A DNA stretch of 64,000 nt, taken from IMG/VR virus record IMGVR_UViG_3300036766_002181, positions 62,001 to 126,000 of that record; one strand, given 5' to 3'. Positions within the stretch are counted from its first letter, which is position 1, and each line of letters begins with the position of its first letter. The notes under the pieces are model-generated. The model was not told the origin of the DNA and did no database searches. It saw nothing but the letters and a program-made list of their open reading frames with translations. Below, piece by piece: positions 1 to 64,000 of this stretch. Both the position numbers and the translations under genes were made by a program.

Positions 1-103
1 ATTGAATATAGTTTACAGCATCTTCTTTTGATTCATATGAAGTTGAATAAAGATCCTCGCTCTCGGTTAGCTCAATAACAACAAATTCGCCACCAACCCT
101 CAA
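1..103 (-). CDS. Partial small hypothetical protein running off the left edge (LRVGGEFVVIELTESEDLYS...)
   Basis: Open frame from TTG at 103 to the window edge, with AAGGAGG Shine-Dalgarno at 114-120 (minus strand); not in the ORF track. Confidence 0.45.
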   Translation of the reverse strand, partial: MRVGGEFVVIELTESEDLYSTSYESKEDAVNYIQ

Positions 104-105
104 AC

Positions 106-957
106 CTAACCAACCTCCTTTGCATCACCAAAATTTATCATATGCCTTACATCATATCCTCTCTCTGCGACAGAAGCCACATATTGTTGAGATATTTTGT
201 CTAAAATATTATATCTCAGTTCAATCATTGTTCTTTCAATGGGCTGAACACCATCTCCCCTGGTACTTAAGCCTTTTTGTTCATCAAGATAATATCCTAA
301 AATTCCTGGGACCATTCCTATTTTATAGTTTTTTGCAAGTCTAATGGCAAAATCAAAGTCTGCTCCTGATTTTAGTTGCTCATCAAAATAACCAATTTTA
401 TTAATTACTTCTTTTTTAAACATAAAAAATGGACCAAGATGCATTCCTCTTTCAAGCTCTTTTGGATTTTCAATTGTAAAAGAATGGTCTACAAGCTTGC
501 CGGTTTTCAATCCTGGCTTATTCACGATAACAAAATTTCCATGAACCACATCATAATCCCTTTTATTAAACAAAAATTCTATTTGTTTAAAAATGCTATC
601 AGGGGTTCTTAAATCATCCACATTCCAAATAGCCAAATATTCGCCTGAAGCCTCTTGAATACACCTATTCATAGAAACCCCAATTGGGTCCACAGGAGAT
701 GCTATAATATGTCTGATTCTATTTGGATATTTTTCTTGAAATTCTTTAACCAACAAAATTTCTTCTTCAGAGGGTTCATTGTGATCAAGAACGACTTCTA
801 GGTATTCGAAACAATGTTGCCTTGGAAGCTCTTCTAAGAAGAGCTTAAGATAATTCTTCATTTTATAACAGGGCGTAATTGTGCTTACTTTTATTCCCCT
901 GTTATCATCTATTAAAACTTGTGTCATAATATGATAAGGCCTCCTTAACTCCAACAT
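106..957 (-). CDS. Glycosyltransferase family 2
   Basis: GT-A motifs: EVVLDHNEPS, SMNRCIQEASGEYLAIWNVDD (DxD-like), DFDFAIRL; true start may be the downstream MKNYLK. Confidence 0.88.
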   Translation of the reverse strand: MLELRRPYHIMTQVLIDDNRGIKVSTITPCYKMKNYLKLFLEELPRQHCFEYLEVVLDHNEPSEEEILLVKEFQEKYPNRIRHIIASPVDPIGVSMNRCIQEASGEYLAIWNVDDLRTPDSIFKQIEFLFNKRDYDVVHGNFVIVNKPGLKTGKLVDHSFTIENPKELERGMHLGPFFMFKKEVINKIGYFDEQLKSGADFDFAIRLAKNYKIGMVPGILGYYLDEQKGLSTRGDGVQPIERTMIELRYNILDKISQQYVASVAERGYDVRHMINFGDAKEVG

Positions 958-1813
958 CTAAAGATATGGTTGGTTTCCAGTCTGTAAAGGCCTTAAGGGC
1001 AAACCCCGGCTCTATCTTGGCATCCTTTTGAACTCTGTCTTTCTTTTGTGCAAATATCAGCTTGCACTTTGTTGCCTTTTCAAACATTTTAGCAAGGTCT
1101 TTTATTTTAACCCATTCTCCTGAAGAAATCTCAAAGGCTGATAAGTTGTTTGTTTTTAACCAGGTTTTTACATGCCTCTGCTTGTTGGCAAGTCTGATTA
1201 AGGCAGAGCAGGCATCTTTAACGTGCAAAAACTGTCTAGACTCTTCTCCGTCGGTTCTCGTTTCTATTTTGCCATTTTTTAAAGCAGAGATTGCAAAATC
1301 ATTCATAACATGATTTTTTTCTTTCTCATCAGGATGTTTATAGTTTATTCCATAAATGTTCCAAAATTGAACAGAGATCCCATCAACAGAGCCAACATAT
1401 CTTTCTCCAAGCAGTTTTAAAAGACCGTATGTTGACTTTGGAATTTTTGTCATCATGGTAGAAGTAAAAATAACAAGCTTATTTTGTTTCTTAATTTCAG
1501 CAAAAACGTTTTTCATTATTGAAATATTGTTTTCAATAAAGGCATATTCGTGTTCGTGCTTCTCAAGATAGTTTGCCCCGCCTACATCAAAGGCCAAGAA
1601 ATAAACCACGTCTGACTTTTTCATTAGACTTCGTAGAAGTTTTTTTGATGATTCCTTGGAAAGGTCTTGCCTAGTTTTATTATTTCTAATATCAAACTCA
1701 TGTACATTAAAGCCTTTTAGCCCAAGTTCCTGAACCAGATGTGAGCCAATTAGACCTTCGGAACCCAGGACAAGGGCAGAAGGTTTTTTTACTTTGTTTC
1801 TTTTGTGCTTCAT
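905..1813 (-). CDS. NAD-dependent epimerase/dehydratase (extended SDR)
   Basis: Rossmann GSEGLIG, YGLLK (YxxxK), NIYG, DGEESRQFLHVKD. Confidence 0.9.
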   Translation of the reverse strand: MKHKRNKVKKPSALVLGSEGLIGSHLVQELGLKGFNVHEFDIRNNKTRQDLSKESSKKLLRSLMKKSDVVYFLAFDVGGANYLEKHEHEYAFIENNISIMKNVFAEIKKQNKLVIFTSTMMTKIPKSTYGLLKLLGERYVGSVDGISVQFWNIYGINYKHPDEKEKNHVMNDFAISALKNGKIETRTDGEESRQFLHVKDACSALIRLANKQRHVKTWLKTNNLSAFEISSGEWVKIKDLAKMFEKATKCKLIFAQKKDRVQKDAKIEPGFALKAFTDWKPTISLDVGVKEALSYYDTSFNR

Positions 1814-2697
1814 GACTCTTTTGACAAGATGTTAAGGTAATTTTCAGCGCCCTGTTTTAGGGTATGATTCTTTAAAATATAGTCTCTTGGAGAATATGTT
1901 TTTAAATTTGATAAAAAGAAGTCAAATTTTTCTTGCCGAAAAGAGGAGCGAATTGGTTCTTCGTCAAAAACATAGCCACAAAATTTATCGTCAAAATAGG
2001 GAACAGAGGTTGCTGCGGCCGTAAAAGAAGAATCTCGCTCATATGTCCATAAGGCTTTATCAAATACAAAACAAGGAACATCCATACTTTGAATATTCAT
2101 GTTGGCAATTCCCTGGCTTTCTGTGTTTGTAAACAAGATGGCAAACTTGGATCTATTGCAAAGGGAGAGCAGTTGATCCTCCTGATAATAACCGTACTCT
2201 ATTATCTCATATTCTAAAGCCCTTTTTTGAAGAGCCGCCTCTATTTTGTCTAAACCAAGTTTATCCCTATTCTTATAATAAACAAAGCAGTCTAAATCTT
2301 TTTCTATATTTGGATTTGGCTTCCAAGCCTCTGCGTCTATTCCAACAGGCCAAACTGAAATATCTTTTCCCCTCATTCCTTGAAAGGCCAGGTATTTATT
2401 CTTTACCCACAGGCTTGGTACAATGAATCTATTAAATTTGGAACAAATAGCTTTTTCTTCAGTTGGCAAAACAAAAATATTGGGGCCAAATACTGATCTG
2501 TCCATCGGAAGGGACTCAACTACCTCGTTAGATGGTCGCTGAAGACAGCCAAACACGTCTGCCTCTCTTGGGTTGTCCACGATCTTAATGTTGTCTCTGC
2601 CTTCCTTTAAGACCAACTGAAGGCCCTTAACGAGGTTCTCTGCTACTTTGCCCGGTCCAAACTTTTGATTAGGATTGTAATAAAGATATATTTTCAT
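1810..2697 (-). CDS. Putative GT-B fold glycosyltransferase
   Basis: GPGKVAENLVKGL, FIVPSLWVK, VWPVGID, ESQGIA...IQSMDVP resemble GT4-type signatures; start re-set to MKIYLYY at 2697 because a separate small ORF occupies 2669-2845. Confidence 0.6.
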   Translation of the reverse strand: MKIYLYYNPNQKFGPGKVAENLVKGLQLVLKEGRDNIKIVDNPREADVFGCLQRPSNEVVESLPMDRSVFGPNIFVLPTEEKAICSKFNRFIVPSLWVKNKYLAFQGMRGKDISVWPVGIDAEAWKPNPNIEKDLDCFVYYKNRDKLGLDKIEAALQKRALEYEIIEYGYYQEDQLLSLCNRSKFAILFTNTESQGIANMNIQSMDVPCFVFDKALWTYERDSSFTAAATSVPYFDDKFCGYVFDEEPIRSSFRQEKFDFFLSNLKTYSPRDYILKNHTLKQGAENYLNILSKES

Positions 2698-2845
2698 TAT
2701 TATTTTCTTCGGCCAAGCGTTCCTGTTCGGCTCGTCTAGAATCAAATCCACAAACATCACAAATCTCACCGTTGCTTGGGCCGCCATTACCAAGTGTAAT
2801 TTCGCACTTATCACACCATCCAATCTGTCTCCAGTTAGTAGACAC
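2669..2845 (-). CDS. Small zinc-ribbon protein (58 aa), missed by the ORF track
   Basis: GTG start, MSTNWRQIGWCDKCEITLGNGGPSNGEICDVCGFDSRR..., two CxxC pairs. Confidence 0.55.
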   Translation of the reverse strand: MSTNWRQIGWCDKCEITLGNGGPSNGEICDVCGFDSRRAEQERLAEENNNENISLLQS

Positions 2846-2869
2846 TTACTTCTCTTTTAGTCTGGCGTA

Positions 2870-3382
2870 TCATTTTCTAACAAAAAATCTTTCTTCAGAG
2901 TTTTCTCCTGCAAAAGAATCTAAAGAAAAACCCCTGTTTCCAAGATATGCCTCAAGTGCAAGGTTTGCTGTCTCATCTTCATCTTTTTTGCTAATAATAA
3001 CATATTTGAAATAACCCAACATTTCTTCTAGGCCTGTAAGAACTTCTGTTTGATTGTTTTTGCAGGCCAGGTGAAGAAGTTCGTTTGTTTCTACATTAAT
3101 TGAAGCAGCATGTTCTCTCCAGAGATCTTTAAAGGTTTTTGTTTTGGCACGTATATCTGTTTTATTCGACAGATTTTCAATAAGAATCTTTTGAATCATG
3201 CCAAAATTTCTTGTTCCAAGATATAAGTCTGAATAAAGCCCCATTTTCTTTTCAACCCAAAGAACCTGGTGAACGCCAAGCCTGTGATAATACCTGGCAT
3301 ATTCTCCCTTTCCTGCGCCAACATGAACAACTCCATTAATCTTGTATGGAGCCAGATTTAACAATAAATTTTTATCAGTCAT
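2870..3382 (-). CDS. FkbM-like methyltransferase, degenerate
   Basis: N-terminal GVVHVGAGKGE...VLWVE matches FkbM motif I; C-terminal half is short and diverged. Confidence 0.55.
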   Translation of the reverse strand: MTDKNLLLNLAPYKINGVVHVGAGKGEYARYYHRLGVHQVLWVEKKMGLYSDLYLGTRNFGMIQKILIENLSNKTDIRAKTKTFKDLWREHAASINVETNELLHLACKNNQTEVLTGLEEMLGYFKYVIISKKDEDETANLALEAYLGNRGFSLDSFAGENSEERFFVRK

Positions 3383-3414
3383 AATGCCTCTTCAGTATAT
3401 TTTAATGCAAATTA

Positions 3415-4287
3415 TCAAAATTGCATATTTTCTAATTGCAACACAATTGGGCAATGAACAGAAATGTTCTCTTGCGCAAGCCTCGTTGTGTTTCCTAGCG
3501 AAATTCTTTTATTGTGATTTACAAACAAATCATTCAATTGATGTATGTCTGAAGTTTCTTCAAAACGATTATTAAATAAAACCTGAACTCGATTTGTTGG
3601 TATGTTGATTAGTTTACTTTCGCCCTCATAACAGGACATATAACCATAAAGCTTTCCCAGGGAAGCCTTCTTTGCATTTAAATGAACTTCAAACATGTTT
3701 GGATTTTGAAATGCTGGCAAACAAGAAATTATTGATTTTATAAAATCGGTATTATAGATATTACCATCCAAGGAAAATGGATAGCCCCAATCTCCTTCGC
3801 AACCTTGCCATTTCCATGTCAAATATTCCTGGTTGTCTCTCGGTGAAAGATCTGTTGGGAGCTTTGTGTCCGTGCTTAAGGCATAGCACTTTGTTATGCC
3901 TTTATATAGTCTCAAAGAAGCGGCCAACATGTGTATATTTTTATTAAGGGCCCTTTCAAATATAGAATCCTTTAATGAAAATTTTGATTTAAAAATAATA
4001 TCGTCAACAAGAAACATTGTGTATGGATTGGCGTCCAGAATAGAAGCTATGGTTGGCTGATTAAGAGGTAGGCCTGTCGCTCCTTGATTTATAAAGTTAA
4101 ATTCAGGATGAAGCTTCTTTACCTTTTCATAGCCCATTTGAAAATCTTTTTCAGAGGCCCTATAAATAACAGACAGGGACATTCCAGGAAGTTCTTTAAG
4201 ATCAATAAAATTCTCCTTAAAGGAACGCAGACATGCCTCAAGCTGCATTGGGCGGTTAAAGGAATAAGCTACTACATTAAGCGTCAT
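3415..4287 (-). CDS. Putative glycosyltransferase (GT-A-like)
   Basis: SFNRPMQLEACLRSF, FLVDDIIF, WGYPFSLDGNIY; lies inside a glycosyltransferase cluster. Confidence 0.55.
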   Translation of the reverse strand: MTLNVVAYSFNRPMQLEACLRSFKENFIDLKELPGMSLSVIYRASEKDFQMGYEKVKKLHPEFNFINQGATGLPLNQPTIASILDANPYTMFLVDDIIFKSKFSLKDSIFERALNKNIHMLAASLRLYKGITKCYALSTDTKLPTDLSPRDNQEYLTWKWQGCEGDWGYPFSLDGNIYNTDFIKSIISCLPAFQNPNMFEVHLNAKKASLGKLYGYMSCYEGESKLINIPTNRVQVLFNNRFEETSDIHQLNDLFVNHNKRISLGNTTRLAQENISVHCPIVLQLENMQF

Positions 4288-4568
4288 TGTGAAATTTTTA
4301 TAAACGTTGTTTTTAAACGATCATAATCAACAACAATTTCTCTGGATATTTTATCAGGCCTTGTCCATGGATCATTTAGGTATCCTGTCAAGAAAAGAAA
4401 AATTCCTATATTTTCGTCATAACTTTCTTTGCCATAAAGATATGGTCTTTCTTCTATGATTTCTTTGACATAAACTATTAATGGTTTATTCTCGGAGAGG
4501 TTATAGGTTTGCCACCTATAAAGTTCTCCGGGGACAAGATGATGATGATTGCTTTTTTCTTTTATCAC
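4284..4568 (-). CDS. Small PGxLY-family protein (SH3/KOW-like barrel inferred)
   Basis: LVPGELYRW motif; ATGA coupling to neighbours. Confidence 0.6.
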   Translation of the reverse strand: MIKEKSNHHHLVPGELYRWQTYNLSENKPLIVYVKEIIEERPYLYGKESYDENIGIFLFLTGYLNDPWTRPDKISREIVVDYDRLKTTFIKISQ

Positions 4569-4954
4569 TTTTTTACAAGCTTATATACCGGAGATTCCCG
4601 TATCCAGTGAATTCCGCCAACAATCTTATCAGTATTTATTTGTTTCATTTCTATATTATATTTTTCTACATCAATATCCTGCCCAAAGTATTTTGTCATA
4701 TTTTGTGGTTCCTTGTCTTTTGTAAGGACTATAACCACATTGTCTATCTTATATGGAGTTAAGATTTGTGTGGTATGTTCAGGTGCAAAAACCATATACC
4801 ATTGCATAAGCAGCAAAAACAATGTGCCAGAAATGCAAAAAAATGGTACAGCTTCGCTTTTTGGGCTAAATTTATCTGCCGCATATATTACAAGAGATAC
4901 AAAACCTATTATTCCTGTGATCGTTAAAAGTGTAAGAATTCCTGCTTCTGGCAT
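4565..4954 (-). CDS. Membrane protein, two predicted TM segments
   Basis: Hydrophobic stretches ILTLLTITGIIGFVSLVIYA and VPFFCISGTLFLLLMQWYMVFA. Confidence 0.6.
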   Translation of the reverse strand: MPEAGILTLLTITGIIGFVSLVIYAADKFSPKSEAVPFFCISGTLFLLLMQWYMVFAPEHTTQILTPYKIDNVVIVLTKDKEPQNMTKYFGQDIDVEKYNIEMKQINTDKIVGGIHWIRESPVYKLVKK

Positions 4955-4955
4955 A

Positions 4956-5330
4956 TTAGTTTCTCCTATTTTCTATTCTTTCAAATGGAAGCTTATCATT
5001 GTCGTCATAAAGACTATACGTTATTAACTTATTATTTATCAAAAAAGTTAAAACCATTTTTATTGAAATTGTGCTGTCTTGGCGTGGAAATAAAAAATTT
5101 TCAGATGAAGTTCGGCCAACAAACATTGTCGCTATCGTATATTTTTGTAGATTGCCTATGCCCGTGTATCGATAAAGTTCTCCTGGTATTAATAAATTAT
5201 CGACCCTCTGCTCAAGCAACTTCCTTTTGTTTTTTAATTTATTCTTCCACTGCCGCTTTTTTGCGACATAAATCAAACATGGAAAAGCAAGCGAGAACAA
5301 CACCCATAATGTCAACATTATAGGACTCAT
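4956..5330 (-). CDS. PGxLY-family protein with N-terminal TM anchor
   Basis: TM helix, basic coiled segment, then LIPGELYRY...TMFVG...FLINNKLI. Confidence 0.6.
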   Translation of the reverse strand: MSPIMLTLWVLFSLAFPCLIYVAKKRQWKNKLKNKRKLLEQRVDNLLIPGELYRYTGIGNLQKYTIATMFVGRTSSENFLFPRQDSTISIKMVLTFLINNKLITYSLYDDNDKLPFERIENRRN

Positions 5331-5713
5331 ATCTCGGCAGAGCCTTCTTCTTCTTCTTCTTCATAGCTTTTTATAAGTGCATGGTGGTCTTCGAAGAATA
5401 ATTCTTTTCTAACAATACCATCTTCATGCAGAAAAAAGGCTTCTATAAAGAGAAAATCCATATCTGGTTCGTCATGTTGGAATCTTCCGCAGCCTGGCTG
5501 TCTTTTGACAAATATCATATAATGATAATCCCGTTGAAGAATATTTCTTCTTTTGTATAATTCGCCAGGAATAAACTTTTTATCAATCCTATTTTCTAGA
5601 GCCAGCATTTTTGTTTTTAACTTTCTAAATTTTAAGAATTCAATAATTTTAATTGTTAAAGAAAAGCCAAGCAGGCCAAACAAAATTTGGTACAAGAAGA
5701 TTGCAGCCATCAC
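5327..5713 (-). CDS. PGxLY-family protein with N-terminal TM anchor
   Basis: TM helix, then LENRIDKKFIPGELYKR...MIFVK; paralogous to 4956-5330 (LEQRVDNLLIPGELY). Confidence 0.6.
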   Translation of the reverse strand: MMAAIFLYQILFGLLGFSLTIKIIEFLKFRKLKTKMLALENRIDKKFIPGELYKRRNILQRDYHYMIFVKRQPGCGRFQHDEPDMDFLFIEAFFLHEDGIVRKELFFEDHHALIKSYEEEEEEGSAEI

Positions 5714-6462
5714 TTGGCCTCTAACCAGGCACCATTTGTACTTGTATTTCTTCTATAAAAATAAAGCGGTTCTTTAAGCACAGATGTTTTCTGAAGCAAT
5801 AAAGTTAAGGAAGTATTATGAGCAGAATCTTCTGCTTTTTGGCTTCGCAAACCCATATTTCCGGGCATAAATTTTAACCCAAAATTCCAAAACTGTTTAT
5901 AAAATAGGGTGCTTGCTCCATGAACCTCATAGTTCTGACCAACATAATAATGATTTATTCCAGGAGTTTTGAATCCCTTATAAACCTGCCCAAGCACTTC
6001 TTCATGACCCATAACATCCTTGTCCTGTACGGGCCCAGAAGGCGTCCATAGAGAAGCCTTGTCAATGTCTTGTTGGCTATGGCAATGTACAAAACCACAG
6101 AGGTTATGATATGAGCCATTATCCTTCAAAACTTTTAGTTGTCTTTCTAATCTATATATACTGGATACATCGTCGGCATCAGCGACCGCTATCAAATCTG
6201 CTCTTGCCTTTTCTATGCCTGAGTTTAGGGCAAACCATTTTCCTCTGTTTTCCTTTAAAAGAATTGGTTGAGCTATTCTTGCATCTGCGCCAGAAATATT
6301 GTTAATAATCTCTGGGCTGTCATCAGTCGAGCAATCGTCAACAATGATTATTTCTATATTCTGAAGGGTCTGTTTTAAAATCGAATCAACGGCCTGTGTA
6401 ATATATTGAGCATGATTAAGGTTGGGTATAATAATGCTTATTTCAGGTTTCATAATGGTCAA
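5710..6462 (-). CDS. Glycosyltransferase family 2
   Basis: ISIIIPNLN, EIIIVDDCSTD, ALNSGIEKARADLIAVADADD, LYFYRR. Confidence 0.92.
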   Translation of the reverse strand: MTIMKPEISIIIPNLNHAQYITQAVDSILKQTLQNIEIIIVDDCSTDDSPEIINNISGADARIAQPILLKENRGKWFALNSGIEKARADLIAVADADDVSSIYRLERQLKVLKDNGSYHNLCGFVHCHSQQDIDKASLWTPSGPVQDKDVMGHEEVLGQVYKGFKTPGINHYYVGQNYEVHGASTLFYKQFWNFGLKFMPGNMGLRSQKAEDSAHNTSLTLLLQKTSVLKEPLYFYRRNTSTNGAWLEAK

Positions 6463-7104
6463 ACATTAGAATATCTAATTTTGGTATCCTTGTCAATGAA
6501 ATTTAAAACAAAAAAGAAGACTTTAAAATATGCGATAATCATATTTCTTTGTTTAAGCGCCATTATTCATTTTTGTATATTCTATTTTAAGATAATGCCA
6601 AAAGCAAACAATCAAAACAACAATATAACCATTTCTATTGAAGAAGAAAAAGAAACAGAAAAGCCATTAACGCCACAGATGCGGCCAAATATTAAGGTTC
6701 TTCCCAATCTGGTCGTTAAAGAAGAAAAACCTTTGCCCTCGCCAACTAAAACAGAAAAGATAACAAGGGGAGATACAGAAAAAAGGAAGACCACAAAGAA
6801 GAAAACAATGCCAATGCAAAAGCATGAGGCAATAGATACGGACAAGGTTTGTCCCTATAACTGGTATGGCGGAATAGGAATTGCAAAGCTTATCGGTCCT
6901 GATGGCTATACTTCGACCATAACAAGCATATTTGAAGGCTATGCTGCCGACAGAAGCGGCCTAAGAATTGGTGATATAATTCGCTATTATGATGATAGCG
7001 ACATTCGTGGAACTCCTGGCACTCCGCTTACTTTAACCATTGAAAGAAATGGCGGAATATTTAAGATAACCCTAATCAGGGTAAGGGTTTGTTATACCTT
7101 GTAA
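6406..7104 (+). CDS. Membrane-anchored PDZ-domain protein
   Basis: TM helix, Pro/Lys-rich linker, C-terminal YGGIGI...SIFEGYAADRSGLRIGDII...IRGTPGTPLTLTIERNG as in the Prc/CtpA PDZ; likely start MKFKTKK. Confidence 0.8.
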   Translation: MSMIKVGYNNAYFRFHNGQTLEYLILVSLSMKFKTKKKTLKYAIIIFLCLSAIIHFCIFYFKIMPKANNQNNNITISIEEEKETEKPLTPQMRPNIKVLPNLVVKEEKPLPSPTKTEKITRGDTEKRKTTKKKTMPMQKHEAIDTDKVCPYNWYGGIGIAKLIGPDGYTSTITSIFEGYAADRSGLRIGDIIRYYDDSDIRGTPGTPLTLTIERNGGIFKITLIRVRVCYTL

Positions 7105-7498
7105 AATGCCGCAGAGAACAGGCCTTGCATAACGTTCTTTGCCAGCCTGTCTTTATTTTATCTACAGCGGCTACTTGACCACAATCTTCGCAAATATATT
7201 GAGAAACATATTCGTGCATGTTGATTAGGTCTTCGACATACCCGTCGCCATAACTGTCAACATAGACTCTCAAGTGAGCAAATTTTTCTTTTATTTGAGA
7301 AAAGCGAACAGGAAACTCTGGCCTTGTTTTTTGTTGATACTCTGTTATTAGCCAGCAAAGACTTTCTAGCAGGTCATACCATCCGTCGCCTACCTCTGGT
7401 ATTGTTGTCATAGTAAAGGAAGAAATCTTTTTATCGGGTTTAAGAATAAAAAGATCAGGATATTGATCAATAAGCTTATTTGCCAGGTTTGAGTTCAT
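7076..7498 (-). CDS. Conserved phage hypothetical protein with C-terminal zinc ribbon
   Basis: GDGWYDLL, QIKEKFAHLRVY, ICEDCG...GWQRTLCKAC, a pattern I recognise from widespread phage proteins. Confidence 0.7.
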   Translation of the reverse strand: MNSNLANKLIDQYPDLFILKPDKKISSFTMTTIPEVGDGWYDLLESLCWLITEYQQKTRPEFPVRFSQIKEKFAHLRVYVDSYGDGYVEDLINMHEYVSQYICEDCGQVAAVDKIKTGWQRTLCKACSLRHFTRYNKPLP

Positions 7499-7745
7499 TT
7501 GCCTTTGCTATCTCTTCTGTTGATGATAAGAAAAAATCTTCTTCAATTCTTTTCTTTGCCAATTCTCTTAATTCTTGAATTCCTTGGTTGGTCTGACTCC
7601 AATCCAACATTCCCTTTGTTTCTTCTGCCATGGCCTCAAGGGTTGAAACCAGATATTTCTCTATATCCACAAGGCTTAATACTCTTGCATTTCTTAGGTT
7701 TGCCTTAAACCGAATTTCTTTTTCTTGTTGATCAAAGTCTATCAT
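7476..7745 (-). CDS. Hypothetical helical protein
   Basis: 89-aa ORF in the co-directional gene array. Confidence 0.55.
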   Translation of the reverse strand: MIDFDQQEKEIRFKANLRNARVLSLVDIEKYLVSTLEAMAEETKGMLDWSQTNQGIQELRELAKKRIEEDFFLSSTEEIAKANELKPGK

Positions 7746-7748
7746 AGA

Positions 7749-8747
7749 TTATTCCTTGTGTTTGTCGCACCAAGCTCTTGCCACTTCTGGAACTGGTCTG
7801 TTAATTGTAACTGCATTTTTTATGGTTTTGCCGTCATAAGCCGCATGAAAAATGTGGCCATTGGAAGCCTCTAGCCTTTTTGCCTCTTCCCTCATCTCTT
7901 GGTCTGTTACTTGATTCCACGGCTTGCTAAAAAATGGATAGCCGTCAGGGTGCGTATCTCCATATAGACTATCCCAAGATTTACTCCAAAATTTTTGAAA
8001 TTTCTTCATCTTCTCATAAATGCTCCACCAGGAAAGATGATAAATGGTTGGTAACTTGTTTATAACGCCATTTAACCATTGTTCATATTCTTTGGCATAA
8101 GAGATATCCGTCGTCGCCCTTTGCCGAAGCTGTTCAGTCTCTGGTTTCATAAAATTAACAAATGAAATCATTTGCCCTGTATTGCTATCAACAATCTCAC
8201 ACCCGTCACATCCATGTTTTGCATACAACAGCCCGCCTTCATATCTTCTAAGGCTTAATGGAATTCCATGTGTAATATGTGGAAGATTTTTGCTCAATCT
8301 CCATTTCCATGGATTAACATCGCAGCGAATCCTATTTGAATTATTCCATGGCTCAACGATGGGCAGGGCCATTACCGGGATGTTCTCGTCCAATTTTTTA
8401 CATAGACTTTCTATTTGCTCTCTACTAGTGGGCATTAATATCTCATCAATATCCTGGGGCCAAAGATAATCTCCCGTGCAACGAAGACGCGCCATGGCCT
8501 TCATTTTTCCATCATAAATTCCCCCATTTTGGGCTGACCAATTTGCATTGCCCCTTATGATCTTAAATTCTTTTTCACCAAATTCTTTCTTAAGTTCCTC
8601 AAGAACCTCAAGAGTGTTGTCTGTTCCGTCGCTTGTATCACAAACAACAATTTCATCAAAATAAGGAAATACAGACCTTATAGATTCCTTTATTGGGTAA
8701 TCCATAGAAACAGCATTTCGTGAGGTCGCATAGACGGAGATTTTCAT
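7749..8747 (-). CDS. Glycosyltransferase family 2
   Basis: DYPIKESIRSVFPYFDEIVVCDTSDGTDNT, GDYLWPQDIDE. Confidence 0.85.
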   Translation of the reverse strand: MKISVYATSRNAVSMDYPIKESIRSVFPYFDEIVVCDTSDGTDNTLEVLEELKKEFGEKEFKIIRGNANWSAQNGGIYDGKMKAMARLRCTGDYLWPQDIDEILMPTSREQIESLCKKLDENIPVMALPIVEPWNNSNRIRCDVNPWKWRLSKNLPHITHGIPLSLRRYEGGLLYAKHGCDGCEIVDSNTGQMISFVNFMKPETEQLRQRATTDISYAKEYEQWLNGVINKLPTIYHLSWWSIYEKMKKFQKFWSKSWDSLYGDTHPDGYPFFSKPWNQVTDQEMREEAKRLEASNGHIFHAAYDGKTIKNAVTINRPVPEVARAWCDKHKE

Positions 8748-8995
8748 TAAATTCTTTCTTTAATATAATCGACAAACCAATAATCTTGTGGTACATAGAT
8801 TATATTCTTATCGTATAAAAAGATAAGATATTCTTTATCACAAGTAAGATACATCAGTGTAGAAGTGGTCGTGATTATTGGATCTATCATTGGCTGCCAT
8901 CCTTCAGAATTGGCCTTATCAATTCTTGCTTTTGTTGTATATAAAAGGAGGTTAGATGTTTTATACAAATTTCCTGGTATAAACTTAAAAATCAT
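8747..8995 (-). CDS. Small PGxLY-family protein
   Basis: FIPGNLYK...LMYL...IFLYDKNII. Confidence 0.65.
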   Translation of the reverse strand: MIFKFIPGNLYKTSNLLLYTTKARIDKANSEGWQPMIDPIITTTSTLMYLTCDKEYLIFLYDKNIIYVPQDYWFVDYIKERI

Positions 8996-9279
8996 TTTTC
9001 TTGCATTTCATTCAAAACCATCGCATATCTTTCACTGGCCATAAACAGAAAGAAAACCAATCTGCCATTCCATAAGAAAATGGGATCAATATGGTGTTGA
9101 TCAAATGCGTGTTCCCTAACAAACATTAAACAGGTGCCGTTCTTTAAAACGGATCTTCCAGGCAGTAGTGAAGATCCTGAATTATGCCCAACATAATAAG
9201 ATTCTTCGAATGGAATTACAAAATTATTTATCTCGCCCGTGATGTGGTAACAATATAGATTCCCTGGCTTAAAAATCAT
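8992..9279 (-). CDS. Small PGxLY-family protein
   Basis: FKPGNLYC...LMFV...IFLWNGRLV. Confidence 0.65.
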   Translation of the reverse strand: MIFKPGNLYCYHITGEINNFVIPFEESYYVGHNSGSSLLPGRSVLKNGTCLMFVREHAFDQHHIDPIFLWNGRLVFFLFMASERYAMVLNEMQEK

Positions 9280-9572
9280 AAAGAAGAATCATCCTCTTGT
9301 ATTTCTTTGAATTGTGCCTGAAAGTGTGCGACTTGGGCCAGATGTAAATTTGGGAAATAAACCAACTTTCCATTGTGAATAAAAAGATACAGGGCCGGAA
9401 GGACACTTACTAGGTTTTTTTCACTAGTTATAAACATCAAAATCTCAAAGATCTTGCCCGCTTCGTTTAAACGAATATATTCGTTTTGATTCCTTGGCTC
9501 CTGAGCCTGACGAACATAATATATTTGTCCATAAAATCTGTAAAGAGATCCCGGCTTAAAAGTTAATGTCAT
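9276..9572 (-). CDS. Small PGxLY-family protein
   Basis: FKPGSLYR...LMFI...LFIHNGKLV. Confidence 0.65.
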   Translation of the reverse strand: MTLTFKPGSLYRFYGQIYYVRQAQEPRNQNEYIRLNEAGKIFEILMFITSEKNLVSVLPALYLFIHNGKLVYFPNLHLAQVAHFQAQFKEIQEDDSSL

Positions 9573-9591
9573 AATAACGGCAATAAGTTTA

Positions 9592-9834
9592 TTATGAAAT
9601 CAAAGAAAAATCAAGATAGGAAAAAGAGAAAATAGTAATAATCTCATTTTCATAAAGAAACCTAGGATAGGTTTCGTATTTGCTAACTTCTGAATTAATA
9701 TACATTAATTGTCTGTTCTCAGGAACAGGAAACCCAAGGCGTTTACGCTTTTCAGAAAAACAAAAGCGCAATATGTTTTTTGTTTCATATAATTCTCCCG
9801 GAATAAACATGTTTGAATTTGCTATATTCTCCAC
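9592..9834 (-). CDS. Small PGxLY-family protein
   Basis: FIPGELYE...LMYI...RFLYENEII. Confidence 0.65.
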   Translation of the reverse strand: MENIANSNMFIPGELYETKNILRFCFSEKRKRLGFPVPENRQLMYINSEVSKYETYPRFLYENEIITIFSFSYLDFSLIS

Positions 9835-9950
9835 AATTGTTGATATTTATAATCGATTTAAGCCACATCCGATACCATGGCTATCCTGCCATCAGGCTCT
9901 TTTGGAAATGTCACAGAATGGCGTACAGGGCCGCCAAGGGCCAAATATAT

Positions 9951-10940
9951 CTATGTGCAGAACTTTGTTCCCCTGTACGGACAAAAGGGTTCACAGGCCA
10001 TCCTGTTTTTAAAGACAAATCCCTTTCTAACCTGGTTTAACATGCTCTCAACCGTATTAAGGGCACGTTCTACTGCCTTTGGGCCGACCGAAATAGGAAC
10101 AAGCTCAAATCGATCCAAAGGCCTTCTTTGTTTTGCAGGAATTCTCTTCATAAGAACAAAGGCACACTTGGCATCCTTGAGATCAAGGTTCATAAGCTTA
10201 CAAAAATAATGCTTATAAAGAATCAATTGCATTTGGGTTTTAAAATCTCTTTTCTTATTTGCTGGCCAGCCCCAGCTACAAGTTTTTAAATCGATAATAT
10301 AATAGTCATATTCCACGGGTGGGAGCCTACCCTCTTTTTCGCATTGAAGCAGGAGTTTTTTTGTTGGCTCCCTTCTAACCTTGATAATTGTGTCTAGGAA
10401 GCCCTTAAACTTTATGTTGGTTTGTTTTTCAATAGACTCAAATAGGGGATATTCAGTAGCAACAAGTTGCCACCTTGTTCCAAAGGCTTCAAGAAGCCAG
10501 GGTTCAATTTGATTTAATGAATCTTCAATGGCACTTACAAACTCTGGTATTTTGTCCTTAATCTTCTCTAGCTGTTCCTCGTTTAGACTAGACTTTAGCA
10601 TGACGCAAAACTCATTTTCCACATCCTTTGCCTTTGGCAATATCTTTGTTTGAAGATAATTTTCCATTGCCGAGTGCATAATTTTTCCATAAACACTGAA
10701 GATGTTTGAATCAGGTACAGGTGGAGGGATTTTATCTATGTGTTTAAGCTTGTGTCTGTATCTACAATCAATCCAATCAGAAACCTCAGAAAATGAAATA
10801 TGATACTTTCCCGTTGGAAGAATTGTAGGATCCTTAAAAAGAGGAAGCTGAACCCTTCTTCCTTCTTCTGTTGTTGGATTTCTTTTTGTTTCTGCTACTG
10901 CTGCTATTTTTTGTTCTTGCTTGGGAAACGGATATTTCAA
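9951..10940 (-). CDS. Cas4/RecB-like PD-(D/E)xK exonuclease with Fe-S cysteines
   Basis: ISFSEVSDWIDCRY, GKIMHSAME, KGFLD, IIDLKT, QLILY, C-terminal CEPFCPYRGTKFC. Confidence 0.85.
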   Translation of the reverse strand: MKYPFPKQEQKIAAVAETKRNPTTEEGRRVQLPLFKDPTILPTGKYHISFSEVSDWIDCRYRHKLKHIDKIPPPVPDSNIFSVYGKIMHSAMENYLQTKILPKAKDVENEFCVMLKSSLNEEQLEKIKDKIPEFVSAIEDSLNQIEPWLLEAFGTRWQLVATEYPLFESIEKQTNIKFKGFLDTIIKVRREPTKKLLLQCEKEGRLPPVEYDYYIIDLKTCSWGWPANKKRDFKTQMQLILYKHYFCKLMNLDLKDAKCAFVLMKRIPAKQRRPLDRFELVPISVGPKAVERALNTVESMLNQVRKGFVFKNRMACEPFCPYRGTKFCT

Positions 10941-10945
10941 TTTTG

Positions 10946-12001
10946 TTATTTGTTAAACCTCACCCCAAATCTGCACTTGTCATGAAACTCTCTTAAGTTT
11001 CTTGCTCCAACATAGGAAAAAGAACTCCTTATTCCACCGGCAATATCTTCGATAACCTTACTAACTGGCCCTGTTGGTTCAAGAATCTCGCTTTTTCCTT
11101 CTGGCGTTGGCATTTGTTTGTCATTCCTGTATGTTTCTTGAACATCCTTAGAGGCCGAGCCTCTATAGGTTCTTCCTTGTGGAGCCTCGTTACAGGCGGC
11201 CAATAATCTTCCGGTCATAATAAAATCTGCACCAGCGCCGAGGCTTTTACAAATGTCTCCAATCTCAACAAACCCGCCATCGGCAACTATTGAAACATTT
11301 CTGTTGGCAACATGTTCTGACATAAGTCTTGCCTGCCTAAGCCCCTCGACTCCCTTAAGAACAGACTCTAGATTTGGAACCGTTACTCCTGTTACGTTTT
11401 TAGTTTGACAAACGCTTCCTTGGGCAATATTAATCTTTACTGCGTCTGCTCCCCAAAGTGCCAAATCCCTTGCCCCTTCCGGCGTTGCAATATTGCCAGC
11501 GACAACATAAACATTAAAGGTGTTCTTAAGGTATTGAATCATTTGTTTCATATGAAGACTGTGACCATGGGCGATATCAATAACAAAGTATCTTGCTCCT
11601 GCGTCATAAAGGGCCTTGGCTCTTTCGTGAGAATCCCTATTTACACCCACCGAAACAAGACTTGGCAACCTGGCAAAACGTTCATTTTCAGATAATTGTG
11701 TTTTTCTAAATTCATTAACATTGTCTGATATTGACATAAATCGATGAAGAGCCCCAATTGCTCCTGCCTTCTTGAGGGCGAGACACATATTTCCATCTGT
11801 GACAGATTCCATGTTTGCAGAAATAACAGGGACAGGAATTTCTATTTGTCCCAGCTTAGAAGAAATATCTAATTCCTTTCTTGATGAAACATCTGAATAG
11901 TTTGGTATGATAAAAACGTCTGAATAGGATATAGAGCTATCGTATTCAGGACGAATTTTAGGATCTATTACGGTCATACTATTCCTTCTATATTGTTCCA
12001 A
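10946..12001 (-). CDS. IMP dehydrogenase / GMP reductase family protein (no CBS domains)
   Basis: SYSDVFIIP, PVISANMESVT, DIAHGHS, AGNIAT, GSVCQT catalytic Cys, VADGG, KSLGAGAD, YRGSAS, PEG, GGIRSSFSYVGA. Confidence 0.9.
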   Translation of the reverse strand: MEQYRRNSMTVIDPKIRPEYDSSISYSDVFIIPNYSDVSSRKELDISSKLGQIEIPVPVISANMESVTDGNMCLALKKAGAIGALHRFMSISDNVNEFRKTQLSENERFARLPSLVSVGVNRDSHERAKALYDAGARYFVIDIAHGHSLHMKQMIQYLKNTFNVYVVAGNIATPEGARDLALWGADAVKINIAQGSVCQTKNVTGVTVPNLESVLKGVEGLRQARLMSEHVANRNVSIVADGGFVEIGDICKSLGAGADFIMTGRLLAACNEAPQGRTYRGSASKDVQETYRNDKQMPTPEGKSEILEPTGPVSKVIEDIAGGIRSSFSYVGARNLREFHDKCRFGVRFNK

Positions 12002-12906
12002 AAAAAGCTTGGTCGAGATCTAAGATAGGCCATAGTCTCTTTAATGTCTCCATTTTTAAACCAGTCTTCATCCTTGTGTTGAACATTTTCGTTTAAGTCA
12101 AGCTCAAGGCCAAGAAGCTTTGCTTCAATTGTGATTCTTGGTGCTGTATCCTTATCTCTAGGAAAAAATACTAGACCCTTAAATTTAGAAAGACTTATAA
12201 GGAAGTCTTCTGGTTTTAAGCCACCACCAACCACCTCATAAAGAAGATTATTTTTTTTGCAATACTCTTCTGTTTCTTGTTGATTTTTTATCCATGAACC
12301 GCCGCCTAAAACTAACCATTTTCCATTATGACCATTCTTAAGTCTTTCCTGATAAAGCCCTTCAAGTTGATCAAGAGTTTTATCATCAAAGGTAGAGCCC
12401 TGAACAATTAATTTGTTTTTTGGCCAATTGTTCATCTCGGGAAAAAGTCGAAGATATTCATTAAGCTGTCCTTGGGACATAAAGAAAACATGCTCTGCGC
12501 GCTCATAGAAGCCCTTTATAAGCTTACCAGGTTTTTCTAGGTGACAGGCACACTCCTTGCCAGTATTAAGTTTGTGAAGTCCACTGGAGCGAAAAATGCA
12601 TGCCTTAAAATCACATTCAATTACTGAGTATTTTAAACCGCTTGTAGCAACCTCTATTAATATGTCTTGAGTCAGGGCACAAAAGTTTCCAAAGATCCAA
12701 TAGATGCCATGCTCTTTTGATTGTTGTATTAAGTCTCTATATGAGTTAAAAATTTGAGAAGATCTAATCTTAAAAACCCTCTCTGGGCACTTGTTTAAAA
12801 TTGCATCCAGCGTAAGCTCTGCGCCTCCCACTAGATCAGAAGAAAAAAAATCAGCCACTCCAACAAACCTAGTGTTTGTTGGAATATAATATATTGGCAT
12901 ATTCAT
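11974..12906 (-). CDS. Putative GT-B (GT4-like) glycosyltransferase
   Basis: GGAELT N-terminal motif, VFFMSQGQL, DTAPRITIEAKLLG. Confidence 0.6.
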   Translation of the reverse strand: MNMPIYYIPTNTRFVGVADFFSSDLVGGAELTLDAILNKCPERVFKIRSSQIFNSYRDLIQQSKEHGIYWIFGNFCALTQDILIEVATSGLKYSVIECDFKACIFRSSGLHKLNTGKECACHLEKPGKLIKGFYERAEHVFFMSQGQLNEYLRLFPEMNNWPKNKLIVQGSTFDDKTLDQLEGLYQERLKNGHNGKWLVLGGGSWIKNQQETEEYCKKNNLLYEVVGGGLKPEDFLISLSKFKGLVFFPRDKDTAPRITIEAKLLGLELDLNENVQHKDEDWFKNGDIKETMAYLRSRPSFFWNNIEGIV

Positions 12907-12962
12907 TTATTGCAATATGACCAGTATCCTATCTTTGCAACGAAATTTATACCTATGTTACT

Positions 12963-13211
12963 TTATATTTTATAAAGTTCAAATAGATCTGAAAATTCAA
13001 AATTAAAGAATGCTCTTTTTACAAGGCCATATCCACAACAAAAAAAGTAGGCCTCAGAAACACCAAGCACACGCTCGCCATCGACAAATCTAATTGGCAT
13101 AACAATGGTATTTCTTAGGATTTCGACCGATTGTTTCTGATAGTGAAACCAAAAGCTAAGATTTGATCTTGTTCTATATAGACTTCCGAGGAGCAGAGGA
13201 TGATTATTCAT
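12963..13211 (-). CDS. Small PGxLY-family protein
   Basis: LLGSLYR...IVMPIRF. Confidence 0.55.
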   Translation of the reverse strand: MNNHPLLLGSLYRTRSNLSFWFHYQKQSVEILRNTIVMPIRFVDGERVLGVSEAYFFCCGYGLVKRAFFNFEFSDLFELYKI

Positions 13212-13431
13212 GGACTATTTTTTCAAAACAATTTGCGAGTTCTTCTTTTGTAAATCTCCATGAAACAATTTTATTATTGCACCATAGTTCATAATACATG
13301 AATACGCCATACGTGAATACGCCCTGCTTGAAACGAACAGGCATTATAACGGTATTCAAAGAGAGATTGTGATAACTGCAAAAATTATCTGTTTCCCTTA
13401 TCCGATATAGTTCGCCAAGTACAAGAATCAC
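13204..13431 (-). CDS. Small PGxLY-family protein
   Basis: VLGELYR...VIMPVRF...NNKIV. Confidence 0.55.
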   Translation of the reverse strand: MILVLGELYRIRETDNFCSYHNLSLNTVIMPVRFKQGVFTYGVFMYYELWCNNKIVSWRFTKEELANCFEKIVHE

Positions 13432-13649
13432 AAGGCTTCGTCAACTTTTTTAAAATGATTTTTTAACTGCTGGCGATTGAAAGCGGAACTATAAACTTGA
13501 CCAAAAACAAGAAAAGTTACCACAATGATCTTATAGCGGACAACTTCTTTCTTTATGAAAACCAAAACAGTGTTTTTCTTAAATTCGGCATTATCTTGAG
13601 CAGACCAAAATGGATTTTTAACAAGATAAAGACTACCGGGAACCAGCAT
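13428..13649 (-). CDS. Small PGxLY-family protein
   Basis: VPGSLYL...VLVFIK...FLVFGQV. Confidence 0.55.
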   Translation of the reverse strand: MLVPGSLYLVKNPFWSAQDNAEFKKNTVLVFIKKEVVRYKIIVVTFLVFGQVYSSAFNRQQLKNHFKKVDEAL

Positions 13650-13652
13650 AAA

Positions 13653-14759
13653 TCATTTTAATTCTTTGTAGTGATGCATCATGTCAAGATCTTGAGCAAC
13701 GCCCCTGTTCGCAATCTTTCCTTCTCTTGTATTGATTCCCTTTAGTAGTTGCTCAGAAATTCGTCTACTACCTTCTGAAGCGGCAAGCCATTCTTCAATA
13801 TAGGACAAGGTTATCTCTGTAAGCTTGACAGAGGCCTCTTCTGGCCTCTGTCCAGGAAGATTGGGGATGCAACAATAGGTTTTATTTTCAAAGACATAGG
13901 TTGGATCTGAATAAGAGGTTACTTTAGATCCACATATACAACCGCCCTGGTCAATTGCAATATCGAAAATCATTCCATTTTTTTGCACCAAAAACTCAAG
14001 ATCCTCTTTTGCAACAACTGTTGGGGCTCTGGTTCCTTTAACAAGAACTGCCCCAATAAGAAGATTTGCTGTCTTAAGGGCAAATCTTAAATCAGAAACT
14101 CCACCATAAAGAGACTTCTCCATATTTTTAATTCTAACCAGTGGGTAATGTTCCAAGAATAAGAAATTAAGTTCCTTAATTCTTTCTTCTCGCTTTTCAA
14201 AAATTGTGATTCTTTTAATGTCTGGCTTTAAAAGTGCCTGTCTTGCTGCCTCTTCGCCAACCACTCCCCCACCCACAATAACAACCTCTTCAAGAGGGCT
14301 TGTCAAATATCTTTCTGCCAAATCAATAGAGGCCCGCCCGGCAATTTCGCTCATTGGCTTTAGAGCAGGAATATTTCCTTTAATGTCTTCAATGGTATCA
14401 TAAGAAATTCCTGTGATATTGTTATTGATCAGTTCTCTGGCCAGACCTTTATTTGCCGCAAGATGCAAAAAGGCAAATAGAGTCTTTCCCTTAAACTCTG
14501 AAAGCCAGGTATTAAATTCTCGACCAACAGGTTCCTTAACCTTGGCAATTACATCACAAATCTTTGCAACGGCAATTGCATTTGGGAGAATCTTGGCACC
14601 AACATCAAGATAGTCTCTGTCTGAATATCCTGAAAGAACGCCAGCTTTGCTTTCAACAAAAACCTCAAAGCCACGAGACTTAAGAAGCATGGCGCAAGTA
14701 GGGGTTAAACCAACTCGGCCTTCATGATCCTTAACTTCTTTAATCGTACCAATTTTCAT
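13653..14759 (-). CDS. ald: Alanine dehydrogenase
   Basis: MKIGTIKEVKDHEGRVGLTP, KVKEP, FLHLA, LKPMSEIAGR, GGGVVG, DIAIDQGGC, CIPNLPG; start at 14759 by ATGA coupling. Confidence 0.92.
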   Translation of the reverse strand: MKIGTIKEVKDHEGRVGLTPTCAMLLKSRGFEVFVESKAGVLSGYSDRDYLDVGAKILPNAIAVAKICDVIAKVKEPVGREFNTWLSEFKGKTLFAFLHLAANKGLARELINNNITGISYDTIEDIKGNIPALKPMSEIAGRASIDLAERYLTSPLEEVVIVGGGVVGEEAARQALLKPDIKRITIFEKREERIKELNFLFLEHYPLVRIKNMEKSLYGGVSDLRFALKTANLLIGAVLVKGTRAPTVVAKEDLEFLVQKNGMIFDIAIDQGGCICGSKVTSYSDPTYVFENKTYCCIPNLPGQRPEEASVKLTEITLSYIEEWLAASEGSRRISEQLLKGINTREGKIANRGVAQDLDMMHHYKELK

Positions 14760-15070
14760 TGCTCGGATCCATAGTAATGAAAGCCTAACTTTTCGTTCCA
14801 TTCCTTAAGAATCCCTTGGGTCATTGAATGAAAGGCATGTCCATAACTTCCGCTCATCAGTTCTTCAAGAGAAATATCAGCTTCATCTAAACGGATTTTT
14901 TGCTCAGGGGTTCGAAGGTACCTTTTAATTGCAGCCATATGATACTTTTCTTCAAAAAACTCCCCATCTTCTTTCCAAAACCTAACAACTTCTTCCCAAG
15001 TTGGATTTCCATGCAATAGCTCTTCCAGGTCTATTGGCGGCTTTACAATTATTTTATTTGCCTTTAACAC
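14756..15070 (-). CDS. Hypothetical protein
   Basis: 104-aa ORF coupled to ald. Confidence 0.55.
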   Translation of the reverse strand: MLKANKIIVKPPIDLEELLHGNPTWEEVVRFWKEDGEFFEEKYHMAAIKRYLRTPEQKIRLDEADISLEELMSGSYGHAFHSMTQGILKEWNEKLGFHYYGSEQ

Positions 15071-15248
15071 AAAGTCTCCTAATCCTATATTTTATTCTAT
15101 AGCATCCGGCAAGCAAAACAAGAGCAAAAACAACAAAATAACCAAGGGCATAAATAATTGCCTTTTCGCCAAAATATAAATTTTTTCTCCTGTTGTTAAA
15201 GGCATCATAAACCCGTCTTGCTCTTTTGCCTACTTTTCTCTTTTTCAT
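15054..15248 (-). CDS. Small single-TM basic protein
   Basis: Hydrophobic IIYALGYFVVFALVLLAGC flanked by Lys/Arg. Confidence 0.5.
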   Translation of the reverse strand: MKKRKVGKRARRVYDAFNNRRKNLYFGEKAIIYALGYFVVFALVLLAGCYRIKYRIRRLCVKGK

Positions 15249-15249
15249 A

Positions 15250-15546
15250 TCAATATAAAGTTACAGAACAATTTTCCCCAACCACAAGGGTTCTATTTTG
15301 CTCTACTTTTACAGTAAGAGGAGAATTTGAAATAACCTTAAAAATGCTGTGATTGGGAACAAAGGCAGGGCAATTAACGTATCCTATGGCGAGCGGCAGC
15401 AACACACGGTTTTCGTCCTCATTCTTTGCCGTCTTGAGAAACTCAACTCCAAACAACAACAATACAATTAACGTAATTCCAGCAATAGAGTATCTGACGG
15501 CATTTTCTTTTCGAGAAAATGGAACCAATCTATTATAACCTGACAT
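15250..15546 (-). CDS. Single-TM protein
   Basis: YSIAGITLIVLLLFGV TM segment. Confidence 0.55.
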   Translation of the reverse strand: MSGYNRLVPFSRKENAVRYSIAGITLIVLLLFGVEFLKTAKNEDENRVLLPLAIGYVNCPAFVPNHSIFKVISNSPLTVKVEQNRTLVVGENCSVTLY

Positions 15547-15549
15547 ATA

Positions 15550-15756
15550 TTATCTCTGCTCCTGTTGCATCAGGCTGTGTTTAAACTCCAAGACATTCTT
15601 TCGACAAGAAGAACAGTCGTTACAACTGGCGAAACAAATGGCAATAATAACAAGCAAAAATCCGGCATTTGTGAAATTGATCAAAAAATCATTAAAATTA
15701 GAAGGAGCCTTTTGGTGCTTCTCTGTCTCTTCTTTGTTTTCGCCTGCCGTTGTCAT
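15550..15756 (-). CDS. Small single-TM protein
   Basis: AGFLLVIIAICFA, followed by a Cys-rich CNDCSSC. Confidence 0.5.
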   Translation of the reverse strand: MTTAGENKEETEKHQKAPSNFNDFLINFTNAGFLLVIIAICFASCNDCSSCRKNVLEFKHSLMQQEQR

Positions 15757-16394
15757 TGTGCTGTATCGGCCTTTTCTTCCCGTGCAACAATGTCAGCAGC
15801 AGGAGCAATGGCAGGCGAAGCCTCGACTTCTGATTCCTGCCCTGCCTCAACATCCTTGCTTCCTGAAACGGCCTCGTGGATTCTAACTTCCATTTCAATC
15901 TCTTCTGAGACACCAAACGGCTTTCCGTCTCTTTCAAGAATTTCTCCAAAGCCCATTCCAAGGGCCACAGACAAGTCCTCAAAGGCAATCTCTGTTTCGA
16001 TTCCCTGATAATCTGGGTTTCTCTTGGCATCTTCCCAGGTCACGTTTCGCGCCTTCATCAAATCCTTTTTTCGATCAATGTCAAGAATCTTAAATTGGTA
16101 GGCAGCCGGTTCGTGGCGGGGATTTGAACCATTTTCATCAATTCCCTTCAAAATACCAAGGCCAACAACGTCCCCGACCAGAATTCCATCAAAAAACTCA
16201 GCAGAGGCTTCGTCCTCGACAACAAGACGACCCTCTTGAAACTTGTCAAGCTGATCATTGTCCAGGTCATACATGAACTTCCTAAGAGCCGTGCCAAAGG
16301 TCATGGAAGGACGGCCAGGATACCTCTCAGCATTGGGGTGGCTCTTTCTCTTGCTCTTTAGCTTAAAAGTATCAACAACCTTGGTTTCTGACAT
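15753..16394 (-). CDS. Hypothetical acidic protein
   Basis: 213-aa ORF with ATGA coupling; overlapping alternative-frame ORFs look like shadows. Confidence 0.65.
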   Translation of the reverse strand: MSETKVVDTFKLKSKRKSHPNAERYPGRPSMTFGTALRKFMYDLDNDQLDKFQEGRLVVEDEASAEFFDGILVGDVVGLGILKGIDENGSNPRHEPAAYQFKILDIDRKKDLMKARNVTWEDAKRNPDYQGIETEIAFEDLSVALGMGFGEILERDGKPFGVSEEIEMEVRIHEAVSGSKDVEAGQESEVEASPAIAPAADIVAREEKADTAQ

Positions 16395-16406
16395 TTGTTC
16401 TTCTTT

Positions 16407-16643
16407 CTATCCTCTTTCCAGTTTTTCAAGAATTGCCGTTGCGTGAAGAAGCTTTTTAAGATTTCCAGGGGTTCGTAGAATCAAAGAAGAAACCTCATAT
16501 TCCTCTTCAATGGGATGCTTCTTCCATTGACAAACTGCCAATTTCTTATTGTCCAGAAACTTCTTTACAACGACCGTATAAAAGCCAAATCTTCCCTCCA
16601 TGGAGAGATCTTCAACAAATACCTCGTCGCCAACCTTTAGCAT
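16407..16643 (-). CDS. Small KOW/SH3-like protein
   Basis: MLKVGDEVFV N-terminus. Confidence 0.55.
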   Translation of the reverse strand: MLKVGDEVFVEDLSMEGRFGFYTVVVKKFLDNKKLAVCQWKKHPIEEEYEVSSLILRTPGNLKKLLHATAILEKLERG

Positions 16644-16649
16644 ATAATG

Positions 16650-16678
16650 ACATTAGCAAAATCCCACGAGCTTGTCAA
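16650..16678 (-). promoter_or_regulatory. Sigma70-type promoter, probably giving a leaderless mRNA
   Basis: TTGACA (16678-16673), N17, extended TGn-TAATGT (16655-16650), then 6 nt to the ATG at 16643. Confidence 0.7.
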
Positions 16679-16686
16679 GCTTATTG

Positions 16687-16875
16687 CTATTCCTGTTTTG
16701 ATTCCTTGAATAACAACATATTAATATAGGGTGTTCCACTTTGAGAATAAACAATTTCTAAGTCAAAATGAGTTGCACCTTCGGGCAGTTGATCCTTGTT
16801 TTTACAGCCGGCATAAATGCAATACTTTCTGTCAAAAGTAAATTTTTGGTTTTGTTTCTTAATAGTCGAGATCAT
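16687..16875 (-). CDS. Small hypothetical protein
   Basis: 62-aa ORF in the co-directional array. Confidence 0.45.
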   Translation of the reverse strand: MISTIKKQNQKFTFDRKYCIYAGCKNKDQLPEGATHFDLEIVYSQSGTPYINMLLFKESKQE

Positions 16876-16976
16876 AGATTATTTATGCCCTTCATCCTCT
16901 GTCAAATCAAGTATTTGGACTTCCTTCTTTTACAAGACAAAAGATGTGTATCTTTTGATGGTTTCATTTTCTAAAT

Positions 16977-17174
16977 TCACTTTTTAGTAAAAGTTACGAC
17001 TCTTACACGTTTTGGATCAAAGCCGAAATCTTGATCTATCTCTACGATGCCGCTGTTAATGGCCTCTTTTAGCCAGTCAAGCCATCCGATTGCACCCAGC
17101 TTAAAATCGGCCTTTTTCTTTTGGGCAGACATTAAAATATTTCTATAATAATTGCCATCCTCGCCCGGCACCAC
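16977..17174 (-). CDS. Small hypothetical protein
   Basis: 65-aa ORF in the co-directional array. Confidence 0.45.
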   Translation of the reverse strand: MVPGEDGNYYRNILMSAQKKKADFKLGAIGWLDWLKEAINSGIVEIDQDFGFDPKRVRVVTFTKK

Positions 17175-17220
17175 CGCACCTACAACGCATCCAGAGTTCT
17201 TCTGTTTCCATGCTCATATC

Positions 17221-17439
17221 CTATGGCTTGTGGTGTTGGTTGTCAACCGGATAAGCATGCAAGAAGCCATCATTATCCTCAACATAATTCTCGTCGGCCT
17301 GCTCACGAGGAAAGCTCCCGTGCCACTTGCCAATATCTGGATCACATTCTGAGCATAGAGCAACCCTTGGTTTCGACCAAAAATATGACAATGCCGTGTT
17401 CTCCACAACGCCACACTTTTTGCACTTATATAGACTCAA
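17221..17439 (-). CDS. Small zinc-ribbon protein
   Basis: YKCKKCGVVENTAL...LCSECDP..GKWHG. Confidence 0.65.
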   Translation of the reverse strand: MSLYKCKKCGVVENTALSYFWSKPRVALCSECDPDIGKWHGSFPREQADENYVEDNDGFLHAYPVDNQHHKP

Positions 17440-17518
17440 CGCCTTCTCTTTCGCTTGGGCACTGGTCTATTATAGCAACTTGTGGCTCAATGTCAAGCAA
17501 TAAAGGCGACGCTTTATG

Positions 17519-18700
17519 TCAAAGAATGCGGGCAGCCAGGGCACTTAGCTCGCTTCTCAGACCCTCATGTAGGGAAACGTGACCAAACAGGGCATATCCG
17601 TGGAACTTCTGAATGGCCGTTGTAAGGGCATTAAACTTGATACTAAGATCAAGTCTATCAATCTGTTCTATATCTCCTGTAAAGATAACCTTTGTATTTT
17701 GCCCGGCTCTTGTTAAAACTGCCTTAAGTTCGTGCGCAGAAATATTTTGTGATTCATCAAGCAATATGATTGAATTATTAATTGATCTGCCACGAATATA
17801 GGTCAAAGCCTCTACCTCAATAATTCCCTTATTAAGAAAATAATCAAGAGTGGTTCCCGGCTGGTGGTGTTGGGTGGCGGCACCACTGGCCTGTCGCTTC
17901 TCATCATGATAACGCCTGTTGCCTTTTCGATTTCTTTTTTGGCCGTTGTATCGAGCGGTTTCAAATCCGGGTTTAAGAACTTTGTTGCCTCCAAAGCTAT
18001 CAACCGAGGCTGCCATCTCTTCATTGTCTTCCAAAAGAAATTTTAGATTATCCTTTATTGGGCTCATCCAAACGTCCAATTTTTCTCGCATATCGCCCGG
18101 CAAATAACCGATATCTTTTCCAACCGGATGGATCGGCCTTATAATAACGAGCCTCTTATATTTTTTGTTTGGTCCCATGATCTGTTCTAGGGCAGATTCA
18201 ATTGCAATTATGGTTTTTCCTGTGCCCGAAGAACCAATCAGAGTTACAAAGTGAACAGAAGGATCTGTAAGAAGCTCAAAGGCAACGACCTGCTCTACAT
18301 TAAGGGGTTTTAATTTTTCGAATCTTTGTTCTTTAACAAACCTATATTTTCCTTCGTCGCAATACCTTAAAAGCATATAAGGCTTTATATTCTTGTCATA
18401 ATTGATAATCAAAAAGTCATTTTCTTTTAAGGGACAATTTTTTGGTTTAATTTGATCTCCCATAGAAAAATGTGGGCTTGCACTAAAGTCGCCATGAGCA
18501 AATCCCTGATATTCTTCCCAAAATCTAGAAAGGGTTTCTTCGTTTGAAATCTTAATGAAGTAACAAGATGGCGGAATAAAGGAATTTTTCTTTTTTGTTC
18601 CTTCTTCTAAAGACACAGAAGGAGTAGCCTTTGGAGAACTTACCACTGTGGCCTTTTTTAATCTTGAAGAAGAAGCGATCGGAGCTTTTGGTTTTTTCAC
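17519..18700 (-). CDS. phoH: PhoH-family ATPase
   Basis: PLNVEQ, GSSGTGKT Walker A, IGYLPG..REKL..W, YIRGRS, LDESQN, RAG, GDIEQID, RSELS. Confidence 0.95.
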   Translation of the reverse strand: MKKPKAPIASSSRLKKATVVSSPKATPSVSLEEGTKKKNSFIPPSCYFIKISNEETLSRFWEEYQGFAHGDFSASPHFSMGDQIKPKNCPLKENDFLIINYDKNIKPYMLLRYCDEGKYRFVKEQRFEKLKPLNVEQVVAFELLTDPSVHFVTLIGSSGTGKTIIAIESALEQIMGPNKKYKRLVIIRPIHPVGKDIGYLPGDMREKLDVWMSPIKDNLKFLLEDNEEMAASVDSFGGNKVLKPGFETARYNGQKRNRKGNRRYHDEKRQASGAATQHHQPGTTLDYFLNKGIIEVEALTYIRGRSINNSIILLDESQNISAHELKAVLTRAGQNTKVIFTGDIEQIDRLDLSIKFNALTTAIQKFHGYALFGHVSLHEGLRSELSALAARIL

Positions 18701-18721
18701 TGTTTTTATTATTGCTATTGT

Positions 18722-19234
18722 TTAAAAAATCAACGGCCAAAGCGCCTTAACAATAATTGCTATGGCCGCAAGAAGAAAGGCCCACAAAACCTTGTTTGTA
18801 TTCTTGTTTAGTCTAACTGCTCCATCCAGGTGTTCTAAACCCTGCCCGCCTATTTTTTTTAAACTGTTTTCAAGATTTTCAACCATCATCAATCTGCTGC
18901 TATATGATTTGGTACTTTCAGAAAGTTCTCTTATCTCGTCAACCAGACCGGCACTTATATTTTTTGTATCCTGAATTCTTCGATAGATGCCATCATCAGG
19001 ATTATATAGGGCCTGTCCTATTTCTCCAATCTTCTCCTTTGTTTCATCCTGTTTAATCATAACCGAGTTAAGATCAGAAACAATTTTTCCTTGAATATCC
19101 TTAATTTCATTTACCTTATTAACAAGCTCGTGAAATTCCCCATTCATGGCTGGTGAGTTTTTTATTTCTCTTAATAGGGAAAGGATTTCTTTTTCTTCTT
19201 GTTGTGCCGAGGGCATACTATTCCAATCCAACAA
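18722..19234 (-). CDS. Coiled-coil protein with C-terminal TM anchor (holin/haemolysin-XhlA-like architecture)
   Basis: Heptad-rich body and C-terminal VLWAFLLAAIAIIVKALWPLIF. Confidence 0.55.
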   Translation of the reverse strand: MLDWNSMPSAQQEEKEILSLLREIKNSPAMNGEFHELVNKVNEIKDIQGKIVSDLNSVMIKQDETKEKIGEIGQALYNPDDGIYRRIQDTKNISAGLVDEIRELSESTKSYSSRLMMVENLENSLKKIGGQGLEHLDGAVRLNKNTNKVLWAFLLAAIAIIVKALWPLIF

Positions 19235-19264
19235 TCGAACAATAACGTATTATAAGATATAAAT

Positions 19265-20794
19265 ATGGAAGAATTTAACAAAATCAATAAATTTACCAAT
19301 TTTAATAATCGACAAGGGTTCTTGGCCGAACTCACAAGAGTCTCTGATAAGTTTGTCAAAAACTATACGAATATAGAGAGCCTAATAACACAAAATTTAA
19401 TTCTTATAGACAAAAATAATTCTTATCATTTTCTTAACGAAATTCTAAAGCCCGACTTAAACAACAAAATAGAAGTTAATATATGTAGGCTTTTAAGCAA
19501 AACAATGCACCAATCAGAATTATTGGCCTGTGATGCTTCTCGCATGGTTTTTGCCGGGGCCTTATTGGCACTTGAAAAAATATTAAGAAATGAAAAGCTG
19601 TTAAATACAATTCTTCATAAAGATGATGATTTTGAGCAGAGCCTAGAACAGGCCATGAGAAAAATCAAGGAAGCAATTCAAAATTGTGCCTCTATACCAA
19701 CAAAAAATACAATAAAAAGCCAATCAGCATTTTTTGCCCAATTCACAACACAAGGTACAGAGCAGTTGCATCGTGTCTGTATTGAAGCAGTTGAATTGGC
19801 CGGCCTAGAAGGCAAGATTTTTATAAAAAATGGAACACAGAATAATCACTACATTCTTGAATTAAAGGATGGCTATACCTTTGACTTGTTAGAATCTTTT
19901 GAAATGTTTTCTCAGCAGCCATCGGGTGGAGTTTGGGAAAAAAGAGAATGCAAGGCCCTTGTTGTTGATGGCTTTGTTGAAAAGGTTTCTGAGATTGATC
20001 AACTTTTGAATGTTGCCTATGAAACAAAACAACCTATGATTATTGTTTCCCAGGGCTTTTCTGAGGAGGTTGTCTCCACTTTATTTACAAATTGGAGACA
20101 AGAAAAACTTCAGGTTTTGCCAATTAAACTAAAACAAGATATAGATAGCCTCAATGTTATTAATGACATTGGTGCGGTTTGCGGTATGGAGCCTATTTCA
20201 TATCTGCGAGGCGAACTATCAAAATATATTAAGTTTGAAAATTTGCCAACAATTGATCGTATTACCGTTGCCTTTAACAAAAAAAGTAGCAAGTCAAAAC
20301 ACCAGGTTTCCTTTGAAAACAATAAAACAAAAAAGGCAGTCTTTGCTCAAATAAAAGCCCTCTCAGAAAAAAGAGAACAAAATAAATTTGTTGAGGACGT
20401 ACAGGGCTTCATGGACAATAGAATTAAAAGCCTATCTCCAAATTCTGTTTATTTTTATTTGCCAAATGAAAGCCCTGCCTCTTTGGATCAAAAAAGAATA
20501 ATAATAGATACCAAGCTAAGACAAATAAAAGGCATGTTTAATTATGGCGTTGTTGACAGCGACGACTGGTGTTATCACCTAACCCGAGATTATTTGCTTC
20601 ATCATAGCGGAATTTATAGCATGGCGGAAAATGAGTTTGAAGAAATTTTTTTCAAGTTTATTACTGAGATTTTTTTCGATATCAGATACGGACACAGCTT
20701 CTCTTCTTTGGCAGTCTACGTAGGACTCCTTTTGGGGATTAAGCTTGGCTTCTCTTTAATTTCTTCGGGTGGAATCATAACAACAGAAAGCTAG
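19265..20794 (+). CDS. Divergent GroEL/chaperonin-like protein lacking the canonical ATP-binding motif
   Basis: Apical-domain-like ALVVDGFVEKVSEIDQLLNVAYETKQPMIIVSQGFSEEVVSTLFTN, DIGAVCG, NYGVV; GDGTT is replaced by CDASR. Confidence 0.8.
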   Translation: MEEFNKINKFTNFNNRQGFLAELTRVSDKFVKNYTNIESLITQNLILIDKNNSYHFLNEILKPDLNNKIEVNICRLLSKTMHQSELLACDASRMVFAGALLALEKILRNEKLLNTILHKDDDFEQSLEQAMRKIKEAIQNCASIPTKNTIKSQSAFFAQFTTQGTEQLHRVCIEAVELAGLEGKIFIKNGTQNNHYILELKDGYTFDLLESFEMFSQQPSGGVWEKRECKALVVDGFVEKVSEIDQLLNVAYETKQPMIIVSQGFSEEVVSTLFTNWRQEKLQVLPIKLKQDIDSLNVINDIGAVCGMEPISYLRGELSKYIKFENLPTIDRITVAFNKKSSKSKHQVSFENNKTKKAVFAQIKALSEKREQNKFVEDVQGFMDNRIKSLSPNSVYFYLPNESPASLDQKRIIIDTKLRQIKGMFNYGVVDSDDWCYHLTRDYLLHHSGIYSMAENEFEEIFFKFITEIFFDIRYGHSFSSLAVYVGLLLGIKLGFSLISSGGIITTES

Positions 20795-21240
20795 GGCAAG
20801 CCACCAAGATATACAACGGAAAGAGTGGGAGTAAGACCGAGCGCAACGCCCGTTACATTAAACCCGCACATTTCTACATAGTCTCCTACAACAAGCCTTA
20901 CGATGGAGGAGACAATGAAGTTTGCTCCTGACTGAGCAACGCTTGTTTCAGACAGTATTGTCGTTCCATTTTTTCTTAGGGCCACAGAAAATCTTTGATA
21001 TGGTGGTAGAGCATATGCGCCTGCTGCCACTTCTCCTGCAAAAAAATAAATACCAGGCCAGCCATCAGGGATTGTTATTCTGCTTGTATTGGTTGTAAGG
21101 CTGTGAAGGCCTCCGTTATTGTAGGTTTGTGCCGTGTAGACTATTGCCACATATGTTGAATTACCTGCAATGAGAGTGCCGGCGGCAGCAGTTACTCTAC
21201 AGCCTGGCGTGACAAAATCATGACCATTTAAGGCTACCAT
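20791..21240 (-). CDS. C1q/TNF-like jelly-roll protein, paralogue 1 (putative receptor-binding subunit)
   Basis: HSLTTNTSRITIPDGWPGIYFF...LRKNG...LVVGDYVE. Confidence 0.65.
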   Translation of the reverse strand: MVALNGHDFVTPGCRVTAAAGTLIAGNSTYVAIVYTAQTYNNGGLHSLTTNTSRITIPDGWPGIYFFAGEVAAGAYALPPYQRFSVALRKNGTTILSETSVAQSGANFIVSSIVRLVVGDYVEMCGFNVTGVALGLTPTLSVVYLGGLP

Positions 21241-21569
21241 GGTATGCCGCCAACATAATGAATGTTAAGACTTGCATATGCGTTTACACTTCCTCCGGAA
21301 GAAGAGTGCTTACCTTGAATCTCCAAGTAATCTCCTGGAACAAGGAAGGCAACTGTTTCGAAAAAATAATATGTATAGTTTAAATACGGATATATGTTGG
21401 TTTTTCCCCAGGTTTGCAGGGTGGTTGCACCGTTTTTTATTATCCAACAAGAATGATCTGTAGTAAAGTTTGCCTTGGTCACAGACCAAATTATTTTACC
21501 GCAAATCAAATATTGTCCAGGCCAGCCATCAGGGATTGTTATTCTGCCTGTATTTGTTGTAAGGCTATG
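21053..21569. repeat. 53-bp direct repeat (21053-21105 and 21517-21569), 50/53 identical
   Basis: CCAGGCCAGCCATCAGGGATTGTTATTCTGC(T/C)TGTATT(G/T)GTTGTAAGGCT(G/A)TG read in both copies. Confidence 0.9.
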
Positions 21570-21722
21570 CATACTATGTGTATCATAGTTTTCAACCGGA
21601 AGAGTAATCGTTGTTGCTACACCTCCATTTGGAACAGATTGGGCACCACTAAAATTTGTAGATTCACATCTTGGCACAATTGGATTAATGCTATCATCGT
21701 TTTTTGAAGTTAAGGATTTCAT
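21234..21722 (-). CDS. C1q/TNF-like jelly-roll protein, paralogue 2
   Basis: ENYDTHSMHSLTTNTGRITIPDGWPGQYLI...IIKNG...LVPGDYLE. Confidence 0.65.
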   Translation of the reverse strand: MKSLTSKNDDSINPIVPRCESTNFSGAQSVPNGGVATTITLPVENYDTHSMHSLTTNTGRITIPDGWPGQYLICGKIIWSVTKANFTTDHSCWIIKNGATTLQTWGKTNIYPYLNYTYYFFETVAFLVPGDYLEIQGKHSSSGGSVNAYASLNIHYVGGIPW

Positions 21723-21725
21723 TAT

Positions 21726-22211
21726 TTAAAATCCTATCCATTGTGCTGAAAAAAACTGCCCTGACATAGTAAATGTGTTTACTTGCACGGTCTGAAATTC
21801 AAAGTAATCTCCGGCAACAGCATTGGCAACCTTGGAAAACGCATAGCCGTGTTGCGTCTCGGGGCCATCACCGACGACCATATAATCTATATTTGTATTA
21901 TTTTTTACAATTGCAAAATGGAGTCCATCTTCATCTCCAACATCTGCTCCTAGACCACCGGCACAAAAAAGATAATATCCTGGCCAGCCTGCCGGTATGG
22001 TTATTCTTCCCGTATTTGTTGTTGTACTATGCATGCCCCCAAAGTCATGATCTTCTGTATTAAAGGTCACAACAACCCACCCACCCCCAGAAGACATTGA
22101 TTGTGTCGTAGAGTTTGTCAGACGACAACCGGGAGCACCAAGCTTGTAAGTTAGACTTGGCCTTCCTCTGCCGTTAATGCCGGCAGGATTTCCTCTACCA
22201 CAACTAATCAT
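21726..22211 (-). CDS. C1q/TNF-like jelly-roll protein, paralogue 3
   Basis: EDHDFGGMHSTTTNTGRITIPAGWPGYYLF...IVKNN...AVAGDYFE. Confidence 0.65.
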   Translation of the reverse strand: MISCGRGNPAGINGRGRPSLTYKLGAPGCRLTNSTTQSMSSGGGWVVVTFNTEDHDFGGMHSTTTNTGRITIPAGWPGYYLFCAGGLGADVGDEDGLHFAIVKNNTNIDYMVVGDGPETQHGYAFSKVANAVAGDYFEFQTVQVNTFTMSGQFFSAQWIGF

Positions 22212-23080
22212 TGATACTTAAACCCAAATTTTACTTGCACACCAGTTGCAGTATATACCGGCGTGTTTGTTGTCCCGTTTACTATGGCAACATAAAGATT
22301 GCTGTCTCCTGCTGCGGCTTTAACCGGCATACTAAGCCCTGACAGGTTTACTACCTTTGCACCGCTTATTGTCACATAATCGCCAGTCGATATACCAACT
22401 GCTGCCACAACGTTTCTTAGATTTGCATCTGAAATGTTTGGAACAGATCCTTCTGTGCCAAACGAAGTATTTGTGCTGCTAATATATAGATAAAAAGAAG
22501 CACCCTGGGCATCTTCGTCTAGGACAAAAATTGAATCAAGAATTGCAGAGCCACCAGCCTCTTGTACGGCAGAGGCTATGGCCTGAGTATCAGCCAACAA
22601 AGAACTTGTTCCATATGTTAAACTTGCTGAAAGAGTCATTGTAACCGTAAAAAGATTTGCAGGGACAGGTCTTACCCATAAACGCTGGTATGAATCTACT
22701 CTGGCAAATTCAAATTGAGCATTTGCTCCAGCACTAGCAGTTGGTGCCGTTTGCATCTCAAACAACGAGGCAACTCCTATGTCTGTCGAACTGGTTGTTG
22801 TATTTATTGATCTCGTGTGTGGAATGTTTGAAATCGAAGCCGTGATCGCTGAATCTGCTGTAACGTGTGCCCATATCCTATGCTTGTCATCTACTCTTGG
22901 TGTTGCATATTTTGCATCGGCCTGCCCTGTAAGGGGCACAAATTGCACCTCAAACAGTGGAGTTAGGCCAACATCGCTAGAGCCTGTAACCTGGCCCTGT
23001 GCCTTTCCGAGCTGAGTTGAGCCTGTTCCAGGAATATGAGAAACTATAGAAGAGCTTAAATTGCCAAAATCTGTTGTCAT
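22208..23080 (-). CDS. Putative tail/baseplate structural protein
   Basis: Ser/Thr/Ala/Gly-rich beta-type composition, internal repeat (LFEVQ..YATPRVDDKHRIW / LFEMQ..FARVDSYQRLW), late-promoter motif upstream. Confidence 0.6.
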   Translation of the reverse strand: MTTDFGNLSSSIVSHIPGTGSTQLGKAQGQVTGSSDVGLTPLFEVQFVPLTGQADAKYATPRVDDKHRIWAHVTADSAITASISNIPHTRSINTTTSSTDIGVASLFEMQTAPTASAGANAQFEFARVDSYQRLWVRPVPANLFTVTMTLSASLTYGTSSLLADTQAIASAVQEAGGSAILDSIFVLDEDAQGASFYLYISSTNTSFGTEGSVPNISDANLRNVVAAVGISTGDYVTISGAKVVNLSGLSMPVKAAAGDSNLYVAIVNGTTNTPVYTATGVQVKFGFKYQ

Positions 23081-23102
23081 AAATTATATTTAAATATTTC
23101 TC

Positions 23103-24602
23103 CTATGGAATTCTTATAATGCTTGATAATGTAAAAAGATTTATCATACTAGCCGCACTAGAAAAATAGCCCTTATTTTGTGCCGAGCCATTCCCCACAT
23201 CCCAATCAAGGTTACTTGCATGACCCAGGGCCGGGGCAGTTGGCAGCAAAAGCTTTCCGCCATAGTTAACGGCAACCGCCAGCCCTGCGCCAGAGGGCTG
23301 TCCTGTTACATCTCCTGCCAAGACAACGTTTGCCGTTGTTACTCTTAGACAGGCTCCAGTAACCGTAGAAAGTTCCGCATTGTCAATTCGTACGCTTGTG
23401 GGATAGGCCGAATATGCTCCAAGCAAGGTTCCTGCATGGATGGCATCATCAGAACTAAGGGCAACAAGTTGTGTGGCCGGATGGAGCGAAGAGCCAACAA
23501 TGGCCACTCCTGTGGCCGGATGAAAAATTCCAAAACCTGCTGTATAACTTGAAGCAGAGGGCGGTGCAATTCGACCAATAAATTTAATTGTCGAATGTTT
23601 GCTATCGCCATTTGACTGATATCTTATTTCGCCAATTAAAATCAAAAAATTAAAATCTTGCAACAAAGCAAAGGTAGCTCGATCCGAGGCATCCTGATGA
23701 GCCCCCCAACCAAGCCATAGATTTGCATTTGAAAGACTTATTGGCGAATTAAGCAAAAAAATTGGCGCTCCAATATTTCCGATCGCTCCAAATCCTACAT
23801 TTGATCTAAAAAAGCTAGGAAACCATCCTGCATAGTCTGCTGTGGCGCCATCAAATGTTTTTTCACAACCAAAAAAAGCGTAATTACAATCTGAAAAAAT
23901 TGGTCTAGCAGTAGAGTTGCTTGCCGCCAATCCAACTCCAATAAAACAATAACCTCCACTTTGGGCCGTATTTTGAGATTGCATGGAGGTTCCTTCAAAA
24001 AATGATTCAGATGTGGCGGCAGGCGTATTAAAAACAATTCTACAAGTATTCCATCGTGTAATTTTATACGAGTCTCCAACGCCCGGCACGGGCGAAAAAG
24101 TAATACAGGGAACAATGTCTGTCGTAGTGTTGTTCCTGATGGTTCTTCTGGCACCGTTTGCCGCACCAGAGGTTAGTTCTACGGTGTAGCCATTCCAAGA
24201 ATCTGCTATCAAGCCCGAATCCTTAACAACCTGGGCTCCTGTTGAGGCTCCTGTTGTTCCTGTTGAAATTGTTGTTTCTACAGTAGAATCCCAATCTTTA
24301 TCTGCTATAAAATAAACCCATTCTGCCAGGGTTCTTTTTCTAAACTTAGATGCCACATAATCCAGTCCCTTTAAATGAATCACCACTGGATTTGTAACAA
24401 TGAAAGGAATCATTGTTTCTGCCTTGCCAAGTGTTTGAATTGCGCTCAATTGAGACAAGCCATCGTTAGTGTCGTCACCAAAAGCAGAATCGACATAAAT
24501 GTGCAAAACCCCTGTCCCGATAGAAATAAGATTAGACAAATCAACATCAACAAGATGCTGCCTTCTGGTGGAGGTATCTATTGTTATAACCTTTTTTGTC
24601 AT
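23103..24602 (-). CDS. Putative tail fibre/tailspike with beta-helix region
   Basis: IYVDSAFGDDTNDGLS...QTLGKA beta-helix cap motif, Gly/Ser/Thr-rich body. Confidence 0.7.
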   Translation of the reverse strand: MTKKVITIDTSTRRQHLVDVDLSNLISIGTGVLHIYVDSAFGDDTNDGLSQLSAIQTLGKAETMIPFIVTNPVVIHLKGLDYVASKFRKRTLAEWVYFIADKDWDSTVETTISTGTTGASTGAQVVKDSGLIADSWNGYTVELTSGAANGARRTIRNNTTTDIVPCITFSPVPGVGDSYKITRWNTCRIVFNTPAATSESFFEGTSMQSQNTAQSGGYCFIGVGLAASNSTARPIFSDCNYAFFGCEKTFDGATADYAGWFPSFFRSNVGFGAIGNIGAPIFLLNSPISLSNANLWLGWGAHQDASDRATFALLQDFNFLILIGEIRYQSNGDSKHSTIKFIGRIAPPSASSYTAGFGIFHPATGVAIVGSSLHPATQLVALSSDDAIHAGTLLGAYSAYPTSVRIDNAELSTVTGACLRVTTANVVLAGDVTGQPSGAGLAVAVNYGGKLLLPTAPALGHASNLDWDVGNGSAQNKGYFSSAASMINLFTLSSIIRIP

Positions 24603-26716
24603 TAGTCTATTTCGATTATCTCGCCCTTTTCAATCACCATATAAGTATCCAAACCTGGAGCTTCATTGCTAAGAACAATCTTTCCAACAGGAACAATAAA
24701 TTCACCAGATCCGGTAGGCATAAGATTTGTATAACTTCCACTTGTTATAGTTGATAGATAAATTCTATCTCCTTCTAACCAAGTAGTTCCCTCTTGAAGA
24801 GAGGCGGTGATAAAGGCATCTCCTGCCCGTTGCACCTCACCAACAGACCCGGCAGCAATCGTGCCTGTCCATCCCTCGGGAATGGCTTGTGGAACAATTC
24901 CTAAAAATTTAGAACCCGTTGCATCATTTGCTATGGCAAGCATCATTTCGTGATTACCGCCTGGGGGCTCAAAAACTGCCTGACCCTCTGTAATTGAAAA
25001 AGCCATGCTGTTTGTTAGGGCAATCGGAAGCTTTGAAGTAAACAAATAATGTTTATAGAAGGTTGTTCCCCCGGCTATAACCGGATCATAAAACCAAAGC
25101 TCGCCATTTCTTGATTGAATTTTGGTTGCATCATCATTTCCTATGTTTAAAGCACCAGAAAATCTTACAGATCCGCCAAAAACAGGAATTCTGTCGCCAG
25201 ATGAACCAGAAGAAATTGTTCCTGATATAAAAACGTGTACATCCGAGCCTATGCTTTTTGCGCTAGTTTCTTTAATTGGTCCAATTACAACATCCTTATC
25301 TGTATAAAGAGACGAATCAACAGAGGTCCAACGAAAATCTGGCAAAGAATATTGCTCTGGCTTTAGATAATAAACATCTAGCAGATCCGTGTTGTTCATG
25401 CCTGGTGCTTCGCCAGTTCCTGCCAACCACCTGATGGTTCTAAAGGATTTTCCTGTTAAAAGGTAATCTCTGCCCTGTCTCTGTTCGCTTCCATTTAAGA
25501 AAAGCAAAACTGAAGATGGATGTTTTGGTGTAAAACTAAGAAATGTACCTAGATTTTGGTCAATGCCAAAAATAGTTTCTGAATCTATTCTTTCTTGGAC
25601 AAGGCCCACATTTGAATCTGCTTGAAAATAAAAGGCCGTTAATATATCGCTTGAAGAAAGCGGAGTTGCCGTGCCTGTATCGGCAAGCCATCTGATTGTT
25701 TGGTTATCTGAGCCTGTTAATAAATAATCCTTGGTTGATCCTTGCGCTTGATAAATTCCATTTAAAAACAATAAAACGCTAGAAGTAATAGGCACATCAA
25801 ATAAGGTTGCCACAAGGTCCACGTCTGAGCCGCTTAAAACGTCTTCTGTGGTTATTTGCTCTTGATTTATCTTTATTCGTTCTGAATCTGAGGCAACATA
25901 GTATACGTCAAACACGTCTGTCGCATCTACATTTTGAGCCACGCCAGAACCGTTGAGCCACCGAATTGTACGAAAATCTTCGCCAGAAGATGTGATGGTA
26001 TATTCTTGTCCATCTCCCTGAAGAGCATGCAGCCCATTCAAAAATAAAAGAACACTTCCAGTTGTTGCAGGATCAAATGAAAGCTGCGTTGGCAGATTGG
26101 CATCATTTCCATCATCTATAAGAGTTGATTGAATTTTTTCTTGTAGATTGTTAATGGTTAACGTATTAAATTCAACATTTTCTTGAGATTGCGAAACTTC
26201 TATTCCATGCTTTTGAACAAGAGTACGAAAATCTAAAGTATCCGTTGCCGATGCCGAAGCAAAAACCTCTGCTCCCTGACCGAGATTGATACCAGAAACA
26301 GGCTTAATTAAAACATCCAGATAACCATCAACCGAACCAGTTACATCCACATTGCCTATAAAATTATAAGATTCAGTATCTCCCTCAACCAGGGCTCCTG
26401 TTAGTTTAGTTTCAAGAGGATTTATAGAGCCTGAACCAAGGTTTAGATTTCCTGAAACGAAAACGTCTCCACCAAAAACAGTTACACCATGACTATCTGA
26501 TTCGTCTCTACTATTAACGGCTCCAGAAACATATAAAAACACATCAGAGCCAATGCTTCCAGAATCAAAGGCATTTGGATTAATTTGTCCTGTATTTGGA
26601 TTTAATCCATCCTCAGATTCAATTGGGTATATTAATATGCTTGCTCCGGTCCCCGTGGAACCCGAGCTTATAATCTTGTTAAGCTGTATTTGATCTGCAC
26701 GAAAATCGCTTGTCAT
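24602..26716 (-). CDS. Tail fibre/virion structural protein with three tandem ~85-aa Ig-like repeats
   Basis: Three copies of SVLLFLNG...QG..Y.(L/I)T....TIRWL.GTG; repeated SIGSDV..SG and VFGG.V..SG segments. Confidence 0.75.
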   Translation of the reverse strand: MTSDFRADQIQLNKIISSGSTGTGASILIYPIESEDGLNPNTGQINPNAFDSGSIGSDVFLYVSGAVNSRDESDSHGVTVFGGDVFVSGNLNLGSGSINPLETKLTGALVEGDTESYNFIGNVDVTGSVDGYLDVLIKPVSGINLGQGAEVFASASATDTLDFRTLVQKHGIEVSQSQENVEFNTLTINNLQEKIQSTLIDDGNDANLPTQLSFDPATTGSVLLFLNGLHALQGDGQEYTITSSGEDFRTIRWLNGSGVAQNVDATDVFDVYYVASDSERIKINQEQITTEDVLSGSDVDLVATLFDVPITSSVLLFLNGIYQAQGSTKDYLLTGSDNQTIRWLADTGTATPLSSSDILTAFYFQADSNVGLVQERIDSETIFGIDQNLGTFLSFTPKHPSSVLLFLNGSEQRQGRDYLLTGKSFRTIRWLAGTGEAPGMNNTDLLDVYYLKPEQYSLPDFRWTSVDSSLYTDKDVVIGPIKETSAKSIGSDVHVFISGTISSGSSGDRIPVFGGSVRFSGALNIGNDDATKIQSRNGELWFYDPVIAGGTTFYKHYLFTSKLPIALTNSMAFSITEGQAVFEPPGGNHEMMLAIANDATGSKFLGIVPQAIPEGWTGTIAAGSVGEVQRAGDAFITASLQEGTTWLEGDRIYLSTITSGSYTNLMPTGSGEFIVPVGKIVLSNEAPGLDTYMVIEKGEIIEID

Positions 26717-26786
26717 ATCCGTAAAGTTAAATATGGCTAATACAGATACTAAATCAGACTATATTAAAACGAATTATTGATATTAA

Positions 26787-27455
26787 TCAAAGCCACAATC
26801 TGGTAAGATTTGCATAAGAAAAAGCTAAAAGCTTTTCTAATTCGGCCTTATCTAAGTTTCCCCTGGCCACATGATTAGAGGCCTTGGCCAGATTCCAAAG
26901 AATTTCTCTTTTTCTTGAATCTGAAATTCTTGAGGTTAGCCAGGTTAGGGCTACAAATCTTTCTCCCTTGACAATTGGCATAATTTGATGTTCTAAAAAA
27001 GATGAAAATACAACTGCCGTTCCTGCTGCTGGTTTAAAAGTAGAATTGACCGAGCCAAAATTAAAAACCATTTCGCCACCGTCATATTCTTCTGGCTCAC
27101 TAAGCAAAATAGAAACTGAAAGATCCCTTCTTTTTAACTTTCCTCTTATTCCCGAATCTACATGTAGGCCGTAATGATCCTTTGTTGCCGAATCATATCT
27201 TGATATAAAAGCTCTTTCTACTTCTTCTGGCCAGGCAATGCTAGAAAATGATGGAGTATTTCTTAATTTGTCCTCTACTAGATCTGATATTTTTTGGGGC
27301 GGCTTTAGCATCTGACTATTTTTCTTTTGACTCTTTGCTCCAAACCCGGCAGTTGTGGCACCCTCTGACCAGCTTTCTTTTGGCTCTAAACTTATGGCAT
27401 TTCTTACTTCTGAAACTTCGTTTTTTGTTAATAGGTCAATTAAAAATATAGACAT
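26787..27455 (-). CDS. PKHD-type 2OG-Fe(II) hydroxylase (PiuC/YbiX-like)
   Basis: TAG..AK..K.N, YGLHVD (HxD), RDLSVSILLSEPEEYDGGE, LEH, GERFVALTW. Confidence 0.9.
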   Translation of the reverse strand: MSIFLIDLLTKNEVSEVRNAISLEPKESWSEGATTAGFGAKSQKKNSQMLKPPQKISDLVEDKLRNTPSFSSIAWPEEVERAFISRYDSATKDHYGLHVDSGIRGKLKRRDLSVSILLSEPEEYDGGEMVFNFGSVNSTFKPAAGTAVVFSSFLEHQIMPIVKGERFVALTWLTSRISDSRKREILWNLAKASNHVARGNLDKAELEKLLAFSYANLTRLWL

Positions 27456-27463
27456 AATTTTTA

Positions 27464-28210
27464 TTATTGACTAGTAACGATAAAATGGATTTTATTTGTC
27501 AGATTTGAACTAATTGTATTTGCAGATCCGCTAAGATTAAAGGATTCGTTTGTAAGCTCAACATTGGCAGTGTTGTTTCCAATCGAATCGTGTGCAGAGG
27601 CCCTGTATTCTATAGTTCCTGGTGTAATGGTATAACTTGCCGTATACGCTGATTGATCTGTCACATCGACTTCTCCGCCATAAATTGTAAACAATGAAGC
27701 CGTAAATGGACTATTTGTTTTGGGAGAACCGCCATGAAGAACCAGGGCCGGATAGTTTGGTGAAAGATCTGAAAATACTGCCCTATATCTAACCGCACCA
27801 GAAAATGGCGCAGAAACACCTACGACAAATTGGCCAGAAATTGGAAGGCTTAAACCAAAGGCATTAATATTTGAAGAACTATTTTCAGTTGGTTCCACAG
27901 AGAAAACAACAAAGGGATCGCCAGAGAACTCAAAATTGTAGTTTCCGGTTACAAAGGTTTCATTATCAAAGTAAACCAATCCTTCATCATACTCGGCATA
28001 CTTGACAATAACCACGCCCTGAAGGTCGTTGTCTTTTATTACAAAATAGTCCCTGTGTCTGTAGGTTTGATTTAAGTCAAATGAAATGCTCTTGGAAGAG
28101 TGGATATCAACAAAGTTTAATATTTTTGGTTTTTGTCTGTTATAAGAATATACCTTGCGCCAAATGTTTCTTTTTCCAGCATAACGAAAGTCTTGACCAT
28201 CTCCAGACAT
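27464..28210 (-). CDS. Putative virion structural protein
   Basis: Beta-rich composition, late-promoter motif at 28215-28222. Confidence 0.55.
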   Translation of the reverse strand: MSGDGQDFRYAGKRNIWRKVYSYNRQKPKILNFVDIHSSKSISFDLNQTYRHRDYFVIKDNDLQGVVIVKYAEYDEGLVYFDNETFVTGNYNFEFSGDPFVVFSVEPTENSSSNINAFGLSLPISGQFVVGVSAPFSGAVRYRAVFSDLSPNYPALVLHGGSPKTNSPFTASLFTIYGGEVDVTDQSAYTASYTITPGTIEYRASAHDSIGNNTANVELTNESFNLSGSANTISSNLTNKIHFIVTSQ

Positions 28211-28256
28211 AGACTTAAGTATTTGTAGGGGCGTTTAATAAGAGGAATAAGGCTTA

Positions 28257-29954
28257 TTACTCTTGTCTTGGAACTATATTAAATCCAGATTTTGACAGGG
28301 CAATAAGCTGGGTATGAACATCTCCAAGTCTAGCCTTCGGTATCTTGTTTTTGTCCATAAATTTTAAGGCAATTTGTTCTAGCTCCTCAGAACTTTGTTG
28401 CTTAAGCGGTTCGGTTCCTGGAAGTGGCTTGCCTGTTGTCTGGCCTGTTGGCTCTACTCCTGCCTGTTCTGTGCCCTGAGTTGGTCTGGCAGGCTTTGCG
28501 CCGCCAAAGGCACTCTTTGCTGCCTGCTGTTGCTGGGATCTACCAGAAGGATCAATTTGAGACACTTCAGGAAGTTTTAATCCTGAGTCTACCTGATCTA
28601 TTTCATTTGCTGACAGGGCCGTAATTTCACTTGCAAATACATCGGGTGAAAGAATTTGTTTTCTAAAGTTAAGGAGTCTTCTTGTGACCGATCGCTTAAC
28701 CATGCTTATAACGGCTTTTGAAGTCTCTTCATATTTGTCACGGTCATCTATAGAAGGAGGCTGTGTCTCGGCCTTGTCTGTATCCAGGGCGCGGTCTACA
28801 GGATAGTCTCCCATTCTGCCCTTGATTGTTGGCCAGGCCTTTAGAAAGGCCTTTAATTCTCCATAGACGTTTAGGATGTCTGCCTCTACGTTTCTACCGA
28901 AAATACTTAAAAGTTTGTCCTTTGCGGCAGAACCTCTTTGCGTCATCACGTCATTTATTTTTTTATTGATTGCATCAATCACTTGTTTTGTTTGCGGCAT
29001 GCGCTTTGCATAGGGAGCAAAGACTTGAGTTACTTTATTAAACTGGCTACCAAGATTTGTTAGCTTTTTATCATCAAGAACAAACTCTCCACCTGCCTCG
29101 CCAAGAAACTCCCTTTCTTTTTCTTCTTCTGTTGGCTCATCCCATTCCTTTAATATTTTTGCAATATCGCCATCAACAGATTCAACGGCATCTGCGGTAG
29201 CACTACCAGCATTGGCAGGAGGCTGCACTGTTGGCTCAGCGGGCGTAGATGATGGAGTTGCCTCTGCTGGTGGAGCCGGCTCTGCCGGCTCCACTTCTTC
29301 TGTGGCAACGACCATTGGAACCTTCCCGATTTCTTTAAGCCTTACCAACTCGTTATAACTTAGGCCCAGAAGTTGGGTTGCAATTCCAGGAGCATCAATA
29401 AAGGGTATTGTTCTAGATCTGTAAATTGCGCTAACAAATCTTTGCTCTTCCTTGCTGGGAACGAGGGCAAAGGTAAAGGCATCCTTTATTGCCTTTGGAT
29501 TATATTTTTCTGTGCCTTCTCCAGGTTGCAAAGAGTCAAGTCTAACGTCTGGGGAATTTTTTGGGGCCAGGAAAAGATGTGAAGATAATAGAACCGGAAG
29601 ATCTGAAGTAAAAAATCTGGAAAAGGCATTATAAAGAAAGCTTAGTCTCTTAAGCGTGTCAGAGGCCTTTTTTTCATTTACCTTGCCTGTTATAACCTTT
29701 TGAAGATCATCTTCTGCCGCATTAAGCTGGGCAGCAATCATGGGAATTTTTGTTTTATAGGGGCCGAAGGTTTCGTCAAACTTGGTTATGGCATTTATAA
29801 TACGCTTAACAGTTATTCTGTTTATTTGCTCATTAACCAAAATAACATTGTTTTCAACCCAACCATAGGCAGCCTTATCAAGGAGTTTTTTCTTGTGCTC
29901 AATGAATTTCTCATATTCCTCTCTGAGCAAGCCGCTTTTTTTAATTCCACTCAT
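28257..29954 (-). CDS. Putative internal head protein with two homologous helical domains and Pro/Ala-rich linkers
   Basis: LLREE, LVNE, ILKE and FLGE motifs; F.PY.. helical block occurs twice; late promoter at 29969; start MSGIKK at 29954. Confidence 0.55.
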   Translation of the reverse strand: MSGIKKSGLLREEYEKFIEHKKKLLDKAAYGWVENNVILVNEQINRITVKRIINAITKFDETFGPYKTKIPMIAAQLNAAEDDLQKVITGKVNEKKASDTLKRLSFLYNAFSRFFTSDLPVLLSSHLFLAPKNSPDVRLDSLQPGEGTEKYNPKAIKDAFTFALVPSKEEQRFVSAIYRSRTIPFIDAPGIATQLLGLSYNELVRLKEIGKVPMVVATEEVEPAEPAPPAEATPSSTPAEPTVQPPANAGSATADAVESVDGDIAKILKEWDEPTEEEKEREFLGEAGGEFVLDDKKLTNLGSQFNKVTQVFAPYAKRMPQTKQVIDAINKKINDVMTQRGSAAKDKLLSIFGRNVEADILNVYGELKAFLKAWPTIKGRMGDYPVDRALDTDKAETQPPSIDDRDKYEETSKAVISMVKRSVTRRLLNFRKQILSPDVFASEITALSANEIDQVDSGLKLPEVSQIDPSGRSQQQQAAKSAFGGAKPARPTQGTEQAGVEPTGQTTGKPLPGTEPLKQQSSEELEQIALKFMDKNKIPKARLGDVHTQLIALSKSGFNIVPRQE

Positions 29955-30031
29955 GTACACCACCAGGGTTAAATATTACCAAATTTATCTAAATTGGCTA
30001 AATAAAAAGCAAACACAATAATACATCTTGA

Positions 30032-30334
30032 ATGGAATATCACATATTATTGATAAAAGGATTTGTCATTATGAGCACACCACAACAGAAAAAGAACAAA
30101 ATCTCACTAGAAGTAGAGAGAACTCTCCATAAACACATGGATAGAGTCAAGGAAGGAACAATAGACTTCGTACATCTCTATATTCAAAAGAACAATATTC
30201 CCGTGGATCGTCCTTCCTTGGCAAAAATTCTTGACATTGTTAGACTTGCTCTAGACAGCGAGCATATGAATAAAATGGATATCTTCCTTAAGGATCTTGA
30301 TTCTGCTCTAACTTCAGCAGTTAAAGACGAGTAA
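30032..30334 (+). CDS. Hypothetical helical protein
   Basis: 100-aa ORF; likely start MSTPQQ. Confidence 0.6.
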   Translation: MEYHILLIKGFVIMSTPQQKKNKISLEVERTLHKHMDRVKEGTIDFVHLYIQKNNIPVDRPSLAKILDIVRLALDSEHMNKMDIFLKDLDSALTSAVKDE

Positions 30335-30354
30335 ACTCGCTAGTTATTTTAGCC

Positions 30355-31044
30355 GTGTCAGGAATTGATAATGATAAGATACAAATTCAACTCGTTGGTC
30401 AACAGAAATCAAAAAAATCATCTACTGTAGTTGAATTGCCTGCCGATGTTTCTTCTTCTTTTAATGTCGAACCTACTGTGACGCCGAAACCCGTCAATAT
30501 ACCGCTCGATAACCAAACTCTCTCTTCCAAGCAAGAGGTTATTCCAAATGTCCCCAAACAACATCAAGCCGATTATATAACGCATCTTATTGAATGCAAC
30601 TGCTTTATTCGTCAATTTAAAAATTCAACAAACCCGCCGAGTCATAAATTTATCGTTTTCAGCGAGCTTGATGAAAGCGCAAATGTTAAGCCAAGTTATG
30701 CCAAGTGTAACAACTGTGGGGCCGTTAGAAGAATAACAGAAATTTGTGTTTCACAGGCAGCACCCTCAATGAACGAAGATTCTAGATCCCTAGAAACAAT
30801 AGATGATATAAGACTAGAACTGCCACAGAATCTTATTAAGATTCTTGAGAAACACGAATGCGAGTTACATACCTGGCAGGAGGCCCGCTTTATTTTAAAG
30901 GCTGGGCTTTTTGGGAGGTTTGTTGTTTTGTCAAAAGAAAGAACAAAAGAGGATCTTGTTATTGGCAAAACATGCCAAATATTGGGAAATGATCTTTATA
31001 AAATTGAAAATTTTGAAAGAGACGAACGTGGGATTTCTTTTTAA
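30355..31044 (+). CDS. Hypothetical Cys-containing protein
   Basis: LIECNC, KCNNCG...EIC suggest zinc binding. Confidence 0.65.
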   Translation: MSGIDNDKIQIQLVGQQKSKKSSTVVELPADVSSSFNVEPTVTPKPVNIPLDNQTLSSKQEVIPNVPKQHQADYITHLIECNCFIRQFKNSTNPPSHKFIVFSELDESANVKPSYAKCNNCGAVRRITEICVSQAAPSMNEDSRSLETIDDIRLELPQNLIKILEKHECELHTWQEARFILKAGLFGRFVVLSKERTKEDLVIGKTCQILGNDLYKIENFERDERGISF

Positions 31045-31376
31045 ATCTCTTCTACTTCGATTCCATTTTCTTCATTTTGTCTATCCTCGATAGCCTGACT
31101 TGCCCAAATCCTAACCTGTTTAGAAGCTTTTTCTAGATGCTCTGCTATCACAAGTAGCTCTTCTTCAAAGATATGGCGTTCTTTTTTGGAATCATTTCTA
31201 TCATAATAGGGATCAAAGTCCCTGTATTCAACATACTGTCTTCCGCTTGGAAGAGTTGATTTTACCAGGGTCCACTGATTTGGTATAACCGCTATTGAAT
31301 CATTTCTTCCAACCTTAGAACGTAGTTTTTTCTTGCTGTTATTCATGTCTTCTATTATACAACTAACATGAAACAA
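31041..31376 (-). CDS. Hypothetical protein
   Basis: 111-aa ORF. Confidence 0.5.
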   Translation of the reverse strand: MFHVSCIIEDMNNSKKKLRSKVGRNDSIAVIPNQWTLVKSTLPSGRQYVEYRDFDPYYDRNDSKKERHIFEEELLVIAEHLEKASKQVRIWASQAIEDRQNEENGIEVEEI

Positions 31377-31460
31377 GTTTAAAATGTTTTAAGTTTTCCC
31401 GCTTCAACTTCATGTACGCACTATACTTTTTCTTATTTTTGGCTCATTATTAAATGAATC

Positions 31461-31766
31461 ATGGAAAATAATAACGACGTTATAGATCCGCTTTCTCCTT
31501 CGGGCCTGCTTGCAGACGAGCCAGAAGAGGGAGTGAAATATATCAATCCAAACATTGAAGTTAAACTTCCTGCCAACAAGAGAATGGAATGTAGAGAAAT
31601 TGTTAAAAAGATAAAAGACTATGGAATAAACCAAAGGCAGCTTGTCTATCTTGTTTATTTATTGGCCCTTGAGCTTGAAAACAGAGAAATGATGTTAACA
31701 ATAACAAAGACGGTTGGGGAACAGAGAAACAATGTTCCAATCTCTGAATTGATTATACCAGAATAA
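31461..31766 (+). CDS. Hypothetical protein
   Basis: 101-aa ORF, CREIVKKIKDYGINQRQ...LALELE. Confidence 0.6.
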   Translation: MENNNDVIDPLSPSGLLADEPEEGVKYINPNIEVKLPANKRMECREIVKKIKDYGINQRQLVYLVYLLALELENREMMLTITKTVGEQRNNVPISELIIPE

Positions 31767-31789
31767 TTGGCATTTTGATCATCAAGATG

Positions 31790-32212
31790 TTATTTCTGTT
31801 GCTTATATTTCTTAGTGTTATATTCTTTCCAATAGATCCAACCACCATTTTCTGTGTGGAAGCCCCATTCTCTTACCTTTGGTCCCATTAGACAGACTGT
31901 GAGGGTTCCAGGAGACACAGAAACAATTGTATGAGCAGTACCCGCACCAATCAGGTTCAACCACCTGTGGGTTTCCAGGCCCGCCATTCGTCTTTCTGTA
32001 TACTGTCCTCTAAGAATAAGAGACAAAAAGGATACAGGATGATCGTGAAGATAGGGCTCGGGATCAGGGTGATTAAGCCAGTGCAAACAAATGGCAAACC
32101 ATGGAGTCTTAAACAGGTGCAACCTGGTGATATAGTTTGTTGGAACAAAGGTCCAACGCCAAAAGCACCAATTGGTTCCTGACTTATATTCTCTGTTTTT
32201 AAACATATTCAA
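31790..32212 (-). CDS. Cupin-fold protein
   Basis: LHWLNHPD...LHDHP.SFLSLILRG.YTE...AHTI...GPKVREWGF (His/His/Glu/His metal ligands). Confidence 0.75.
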   Translation of the reverse strand: MNMFKNREYKSGTNWCFWRWTFVPTNYITRLHLFKTPWFAICLHWLNHPDPEPYLHDHPVSFLSLILRGQYTERRMAGLETHRWLNLIGAGTAHTIVSVSPGTLTVCLMGPKVREWGFHTENGGWIYWKEYNTKKYKQQK

Positions 32213-32796
32213 TATTTTCCAAGAAGCATTCTTACCTGAAGATTCACAAGAGTCTTGCGCAAAACATTATTCCTAATAAAGCCCTGAACAATTGAATTTA
32301 AAACATGTGGCAAGCCTGGATCTGCTCGAAGTCCAAGAAAAACCCTTGTTCCCTTTTCTTGCTGATATTCTGATAGGGCAATCTTCCCTTCAAAAACAGG
32401 AACATTTCCTGATAATTTTCTTATTTCAATATCTACTGTTTTTTTATCAAAGCCCGTTCTTTTATTTACCTGAACCCGCATCCAAAGAATATCTTGGTAA
32501 ACCTTGGTTTCAAGATAACATTCACTTTTAGACAGTCCCACAGAACGATATATGTGCGGAAAAAGTTTATTATAGGATTTACAATCTCCAAGAATATCTG
32601 AAACCTCTTGAACAGAATGCCCTGAAATTGTAATTTCATCCTGTTCCCAGGCAGGAAATGGCCTCTCATCTATTGCCGGCTGTTGTTGCTGGGCCCAAAC
32701 AACTGCCGAGCACATCAAACAACAAGCAACGCCCATAATAAGAGACTTAAAATCGACCATATCGAGTGTCTTCAATGTCATAACCAAGGGCAACAA
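32209..32796 (-). CDS. Exported SRPBCC/START-like domain protein
   Basis: Signal-like N-terminus (MGVACCLMCSAVVWAQ); VQEVSDILGDCKSYNKLFPHI resembles SRPBCC helix 1; ADPGLP. Confidence 0.55.
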   Translation of the reverse strand: MLPLVMTLKTLDMVDFKSLIMGVACCLMCSAVVWAQQQQPAIDERPFPAWEQDEITISGHSVQEVSDILGDCKSYNKLFPHIYRSVGLSKSECYLETKVYQDILWMRVQVNKRTGFDKKTVDIEIRKLSGNVPVFEGKIALSEYQQEKGTRVFLGLRADPGLPHVLNSIVQGFIRNNVLRKTLVNLQVRMLLGKY

Positions 32797-33043
32797 GTCT
32801 GGTTGGCTTGGCGTCTCCCGGAAACAGGTATTCTACTTCGCCATAGGCACTGATCTGTGTATCAGATTTTTTATAAAGCCTTCCTGGAATTTGTTTGTCT
32901 AGTTTAGAAGACTGAAGAGAGCCATCTTCATTTATGAACTGAAGATAGTGAAGATAAAATTCTTTATAAAGTCCATTTGGTAGGCGGCGAAAAACCCGCT
33001 CAATGGAGGTATTCATTCTTGTTGCACTTCTGCCCGTAATCAT
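32747..33043 (-). CDS. Hypothetical protein
   Basis: 98-aa ORF containing IPGRLYK, a possible distant PGxLY member. Confidence 0.45.
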   Translation of the reverse strand: MITGRSATRMNTSIERVFRRLPNGLYKEFYLHYLQFINEDGSLQSSKLDKQIPGRLYKKSDTQISAYGEVEYLFPGDAKPTRLVALGYDIEDTRYGRF

Positions 33044-33066
33044 ATTAAAAGTCTTTCTTTATTTGC

Positions 33067-33633
33067 TCAGTTGCTATCCACAAAAATATTCACGGTAAGA
33101 TCATAAAGCTCTTCGTTGGCAATAGGCTGTCTGCCAACAAAGGTTCTTAGGGAATGGGCTGTACTATTAAGTACATAATAGCCGTCACTAACTCTATGAA
33201 CTCCAAGTGGAAACAGGCCCTTAAGGCTAGTTAAAAGCGCCAGTCTGGTATCCTCTGCCCTGTTCCAGGTAGCAAAGTTTCCCCAAAGAAAACTTGCCTG
33301 CTGAAGTCTTTGTCCATTGGCTTGAAACCAAAAGTAAATCTGGCCCGGCTTTGTTGGCTCCTGGGAATAAAAGCTTGTTTTTTTGACCATCCCACCATTG
33401 CCATAGTTGCAGTTTCTTAAAATTTGGTCATCTTCATATACCTTCCAGGTGCCGCCCTGTTTTAAGCAGGTCTGTTCAACCTCTTCGACGGTTGTTTTTC
33501 CTACCTGGTAACCGGCGAATTTAACATATTCAGAATATGCTCTCTTGTTGTTTTGATCATTGGCAGAAACGCTACTTGCCGCCAGAAGTGCCAGGGATAA
33601 AATTATTGATATTGCCGATACGGTTTTGATCAT
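33067..33633 (-). CDS. Exported protein with signal peptide
   Basis: MIKTVSAISIILSLALLAASSVSA signal peptide; AAAGGA SD upstream. Confidence 0.7.
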   Translation of the reverse strand: MIKTVSAISIILSLALLAASSVSANDQNNKRAYSEYVKFAGYQVGKTTVEEVEQTCLKQGGTWKVYEDDQILRNCNYGNGGMVKKTSFYSQEPTKPGQIYFWFQANGQRLQQASFLWGNFATWNRAEDTRLALLTSLKGLFPLGVHRVSDGYYVLNSTAHSLRTFVGRQPIANEELYDLTVNIFVDSN

Positions 33634-33841
33634 ATTGTTTCCTTTGAATTAAAGAATTGTTGCTATAATTTATTATAAAGCCATTGTTGTTGGTTTTATA
33701 ACAATTATTGCACTTTGCTCACCAATGCATAAAGAATTATTTATATTCGTTTTAAGGGCAGCATAGATCTGCCTGTAGTCGGACCCGTCCAGCATTGATG
33801 GAGTGTCTTAAAATGGCTTCTAGGGGCTCTGGCGACAGAAT

Positions 33842-34600
33842 TTAACTCTTAGCGCCAGCTCTATTAATTTGGCAGAGAATTTCTTGTTTAACAAATTCTC
33901 TTATTAACCTATTTTTTGTTGCTCTTTGCCTTTGTTCCTCTTTAAGATCTTCCAATGGAATATCGGTTATTGTATTTCCCATAAGATCGATTATCTTAAA
34001 GTTGCCTCTCTTGTCTTTTAAGACATTTCTCTGGTGTATGTCGATTAACTCAACCCCAATCTTATTGAGATATTTGGCCGTATTATAACACATTACCAGC
34101 ATTGGAAGATCATTCCTGGAAAAAATATGATGATTGTCTTTTCTTACTCTATAAATCACATCCTTAAGATTTAATAAATGGCCCTCAAAAAAAGTTTGAT
34201 CAGAAACCCTTTCAAAAAAGGCAAACTCTTCCTTGGATAGGGGATATAGCCTTTCTTGAATAATGACATAAAGTTCCAACTCCCAGGTATCATGTTCGTC
34301 TCTTGGCTTGGGATTCTGTACAGTAATCCTTGGAAGTTTATAAACACCATAAATGTTTGATATGTGTTTAAGCTTCTTTCCTTTAAGTCTGGCACTGACT
34401 CTGGCTTCAGACCTGTCTGTTGTAAGCTTAACCACATGACCAGATTTTGTAAGATATGCCTCTCCAAAGGCTCCCTTGCCAAGTTGCTGCAAATCAAATT
34501 TAGAGGTCGGGGTTAGACCAAGTTTGTTTGCCAGACTTGGGTGATGCTCAATTAGGGCATCCTTAAAAAATGTTTCTTTTTCAAACGTGCTCATTGACAA
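33842..34600 (-). CDS. Ser/Thr protein kinase-like protein
   Basis: LGKGAFGEAY, VVKLT, IIQERL, DIHQRN catalytic loop, IIDL. Confidence 0.88.
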   Translation of the reverse strand: MSMSTFEKETFFKDALIEHHPSLANKLGLTPTSKFDLQQLGKGAFGEAYLTKSGHVVKLTTDRSEARVSARLKGKKLKHISNIYGVYKLPRITVQNPKPRDEHDTWELELYVIIQERLYPLSKEEFAFFERVSDQTFFEGHLLNLKDVIYRVRKDNHHIFSRNDLPMLVMCYNTAKYLNKIGVELIDIHQRNVLKDKRGNFKIIDLMGNTITDIPLEDLKEEQRQRATKNRLIREFVKQEILCQINRAGAKS

Positions 34601-34607
34601 ATTATAA

Positions 34608-36008
34608 TTATTTCTTTTTATTGCTGCTGGCGAGCTTAATGTTTCTTATGGCTCCCCTTGCCAGCTTGTCTTGGGTTGGTACTGTTTCGTCGTCAAAGGT
34701 TTGTGAATTAACATTAGATCTAACCCAAATATAGGCCATTTGATCAAGTTTAATATCTCCTATAGAAATAACCTCTTTTTGATATCCATATTCATCAGCA
34801 ATTTCTGATTTGCCAAGAATGTCTGGATTTAATAAGAAGTCATTTCCTCCACCATGAATTTTGGCCCTCATTACAACGAAAAACTTATTTCCCTTGCTAT
34901 ACAGCAACGTTCCCCAATCCTCTTTTATTTTCTTAATAATGGCAGGATTGACTGTCCAGGAAAAGTGATCTCTGGATTGATGGCCTGCAAAAAAATTTCC
35001 ACCTACTTGGGATCTCCATTTTCCATCCTTTTCTTTTTGTCCGTCAATTGCCTTTTTATTGCCACCCAACATTTGTTGAAGAATTTTTGGATCTACCTCC
35101 ATAAATCTATAGGCATACTGATATCTTTGAGGAACCTCTAAAACTTTTTCATATTTTCCTGCATTCTTAAGTTGATCTAGTTTTTTAATCCAAGGATTTA
35201 ATGCTGATGGACTACCGTGGTAATGAACATTCATGGCATTTTTTAAATCTATTTCTTTTCTGGTATTTGGTTCTTTTGGCTTTGGCGTATCTTTTCTTTC
35301 TGGTGCAAATAAATATTGGCCAAAGACTTCATCCTTAGATGCTTCTGGCGCTTCTGATAATAACAATGTTAACTTTATAAGTTCTTCCCTGATCAGGTCT
35401 ACTAATAGCTGCTCATTTTTTATTTTTGGTATTTTTGATTTTTTTGATGAAAAGCCACGAAGATCAATTATTTTTATATTTCCATCTTTATCTTTAAGAA
35501 CATTTTCGCCGTGAACATCTGATAGATAAATTCCCATTTTTAGTAGGTCATTTGACAGTTCTAGACACATGTTTAATAATGGCAAGTCTTCTTTTACAAA
35601 GCCATCGTCTCCTTCCTCATTTTGTTTTGCTACTTCAATTTCATTTTCCAGACCATTGGTAGTAAGCGTTCCCTCAAAAACTTCATGCAGCTTCCAGAAG
35701 AACTCTTGTTCGTGGGCCGACAAGGGATACAATCTTTCTTGTATGATTGCAAACCAATCCTTCATATAGGGAATCTCTGGCAATCTATATACTTCCAAAA
35801 TATTTGCTATATGCTTTATTTTTTTTCCCTTAAGTCTTGCACTAACCGCAACCTCTTTAGTATCTGTTGTAAGCTTAAGAACGTGACCTGATTCTAACTG
35901 GTAGGCATAACCCCAGGCCCCGCCTCCAAGCTCAAGAGAATGCTCTGTTAGACCAAGCTTCTTGGCAACCTTTGGATAAGATTCAATCAGGTCTTCTTTG
36001 AGAGTCAT
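34608..36008 (-). CDS. Protein kinase fused to an R-S-E clade ADP-ribosyltransferase-like domain
   Basis: Kinase: LGGGAWGYAY, VLKLT, DVHGEN, IIDL. C-terminal domain: YAYRFM, FSWT, YQKEVI. Confidence 0.78.
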   Translation of the reverse strand: MTLKEDLIESYPKVAKKLGLTEHSLELGGGAWGYAYQLESGHVLKLTTDTKEVAVSARLKGKKIKHIANILEVYRLPEIPYMKDWFAIIQERLYPLSAHEQEFFWKLHEVFEGTLTTNGLENEIEVAKQNEEGDDGFVKEDLPLLNMCLELSNDLLKMGIYLSDVHGENVLKDKDGNIKIIDLRGFSSKKSKIPKIKNEQLLVDLIREELIKLTLLLSEAPEASKDEVFGQYLFAPERKDTPKPKEPNTRKEIDLKNAMNVHYHGSPSALNPWIKKLDQLKNAGKYEKVLEVPQRYQYAYRFMEVDPKILQQMLGGNKKAIDGQKEKDGKWRSQVGGNFFAGHQSRDHFSWTVNPAIIKKIKEDWGTLLYSKGNKFFVVMRAKIHGGGNDFLLNPDILGKSEIADEYGYQKEVISIGDIKLDQMAYIWVRSNVNSQTFDDETVPTQDKLARGAIRNIKLASSNKKK

Positions 36009-36018
36009 TGGCCAACCC

Positions 36019-36909
36019 TCAAAATAGGTTCTTTACAAAGTCAAGAACTCTTTCAAAGAAGCCGGCTTTCTTTTTCTTTTTTGATGGCAATGGCTTGCCC
36101 GATTCAGAGTCAACAGTTGTCCATACCTCTGATTGCAATCCCCAATCCTCATAGGGAAAATAGGTGTAACCATTATCGGCATATCTTTTGCCCCAAGAGT
36201 TTCTAACAATAAATCCTCCCTTGTCTTTTAGATACCCAACAATGCAAGTTGCATGGTAGCCGAGAAGAGCCTGCTTGTCATTTGCCTGTTTCCACATTCT
36301 TGGTCCATAGTTGTACACGGGAATTGTAAGCAGACAGGGACCATTTTTTACAAGAGCCTTCTTTAGGGCATCTATGCTCTTAACAACAGCATAACCCTGA
36401 ACCCTATATTCTGATGCCTCTTTTTTAAGGGCCTCTGTAATTGGTAGGGTTGTAAGATAGGGATAGTCTTTTTCTGGAACAGAGCCTACCTTTGTTAGGA
36501 TTCTCATCACATCTCTTGGATACATTCCCTCACCCTTTGTAGATCTACTATTATAGATAAACTGGGGGCTCATATAGTCCAAGAAATGAACATCCCTTCT
36601 TTCCTGCCATTCCTTCATTGCGGCAGAGGACATTCCAAAGCAACAACCTTGCTTTCCCTGATCTCTTATGGGAAGAAGCTCTGGTCTATAATCAAGATTG
36701 TCTGGAAGGTCATTTAGATTAATGGCCTGATAAATTGTTTCTGCCTCGTGATCTCTTGGATCGTGTGGACTCCTTTGTACTCTATCCAAACGAACATCCA
36801 GTGCCTCTGTTACCTTTCCACCAGAAGGAGGGGAAACAACAGTAGCAGGATAGATGGTCGTGATTGTTGATGATGGTGATGATTTTTTTGATTTTGATTT
36901 TTTGGCCAT
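36019..36909 (-). CDS. Papain-like (C1) cysteine peptidase
   Basis: LPDNLDYR, IRDQGKQGCC (Q, C), SPQFIY, YHATCIVGY (H), VRNSWG (N). Confidence 0.92.
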   Translation of the reverse strand: MAKKSKSKKSSPSSTITTIYPATVVSPPSGGKVTEALDVRLDRVQRSPHDPRDHEAETIYQAINLNDLPDNLDYRPELLPIRDQGKQGCCFGMSSAAMKEWQERRDVHFLDYMSPQFIYNSRSTKGEGMYPRDVMRILTKVGSVPEKDYPYLTTLPITEALKKEASEYRVQGYAVVKSIDALKKALVKNGPCLLTIPVYNYGPRMWKQANDKQALLGYHATCIVGYLKDKGGFIVRNSWGKRYADNGYTYFPYEDWGLQSEVWTTVDSESGKPLPSKKKKKAGFFERVLDFVKNLF

Positions 36910-36921
36910 ATTGTGATATCC

Positions 36922-36929
36922 TTAAATAT
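36922..36929 (-). promoter_or_regulatory. Putative late promoter ATATTTAA upstream of the peptidase-kinase operon
   Basis: Same GCCATATTTAA context as upstream of the tail fibre gene (26727-26737); one of 11 (A/C)TA(T/C/G)TTA(A/T) sites before late genes. Confidence 0.55.
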
Positions 36930-36956
36930 GGCTTTTCCTATATAAAGCCAATGACT

Positions 36957-37439
36957 TTATTGAGCAATAAGAACTATATTTTCAAGAACTTCTTTTTGGG
37001 AATAGGTAACCCATCTTTTTCCATCAGGCCCCACAAAAACAAGACCATTAAGAAGGTGCCGTCTTTTGCATTCTTTTGCATTGTAACACTTGCCAACATA
37101 CATTAGAATTGTGCCGGTCATGAATATCCCAATATTCATTGTTAGATTGCCTCCTCCTATGTTTGATGCTCCGGTGTTGCAGATGGTTATGTTGTTGTGA
37201 ATATGGCTTGGGTTTCTTATGATCTGATCAACGTCTGTAGGGGGCCAGGAAGAAAATATCAATATTCCATCCAACAATGAAATGTTTGACGATGATGGGG
37301 CATATGGATTAACGATAACAAGAGGAGGATTGCGGGGCAGCCGGTTCTTGTATCTTTGTGATTCTATAAAGACTTCCTGGAATAAGTTCCTTATTCTTGT
37401 TGTTTTCTTTTCTTTTTTGTGACCGGCCTCATATAACAA
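36957..37439 (-). CDS. Hypothetical protein, possible extended PGxLY-family member
   Basis: TILMYVGK...FVGPDG motif shared with the neighbours. Confidence 0.5.
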   Translation of the reverse strand: MLYEAGHKKEKKTTRIRNLFQEVFIESQRYKNRLPRNPPLVIVNPYAPSSSNISLLDGILIFSSWPPTDVDQIIRNPSHIHNNITICNTGASNIGGGNLTMNIGIFMTGTILMYVGKCYNAKECKRRHLLNGLVFVGPDGKRWVTYSQKEVLENIVLIAQ

Positions 37440-37441
37440 TA

Positions 37442-37748
37442 TTAGGTTATTTTAATCAAAAAGTCTTTTTCAATATCAGATTCATGTGTTCCATAGGATC
37501 TCTTTGTTCCAAAGTCATAAAATGTTTTATATGAAAACGGTTCTTCAATAGTCTTATCAGCGGGGCCTTCACCAAGATACATCAAGAGAGTGGCTGCTCC
37601 CTCATGGGTTGGCAGGGTAAAGTAACGAGAACCATTTACTATCAATACCGCCTTCATCTTTTCTGTTTTCTCTTATAAAGAATTCACAAACATGCCAGGC
37701 CACGGGCTTGGTCTTTATTCTTAATCGATATAAGTCTCCTGGGATCAT
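37442..37748 (-). pseudogene. Frameshifted PGxLY-family gene (ORF1 37602-37748, ORF2 37442-37657)
   Basis: ORF1 MIPGDLYR...EGGIDS and ORF2 TLLMYLG...FYD...GTHE together align with the intact neighbour 37745-38080. Confidence 0.6.
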
Positions 37749-38080
37749 ATTAATTTCTTAAAAAACAAAGATATAAAATTATCTTCATGTGTTCCAATCC
37801 ACTGGCTTGCTTGTGGTTCATAAAACAATATACCATCTGGAACTTCTTCTGAATGGCCCATATACATCAGGGTTGTGCCGGCCTTTACGGTATAGCCCTC
37901 TAGATCTGCACGACAATCTATAAACCCTCCTTCAGAAGCGCATATATCTTCCAGACTTGCATCTGACTTAAATCGCCAAAAAGAATAATACCTTGTTTTT
38001 CTTCTTCCCTTTAAAGAAAATAAATCGCCTTCCTTTAAAAATAAAACAGATTTTTTATTTACTTTTTTCTTTTTTATCAT
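37745..38080 (-). CDS. PGxLY-family protein
   Basis: KEGDLF...EGGFID...TLMYMG...FYE...GTHE. Confidence 0.6.
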   Translation of the reverse strand: MIKKKKVNKKSVLFLKEGDLFSLKGRRKTRYYSFWRFKSDASLEDICASEGGFIDCRADLEGYTVKAGTTLMYMGHSEEVPDGILFYEPQASQWIGTHEDNFISLFFKKLI

Positions 38081-38081
38081 A

Positions 38082-38999
38082 TTAAAAATTTAAACTCTTA
38101 TGCTTTTTCTTATGACAATCATGACAAAGAACAATACCAGAAACCTTGTTTGTCAAATGATAATCCGTAACCGCCTTAATAATTTCTTGTTTTAATTGAA
38201 AGGTTTCTATGCTGTATGGCGTGGCAACAGCATAGTGATCAGCCCAACCCAATCGCCTTGCCTCGGATATAACAATAGAAGACATAGATTCTTGATTGTG
38301 ATGGACGTTTAATTTTGGATTTTTATTGCCATTGTTATAAAAATCTTTTCCACATTCCTGACAGGCAAATCTCGCCGCTTCCAAGAAGGGGCGCTTCCAT
38401 TCCTTATAAAGCCTTTTGCTGCTGCTACACATTGTGTGCAACGGAGCAATTCCTCCCTTCCATTGAGAATGCTCTGGTCCGCTTTTTCCCTTAAAAGTTC
38501 CATCTTTCCAATACTTCTTTGCCCTTTCACTTAACCTGGGATCTGCCGATCTGTTTTCGGCCATCTTCTTAATACTTTTATTGGTTTCCTTGGTCTTGCC
38601 CTGTGCCCAATGTTGTCCGGTTTCTTTTTCAAAGAATGGGTGAAAGGTTCCATCCTCAATCATTTTCTTTCGAGTCTCAAGGGACTTTTCTCTTGCCTTC
38701 TGATTGTGACCCCAATTGTTGTTCACACGAGCAGCATGACCACGAATATATTCTCGAAATCCTTCTCGAATTCCAAGAAACTTGGTTTTTTCTCCACAGC
38801 CACAGGCACATCTTGGTTCCGAGCCATTCAATAAGATATAAAGTTCTTTCGATGGTTTTTTGTGGCCTTTTCGAAAGTGAACCGACAAGGAAAGCAAAGA
38901 GGGAAAAAGGGCTGTGCAAAGCGGGCATACATGAGGTTTAATTTCCTCCTCTTCCTCCTCCTCTTTTGATGCTACAATTGCTGCTGTTTTGTTTTCCAT
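38082..38999 (-). CDS. HNH endonuclease with zinc finger and NUMOD-like segments (free-standing homing endonuclease)
   Basis: CPLC...H...H, CACGCG, KSGPEHSQWKGG, CQECG...LNVHH...LCHDCHKKKH. Confidence 0.8.
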   Translation of the reverse strand: MENKTAAIVASKEEEEEEEIKPHVCPLCTALFPSLLSLSVHFRKGHKKPSKELYILLNGSEPRCACGCGEKTKFLGIREGFREYIRGHAARVNNNWGHNQKAREKSLETRKKMIEDGTFHPFFEKETGQHWAQGKTKETNKSIKKMAENRSADPRLSERAKKYWKDGTFKGKSGPEHSQWKGGIAPLHTMCSSSKRLYKEWKRPFLEAARFACQECGKDFYNNGNKNPKLNVHHNQESMSSIVISEARRLGWADHYAVATPYSIETFQLKQEIIKAVTDYHLTNKVSGIVLCHDCHKKKHKSLNF

Positions 39000-39183
39000 A
39001 TCGACTTAATCTCCATCGCCATTTTATTGGGTTATGAAAATTAGTCTAACATAGAACTTTACAAATGTAAACAACAATGTGATGCTGCCATTTTCAACTA
39101 TCGGCTTCGATAATATGGTAGCTCAAGAAACAAGCAGAATAGATCCAAGAAAACGTCGCCACTACATTGTCGAATCAGAGTGT

Positions 39184-39675
39184 CTAGTATTGTGCCACGG
39201 CGTTATCAAATCTCAAAGTTAATGTGATCTCCATCAGGTCAGTTGCAGAGTCATAGGCAAGATCTCCGAACTTGGCCTCTGTAATAAAGGCACCCTTGAT
39301 ATCCCAAAGTTGGACCACTGTTCCAACTGGATCTAACATCTTGATCTGTACGTCTCTCTTGTAAAAGTCAGCATAACCGGCTCTGCCTGAAACTGATTCA
39401 AAACAAAGACGAATCCATTCCATGACCTGCTGGGCTCCTGAAGGGGCAATAGGATCATGAAGGACTACGGCAAGAGTATCAAAGGTGGTTTTTCCGGCAA
39501 CATATCTGGTTGAGTTAATCCAGGGAATAGGAATTTCCTCTGTTTTATAACCAGGGCGAGCAGCAGACTTAACAATAAAAGAATCAATGCCTTCTATGGC
39601 AAAAACGAATCTTCGCTTTGCCAGTGGTTCAAACTTGTTTGGCAACAGGGCAGAGCTATCTAGCGTGATCGTCAT
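39184..39675 (-). CDS. Tail tube protein (T4 gp19-like)
   Basis: RRFVFAIEG, ARPGYKTEEI, YVAGKTTF, QVMEW, YKRD..I.MLDPVG..V..W...GAF, LTLRFD. Confidence 0.9.
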   Translation of the reverse strand: MTITLDSSALLPNKFEPLAKRRFVFAIEGIDSFIVKSAARPGYKTEEIPIPWINSTRYVAGKTTFDTLAVVLHDPIAPSGAQQVMEWIRLCFESVSGRAGYADFYKRDVQIKMLDPVGTVVQLWDIKGAFITEAKFGDLAYDSATDLMEITLTLRFDNAVAQY

Positions 39676-39749
39676 TGTGCTATAATTTCCTTACTTTTTG
39701 AATATCAGTTTATTCTTCTTTTAAGTATGCTAGAATTAACAAAATTTCT

Positions 39750-40847
39750 ATGATATTTGTTCAAAAAGAAGCTGCTGGTGACTCTGGCATGATAGAAAAA
39801 TCTGGAATTTATCAAATTAAAAATATCATAAACAATAAGTTATATATCGGTTCTGCTAGAAACTTCAGAATAAGATTTAATGACCATATTCATAAACTTA
39901 AAAGGAATAGGCATCCAAATAAATATCTTCAAAACGTTTATAATCAAAACCCAAAAAGCTTGGCTTTTACCATAATAGAAATTGTTGAAAACTGGCAACT
40001 TAATCTTCTTATAAAGGAACAAGAATATTTGAATGTCTTCCACGACAAACAGCAGACCTGTTATAACATGTGTCCTACGGCTGGCTCGGCTTTTGGAAGA
40101 AGACACTCAGAAGAAACCAAGAAAAAGATGTCACGATCTGCTATTGGACAACCGTGTTCTATAGAAACCAGGGCCAAAATGTCTGAGATAAGCAAAAAAA
40201 GAATTAAAGATCACTTTAAATCTGGCAAAGAAAATCCAATGTTTGGAAAAACCGGGAGCAAACACCATTTTTATGGAAAGCACCAAAGCTCAGAATCAAT
40301 TCTTAAAAGAAAAGAAACCATAGCAAAAAGAGACAAACCAATTGCCTATCATGCCAGACAAATTGCCCAATATGATATGGAGGGAAATTTAATTCAGATT
40401 TTTAAATCCGTATCAGAAGCAGAAAGACAATTGAAAAACAAAGGCATCAGTAGTTGCATGTATAGAAAAGCACAAACTTCTGCTGGTTTTGTCTGGAGAG
40501 ATCCGCTAGAGGATGGTTCTTTTCCGTCAAAAATTGATGCAATTACAAAAAAGCCCACTGGCTTTTTTGGCAGACATTCACAAGAGACAATAGAGAAAAT
40601 AAGAAAAAATCATCCAAGCAAAAGATCAGTACAACAATTTGACAAACTCAATCAAGCCATATCTCTTGAAACATATTCCAGTCTAAAGGAAGCCAGCAGA
40701 AAAACTGGAATAGTCTATTCTACAATTTGTGCCTGCTGTAAAGGCAAAAGACCATCTGCCGGCGGATTCATATGGAAATATCTTTTAGAAAAAGAACCGC
40801 CAGCAGATAATCAATATCCACCATCATCATCTTCTGGCTTGTTATAA
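39750..40847 (+). mobile_element. Free-standing GIY-YIG homing endonuclease with NUMOD3/NUMOD1 repeats, opposite to the structural operon
   Basis: SGIYQIKNIINNKLYIGSA, HSEETKKKMS, GKENPMFGK, IAQYDMEGNLI..F.S..EA; likely start at 39789. Confidence 0.9.
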
Positions 40848-40951
40848 ATATTGCCGTTTCCAGGCTCATAAAGATCCGTTGTTATCCTCCCCATCTGCTC
40901 AAAATCAAGGCTTCTTCTTTGTAGTAGGCCGGCCGAAGGATCAACAGGCAT
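40811..40951 (-). CDS. Small 46-aa ORF, not in the ORF track
   Basis: ATG directly abuts the upstream stop (TAAATG); MPVDPSAGLLQRRSLDFEQMGRITTDLYEPG... Confidence 0.35.
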   Translation of the reverse strand: MPVDPSAGLLQRRSLDFEQMGRITTDLYEPGNGNIYNKPEDDDGGY

Positions 40952-42385
40952 TTATTTTCCTATTTTAAGCAAAAGTCTCTTTCCAAGTCTTTTTGCTCTT
41001 TCATCGATATCCTCGCCTGACTTATTCCATTCTTCTGGATCAAAGTCCTTATAATAGGCCTCAACTATATTTTCTACAGACATATAGGCGTTATAGGTAA
41101 GTTCTCCTACTGGAAGAACATTAAGAAGGGCCATAATGGTCTGTTGACTGAGAAGATCCTTTTCTTTTCCATTCTTTTCTATGCCGGCCAAAGAAAAGGC
41201 ATACTTCAGGGCAAGTCTATCTTTCTTAGAAAGAGCCATCTCTGCTTCAAGATTTGAAAGAAGTCTTAAACTCTTTTTTCTGTAGCCCTCTGGATTTCCG
41301 AGAAAGTTATCTGCATTATTGTCCTCTTCTGTGTCATCGTCGTCATCATTTTTCTTCATAAAAGGAAGAACCGTACCTTCTTGTTTCATGGTATGGGCAT
41401 CTGCCTTGTAGGGCATTTTAACAGCACCAGAAAATGTTGGATTCTTTGATTTCTTTACAATTCTATCATTGGCCTCAAAGGTTACCTGGGCAATGGCATA
41501 AATCTTTTCAAGAATCTTTGTTCTGATTTTCTTTGATAATGTTTTTATCATGGTTTGAAGTTTTGGTGCAATTCTATAATCTGGGCTTCGATTCATAAGA
41601 ACCTTATGGAGAGCCCAGTTGCTATCATAAATTTTCATAAATTCTTCCCTTGAGGGAAATCCTTTTCTTCCCTTTCCATGAAAAATAAAGGCATCAAGAA
41701 TTTCTTGCAATAAAACAACCTTTATTGCCTCCATTAATCTATCTGTAAGCTCTGCATTTCCAATAACAAGGGCCCGTCTTTCTGGATCCTCTATATATTG
41801 ATCCTCGCAGAAGATTGCATCCTTAAGAACCTTGTCGGTATCAAGATCCCTGTCTTCTTCTTCCTTGTCATCATCATTGGATTCTTTTTTAAGAGGCTCT
41901 TTTTCTTGATCTAGAATTTCTGGATTGTGGTAATGATCGGGCTCATATTCCTCTTTATCATCATAGGGATTATAACGTTTTTTCTTCTTTGCGCCGCCAT
42001 ATCCCCAGCCAAAATCATCGTCGCCATCATCTAAAGAGGTTCTTTTGTTATTAAAATGACCCGGATAACCCCTTGCTTCCTCTACCTCTGTTTTTTCCTT
42101 TGCATCCAAAGAAGTTTTTTTATTATCAAAATGATGATAGCCCCTTGTTGTCCTATCCTTTAATGAAGCATGAAGTTCAATTTCTTTTTGCAGGTCAAAG
42201 TTTGCCTTTAAAAGAGTTTCGTTGGCAAGCTCTACAACCCTATTGTGCGAAACCTCTGCTGCCGTAAAGATGTAGTCGTTAAGGTTTTCTAAATACTTTA
42301 TAAGATAGTTCTTTGCAAGCTCACGACTTTCTCTGGCAGCCTCTTGCATCCAGGGCTTCTGTCTTCTTGGAGGGCGATTGTTCAT
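40952..42385 (-). CDS. Hypothetical acidic/basic protein in the structural operon
   Basis: 477-aa ORF; internal duplicated RGY(P/H)..F.NK(K/R)TSLD. Confidence 0.65.
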   Translation of the reverse strand: MNNRPPRRQKPWMQEAARESRELAKNYLIKYLENLNDYIFTAAEVSHNRVVELANETLLKANFDLQKEIELHASLKDRTTRGYHHFDNKKTSLDAKEKTEVEEARGYPGHFNNKRTSLDDGDDDFGWGYGGAKKKKRYNPYDDKEEYEPDHYHNPEILDQEKEPLKKESNDDDKEEEDRDLDTDKVLKDAIFCEDQYIEDPERRALVIGNAELTDRLMEAIKVVLLQEILDAFIFHGKGRKGFPSREEFMKIYDSNWALHKVLMNRSPDYRIAPKLQTMIKTLSKKIRTKILEKIYAIAQVTFEANDRIVKKSKNPTFSGAVKMPYKADAHTMKQEGTVLPFMKKNDDDDDTEEDNNADNFLGNPEGYRKKSLRLLSNLEAEMALSKKDRLALKYAFSLAGIEKNGKEKDLLSQQTIMALLNVLPVGELTYNAYMSVENIVEAYYKDFDPEEWNKSGEDIDERAKRLGKRLLLKIGK

Positions 42386-43620
42386 TATGGCGCCTGTAGA
42401 TCTACGTCGGGCGGGCCATAGGAATCTGCTATGTCCTGCTGCATTTCATTCCAGGCATCAACTGCCTGTTCCTTGGTTACTTCATCTACAAATTCATTAC
42501 GATTAGAGCTATCAGGGGCTCCGTCATAACAGTTGCCACAACTAATTGTATATCCCCAATAGGATCCATCATAAAGCGTTGGCAAATCTCCACAATCATG
42601 GCATGGAAGAACACCTGGAAGATCCTTGCCTTCTACTTTTCCGCCAGCAAGATCTCTAGGGCCCTCTTCCAAAGCGGGTCTTCTTCCAAATTTATTTGAA
42701 CTTTTATGTCTTCTTTTTTGTTCGTCATAGTCAAAAATAGAACCCAGATCAAAATCATCCTCGCCACAATTTGGACACTTTATGTTTCTCTCATCATCTC
42801 CTATACCAAATCGAGAACCGCAACCATTGCAGCGTATGCGCACCTTTCTAACATCTTCCTTCAGACCTTCTTCTAAAACATCAATATCTGTGCCATGACA
42901 CTTCGGACAGGTAGGATTCATTGAATTTGTACTAAACTTTCTGCCGCATTCCATACATTCAACCCTTACTTTGTGATTATCTTTTCGGGGCTTCTCGGCA
43001 TGTTCGCCTACCGTACCAACAAGAGATCTTTTTGCCACGTTGTTCCTTTTTTCCGTATGCCATGGTTCATAGGCAGAGGGTATTTCCATCCAGGTTGATC
43101 CATCATGGGCACTTGCAAATACTTGGGCAATTTTCTTTTGGATTGGAAACTCATCCAAGACTTTTCTAACCTCTTTGCTATCCTTAACATAGAGATCAGA
43201 TTCAAAATGATGCATTGTCGCATCAATTCCTAAAAGCTCCTGATAAAGACTAGAATGTCCCATTTCTTCATTAACGGGGGCCGGTCTATAGAGGGGTTCT
43301 AATTTGTTTCTTAGCCATTCATAGGGATCGCCTGATCTTGCCTTCTGGATTTCATGGGGCATTTCATCACTATAATAATCAGTTAATACAGACACTAGCT
43401 CTTGAGAAAGGTTGTCTGTTTCTCCTTTAACAAAGGCTTCGAGTTCCTGATCCTCTACAGGATCAAGATCCAATCTTACCTCTTGCTTTTTTACGTAGGG
43501 CCGGAAGCCAAGTTTTTGTGCAACTTTCCTACCAAAAGAAGATTCTTTTAATACAATAGAAGAAACAATTTCTTTCAAATGCCTCTCTGTGAGTTTTGTC
43601 TTAATTGCCATGATTGCCAT
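42385..43620 (-). CDS. Multidomain zinc-ribbon protein with C-terminal Lar-like domain; putative internal head protein
   Basis: CMECG..CPKC, CNGCG..CPNC, and PCHDCG...ISCGNC...EQAVDAWNE; KLTE, LKE and LEE linkers. Confidence 0.65.
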   Translation of the reverse strand: MAIMAIKTKLTERHLKEIVSSIVLKESSFGRKVAQKLGFRPYVKKQEVRLDLDPVEDQELEAFVKGETDNLSQELVSVLTDYYSDEMPHEIQKARSGDPYEWLRNKLEPLYRPAPVNEEMGHSSLYQELLGIDATMHHFESDLYVKDSKEVRKVLDEFPIQKKIAQVFASAHDGSTWMEIPSAYEPWHTEKRNNVAKRSLVGTVGEHAEKPRKDNHKVRVECMECGRKFSTNSMNPTCPKCHGTDIDVLEEGLKEDVRKVRIRCNGCGSRFGIGDDERNIKCPNCGEDDFDLGSIFDYDEQKRRHKSSNKFGRRPALEEGPRDLAGGKVEGKDLPGVLPCHDCGDLPTLYDGSYWGYTISCGNCYDGAPDSSNRNEFVDEVTKEQAVDAWNEMQQDIADSYGPPDVDLQAP

Positions 43621-43645
43621 GATTGCCTCTTAAAACTCCCCTTGA

Positions 43646-46624
43646 TTACACTTGGTTTGTAACCACAAAGTCAATGCTCACCGTTTCAAGCGTCTTGCTA
43701 GGCGTAATAAATATGGATCCTCTTATAATCCTGTTTTCTAAGTCTGCCTGAGTGGTCGTTGTTGTATCGATCTTAACCAAGAATCTTTCAACTCCCTTTT
43801 GATCCTGTATGGCCTTTAAAATTGGGGTTGTAAGCTGGGCAAATCTTGCAAGGGTTTCTTCACGACCCTGCTCAAAGAGCATTCTATAACCAACGGCCTT
43901 AACCTTGCGTCTAATGTCAATTAGAAGCCTTCGAACGTTAACTCTATCAAGAGAGCTTTCAGTTTGAAGAAGTGTCTTTTGTCCCCAAACCACAACTCCT
44001 TCTGAACCTGCAAAAGAAACAAGTGGATTAATGTTTGCATCCTGAAGAGTGTCCATGTTTTCTTTAGACAGTCTAACGGCTGCCGATTCTACTGTGTCTA
44101 GAGAGCCTCTGGTAAATCCAGCAGGAGCAAACCATGGATGGGCTACTGCATCATTCTTTGCAAAGGCACCAAGAACGGCGACTGAGGGTGGCACCACTCT
44201 GGTTCTTCCTGTAAAACTATCTCTAAGAACAACATCTGGGAAATAGGCAGCACCAAAAGAGCTGTTAATTCCACGGGCTGTATGTTGGTTGGAGGTGTTC
44301 TTAACGCTCAAAATCTGATTACTTGAAGAAATTGGCAAATTCTGAATATCATACTGTGGAACATCCATAATAAAGACAGAATCAAATCTGTTTTCATTAA
44401 CAAGAAGCGCCCTATCAGTGATTACTGTATGGCGAATTCCTGGAACTGCCATCATTTGAATGTCAATTTCTGTAACATCCTCAAAGATATCCAATGCCTT
44501 ATTAAAAGCAGCAACCGTTGGTCCGTCAGTAAGGCCACGATCTGCATAGGTCATTTCTTCTGTCACGGCCAAGTCTGTCATGTTGACGGCATCTCTGTCG
44601 AAAACATTTGTTCCATCAAATCCGCCATGCAAGAAGAAGGAGAACTTGGCAACATTGCGTGTTGCGGCATCAGTCAAATCATTTACAGAAAGGGCTCTAG
44701 TGTCGCTGTCCACTGTAACATTACCATCTCTTACATAAATCCACTCATCCATTTTTTGTGTATTTGGTTTATCAAAGGCATTAATTGCAATTTGTATATT
44801 TCCCAGGGAGAACTTATTATGATTAAATCTATCAGCATCAAGAATGCCATTCTCGGCAGAATCGGCAACTCCCTGGTTATTGCTTAAGACCATATTCATA
44901 AAGTCTGTATGGAAATTTGGATAATACTTGTTAAACGACAGGATGTTGGTATCCTGGGCCGTGCTTAGGTTTGGCTCTGCAACGCTGGTCTTTTCTTCAA
45001 ATTGAATGCCCCAATAAAGAGCCTTATCAACAACTCTATTTGGCGTTGAGCCTCTGGTAATTCTTTCTCTAAGAGGAACAGGCAATTGAACAATATTAAA
45101 GAAGGGATCAGAAACAGAAAGATAATCACCATCATCAAAACTGTTAAATGGAGCCGACCCAGAAGTTACAAGGTGTGGAACCCCACGGAAACCAAATGGA
45201 ACTGCGGCAGGAGAAAGTTCGCCATCAGAAACCTTGTTGGCCATTTCAACTCTCATATATCTTGAATTGTTTTCAAAATTGCCTTCGGTAATAAGCTTTT
45301 GTGAGCCAATTGCTGCATCAAAATTAAAGAAGGTTTTTGTATCTCCAACAATTCGAGCAACATATTGCGGAGAATCAGGATTTAGACTTAATCCTCTCCA
45401 TGCCTCAACTGCAACAGGAGCCTTGTCATTGTCGTTAAAATCTCTTACAAGGAGATCAAACTTGCCATAAGGCTCTGCATCTGTGCCTGGGATAATATTC
45501 TCAATTGAGAACTTAAGTCTAGAGTTTGGTTCCTTGCCATCTGAAAGGGCAGAAATCTTAAACAGATTTTCTTCCTGGCCACCAAATTTCTGTGAAACCA
45601 CATAAACAGATTCGGCAGTACGATATCTGTCTTCAAAATTTTCAAAACTTGGGATCGTGGTTGAGCCCGAGTTTCTAGTTGGCGAAGCTGACGTTAATAG
45701 GAAAACAACGTCTTCAGTTTCGAGTGCTCCCGAGACTGCGCCTACACCAAAATCCTCTAAAACAACACCTGAGCCTGTTGGCGTGGCTAGGGCTGGGTGA
45801 ATTTTATAATCAGCATATAGGAGGTGGCCTGCCTGCTCGACCTTATAAGGATCTGTATTAAGCACCTTGGTAAGATAGTTTGGTGCCGTTGGGTCAAAGG
45901 AGGCTGTAATAACATTTGGAAAGGCTGGATCAGGATTGCTGTGTCCATTTAGAAGCACAACAAATTCTTGACGCCCGTTGGCTATGTTTAGAGAGCCTGT
46001 AAGGCTCCCTGAAGCCGTTGAAGAAGTGCCTGTGGCATCTGGTGCATTGTCTGCCACTCTGCTGCTAGAGAGGGTTGCATACACTCCTGAAGCTGCAAAA
46101 ACAATACCACGAACAACCGGAACTCCTTCTATTGGTAGGCCAGCATCGGAAAAAATTGTTGAGGAACCTGTTTGCTTCATATAGCAACCAAGGACAAAGG
46201 TTCTGCCTTCATCTCCTTCGCCAGGAACGGTTACATATTGATTATCATCAAGACCACCACCAGGAGCCTGTGGAAGAACCGCACCGACAACAAAGCCGCC
46301 AAAAACAACACGGCCAGAGTTGTCACCAGCATCTTCTCTTGCCTTGCCTGAACCGGCACCAAGAACCCTAAGAAAGGTTAATGCCTGTGAATTTCTTAGC
46401 CATTCGATGGCTGCCATGGGAGCAGCAGCCTGATCATCTGTCGATGTACCAAAATCTACCACGAAGTCTGAATCCGTTGGAAGGGTTACAGGAACGAAGG
46501 CTGGTCCCTTTTGAGAAGTGCCTATAACTCCAGCCGGAATACCGGCAGGACGAATTGAAGTTGGACCAGTTCTATTGATTACCCTTGTCGTAACTCCTGC
46601 GCTCTTGTATGTTATTTGTGACAT
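43646..46624 (-). CDS. Tail sheath protein (copy 1)
   Basis: GVIGTSQKGPAFVP, LRVLG, GGFDG, AVPGI, YFPDV, PPSVA, PWFAPAG..RG, INP, WGQKTL, RVNVRRL. Confidence 0.95.
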   Translation of the reverse strand: MSQITYKSAGVTTRVINRTGPTSIRPAGIPAGVIGTSQKGPAFVPVTLPTDSDFVVDFGTSTDDQAAAPMAAIEWLRNSQALTFLRVLGAGSGKAREDAGDNSGRVVFGGFVVGAVLPQAPGGGLDDNQYVTVPGEGDEGRTFVLGCYMKQTGSSTIFSDAGLPIEGVPVVRGIVFAASGVYATLSSSRVADNAPDATGTSSTASGSLTGSLNIANGRQEFVVLLNGHSNPDPAFPNVITASFDPTAPNYLTKVLNTDPYKVEQAGHLLYADYKIHPALATPTGSGVVLEDFGVGAVSGALETEDVVFLLTSASPTRNSGSTTIPSFENFEDRYRTAESVYVVSQKFGGQEENLFKISALSDGKEPNSRLKFSIENIIPGTDAEPYGKFDLLVRDFNDNDKAPVAVEAWRGLSLNPDSPQYVARIVGDTKTFFNFDAAIGSQKLITEGNFENNSRYMRVEMANKVSDGELSPAAVPFGFRGVPHLVTSGSAPFNSFDDGDYLSVSDPFFNIVQLPVPLRERITRGSTPNRVVDKALYWGIQFEEKTSVAEPNLSTAQDTNILSFNKYYPNFHTDFMNMVLSNNQGVADSAENGILDADRFNHNKFSLGNIQIAINAFDKPNTQKMDEWIYVRDGNVTVDSDTRALSVNDLTDAATRNVAKFSFFLHGGFDGTNVFDRDAVNMTDLAVTEEMTYADRGLTDGPTVAAFNKALDIFEDVTEIDIQMMAVPGIRHTVITDRALLVNENRFDSVFIMDVPQYDIQNLPISSSNQILSVKNTSNQHTARGINSSFGAAYFPDVVLRDSFTGRTRVVPPSVAVLGAFAKNDAVAHPWFAPAGFTRGSLDTVESAAVRLSKENMDTLQDANINPLVSFAGSEGVVVWGQKTLLQTESSLDRVNVRRLLIDIRRKVKAVGYRMLFEQGREETLARFAQLTTPILKAIQDQKGVERFLVKIDTTTTTQADLENRIIRGSIFITPSKTLETVSIDFVVTNQV

Positions 46625-46676
46625 TATTTCTTCCTATGTATCTATTTCTTTTCTATAACTATTGGTTTTATTCTTT

Positions 46677-49600
46677 TTATACGAAACTGGTCCCGGACCT
46701 AGTTATGACAAAATTCATATCAATAAATTCTACTGATCTAACCGGCTTTAAAACAATTCGACAATTGATTTTATGAGCATTGATATCTGCATCAGAATTG
46801 TTCGAACTATCGCAGATAATCTTAAAAGTCTGGATTCCTTGTCTAATTTGAACGCTTGTCATTACTGAATTAATTTGATTTTTTAATTGATCCCTCAAGT
46901 CAGGAGTAATGTTTTCCCAAATTAGGCGATTTCCAATATCGATAACCTGGCGCTTAAGATCATTAAGCATTCTTACAACGTTTACGCTACCAAGAGCAGA
47001 CTCTTGCTGCTCTAAAGTATTTTGTGAAAATATGACATAACCTTCTCTTGGGAATTTAACAATTGGGTTGATATGAGCCGAGAAAAGTCTATTTCTTTCT
47101 GGCTGGGTGATTCTCGTGGTTGTTCTTTTAACAAAATCAAGAGCAGCTCTGTTAAACCCTGCGGGTGCAAACCAGGGATAGGCAACCCTATCGTTGAAGG
47201 CAAGAGCAGATACGGCTGCCACAGAAGCAGGAGCGGTTACTCTTCTTCCATTTGCCTCGTCGTCCATAACAATTTCTGGGAAATAAGAAGCCACGAATTC
47301 ATTATCAATTGCCCTGCCTTCAAGGGCATTTGCAGTTTTCTGTGGATCTGGAAAAATTCCAGTTTCTCCATCAAAAACTCTTTCGCCTGCGGCGTTATAG
47401 TTTGGAACATCCATTACATATAATGCCAGACCATAATCTCTAACCTTGTCGGCATAAAAATCGGTTACAAGTGGATCTCTCTGTCCCGGCACAGCAACCA
47501 CATTAACATTAGATGCCATTGCATCTGTAATAATCTTGGCCGATTCTCTATATGAGGCAACCGTATTATTGGCTATTCCTACTCCGTTTTGATTAAAATC
47601 AAATCCGGGAGAAATAAATGAGCCGTTAACATTTCCTAGAGTACCATCTGTTCTGTCTTCTGTTGAAGAGGCTCTATCGTCATAGGTGGCAGCATGCTTG
47701 TCAAGAATGTTTGCCCCATCAAACCCGCCTTGAAGAACCAGAGTAAATTTAGCAAATTGTGAAAATGCATTAAAGGTAGCAGCAGTTGCTCCCTTGTTAA
47801 CAAGAGTGGCAAAGGTAATCCTGTTGGTTGCATCGTCTGCATCTGTAATCATATAGTTTGTTACGTCAGGAATACCGTTTCTTATATAGGCAGCTTCCTT
47901 AATGTGCGCTTCAGCAGAAGAGGTTAAATCATTTAAACTGGTATTACCAAATGCAACCTTGGCCAGGGTAAACTTGTGATTGTGGAATCTATCCTGATTC
48001 ATAGAACTCGTTACGACAGCATCAAGCTCAGAAATTCCATTAAATTGAGTGTAGGCTGCAATAAGAGCATTTGGCTCTGTTACAGGATTTGGGTTTAGAA
48101 CATCCTTAATTCTTTCTAGTTTAACGCCCCAGAAGAATCTTCCGTCAACAATTTCAAAGTTGCCAGGAGCACCTTCTAGCTTACCAGCCTCTGTGGATAC
48201 TGCTCCACGGGTAATCTTAAATCTAAATGGAATTGGTGGTACAACGGCGGCCAACAACTCTGCATCTGCACCCGAAGTGCCAAGATTTGCATGCAATCTT
48301 TTGATATCTGCGAAATCAGCAAGAGAGCCAGATCGATCAAGCAATCTAGAGTTTGTGCTTAAAACTTCATAGCCTCTAAAGCCAAATGGAAGCGATTCGG
48401 CTGGAATCAATTTGCGCTCGACTTCATCTGAGGCAACAACCCGAACAACCTTTGATATGTTTGCATATCGGCCAGAAACGATAAGTCTACGGTCCTGCTC
48501 GTCTTCTGCATCAAAGTTATAAAAGGCTTTTCTGTCGCCAATCTTATGACAAATATAGTTTTCTGATTCAGGATCAAGATTCACATTATTAAATTGTTCA
48601 AGTATACTAATGTTCGTATCTGTATCCTCAAAGTCTCTTACAAGAACCGTAAATGTGCCAAACTTATATCTTGGATTTGAGGACTTCTTAATATCAGAGA
48701 TAGAAATCTTAAATTTCTTATTTGGAAAAGCCCCATCATCACGGGCTTCGAAATGGAAAAGATTGTGCTCGGTAATGCCAAAGGGCTGAGAAATAATTGA
48801 AGGAGTCTTTGCCTGTTTATATCTTGTATCAAATCTTCCAAAGGCATTTAAGAAAGGAAGACCCGTATCTCCTGAAAGATCGCTGGTCTGTGCAGAGCCA
48901 GAAGCAATAACAACATCTCCGCTGCTTGTTCCTACGCTTGCAACGGCGTCATCTACGGCGAAGTTTGCATAAACAACGTGCTTATATGTGCTAAATTGTT
49001 CTGGATCGGTGTTAAGTACCTTGGCAAAATAATCATCATTTGAAGGATCAAGAGAGGCGGTTACAATTCTAATTCCAGGATTTCCTTCATCGGCGGCAAA
49101 GCTTGCACCCAAGGAACAAGAAATAACAATCTTAAACTTTTTGGTTGTACTGTTTGCGGTCGCAGCATCATCTGCACCAATGGCCCAGGATTCATCATGA
49201 TCAAGAACCTGAATTCTTGTATCATTGGCCGTAAAGATAACGCCTCTTACAAGACGAGCATCTGAGCCAGAAAGACTGGTATTATGTGAAAATCCTGCCT
49301 GTCCAAAAGATTCACTCACTGAAATCTCGTGTCTTGCCACAAGAAACTGAACGGCACCATGAATTGGCTCTGAAGCCAAGGAGGCACTAACCTTAAAGCC
49401 GGCATTTACAACCGTTCCCTGTGTTCTTGTTGTTTCTATATCATCGGCGGTTGTGTTGCCACCAGCCCCCAAAACACGCACGAAAGTAAGGGCAGACCTA
49501 CTGTTGAGATGTTCGATTACAGCATAGGGAGCAGCAAATCTTGGGTTTAAATTGCCAAATCTTGTTTTAAAATCAGGAAAGGAACCAACCGTAACCGGAA

Positions 49601-49727
49601 CGAAGGCAGGGCCTCTTTCTGAGGCCCCTATGATACCCGCAGGAATACCAACTGGCTCTTGAACTTCGGCACTTAAGTCAACTTCTGTAGAAAAAAAGCC
49701 TGGAAATTTAAACACTTGACTCGTCAT
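46677..49727 (-). CDS. Tail sheath protein (copy 2)
   Basis: FPGFFSTEVD, GASERGPAFVP, VRVLG, GGFDG, AVPG, PWFAPAGFNRA, INP, VNVVRML. Confidence 0.95.
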   Translation of the reverse strand: MTSQVFKFPGFFSTEVDLSAEVQEPVGIPAGIIGASERGPAFVPVTVGSFPDFKTRFGNLNPRFAAPYAVIEHLNSRSALTFVRVLGAGGNTTADDIETTRTQGTVVNAGFKVSASLASEPIHGAVQFLVARHEISVSESFGQAGFSHNTSLSGSDARLVRGVIFTANDTRIQVLDHDESWAIGADDAATANSTTKKFKIVISCSLGASFAADEGNPGIRIVTASLDPSNDDYFAKVLNTDPEQFSTYKHVVYANFAVDDAVASVGTSSGDVVIASGSAQTSDLSGDTGLPFLNAFGRFDTRYKQAKTPSIISQPFGITEHNLFHFEARDDGAFPNKKFKISISDIKKSSNPRYKFGTFTVLVRDFEDTDTNISILEQFNNVNLDPESENYICHKIGDRKAFYNFDAEDEQDRRLIVSGRYANISKVVRVVASDEVERKLIPAESLPFGFRGYEVLSTNSRLLDRSGSLADFADIKRLHANLGTSGADAELLAAVVPPIPFRFKITRGAVSTEAGKLEGAPGNFEIVDGRFFWGVKLERIKDVLNPNPVTEPNALIAAYTQFNGISELDAVVTSSMNQDRFHNHKFTLAKVAFGNTSLNDLTSSAEAHIKEAAYIRNGIPDVTNYMITDADDATNRITFATLVNKGATAATFNAFSQFAKFTLVLQGGFDGANILDKHAATYDDRASSTEDRTDGTLGNVNGSFISPGFDFNQNGVGIANNTVASYRESAKIITDAMASNVNVVAVPGQRDPLVTDFYADKVRDYGLALYVMDVPNYNAAGERVFDGETGIFPDPQKTANALEGRAIDNEFVASYFPEIVMDDEANGRRVTAPASVAAVSALAFNDRVAYPWFAPAGFNRAALDFVKRTTTRITQPERNRLFSAHINPIVKFPREGYVIFSQNTLEQQESALGSVNVVRMLNDLKRQVIDIGNRLIWENITPDLRDQLKNQINSVMTSVQIRQGIQTFKIICDSSNNSDADINAHKINCRIVLKPVRSVEFIDMNFVITRSGTSFV

Positions 49728-49829
49728 TATTTATTAACCTCTTTTAAAGATAAAATTAGATTATTGCTAATTCTTAAATAGGTTCCCAAATATTGAAATT
49801 CGTGTTATTTCTTTTTGTATTCTTTATAT

Positions 49830-51035
49830 TTAAGGAGTTTTTAAAAACTCATCCAGGGTTTCTTGGTCTGAGGCATAAAACACCGTTTCTCCCTTTTTTT
49901 GGTTTGATTCTAAGATAGAAACTGTCTTTTTAATAAGCCTGCCTGTCCTTGGATCCAATATCTCTTTGTGAGAGGCATATCTCTGAAGAGTGGTAGAAGT
50001 TTGCCTTCCTTCTTCTGCCTGATCAATATCATTTAAAACATATTTGTCTTTATTTTCTAGGGCCTCATTTTTTTCAAGATGCGATTTTGGTATAATGTCA
50101 GCCGTTGGAAAAGTATCAAAAACCACGACAGGAGATAACACCTCTCTGCGAATTGGAACCATTCCTGTTTCTGGATTCGGGGCCAGAATAAAACCCTTAA
50201 TTGTTACCTCAAAGGTGTATCTCAAAATCCTGGAATCCTCAGAAAAGTCATCAAGATTATCAGAACCAGAAAAACTGTCCCCAACATAGGCCATAAACCA
50301 ATAACCCTTATCAGTGGTCAATTTATATCCCCTAACCTGCGGCAAGAATGAGCCAACAAGGGTTTCAATTAGATAATTCATGTGTTGGGTATAGCTGGTC
50401 CAAAAAACAACCTCATAGGTTGTTGTAAAGAATTGAGGTTGTGGAATTGTTATAATTTCCCACATATTGTTTCCTAGCCTTGGGCTTAAAAGACCACCAG
50501 AGGCAATCTCTGGATCTCTTCCTGCCTCGCCCTGATTGGCTCTCAGGGAGGATCTCCGTGAATTGTCCATATTCTTTAAGGCCAATTTATTGATAAAGTT
50601 TTGATAATCTAGATCCTGCTCCTTTGTAATTCTTCTTTTTATTCTTAATGTGCCAGTAAATTGGTTTATTCCTCGGCCATTAATATCCTCTGAAGTTTGG
50701 GTAAATGATTTTCGTCTAATTGATATGGCAGGAAGCATTATCTGCTTATTCCTATCTCTTGGCGGGCGAAGACGCTTGGCCACGGCAAAACGTTCCCCTG
50801 TGGCGAATATAACAAATGGCTTTTTTATGGCTATTTTCTTATTTGCCGAGGCAATATTTTTTGCTGAAAATCCTATGTCCTTGTCAAACAGATTAAAAAG
50901 AGCAACATCTGCATCTTCGATTCCGGCCGGTGCGATGGCAAAGTCTGTTACAGGAGAATCTCCCTCATATCCCGAATCTAGGTGTGGTTCTGGATTTCTG
51001 GGATCCCTCTCTATCGTCTGTCTGGTTGTGGCCAT
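49830..51035 (-). CDS. Tail completion / sheath stabiliser (T4 gp15-like)
   Basis: IEDADVALF, LPAISIRR, IPQPQFFTTTYEVVFWT..MN..IE; position next to the sheath. Confidence 0.75.
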   Translation of the reverse strand: MATTRQTIERDPRNPEPHLDSGYEGDSPVTDFAIAPAGIEDADVALFNLFDKDIGFSAKNIASANKKIAIKKPFVIFATGERFAVAKRLRPPRDRNKQIMLPAISIRRKSFTQTSEDINGRGINQFTGTLRIKRRITKEQDLDYQNFINKLALKNMDNSRRSSLRANQGEAGRDPEIASGGLLSPRLGNNMWEIITIPQPQFFTTTYEVVFWTSYTQHMNYLIETLVGSFLPQVRGYKLTTDKGYWFMAYVGDSFSGSDNLDDFSEDSRILRYTFEVTIKGFILAPNPETGMVPIRREVLSPVVVFDTFPTADIIPKSHLEKNEALENKDKYVLNDIDQAEEGRQTSTTLQRYASHKEILDPRTGRLIKKTVSILESNQKKGETVFYASDQETLDEFLKTP

Positions 51036-51054
51036 TTATTAATAAATAGAGATA

Positions 51055-52818
51055 TTAACCGTTATAGTGTAATTGATAAACTTCACGAGAAAGACCATAA
51101 TCAAGCAAAACAACCCTGCCGTCTGCTGTCTTGCCCCAGTGTTCTATGGTCCTTAGATCTCCATTGAGCAGTCCTGTGTCTTCCATGAGATACAAAATAC
51201 TTTGAAAGAATTTATTGTGAATTCTACGAGGATGTTTGGCGAACTCTTCTCTGCCGCCTAGCCTATCTGGAAACTTTGTTACATAAAACAAATCTGCAAC
51301 ATCCTGCTCAAAATCCAGTCCTGTTAATTTTTGGAATTCATTATAATCTGTTATTGGTCTAACAATTTCAGAAACTAACCACTGAAACTTTGGATCATAA
51401 TCGTAAATCTTGGCAACAACCGGCTTTGTTTTGGGATTGGTAAAAACATCTACTTCTGTTTCGTTTTGGGCCAGGCCTCTTGCTCCCTTTGCCCACTTTA
51501 AAACGCTTTTATTATCAACAAGATAAACTCTTCTGGCACTTCCACTGTTAAGAAAGGTTCCGTGTCTTTTAAGATAAAGTTCTTGTACCTCTTCTTTTGA
51601 GAAATGCACAGCATCTCCTGCCGACTGTAAATTTTTAAACCTTTGCAAATCAAGAAATTTCTTTTCCAAAAGAAAAGAACCATAGGCTTCTCTTAGGCCT
51701 TTTGGAAGCCGGGCAGATTCTTCTACTGTCTGTTTACCATTGTTATTTATTCTCCGTCTTAGCTCTTCGTTGCCACCTTCAACGGCAATGCCATAATCCA
51801 ATACAACCAATCTTCCATCTGCCGTTTTACCCCAATGTCCGATATAGGTAAGTTCCGAAGCGTATATACCAACATCTGTAATGAAACTAACAATCTTTTT
51901 TAAAAAAGAATTGTCTTTATATCTGTTGAGCACGCGGCCGAGGCTCTCTTGTTGCCAACAGACGGCATTAAATTCTTCAAAAGGAATTCCTGTTAAAATT
52001 TCAAAGTCCCGGTCGCTTGTTAATTCTTTTACCAACTCAGAAACAAGCCATCTAGGACGTTCAAAGTTTGTATCATAATCAAAAATCCTCGTTACAAGAT
52101 CTTTTGTTTTTGGATTTGTAAACACGTCTAGCTCGGCCTGGTTTTGTCTTAATCCAAACTTGTTATAGGCAAACTTTAAAACCTTGTTGTTTGAAAGCAT
52201 ATAGGTTTCCCTTGAAGAGCCCTGACCAAGATATGCCTCTTTTGGAACTCTATGTGCCAAATAGTATTGTTGATCCTCCCAATTTATTATTTTCTTAAAC
52301 TCATTAAAATCAAAGAATTTTTTCCCTTCATTTATAACAACGGGAAAATAAACCTCTCTTAGTGAGAGCACCTCTTGCTGTGTCACCGTCGCAATTGGCT
52401 CATTAAAACCTTTTGTGTTATAATGATATGGCGCAAGCTGTTGCCCTGTAAGAACATGGGCAAAGTCATTATTTTTGTCTCTATTTGGTTCGTCTCCTGA
52501 ATAAAGATTTGGTGTAGACATAAGCTTACTATAGGCAGCATAGACAGCCTTGTGAAGCTTCTCGCTGGTCAGGGATTGGGTTGTATAGGTTGCCATGCTC
52601 CCAAGCTCTTCCATGACGCCCAGACGAAGCTCGTTCATAACAACCTTTCTAAGATCCAAGCCAAGTCTTTTTGCTATATTCTCTACAAACTCTTCTGTTA
52701 TCGTTTTTGGATTAAGGGGGCGGATTCCTGGATTTGCCAGTCCCATGCCAAGATCATCTCGATTGGTAGCCTGCATGTCTTGCTCTAAATAGATCAATAG
52801 TTGGCCCAAATTATTCAT
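51055..52818 (-). CDS. Tandem double atypical protein-kinase-like protein
   Basis: Two copies of L.(Q/S)GS.R..Y..VLK.A..QN..E..VFTNPKTK..WLVSE..HWGKTADGR.V.LDYG; start probably MNNLGQ at 52818. Confidence 0.8.
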   Translation of the reverse strand: MNNLGQLLIYLEQDMQATNRDDLGMGLANPGIRPLNPKTITEEFVENIAKRLGLDLRKVVMNELRLGVMEELGSMATYTTQSLTSEKLHKAVYAAYSKLMSTPNLYSGDEPNRDKNNDFAHVLTGQQLAPYHYNTKGFNEPIATVTQQEVLSLREVYFPVVINEGKKFFDFNEFKKIINWEDQQYYLAHRVPKEAYLGQGSSRETYMLSNNKVLKFAYNKFGLRQNQAELDVFTNPKTKDLVTRIFDYDTNFERPRWLVSELVKELTSDRDFEILTGIPFEEFNAVCWQQESLGRVLNRYKDNSFLKKIVSFITDVGIYASELTYIGHWGKTADGRLVVLDYGIAVEGGNEELRRRINNNGKQTVEESARLPKGLREAYGSFLLEKKFLDLQRFKNLQSAGDAVHFSKEEVQELYLKRHGTFLNSGSARRVYLVDNKSVLKWAKGARGLAQNETEVDVFTNPKTKPVVAKIYDYDPKFQWLVSEIVRPITDYNEFQKLTGLDFEQDVADLFYVTKFPDRLGGREEFAKHPRRIHNKFFQSILYLMEDTGLLNGDLRTIEHWGKTADGRVVLLDYGLSREVYQLHYNG

Positions 52819-53524
52819 TATAGAATCCATTATTGCCCTGTTCCTCAAAGGCTTCATCCTTTGGATTTCCAAGATCATCCTTCTTTTCTGTGTCTATTTT
52901 TCTTGGGCCATCTCCAAGGGCAATCTCGGCCATATCATTGCCAAGGTGCTCTCGAATCTCTCTCTTGTCTGCCGTAGGCCCCTCTTCGGTTTCTGGGAGG
53001 CCCCTCTGTTGAACAAACTTATTTTGAACCTGGCTATCATTAAAGTTTTTGCTTTTAAACAAAAGCTCCTTAAATGTCTCTATATCAAACTGACCGACTC
53101 TTGATAGCTTGCCGGTTACCTTAACCGCCTTATCATATTCGACCTGGCCATAGATGTTGTCTACGTCTATTGCATTCAATATTTCATAAACCTCTTCACC
53201 ATAAACAAAGAAGTCACCAGAGGTAACAGAAATATCTTTATCAACCAAGTCTCTTGTTTGAATATAAAGCTCAATTGAAGTATCTCCTTCCATGCCAAAG
53301 GCATTCCACTTGGCAGATCTCGTTGGCTGGCCGGCAAGAACATCAAGCTTTATTGGGTTCTCAAAAATCTTTTCAATTGCCTCCTCATAAACCTCATGAA
53401 CCCTTGTCTGAAGCATAGAGATGGGAAAATAAACAATGTATTGGCCAATTACATCTTTTACTAACTCCCTGTTAATATCAGATATAAAATTTTGTTCTTT
53501 AGAACCTATGAATAATCTTGCCAT
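52811..53524 (-). CDS. Neck/head-closure protein (T4 gp14-like)
   Basis: INRELVKDVIGQ..VYFPI, YEEAIEK.F..P, GDFFVYG..VYEI, YGQ; position between gp13-like and gp15-like genes. Confidence 0.8.
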   Translation of the reverse strand: MARLFIGSKEQNFISDINRELVKDVIGQYIVYFPISMLQTRVHEVYEEAIEKIFENPIKLDVLAGQPTRSAKWNAFGMEGDTSIELYIQTRDLVDKDISVTSGDFFVYGEEVYEILNAIDVDNIYGQVEYDKAVKVTGKLSRVGQFDIETFKELLFKSKNFNDSQVQNKFVQQRGLPETEEGPTADKREIREHLGNDMAEIALGDGPRKIDTEKKDDLGNPKDEAFEEQGNNGFYNE

Positions 53525-53559
53525 TTTTTAATTCATTTTCATGTTACATGCAGGACATT

Positions 53560-54645
53560 TTAAAACAAAACCCAGCCTCGATATTTGCCATGTTTCTTTT
53601 TGCCACGTATAAGCTGGCGCAAATTGTGTCTCTCAAGACTGTGTTTCTGACAAATCTCAACTATTGAGTAGCCTTCTACCACTTCTCCCAGCGGAGACAA
53701 AAGTCTTGTCAGAGAGCGGGCTTCAATAGTGTTTAAACAATTGCTTTGATTCCATTCCTCATTATTATAATTTTTATATCGAGTCCAGCCTTTATAAAAC
53801 CACAGACTTTCTCTCGTTATGTCCCTAACCTTTGTTTCAGACAGATTATTTTCATTGGCAAAATCTTGAAGATTTGTTATATTTTTGTAAAGAATACCAC
53901 CTGGCGAAAGAAGATTTGCATTTTGAAAACCTTTGAAATTTCTTGTGTCCTTTCCAACAAAATCAAGTTCTTTTAGAATTGGCCTTGAACAAACCAGCTT
54001 ATGCTTTTCTTTTATATTCTCCAATAATGCCTGTCGGCGCTTTTCTATAGCCTCTTTTGAATGAGTCTTTTCATGCCTATCAGGATCTTCTTGCCACATT
54101 TTTTTGAGCATTTCAGATGTGGCTTGTTTTCTTTTTTCATTGCCTTTCCATTGTTCCTTTCGAATTTCTGAAAGATTTTTTCTATGTTCCTCTGTTTGCG
54201 CAAGTCTATTATTTTCCATCATTTTCTTTCGAATTTCTGGGTTTGCCCAATTGGCAAGAGCAACTGCCGATATTTTTTTGCTTGTTTCTTCAGGTGTTTT
54301 TGAATAACAAGAACGGCCTTCTCCTTTTGATTGTTTTTTGAAGTTATAGCACAGGGCTTGTTTGTCATAATATTTTTCAATATATGATTCCTCAATCAAA
54401 AGCCTATCTTCTTGTGGTCCTTCTACTGTCTCCAAAATATGAAATTCAAATGCCTCTTCTCCGCATTTGTTAAAATCATTCTGAAGAAACTTGTTGTGGT
54501 GGGTTCCCTTTCTTAGGGATTTTAAATGGGCATTGCCACGAGATTTAAACTCTTTTGCAGAACCAACATAAATGCGACCATTTATTATATTAACGATTTT
54601 ATAAACTCCTGACTTAAGAGAATTTCCTTCATATAAAAATTTCAT
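53560..54645 (-). mobile_element. Free-standing GIY-YIG homing endonuclease between the two neck genes
   Basis: SGVYKIVNIINGRIYVGSA, HHNKFLQNDFNK; duplicated C-terminal LLSP.G...GW DNA-binding module. Confidence 0.9.
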
Positions 54646-54721
54646 TTTGATTTTTGTTTTCCTATGATTGTTAAGATGGTTGTTTTTTTAGCCTAGCATG
54701 TGAAGGGGACGTTTTAAACCG

Positions 54722-55990
54722 CTATGCAATCGTCAATGTAACATTTGGTGGCATCGGCACCATCAAAAGTTTCTTCATGTTGTTTTCTGCCAACGTTGCC
54801 TCCAGCTCTGCCAACTTGGCAAAGGTTAGGCTATCCAACTTTGCCGTGAGTCCTGTATCTCCTACCAACAGCCTCTCCTTGTCTTCTTTTGCCTGTGTAA
54901 GCAAGGACTCTGCATTCAGCTTAAGTTCTGCTCCACCAATTGGTATTGTATCTATTTTTCCTCTTACTCTTCCCAGAATCTCTGTACAAAGAGCAAAGGT
55001 GTATTGAAAGATCCAGTTCTTGGCCCAAGGGTTTAGACTTGAATAATTGATAAGACCAAAGGGAATATTGGCAGGGCTGTTAACCCCAAACATGGTATCA
55101 TCTGGAATGTTAATTCCGCCCATACCTCCAATGCTACCAGAAACGCCCATTGCATTTGCAAGGATCTCTGATGTGGGTGATGCAGGAAAGCCAACTCTAA
55201 TCCAGACCCTATTGTTTATTCTTTCTACGGCCGGCCTTGGAATAGGAAAAATACGAATATCCCTACCTGATATTCTATATCGATAATGAGATCTCCTAAC
55301 CCTTTGAGCCTCCTTTAACATACTTGCTCTAAGAACGTCCTCGAAGATCGGCAAGATATAAAATCTTGTATCTGGTATATAACTTTCTACAGGAAGGCCC
55401 GAGGCAATAAAGTTTGAAGCCAGGTTGCTGTTAAAAACATATTGAATTGGGGCGAAGTGAAACACCTCCAAGATTTTCATGACGCCTCTACTACCAGAAG
55501 GCATCTGACTGGCAATTGGCACTCCAGCCCCATCTACAAGATCTGTATATAAATCATAGTCCTGCTTGCCATCTATGAGAGTAATAGAGCCTGAAACCGA
55601 ACCCCTGCTTTGACCATAGCCAATTTCTGCCGAATAGGGTTCAACCTGACGAAGCAGGAATTCTAAATTTGGCTTAATATAATTGTTGGTTAGGTTTATT
55701 GATAGATTGGCCGTATTGGGATCATTTGGATCTACAGAGCCTGTTTGGGTTCCCAGAAGGCTTGTTAGGTTTGACTTGGCCTGATATTCAACTATGTTTG
55801 CATTGAATGTAAAGGTTGCCTCTTCAAAGCAACACCATATCATCTTCTTTGTTAGTTCAACGTTCAATACATCTTCTCCATGCTTCCTTAAGATATAGAA
55901 CACAATCTTGTCTGCGTCTTTTTGAAATACCGGGTCTTTATCAAAAAAACCGAAAGAAGTGGGCTTGATTGTCGAATTAAAGGAAGACAT
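54722..55990 (-). CDS. Neck/head-tail adaptor protein (T4 gp13-like)
   Basis: LRKHGEDVLNVELT, FEEA, QDYDL, WIFQY..AL..EILG.VRGK...IP; start MSSFNS at 55990. Confidence 0.85.
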   Translation of the reverse strand: MSSFNSTIKPTSFGFFDKDPVFQKDADKIVFYILRKHGEDVLNVELTKKMIWCCFEEATFTFNANIVEYQAKSNLTSLLGTQTGSVDPNDPNTANLSINLTNNYIKPNLEFLLRQVEPYSAEIGYGQSRGSVSGSITLIDGKQDYDLYTDLVDGAGVPIASQMPSGSRGVMKILEVFHFAPIQYVFNSNLASNFIASGLPVESYIPDTRFYILPIFEDVLRASMLKEAQRVRRSHYRYRISGRDIRIFPIPRPAVERINNRVWIRVGFPASPTSEILANAMGVSGSIGGMGGINIPDDTMFGVNSPANIPFGLINYSSLNPWAKNWIFQYTFALCTEILGRVRGKIDTIPIGGAELKLNAESLLTQAKEDKERLLVGDTGLTAKLDSLTFAKLAELEATLAENNMKKLLMVPMPPNVTLTIA

Positions 55991-57580
55991 ATGAATTTCT
56001 CTATAATAAATAGAAACACGACGAGGATAACCTATGAAGAGGCGAGAAAAAGATTCGAAGAATACCATCCAGATATTATTCTGCTTGAAAATGGGTATAT
56101 GGGCTGGAGGAAGCCTGCTTGTTTCTTTGATAGAATTATAAATAAACCATTTTCAGGGTGCAGGCCAAAGGATGTACTTCGTTTTAAATCGGTGCATCCT
56201 GATAGACGCAAAGAAAAACAAAAAAAATCATATAGAAAAACTTTAGAAAAACGACCAAAAAAAGAAATAAAACCAAAAAGAACATGGAAAGAAGTGGTCG
56301 AAAGTAGAAAAAAAACAATGAAACAAAAATATGGATTTGAGAATCCCTCTCAAATAAAAGAATTTCAAGAAAAGAAAAAGATAACAAGTCTAAAAAATTG
56401 GGGTGTTATATCTCCGTTGTCTCTTGGATCGGAAATTCGTAAAACAATTGTTAAAACAAATATTAATAAATACGGTGGCAAATCTCCAAGCCATTCAATT
56501 GAAGTTCGCAAAAAAATGAAAGAAACAAATTTAAGAAAATATGGAGTAGAATATTATTCTCAAAGCAAAAAACGCAATTTTGATACGTCAAAAAAAATAT
56601 TATTAAATGATGGGATCACGCTATTAACAATTAAAGAATTTTTTAAAAAATATATTGTTAAGCCGTGGCCAACAAAGGCTACAAATGTACACTGGTTTCC
56701 TGGCCAGGAAATTATCAACGAATCGAATATGATGGAAAAAATAAAAGTTTATCAAAGTCACAAAACAGGATTAGAACATCTGTTTCAAAATCTTTCTGGT
56801 CTATCTCACTTTAATAAAAAGCCAAAAAAAATCAAAAGACTTTTTCGACCAGACTTTTGTTTAAATGATAATGTTTTTGTTAATGTGGATGGACTTTATT
56901 GGCACAGCGAAAAATACCATAATAAACACAGTCACAAAGAAGTAAGAGAATCTTTTGAAGAGGCCCAATTAAGAATTTTGCAGTTTAGAGAAAACGAAGT
57001 ACGACATAATTTTCCAATTGTTTGGTCGATTTGCCAAAATTCTATAGGAAACACAAAAGATAAAATTTTTGCTAGAAAATGCTATATAGAAAAAATTTCT
57101 CAAAAAGAAGCCAATAGTTTTTTACTTAAAAATCATTTAAAGGGAAGCAAAAATGCAAAACATTTTGGTTTAAAAACAAAAGATAATAATGTTTTGGTAT
57201 CTGTTATGTCTTATAAAATCATAAAAAACATTTGTAAAATTGAACGCTTTTGTTCTGTAATAAATACAAATATAGTTGGTGGATTTGGCAAGCTTCTAAA
57301 AATAATAGAAACCAATCTACCGAAAGAATGTACGGCTATTCATTATTGGGTTGATTTAAGATATGGTATAGGAAAATTTTTAACAAACTTTAATTTTATT
57401 CATAAACGAGATACAATTGGGTGGGAATGGACCGATGGATATAGTTGCTTTAACCGTCTTAGGTGTGTCGCCGAAAAGGAATATTCTGAAAAAGAAAATG
57501 CTAAAAGAAAAGGAATCTTTCGTATTTATGATTCAGGACAACGATTATGGGAAAAGAAACTTATCGATGAATCAGAATAA
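55991..57580 (+). mobile_element. Hef-like endonuclease: KYG repeats, Vsr/PD-(D/E)xK-like core, C-terminal GNAT-like module
   Basis: KYGFENPSQ / KYGGKSPS / KYGVEYYSQ repeats; RPDF...VDGLYWHS; FL.KNHLKG...IERFC...GGFGKL...RIYDSG; AGGA SD before the ATG at 55991. Confidence 0.75.
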
Positions 57581-58112
57581 GAGATTATTTGCCTATGACT
57601 TTGACAGTACCCTTGTCACGGATATGGGCCCAAAAATGTGGGTTGTTAAGATAACTGGTGAAAAGATACCAATTGGCCAAACTGATTACCAAAATGAAAT
57701 TTATAAGTTAAAGCCGGGAGAATACATAGATTCTAGCGAATATACGGATGTAGAAGATCCTGTTCTTCACCTAGACATACTTGAATCCTTAAAATCAAAT
57801 CTATCAGAGTCCTGCATTCTTACGGCAAGAACCGAGGCAAGTCCTGTTAGGAGATTCATGAATAAGCTGGGAATATACGTTCCAGTAATTGCTGCCGTTG
57901 GCATACACAATAAACACCATGATTCTGTTAAACTTAATGCCCACAGAAAAAAGTCTTGGCTAGATCAAGAGATTTCTAAAACAAGAATAACCTATCTAGA
58001 AGTCTGGGATGACAATTTGACTAATTTAATTGTTATTAAAACACTAACAGAAAAATATCCAGAATTAACAATAAATGTTAACCTGGTAGATCACAAAGTC
58101 GAAGGAAAATAG
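57567..58112 (+). CDS. HAD-superfamily phosphatase
   Basis: YDFDSTL motif I, ILTAR motif II, K, WDDN motif IV; start MNQNKR at 57567. Confidence 0.85.
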   Translation: MNQNKRLFAYDFDSTLVTDMGPKMWVVKITGEKIPIGQTDYQNEIYKLKPGEYIDSSEYTDVEDPVLHLDILESLKSNLSESCILTARTEASPVRRFMNKLGIYVPVIAAVGIHNKHHDSVKLNAHRKKSWLDQEISKTRITYLEVWDDNLTNLIVIKTLTEKYPELTINVNLVDHKVEGK

Positions 58113-58119
58113 ATTCTTC

Positions 58120-58347
58120 TTATTTTCCTTTAGGAGTGGCCTTGGTGACGGCCTTTTTCTTTGAGTCTTGAATAACCTCATTAAGAGATTCTCGAATCAT
58201 TTTTCTAAGCTCGTCTATTGAAAGCTTCTTTCCTTCTTTTTGAACAGGCAATTGTTTCTTTGCCTTTTGAACAGATTCTTTGACCATCTTCTTTACAAGG
58301 GCCACGAATTGTTGCTCCGTTAGCTTAATTTCTTTGTTTTTTGTCAT
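58120..58347 (-). CDS. Small basic late protein (scaffold/internal-protein-like)
   Basis: IKLTE, MVKES, MIRESLNE motifs; late-promoter motif at 58366-58373. Confidence 0.6.
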   Translation of the reverse strand: MTKNKEIKLTEQQFVALVKKMVKESVQKAKKQLPVQKEGKKLSIDELRKMIRESLNEVIQDSKKKAVTKATPKGK

Positions 58348-58462
58348 ATTTGTTTATTCTCTTATTTAAATAGCCTATATTAGGCTTAAGCATCATTCTG
58401 CTTAGGATTAAGTATCCATAATAAGAATGAAATAGTAATATAAAAACAACGAGGTATTTTTA

Positions 58463-59164
58463 ATGAATAAAAACAGCATGTGTCTTCTTTTTTTCTGTCT
58501 TGCAACTCTGACATCCCTATCTTTTATTGGGGGGTGTGATGGTGGCTTTGATGTTGATACAGGCCAGGATAATACGCCCCAGCATTCAGACTGCACTCAT
58601 CAAACCTATTTTGAAAGAGACTTTCAGGGAAATGGGATATTCCTAGATCCTGTAACCTTGCAACCATATGAGATGACCATTGATGTTGAAAACTTTGAAG
58701 ACTATTTTGGTCTATCTGCGAAACAAACAGCAGAATTTGCCTATTATCTAACCCGGGCTCATAAGAATCTTGGTCTGCCTCATAATGACCTGGTTTATAA
58801 GTATCTAAAATCTGGTCACTATGTCGTTGTTAATGATGACGAAGTTTTTGGTCAGCTTTGGGGAGATCAAGAGGCTGCAAAACATATAGGTGCCTTTGTT
58901 AATTTCTCAAGACGACACTGCTATGAAATTCCAAGAGGAGCAGTTTGGTCCTCTGTTATTCGAGCCCAATATTGGAATCTAAGAGGATCCAATGTTATAG
59001 TTCACGAAATGATTCACATGGTTTCATCGGCCACCTTTGGCGATTCTGATTCTGACCACAAAAATCCTTTGCTATGGGATTTCTTGGATAAGCAAAAATC
59101 CTTAATGGCAGAAACCTTTAGAGAATACGAAAGGGATCACGGAAATGTTCTTCCGTATAACTGA
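58463..59164 (+). CDS. Lipoprotein with zincin HExxH motif
   Basis: Lipobox-like FIGG-C after a hydrophobic stretch; IVHEMIH...DHKNPLLW; GAGGT SD. Confidence 0.7.
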   Translation: MNKNSMCLLFFCLATLTSLSFIGGCDGGFDVDTGQDNTPQHSDCTHQTYFERDFQGNGIFLDPVTLQPYEMTIDVENFEDYFGLSAKQTAEFAYYLTRAHKNLGLPHNDLVYKYLKSGHYVVVNDDEVFGQLWGDQEAAKHIGAFVNFSRRHCYEIPRGAVWSSVIRAQYWNLRGSNVIVHEMIHMVSSATFGDSDSDHKNPLLWDFLDKQKSLMAETFREYERDHGNVLPYN

Positions 59165-59939
59165 TAGCAAGCGCAACAATCCCTATTTTAAAGAAGCCCT
59201 TATAAGACACCTAACCATACTTTCTGTTTGTCTTGGTATTTTATTTGTTCCCCTGTTTATACCAAAAACCGTTCAGGCCTATCAACAAAGAGCCCCCTAT
59301 GTTTCAAAAACAAAACAGGTTTTTGAATACTTCACAAAGCCAAATCCCAATGCATCTTCTAGCTGCATGACCGTTCCAAGTTTTTATTACAAGGAAGATG
59401 ATTTTGGGGTTTATTTTGATGTTATTAATAGTGATAGATTTTTTATTACCCAAATAGAAAGTCAAATACACCTTGATACTGATAAAACCCTATCCGAGGA
59501 TCAGGCCTCTTATTTGCTTTATTTGACCTATGAGGTTGTAACAAAAGAAGAATATAAGAATTTGTCAAAAGACAAAAAAGAAGAACTTTATCACATGTTA
59601 AACAATGTTATGATTGTTGTTTTAAGGGACGAAAAAACAACAAATGCCTTTTGGACCTTTGATAGATCCTATGTTTTATGGGCAGCCATGGACCTGCCTG
59701 ATTATGCCTGCTTTAAAACATCGCCAAAAGCCAAGTGGTTTATGGGAATAACCGGGGAGAGATTTATTAAAAAAGATCCTTCTACCGTTATTCATGAGAT
59801 AATGCATGCTGTTTCCTATGTGATTTATGGACGGAATTTTGATGTTGATCACAAGAATCCAAAACTCTGGACAGACGTTGGAAAAGACAGATCCCTGCAA
59901 TCAAGGGTTTTAAAAAAGTTTCGTCAATATCCTCTATAA
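59145..59939 (+). CDS. Membrane-anchored zincin-like protein, paralogue of the upstream gene
   Basis: TM ILSVCLGILFVPLFI; VIHEIMH...DHKNPKLW. Confidence 0.7.
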   Translation: MFFRITDSKRNNPYFKEALIRHLTILSVCLGILFVPLFIPKTVQAYQQRAPYVSKTKQVFEYFTKPNPNASSSCMTVPSFYYKEDDFGVYFDVINSDRFFITQIESQIHLDTDKTLSEDQASYLLYLTYEVVTKEEYKNLSKDKKEELYHMLNNVMIVVLRDEKTTNAFWTFDRSYVLWAAMDLPDYACFKTSPKAKWFMGITGERFIKKDPSTVIHEIMHAVSYVIYGRNFDVDHKNPKLWTDVGKDRSLQSRVLKKFRQYPL

Positions 59940-59998
59940 AACTCTATGTGATTGGTCAAAAATCTTGCCGTTAAGGCCGCCAGGAGCCCTTCTAAGAC

Positions 59999-60057
59999 GT
60001 TGAGTGTTCCCTGCCCTTACCCGAGGACACTCAACTATCGGTGGTCTTTAAAAGACC
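59999..60057. terminator. Stem-loop plus palindrome between convergent genes
   Basis: GTTGAGTGT (59999-60007) / ACACTCAAC (60027-60035) stem; GGTCTTT-A-AAAGACC (60043-60057). Confidence 0.5.
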
Positions 60058-60062
60058 TGGAA

Positions 60063-60473
60063 TTATGAGTTAATAGGAATATTGAGATATTCAAAAAGAG
60101 CCTTATTATATTCTTTAAAGGAACATTCTGGCCTGGTAATCTCGAAAGGATATACCCATTTGATTATGGCTCCATCCTCTAAAGAGGTAGGAGTTTCTTC
60201 GTAATCTTTTATCAGGAAAGTATGACTTTGAAAGATGCCGCATGGATACTGAAAAATCCTCTCCATGCCAATAACAGATATCCCAATTTCCTCTTTTAGT
60301 TCCCTACACATTGCTTCTTCTAAAGATTCTCCGTCTTCTACTTTGCCCCCTGGCAGACCTGTGTCTTTATGATTATTCTTTCTTGATATGGCCAAGAGAA
60401 GCCTGTCGTTGTTATTTCCTTGCCAGATTAAACCAACAACAGCCTGTGGCCACTTCTCCAACAAGGTGATCAT
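60063..60473 (-). CDS. Nudix hydrolase
   Basis: Nudix box GLPGGKVEDGESLEEAMCRELKEEIGI. Confidence 0.93.
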   Translation of the reverse strand: MITLLEKWPQAVVGLIWQGNNNDRLLLAISRKNNHKDTGLPGGKVEDGESLEEAMCRELKEEIGISVIGMERIFQYPCGIFQSHTFLIKDYEETPTSLEDGAIIKWVYPFEITRPECSFKEYNKALFEYLNIPINS

Positions 60474-60537
60474 GTTTGTTTAATAATAAATAAACAACAG
60501 AGCCCAAACGGCAGCCACAATTGTTACATATAACATT

Positions 60538-60735
60538 TCAGTTAAATCCAATACGCCTTTTGCCACCAAGAGAAGGATCGTCTTTTTTTCTATTTTCTCG
60601 TCGAGAAGCAAGAAATGGGCTTGAAGTTATCGTATGATTGTCTCTGTTACGATCATCCCATTCAAGAAAAAGCCATGAGGCTACCAAGACCAATACGGCT
60701 CCTGTAATCGTTCCACAAATAAAGGTCCATAACAT
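60538..60735 (-). CDS. Small single-TM protein (65 aa)
   Basis: TFICGTITGAVLVLVASWLFL. Confidence 0.6.
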   Translation of the reverse strand: MLWTFICGTITGAVLVLVASWLFLEWDDRNRDNHTITSSPFLASRRENRKKDDPSLGGKRRIGFN

Positions 60736-60744
60736 AATATTTTT

Positions 60745-60885
60745 TTATTTCCTACTTGTTTGTTTCTTTCGACGGCGAAATTGCCGTTCTTGAATTTGAT
60801 GTTCGGATGGCCACAGGGCAAGGATCATATAAACCATACCATACCAGGCAACGCAATAGGCAAGAATTAACAATGAACCCATCAT
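60745..60885 (-). CDS. Small single-TM protein (46 aa), not in the ORF track
   Basis: MMGSLLILAYCVAWYGMVYMILALWPSEHQIQERQFRRRKKQTSRK; ATGA coupling. Confidence 0.55.
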   Translation of the reverse strand: MMGSLLILAYCVAWYGMVYMILALWPSEHQIQERQFRRRKKQTSRK

Positions 60886-60971
60886 AGATTCTTATTTGCC
60901 CAAAAGATAAAGACTCCTGACACGACAAGGCCAATAGCCACTCCAAGAACAATTGCTCCAATGCTATACAT
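60882..60971 (-). CDS. Small single-TM protein (29 aa), not in the ORF track
   Basis: MYSIGAIVLGVAIGLVVSGVFIFWANKNL. Confidence 0.5.
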   Translation of the reverse strand: MYSIGAIVLGVAIGLVVSGVFIFWANKNL

Positions 60972-61013
60972 GATTTTTGTTTCCTTTCAAAATTGCCAAA
61001 TAGAAGCCCTCAT

Positions 61014-61403
61014 TTAGTTGATTTCCTTATCTGTTCCCAGGCACTTCCTACAGGCCCACTTCTTTGGATCATGGATCTGATCTCCCTCAACATGGATTGC
61101 AACATACCCAACCTTTCGTGCCCTGTCTGCTGCAATGCCAGCATCCCTGCCTGTCTTGCCTGAAAGACTTCCACAGAAGTCACAGACAACCTCCCAAACC
61201 GTTCGTGGCCTAAAGGAATAGGATTCCTCTTCTTGCTCCTGTCGTTGTTGTTGCTGCTCGCCAGTGACTTCATCTGACGTTGATGAATCCTCTGATTCAA
61301 ATCTCTGACTCTGACGACGAGACATGCTCTTTCTTCCTTTCCCGTTGCCTCTCTTGTTATCAGAGCGAGGCTCAAAGGGTTGAAGTTTTTCTTGAATTGC
61401 CAT
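61014..61403 (-). CDS. Zinc-ribbon protein with charged N-terminal tail
   Basis: VVCDFCG...WACRKC. Confidence 0.6.
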   Translation of the reverse strand: MAIQEKLQPFEPRSDNKRGNGKGRKSMSRRQSQRFESEDSSTSDEVTGEQQQQRQEQEEESYSFRPRTVWEVVCDFCGSLSGKTGRDAGIAADRARKVGYVAIHVEGDQIHDPKKWACRKCLGTDKEIN

Positions 61404-61440
61404 AATTTATATGTAACCTATTCTTTCTTTTTCTTTTTTG

Positions 61441-62118
61441 TTAGAACCAAAAATGTAAGGAAAACAACTTAGACCAGAATCCTGAAATTTTAGATGTTCC
61501 GTGGGCCATATTACTGCCATCAAGCCTAGCATTCCCTGTTATTTCTGCATTGCCTATAACCGTAGCATGGCCAGAGACTTCTGCGTTGCCCTTGACCCAG
61601 GCCCGATCAGAAACATGACCAAAATCAGAAACCAAGGCTTTATCAGAAACAATTGCATTGTCACTAATAAAGGCACAATCCCTAATATATGCATGATCTT
61701 TTACACAGACCCGGCGTGCCATAAAGACAGAACCACAAACCCTGGCATTACCACAGACTGAGGCATGATCATAAATTTCGGCCAGATCATAAACCTTGGC
61801 ACGATCAAAAACCGTGGCATACCTGCCAACATAGGCCGTAGGAGCCACATAGGCTGTATCTGCTACCCAGCCGCCGCCATTAACGTGGCGATGCGCAGGA
61901 ACAGGACCATTGCCACTGAGAAAATCATGAAAATTGTCTGTTGTGTCTGGAAACAATTTTGATGAAGGCACAAGGAGTCTTCTATTTTCTTCGAATGCAT
62001 CGAAGAGATTTTCAATAGGCTCGCTTGAAAGAGATGCCTTGGTGTGTCTTATATCCAAGGGAGGCCTTTTCTTAGATTGCCTTTTCTTTTTCTTTGAAGA
62101 TTTCACAAGGGTTGTCAT
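61441..62118 (-). CDS. Hexapeptide-repeat (left-handed beta-helix) protein
   Basis: GGGWVADTAYVAPTAYVG, then repeated A.V..(N/D/H/K) hexapeptides. Confidence 0.85.
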   Translation of the reverse strand: MTTLVKSSKKKKRQSKKRPPLDIRHTKASLSSEPIENLFDAFEENRRLLVPSSKLFPDTTDNFHDFLSGNGPVPAHRHVNGGGWVADTAYVAPTAYVGRYATVFDRAKVYDLAEIYDHASVCGNARVCGSVFMARRVCVKDHAYIRDCAFISDNAIVSDKALVSDFGHVSDRAWVKGNAEVSGHATVIGNAEITGNARLDGSNMAHGTSKISGFWSKLFSLHFWF

Positions 62119-62135
62119 AATGCGTGTATGCTCTC

Positions 62136-62438
62136 CTAGTAGGACATTAGTCTTGAGAAGATTTGAATTCTCTCATTTTCTGAAATATCAGGAATGGTTT
62201 CCTGTCTACAAAGTTCCCTTGGAACATCATGCAAAATCTGATTGCAGGATACTCGAATCCAGCCTGGTCCCTTGTCAGGAGAGGGATCATTTAAGACATT
62301 AACAGGAAACCAACCATTTCTAAATTTTACAAACATGTTATTCAACGACAAATTCTTTCTTTGCTTCCTTGATATGCTGAAGAGTAATATCCAACATTTT
62401 CTCTGCCTTGTCAAGGGCATCCTTTTTTGCAGTCTCAA
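62136..62438 (-). CDS. Small hypothetical protein; likely only the C-terminal MFVKFRNGWFP... portion is real
   Basis: SH3-like FRNGWFPVNVL...WIRV; overlaps the upstream gene. Confidence 0.4.
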   Translation of the reverse strand: MRLQKRMPLTRQRKCWILLFSISRKQRKNLSLNNMFVKFRNGWFPVNVLNDPSPDKGPGWIRVSCNQILHDVPRELCRQETIPDISENERIQIFSRLMSY

Positions 62439-62610
62439 TATCTTTGGAAGTGCCCTCTGCTATCCTATTCATTTCTTCGCCATGACCAGGTGTCTCTATA
62501 TACCAATATCCGCTTTTTGCAACATACAAATCAAGCGGACCAAAGGTTATTTCCCATTCGTCTTTGCGGCCATAGGCTTTATTCCAGACGTATCTTTTCA
62601 CGTTCTCCAT
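62338..62610 (-). CDS. Hypothetical protein
   Basis: 90-aa ORF, WYIE...AEGT.KD.ETAKKDA. Confidence 0.55.
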   Translation of the reverse strand: MENVKRYVWNKAYGRKDEWEITFGPLDLYVAKSGYWYIETPGHGEEMNRIAEGTSKDIETAKKDALDKAEKMLDITLQHIKEAKKEFVVE

Positions 62611-62682
62611 ATTATCACCCTTTTCTAAAATGTCAAGAAAATATGACTTGGCCTACTACCTTTCCCTACATGGCATTTGTGG

Positions 62683-63198
62683 TTATAGATCATAAACGGT
62701 GACATCTAGACCGCCCAATGTACGAAGAATAATGGGTTCTATTTGAACCCAGGAGGCACCACCCAAGCCAGTGCCTATTCGGGGCATATGAATGGTTCTG
62801 CTTTCGCTAGTCCTTACTATATTGGCCACCTTTGTAAGACACTGTTCTAGGGCCTCATAGCTAAGTGGAGGTTTGGCATTTGGCTCCTTAGAAGAGTAAT
62901 GAAGGTTGGTATTGTTTTTTCCATATCCATTCTGTGCCAGCATATTAATGACGTTTAAATTCTGCTCAACTTGAATATTTTGAATATTTCCCAACTGAAA
63001 GGTTCCATAGATTGGATGTTCCTGTACCCTGAACCATTCTCGATAGGCTCTTTCTGGCTCAAACCAACGTGCCGATATGGCCAGCACCACGCCACGACCC
63101 CAACCTCCCCGATTATTGCATACATGAATGATATAATGCTCGCCAGTGCCGTTGGCCTCTGGCCTTGTAACGTCTCCCTGCTTATAGGTTATTGTCAC
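62683..63198 (-). CDS. Macrodomain (Poa1p/TARG1/DarG-like ADP-ribose processing)
   Basis: YKQGDVT, IIHVCNNRGGWGRGV, NMLAQ, YEAL..CL, IHMPRIGTGLGG.SW. Confidence 0.92.
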   Translation of the reverse strand: MTITYKQGDVTRPEANGTGEHYIIHVCNNRGGWGRGVVLAISARWFEPERAYREWFRVQEHPIYGTFQLGNIQNIQVEQNLNVINMLAQNGYGKNNTNLHYSSKEPNAKPPLSYEALEQCLTKVANIVRTSESRTIHMPRIGTGLGGASWVQIEPIILRTLGGLDVTVYDL

Positions 63199-63248
63199 AA
63201 TAAAACAATAATAACATCGTTAAGCAAAAAGATATACCACCATCTTTA

Positions 63249-64000
63249 TTATTTCTTTTTGTTATTGCCATCACCAGAAAAACCTGCCTTAACAGATTTT
63301 ATAAAGGCTCTCTTAAAAGAGTCGGCCGTTGGTCCGCTGATATTAAATGGCGTTTTTTTGGATGCGTCTGCAATGGCATCTGCAATAATATCATCAATAT
63401 TTGCCTCTGCCTGTTCTTCTGTTGCTTCTTCTTTTACTATTACTGCTTCTGGTGGTAATGATGATGGTGGTGGTGGTGGTGGTGGTGGTGGTGGCGTTTG
63501 CCTTTGTTGCTCATTGTCGGCAGAATAAAAAGAAGAGGATGATGAGGATGATGAGGAGGAGGAGGAAGAGGAGGAAGAATTTGGAATATTTACAGCTTTC
63601 TTCTCAAGAGCTGGCAACCCATTTACTATTTCTTTTTCTTCTTCTTCTTCTTCTGTGATTTCTATGTCTACGGCCTCTTCTTGTTGCTGTTGTGCCATGG
63701 GCAGGGGTTTTGCTTTTGATAAAAACTTATTTGCCAATCGATCATTTTCGGCAATCTGCTCCCTTGTCCATGTTGTTGTTTCTGCTACCGAAGAAGGCAC
63801 CTCTTTTGTTTTCTTTGGTAACAACAGGGCTTCCTTAAGAGACATGTTTCCTGCAACAACAAGCATAACCGCAAGGGGATCAAAGACAAAGATTAACATC
63901 ATAATAACCCATCTGATGGTTTGATCCAAGTGTGCCTTGGCTCCCTGCTCTCCATAGACAAGTTCTGCAATATATTTGACAGGACCAACCTCTGCCTCAA
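63249..64000 (-). CDS. Conserved phage membrane protein (partial; continues beyond the right edge) with low-complexity tail
   Basis: EVGPVKYIAELVYG...IRWVIMMLIFVFDPLAVML, then poly-E, poly-S and poly-P tracts. Confidence 0.75.
   Translation of the reverse strand, partial: EAEVGPVKYIAELVYGEQGAKAHLDQTIRWVIMMLIFVFDPLAVMLVVAGNMSLKEALLLPKKTKEVPSSVAETTTWTREQIAENDRLANKFLSKAKPLPMAQQQQEEAVDIEITEEEEEEKEIVNGLPALEKKAVNIPNSSSSSSSSSSSSSSSSFYSADNEQQRQTPPPPPPPPPPSSLPPEAVIVKEEATEEQAEANIDDIIADAIADASKKTPFNISGPTADSFKRAFIKSVKAGFSGDGNNKKK
63465..63494. repeat. Perfect (TGG)10 microsatellite encoding Pro10 (CCA x10)
   Basis: Read directly from the sequence; nearby GAT/GAG and TTC triplet runs encode the poly-Ser and poly-Glu tracts. 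Confidence 0.9.

What the first reader, a model, noticed from the sequence alone, without database searches (positions are those of the whole stretch)
51055..52818. Tandem atypical kinase pair inserted between the neck and tail-completion genes; first copy may be a pseudokinase
Two strongly similar kinase-like domains share VFTNPKTK and HWGKTADGR.V.LDYG. Where the catalytic loop usually reads D-x4/5-N, domain 2 has GDLRTIEH and domain 1 has SELTYIGH. So Asn is replaced by His in both, and the catalytic Asp by Glu in domain 1. The Gly loop is GSSR/GSAR. This family is distinct from the kinases at 33.8-36 kb, so the window encodes four kinase domains of two types, all in late regions. Possible roles are virion protein phosphorylation, small-molecule kinase activity, or an active/regulatory pair.
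Basis: partly seen in the sequence, partly recalled or inferred. Interest (0 to 1): 0.68.

Follow-up and report, generated by a model that had tools for sequence, protein, structure and literature searches.

The report
Tandem mini-kinase gene in phage neck module
A huge sediment phage carries, between its neck and tail-completion genes, one gene encoding two copies of a very small, uncharacterised, virus-only kinase-like domain. The family is large and evolves fast, so it looks like phage accessory enzyme machinery rather than a structural part.

Summary
ORF 51055-52818/52878 (-) encodes three parts: a DUF5661-like helical N-module, a disordered linker, and two roughly 190-aa domains that are 39% identical (E 4e-42).

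Each domain is a protein-kinase-like (PKL) fold cut short about 12 residues after a DYG motif that stands in for DFG. The AF2 model has pLDDT 91, and all top PDB neighbours are kinases, with Z up to 8.

The domains belong to an uncharacterised, apparently virus-restricted family:
- It matches PHROG 4301 and no Pfam family.
- It has about 4,300 clusters at 50% identity.
- Motif scans found 0 hits in 596 Gb of cellular genomes.

Across 245 family domains, K, the QN..E motif and the DYG Asp are invariant. The kinase Asn position is His (80%), Ser, Asn or Gln. The catalytic Asp is Glu in only 2% of domains, and window domain 1 is one of them.

Domain 1 keeps every other ATP-site residue, so "pseudokinase" is possible but not shown.

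The gene is not a private insertion. Arrays of 1-4 such units, fused or separate, sit between the gp14-like and gp15-like genes in at least 13-19 related huge-phage contigs. They diverge about twice as fast as their flanks.

Best reading: these are active, late-expressed accessory phosphotransferases in a cargo hot spot. The substrate is unknown and could be protein or RNA.

The parts
51055..52878 (-). ORF of 607 aa (longest reading), kept as P0001. The likely true start is Met17 (52830) or Met21 (52818), giving 591 or 587 aa. The stop codon is at 51055-51057.
52504..52707 (-). N-terminal helical module, aa about 58-125. It is DUF5661-like (PF18905) but below the sequence threshold. It is 47% identical to the same module in the closest relative, L021.
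   Evidence: Pfam E 0.094. Own-genome PF18905 scan gave 17.4 bits, E 0.0013. The Atlas structure match has TM 0.67 over 83 residues. AF2 pLDDT is 85-96. Identity to L021.
52321..52488 (-). Predicted disordered linker, aa about 131-186.
   Evidence: AF2 full-length model, pLDDT 25-55
51778..52323 (-). Mini-kinase-like domain 1, aa 186-367. Key residues: G-loop GQGSSR (218-223), Lys235, Q245/N246/Glu249, catalytic loop S-E342-LTYIG-H348, DYG 361-363. Glu stands in place of the catalytic Asp.
51058..51663 (-). Mini-kinase-like domain 2, aa 406-607. Key residues: G-loop NSGSAR (444-449), Lys461, Q471/N472/Glu475, catalytic loop G-D574-LRTIE-H580, DYG 593-595. The protein ends 12 residues after DYG.
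52811..53524 (-). Context: upstream 237-aa gene, gp14-like (neck) by position. It is 50-70% identical to the syntenic gene in relatives. Its stop overlaps the Met21 start of the kinase-like gene.
   Evidence: The match to T4 gp14 is only E 0.027, so the assignment rests on synteny.
49830..51035 (-). Context: downstream 401-aa gene, gp15-like (tail completion / sheath stabiliser). It starts 19 nt after the kinase-like stop.
   Evidence: Pfam T4-gp15_tss E 0.028. hhalign to T4 gp15 E 0.012 over the same region. Synteny.

Best explanation
Shown.
- The gene encodes a beads-on-a-string protein: a DUF5661-like helical module, a disordered linker of about 55 aa, and two units of about 190 aa from an uncharacterised, apparently virus-restricted family of minimal protein-kinase-like (PKL) domains.
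- Each unit has an N-terminal helical extension, a GxGSSR glycine loop, the beta3 Lys, an alphaC helix carrying an invariant Q-N-x-x-E, a hinge Trp, a G-D-x5-H-W-G-K-T catalytic loop and a DYG metal-binding motif. It then stops. There is no activation segment and no alphaF-alphaI.
- Domain 2 carries the full catalytic set. Domain 1 carries Glu for the catalytic Asp but keeps everything else.
- The gene is one member of a rapidly diverging array of 1-4 units, fused or separate, at the gp14/gp15 junction of a clade of huge phages with T4-like neck genes. That gp13-to-gp15 interval also collects homing endonucleases, NUDIX genes and small ORFs.

Inferred.
- Both units bind ATP with a metal. Domain 2 is an active phosphotransferase. 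Domain 1 is a weakened or specialised copy, not a dead scaffold.
- The protein is made late together with the virion proteins and could be packaged.
- It acts on host or phage macromolecules in an accessory, arms-race role (host takeover or counter-defence). Different units would supply different substrate surfaces.
For: Fold.
- The AF2 domain-2 model has pLDDT 90.8 and pTM 0.86.
- Foldseek against the PDB gives top hits that are almost all protein or atypical kinases, probability about 1.0, E down to 1e-4.
- VIA-align Z reaches 8.0: CDK2 Z 8.0, MPS1 Z 7.9, PRPK/Bud32 Z 7.8 over 140 residues.
- The unbiased search of 48,161 chains returns only PKL folds or the related SAICAR-synthetase fold in its top 50.

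Motifs.
- K461, Q471, E475 and the D and G of DYG are invariant, and N472 is in 245 of 246 domains with a residue in that column. D574 is in 239 of 245.
- The profile aligns the catalytic loop through DYG onto PAK4 HRD..DFG, and the G-loop/VLK region onto SteC.

Family.
- PHROG 4301, E 3e-29.
- 4,344 representative clusters at E<=1e-3.
- Atlas neighbour clusters are 87-100% viral.
- The motif pattern gives 0 hits in 596 Gb of prokaryotic genomes but 38 stretches in IMG/VR.

Locus.
- The array lies between the gp14-like and gp15-like genes in L005/L006, L007, L009, L014, L021 and 13 (+6 truncated) of 59 IMG/VR loci, with 1-4 units each.

Rapid divergence.
- Flanking proteins are 55-74% identical, while the kinase units are 33-40% identical.

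Operon packing.
- The Met21 start overlaps the gp14-like stop, and there are 19 nt to the gp15-like start. No promoter or terminator excess was found.

Module arrangement.
- The full-length model shows independent modules, pTM 0.45.

Precedent.
- Phage PKL kinases act as broad counter-defence enzymes: T7K, PMC13645617.
Against: - There is no experimental or expression evidence. The only run holding the DNA is one sediment DNA library.
- Structural Z-scores of 7-8 are middling by the tool's own calibration.
- All sequence links to named kinase families are below threshold.
- The unit lacks all protein-substrate-binding subdomains and has no conserved Lys two residues after the catalytic Asp. 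A protein substrate is therefore not implied.
- The closest small solved neighbours act on RNA or as ATPases: ArkI, Bud32, RIO.
- Long-term retention at a structural-gene junction, and a third paralogue next to a baseplate gene, could instead mean a role in virion assembly.
- Fast divergence alone cannot separate positive selection from relaxed constraint.
Confidence: 0.55

Rival explanations
1. The units are not protein kinases. They would be minimal PKL enzymes acting on RNA, nucleotides or small molecules, or ATPase switches, in the manner of ArkI (tRNA 2'-kinase), Bud32/PRPK, RIO kinases or aminoglycoside kinases.
For: - In the unbiased structure search the small atypical enzymes rank at the top: TkArkI Z 7.6, Ark1 Z 7.0, Rio2 Z 7.3, Rio1 Z 6.9, APH(2'') Z 7.3, Bud32 Z 5.9-6.3. 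PRPK reaches Z 7.8 over 140 residues.
- The domain ends 12 residues after DYG, so subdomains VIII-XI are absent. ArkI also lacks VIII and X and has a non-canonical catalytic loop (PMC9095486).
- There is no conserved Lys at Asp+2.
- One relative, P0081, fuses the domain to a region with a ligase-like K-x-D-G motif.
- JGI named one relative Bud32.
Against: - ArkI's defining motifs (HGQ, DFE, C-terminal YKR) are absent. The Bud32 model scores 13.5 bits against a cut-off of 125.
- The RNA_ligase hit in P0081 is only E 0.046.
- Domain units are not generally basic: median pI 6.3, domain 1 pI 5.4.
- Z-scores to ordinary protein kinases are just as high.
Confidence: 0.25
2. The array serves virion morphogenesis. 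It would phosphorylate neck, tail or baseplate proteins, or act as an ATP-driven assembly factor at the head-tail joining step.
For: - The position between the gp14-like and gp15-like genes is conserved across lineages whose flanks have diverged to 47-74% identity.
- The gene is tightly packed in the late operon.
- The third paralogue in this genome lies directly upstream of a PF12322 T4_baseplate gene.
- In L048 and L060 a family member lies within a few kb of a sheath-like gene and a baseplate gene.
Against: - About half of the family's loci (32 of 59) have no neck or tail gene within 8 kb. Others sit in replication or nucleotide-metabolism modules.
- More distant phages have an uninterrupted gp13-gp14-gp15 run (L025, L026, L031, L077), so the neck does not need the array.
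- Copy number varies from 1 to 4, one copy is split (L009), and divergence is twice that of the structural neighbours. This is unlike an assembly component.
- The same interval also holds GIY-YIG and NUDIX cargo.
Confidence: 0.13
3. The pair is an active/regulatory heterodimer. Domain 1 would be a true pseudokinase that binds and controls domain 2.
For: - Glu replaces the catalytic Asp in domain 1 only. Gly-to-Ser before it and Ile-Ala after DYG are also unique in the 71-row alignment.
- Domain 1 has the longer terminal branch, 1.39 against 0.97.
Against: - All other ATP-site residues are kept.
- Glu occurs in stand-alone members P0165 and P0207.
- The full-length model gives no fixed inter-domain arrangement, pTM 0.45.
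- In relatives the units are often separate genes.
Confidence: 0.07

Closest known systems
Phage T7 protein kinase gp0.7 (T7K) and relatives such as JSS1_004 (PF27024 Phage_T7_kinase)
   Same: Both are phage-only, compact PKL enzymes with a divergent DFG-like motif and no classical regulation. T7K is a known counter-defence and host-takeover enzyme (PMC13645617). T7-like kinases are structural neighbours in BFVD, E about 1e-5 and TM 0.44-0.50. One Atlas feature-neighbour cluster carries PF27024 in 11% of its members.
   Different: No detectable sequence relation: hhalign probability 0.4%, E 0.16. The motif is DYG, not DPV. The unit here stops right after the motif and has no shut-off or DNA-binding C-domain. 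It lies in a late structural operon rather than an early one, and it forms tandem arrays.
Kinase-PolyVal (PF18762), the minimal kinase domain of phage and conjugative-element polyvalent proteins
   Same: Both are very short (about 160-190 aa) PKL domains of mobile elements. It gives the best, though sub-threshold, Pfam hit, on the G-loop/VLK region.
   Different: The score is 18.4 bits against a cut-off of 27, and only 1 of 71 family members reaches E<0.1. The protein here is not embedded in a giant polyvalent protein.
Bud32/PRPK and RIO atypical kinases
   Same: Similar size, with no activation loop or substrate-binding lobe. The catalytic loop is G-D-L-like without Lys at +2. Best coverage in structure alignment is 140 residues for PRPK (Z 7.8) and 144 for Rio1 (Z 6.9).
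   Different: Those are cellular, universally conserved and act in ribonucleoprotein complexes. They have Asn in the catalytic loop and helices after DFG. The NCBIfam Bud32 model scores far below its cut-off.
ArkI archaeal tRNA 2'-kinase (PDB 7vnx, 8yv5)
   Same: A roughly 200-aa PKL enzyme lacking subdomains VIII and X, with a non-canonical catalytic loop. Z 7.0-7.6 (PMC9095486).
   Different: ArkI has HGQ, DFE and a basic YKR helix. The family here has GD..H and DYG, no C-terminal basic helix, and a median pI of 6.3.
PHROG 4301 (unknown function)
   Same: This is the family itself: E 3e-29 for the whole protein, with both domains matching.
   Different: The PHROG carries no functional annotation. 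The tandem fusion and the neck-locus arrays are not described in any library or paper I could search.

Membership tests
Protein-kinase-like (PKL) superfamily | Bilobal fold: a five-stranded N-lobe with alphaC, plus a helical C-lobe core carrying the catalytic and metal-binding loops | tested here: met
   AF2 pLDDT 90.8. Foldseek PDB probability about 1.0 with almost all top hits kinases. VIA Z up to 8.0. The unbiased wide search returns only PKL or SAICAR-synthetase folds in its top 50. Z of 7-8 is middling on the tool's scale.
Protein-kinase-like (PKL) superfamily | Gly-rich loop, beta3 Lys and alphaC Glu | tested here: met
   GxGSSR, with the second Gly and the Arg in 244 of 244 domains that have a residue there. 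Lys and Glu are in 246 of 246. Both window domains have them.
Protein-kinase-like (PKL) superfamily | Catalytic-loop Asp (the HRD Asp) | tested here: inconclusive
   Domain 2 has Asp574. Domain 1 has Glu342. The family has Asp 239, Glu 5, Gly 1.
Protein-kinase-like (PKL) superfamily | Catalytic-loop Asn (metal ligand) | tested here: not met
   Both window domains have His. The family has His 195, Ser 24, Asn 14, Gln 12. The position is one residue further from the Asp than in PKA, by my own comparison with textbook PKA numbering.
Protein-kinase-like (PKL) superfamily | DFG Asp | tested here: met
   DYG; the Asp and the Gly are each in 245 of 245 domains that have a residue there.
Eukaryotic-type protein kinases (Pkinase PF00069) | Activation segment/APE and alphaF-alphaI (subdomains VIII-XI), and a Pfam score over the gathering threshold | tested here: not met
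   The domain ends 12-14 residues after DYG. There is no PF00069 hit.
Kinase-PolyVal PF18762 | Score at or above the 27-bit gathering threshold | tested here: not met
   18.4 bits. 10.1 bits in the own-genome scan. Only 1 of 71 members reaches E<0.1.
T7 kinase family | Sequence homology to T7 gp0.7, and the DPV motif | tested here: not met
   hhalign E 0.16, probability 0.4%. The motif is DYG.
Bud32 (TIGR03724) / RIO | Model score over cut-off, and KEOPS or ribosome-assembly context | tested here: not met
   13.5 bits against a cut-off of 125, in relative P0074. The context is a phage structural operon.
ArkI RNA kinase | HGQ catalytic triplet, DFE metal loop and YKR helix (PMC9095486) | tested here: not met
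   The motifs are absent from the family consensus. Only fold similarity is seen, Z 7.0-7.6.
PHROG 4301 | Significant profile match | tested here: met
   E 3.2e-29 for the whole protein, 1.2e-11 for domain 1 and 3.8e-17 for domain 2.
Pseudokinase (domain 1) | Loss of catalytic residues together with loss of phosphotransfer | not testable with these tools
   Only Asp-to-Glu is seen, with every other site kept. Activity must be measured.
DUF5661 PF18905 (N-module) | Score at or above the 27-bit gathering threshold | tested here: not met
   13.5-17.4 bits. The Atlas structure match is TM 0.67 by the target. Relatives P0076 and P0079 carry a bona fide DUF5661 upstream of the same module.

The most novel reading that the evidence does not exclude
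This would be a virus-exclusive class of mini-kinases. They are truncated right after the DFG-equivalent and use His, Ser or Gln in place of the metal-binding Asn. Huge phages would deploy them as fast-diversifying arrays of 1-4 units, co-expressed with the neck and tail and possibly packaged and injected. Each unit would hit a different host target, making a modular, virion-delivered phosphorylation weapon against host defences. Asp-to-Glu units such as domain 1 would be specialised or regulatory members.
Probability: 0.15. Interest if true: 0.8.

Novelty: new variant of a known kind. Interest (0 to 1): 0.55.

Why it matters
Phage-encoded kinases have recently been shown to disarm bacterial defences broadly (T7K, PMC13645617). 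Only a few phage kinase families have been studied.

This family is large, with about 4,300 clusters at 50% identity. It is apparently absent from cellular genomes and has no annotation in Pfam or PHROGs. It also represents an extreme minimisation of the kinase fold, with an unusual catalytic loop.

Its recurrence as variable tandem arrays inside the neck-tail operon of phages with contigs up to about 460 kb offers two things:
- A natural series of 1-4 units, Asp/Glu variants and His/Ser/Asn/Gln variants for dissecting what a minimal kinase needs.
- A testable candidate for late or virion-delivered host manipulation.

If the substrate proves to be RNA or a small molecule, the family would extend the short list of PKL enzymes that do not act on proteins.

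Tried and rejected
- **Complex prediction** (domain 1 + domain 2 + ATP + Mg): score 0.00, no verdict. This is not evidence either way.
- **PDB sequence search** with the single protein: no hit. With the profile, only E 0.17-0.8.
- **Pfam on all 71 family members**: no family recurs.
- **NCBIfam**: only noise-level kinase hits.
- **T7 gp0.7 homology**: rejected.
- **Relation to the window's other kinase-like ORF at 33.8 kb**: only the G-loop aligns, probability 12%.
- **Orthology of window domains 1 and 2 to the two separate genes of the closest relative L021**: unresolved, because all pairs are 35-40% identical. The tree places both window domains with the "last-unit" group, but only at SH-aLRT 90 and in an open fork.
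- **P0081 ligase-like fusion**: RNA_ligase motif at only E 0.046. P0082, P0083 and P0084 partner regions have no family.
- **Basic-charge test for RNA binding**: no signal.
- **RNA or expression data**: none. One sediment DNA run holds the locus.
- **Literature**: no paper mentions DUF5661. The jumbo-phage comparative review does not describe this family.
- **T4 gp14 comparison**: too weak to name the 237-aa gene on sequence alone, E 0.027.
Full report
**1. What is in the sequence**

The minus strand carries an ORF at 51055..52878 of 607 aa, kept as P0001. That ATG overlaps the stop codon of the upstream 237-aa gene (ATGAATAA) and is the start used by the public gene call P0072, 587 aa. Relatives with the same N-terminal module begin at an equivalent point, so Met17 or Met21 is the probable start.

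The two halves of the protein align over 197 residues at 39% identity, E 4e-42.

**2. Architecture**

A full-length AF2 model has mean pLDDT 77 and pTM 0.45. It shows four parts:
- A confident helical N-module, aa about 60-125.
- A disordered stretch, aa about 131-186.
- Two confidently folded domains (pLDDT about 90) with the same order of secondary-structure elements.
- A partly helical linker of lower confidence between the two domains.

The low pTM means no fixed arrangement of the modules is predicted.

The N-module is DUF5661-like. The sequence hit is below threshold at 13.5-17.4 bits. The ESM-Atlas structure search matches a DUF5661 cluster, TM 0.67 by the target over 83 residues. Relatives P0076 and P0079 carry a bona fide DUF5661 just upstream of the same module. 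No paper in the library mentions DUF5661.

**3. The repeated unit is a minimal protein-kinase-like domain**

*Fold.* Domain 2, folded with a 71-row alignment, gives pLDDT 90.8 and pTM 0.86.
- Foldseek against the PDB returns almost only protein kinases and atypical kinases at probability about 1.0. These include PknB, PRPK/Bud32, WbdD, AceK, POMK and APH(2''). TM-scores are only 0.31-0.43.
- VIA-align re-scoring gives Z up to 8.0, with PRPK aligned over 140 residues at Z 7.8.
- An independent search of 48,161 representative chains puts only PKL folds, or the related SAICAR-synthetase fold, in the top 50. Top scores are ULK4 7.8, TkArkI 7.6, Rio2 7.3, APH(2'') 7.3, Ark1 7.0 and Rio1 6.9.
- These Z-values are middling by the tool's own calibration, so the fold call also rests on the motifs below.

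*Motifs.* The family profile aligns its G-loop/VLK stretch to the SteC kinase, and its catalytic loop through DYG onto PAK4 HRD...DFG (E 0.17-0.8).
- In that alignment Asp574 falls on the HRD Asp.
- His580 falls on the PAK4 residue at the canonical Asn position.
- Asp593 falls on the DFG Asp.
- In the model His580 directly precedes the strand 181-183 (model numbering), which I equate with kinase beta7.

*Truncation.* The unit ends 12-14 residues after DYG, as do stand-alone family members of about 203-207 aa. It therefore has no activation segment, no APE motif and no alphaF-alphaI helices.

**4. The family**

PHROG 4301 (unknown function) matches at E 3e-29. Pfam offers only sub-threshold Kinase-PolyVal (18.4 bits against 27) and ABC1 hits. 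No Pfam family recurs across the 71 members.

A word-index search found 70 single-domain relatives, none with a Pfam domain, many of them on contigs of 200-460 kb. An exhaustive profile search of 1.84 billion representatives found:
- 4,344 clusters at E<=1e-3.
- 2,825 clusters at E<=1e-10.
- 1,200 clusters at E<=1e-30.
- Up to four units per protein.

Atlas neighbour clusters are 87-100% viral. BFVD neighbours are uncharacterised proteins of large myoviruses (RaK2, CBB and others), followed by annotated phage kinases.

Two degenerate DNA patterns for the W-G-K-T..D-G-R..D-Y-G signature gave no hit in 596 Gb of prokaryotic species representatives. One of them gave 38 stretches in IMG/VR. The family therefore appears to be virus-restricted.

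It shows no detectable sequence relation to T7 gp0.7 (hhalign E 0.16). Its relation to the window's other kinase-like ORFs at 33842-34600 and 34608-36008 is limited to the G-loop, probability 12%. Those two ORFs match phrog_18305 "kinase" weakly.

**5. Conservation of the catalytic residues**

I aligned 251 domain hits from 214 proteins to the family profile. Fractions below are over the hits with a residue in each column; 4-7 partial hits are gapped per column.

| Position | Residues found |
|---|---|
| beta3 Lys | 246 of 246 |
| alphaC Q-N-x-x-E | Q 246 of 246, N 245 of 246, E 246 of 246 |
| G-loop second Gly and Arg | 244 of 244 |
| DYG Asp and Gly | 245 of 245 |
| Catalytic-loop Asp | Asp 239, Glu 5, Gly 1 |
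| Asn position | His 195, Ser 24, Asn 14, Gln 12 |

It is a family trait, and the canonical Asn still occurs in some members, for example the middle units of P0073, P0074 and P0078.

Window domain 1 is one of only five Glu variants.
- In the 71-row alignment it is the sole exception at that column. It is also unique at the preceding Gly (Ser) and at the two residues after DYG.
- It retains every other ATP-site residue.
- Glu also occurs in members with one complete unit: P0165, and P0207, whose second hit is only a 66-residue fragment.
- I therefore regard domain 1 as a conservative catalytic variant of unknown activity, not a demonstrated pseudokinase.

Domain 2 has its own oddity: Asn at the first G-loop Gly, where 229 of 244 residue-bearing family domains have Gly (7 further rows are gapped).

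**6. Genomic setting**

The window is part of a 244.7-kb IMG/VR record, estimated 57% complete, from a sediment metagenome.

On the minus strand the gene order is:
1. gp13-like (phrog_211 head-tail adaptor; homologues carry PF26809).
2. GIY-YIG endonuclease.
3. The 237-aa gene.
4. The kinase-like gene.
5. The 401-aa gene.
6. The 1016-aa sheath.
7. A 992-aa sheath paralogue.

The 401-aa protein matches T4 gp15 weakly in the same region by two methods, Pfam E 0.028 and hhalign E 0.012. The 237-aa protein is gp14-like by position only.

*The same junction in other phages.* It holds family members in independent assemblies:

| Assembly | Content at the gp14/gp15 junction |
|---|---|
| L005/L006 | One 638-aa protein with three fused units |
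| L007 | 750 aa: N-module plus three units |
| L009 | Three separate genes, the third split into 94 + 138 aa |
| L014 | 308-aa family member, directly preceded by a 266-aa gene that I did not test individually |
| L021 / P0076 contig (closest relative) | 430-aa DUF5661+module+one unit, followed by a separate 227-aa unit |

*Survey of 59 IMG/VR loci*:
- 13 have 1-4 units between the gp14-like and gp15-like genes.
- 6 more are adjacent on truncated contigs.
- 6 have the neck module nearby with the family member outside the gp14-gp15 junction. In L025, L026, L031 and L077 (more distant phages, 35-43% flank identity) gp13-gp14-gp15 run uninterrupted.
- 2 sit next to a sheath-like or baseplate gene.
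- 32 have no neck or tail gene within 8 kb.

Elsewhere, family members sit among replication and nucleotide-metabolism genes or small ORFs.

The array is therefore an old insertion that characterises a sub-clade, not a private acquisition. The gp13-to-gp15 interval is also a general cargo site, holding GIY-YIG here and in L021 and NUDIX in L007.

A third family copy in the same genome (203 aa, G000:C1 about 222.5-223.1 kb) lies directly upstream of a PF12322 T4_baseplate gene.

**7. Evolutionary tempo**

| Comparison | Flanking structural proteins | Kinase-like protein or units | N-module |
|---|---|---|---|
| Window vs L005, L007, L009 | 49-66% | about 33% | - |
| Window vs L021 | 66-74% | 35-40% | 47% |

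A maximum-likelihood tree of 95 units places both window domains with the last-unit group (P0075/76, P0079, P0073_d3, P0074_d3) at SH-aLRT 90, but in an unresolved fork. Domain 1 has the longer terminal branch, 1.39 against 0.97.

The picture is an invariant catalytic core with fast-changing remainder, variable copy number, and repeated fusion, fission and decay. This fits an accessory, conflict-related enzyme better than a structural or assembly component. Relaxed constraint cannot be excluded without codon-level analysis.

**8. Mechanism**

*Shown:* a PKL fold, a complete ATP/metal-site signature in domain 2, a single Asp-to-Glu change in domain 1, tight packing in the late neck-tail operon, and a family-wide virus restriction.

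*Inferred:*
- Both units bind nucleotide.
- Domain 2 transfers phosphate.
- The product is made late and may be virion-associated.
- The target is a host or phage macromolecule.

The known precedent is T7K, which disarms defence systems by promiscuous phosphorylation (PMC13645617).

The main rival is a non-protein substrate or an ATPase role. The unit lacks all protein-substrate-binding subdomains, and its nearest small solved neighbours are ArkI (tRNA 2'-kinase, PMC9095486), Bud32/PRPK and RIO. Against this rival, ArkI's defining motifs are absent and the units are not basic, with a median pI of 6.3.

A morphogenetic role and a strict active/pseudokinase pair are less likely, for the reasons listed under the rival explanations.

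The complex prediction for domain 1 with domain 2 returned no verdict and is not used as evidence.

**9. Verdict**

It is too strong on "pseudokinase" and incomplete on context.

This is a new, uncharacterised variant of the kinase-like fold. It belongs to a large virus-only family that recurs as variable arrays in the neck module of huge phages. The substrate is unknown.

No alternative genetic code was used.

Noticed in passing
G000:C1 about 222495-223106 (-), which is L003:1495-2106 (-); outside the window: A third, stand-alone 203-aa copy of the same mini-kinase family, with Ser at the Asn position. It lies directly upstream of a PF12322 T4_baseplate gene (E 1e-18) and next to an Amidase_2 gene on the other strand.
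   Followed up: partly
window 53560-54645 (-): A GIY-YIG homing-endonuclease-like ORF (PF01541, E 4.7e-8) lies between the gp13-like and gp14-like genes. A GIY-YIG gene sits at the same junction in the closest relative (P0076 contig). L007 has a 613-aa NUDIX gene there instead. The gp13-gp15 interval is therefore a cargo hot spot.
   Followed up: partly
window 55922-57580 (+): A 552-aa DUF7487 (PF24308, E 6e-16) ORF on the opposite strand, in a low-GC patch (31.6% at 56-58 kb). It overlaps the 5' end of the gp13-like ORF as listed. A 526-aa DUF7487 gene lies in the same place in the relative contig.
   Followed up: no
window 33842-34600 (-) and 34608-36008 (-), with 36019-36909 (-): Two adjacent ORFs of a different kinase-like type. 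They have GxGxxG, VxKLT, D-x-H-x-x-N and IIDL motifs, match phrog_18305 'kinase' at E 1e-3 and 9e-5, and give weak Pkinase and Kinase-PolyVal hits. They are followed by a papain-family Peptidase_C1 gene (E 9e-18).
   Followed up: partly
window 43646-46624 (-): A second, 992-aa tail-sheath paralogue sits directly downstream of the 1016-aa sheath gene. The equivalent paralogue in L005 is about 30% identical to the window sheath. The pair is conserved in all related contigs (L005, L007, L009, L014).
   Followed up: no
window 42385-43620 (-): A 411-aa ORF with HypA-like zinc-ribbon (E 3e-11) and Lar restriction-alleviation-like (E 2e-6) matches, inside the tail gene block.
   Followed up: no
L009:7820-8104 and 8113-8529: The third kinase-like unit of a related phage's array is split into two ORFs, an N-lobe of 94 aa and the remaining 138 aa. 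This looks like decay or a frameshift within the array.
   Followed up: no
L014:907-3396: In a 320-kb relative, genes with Thg1, ADP-ribosylglycohydrolase and faint Arr (rifampin ADP-ribosyltransferase-like) matches lie just upstream of gp13. This is a further sign of conflict-type cargo around the neck module.
   Followed up: no
P0081 (693 aa), P0082 and P0084: Family units occur fused to other regions. P0081 has a C-terminal part with a ligase-like K-x-D-G motif (RNA_ligase E 0.046). P0082 and P0084 have unrelated N-terminal regions that match no family.
   Followed up: partly
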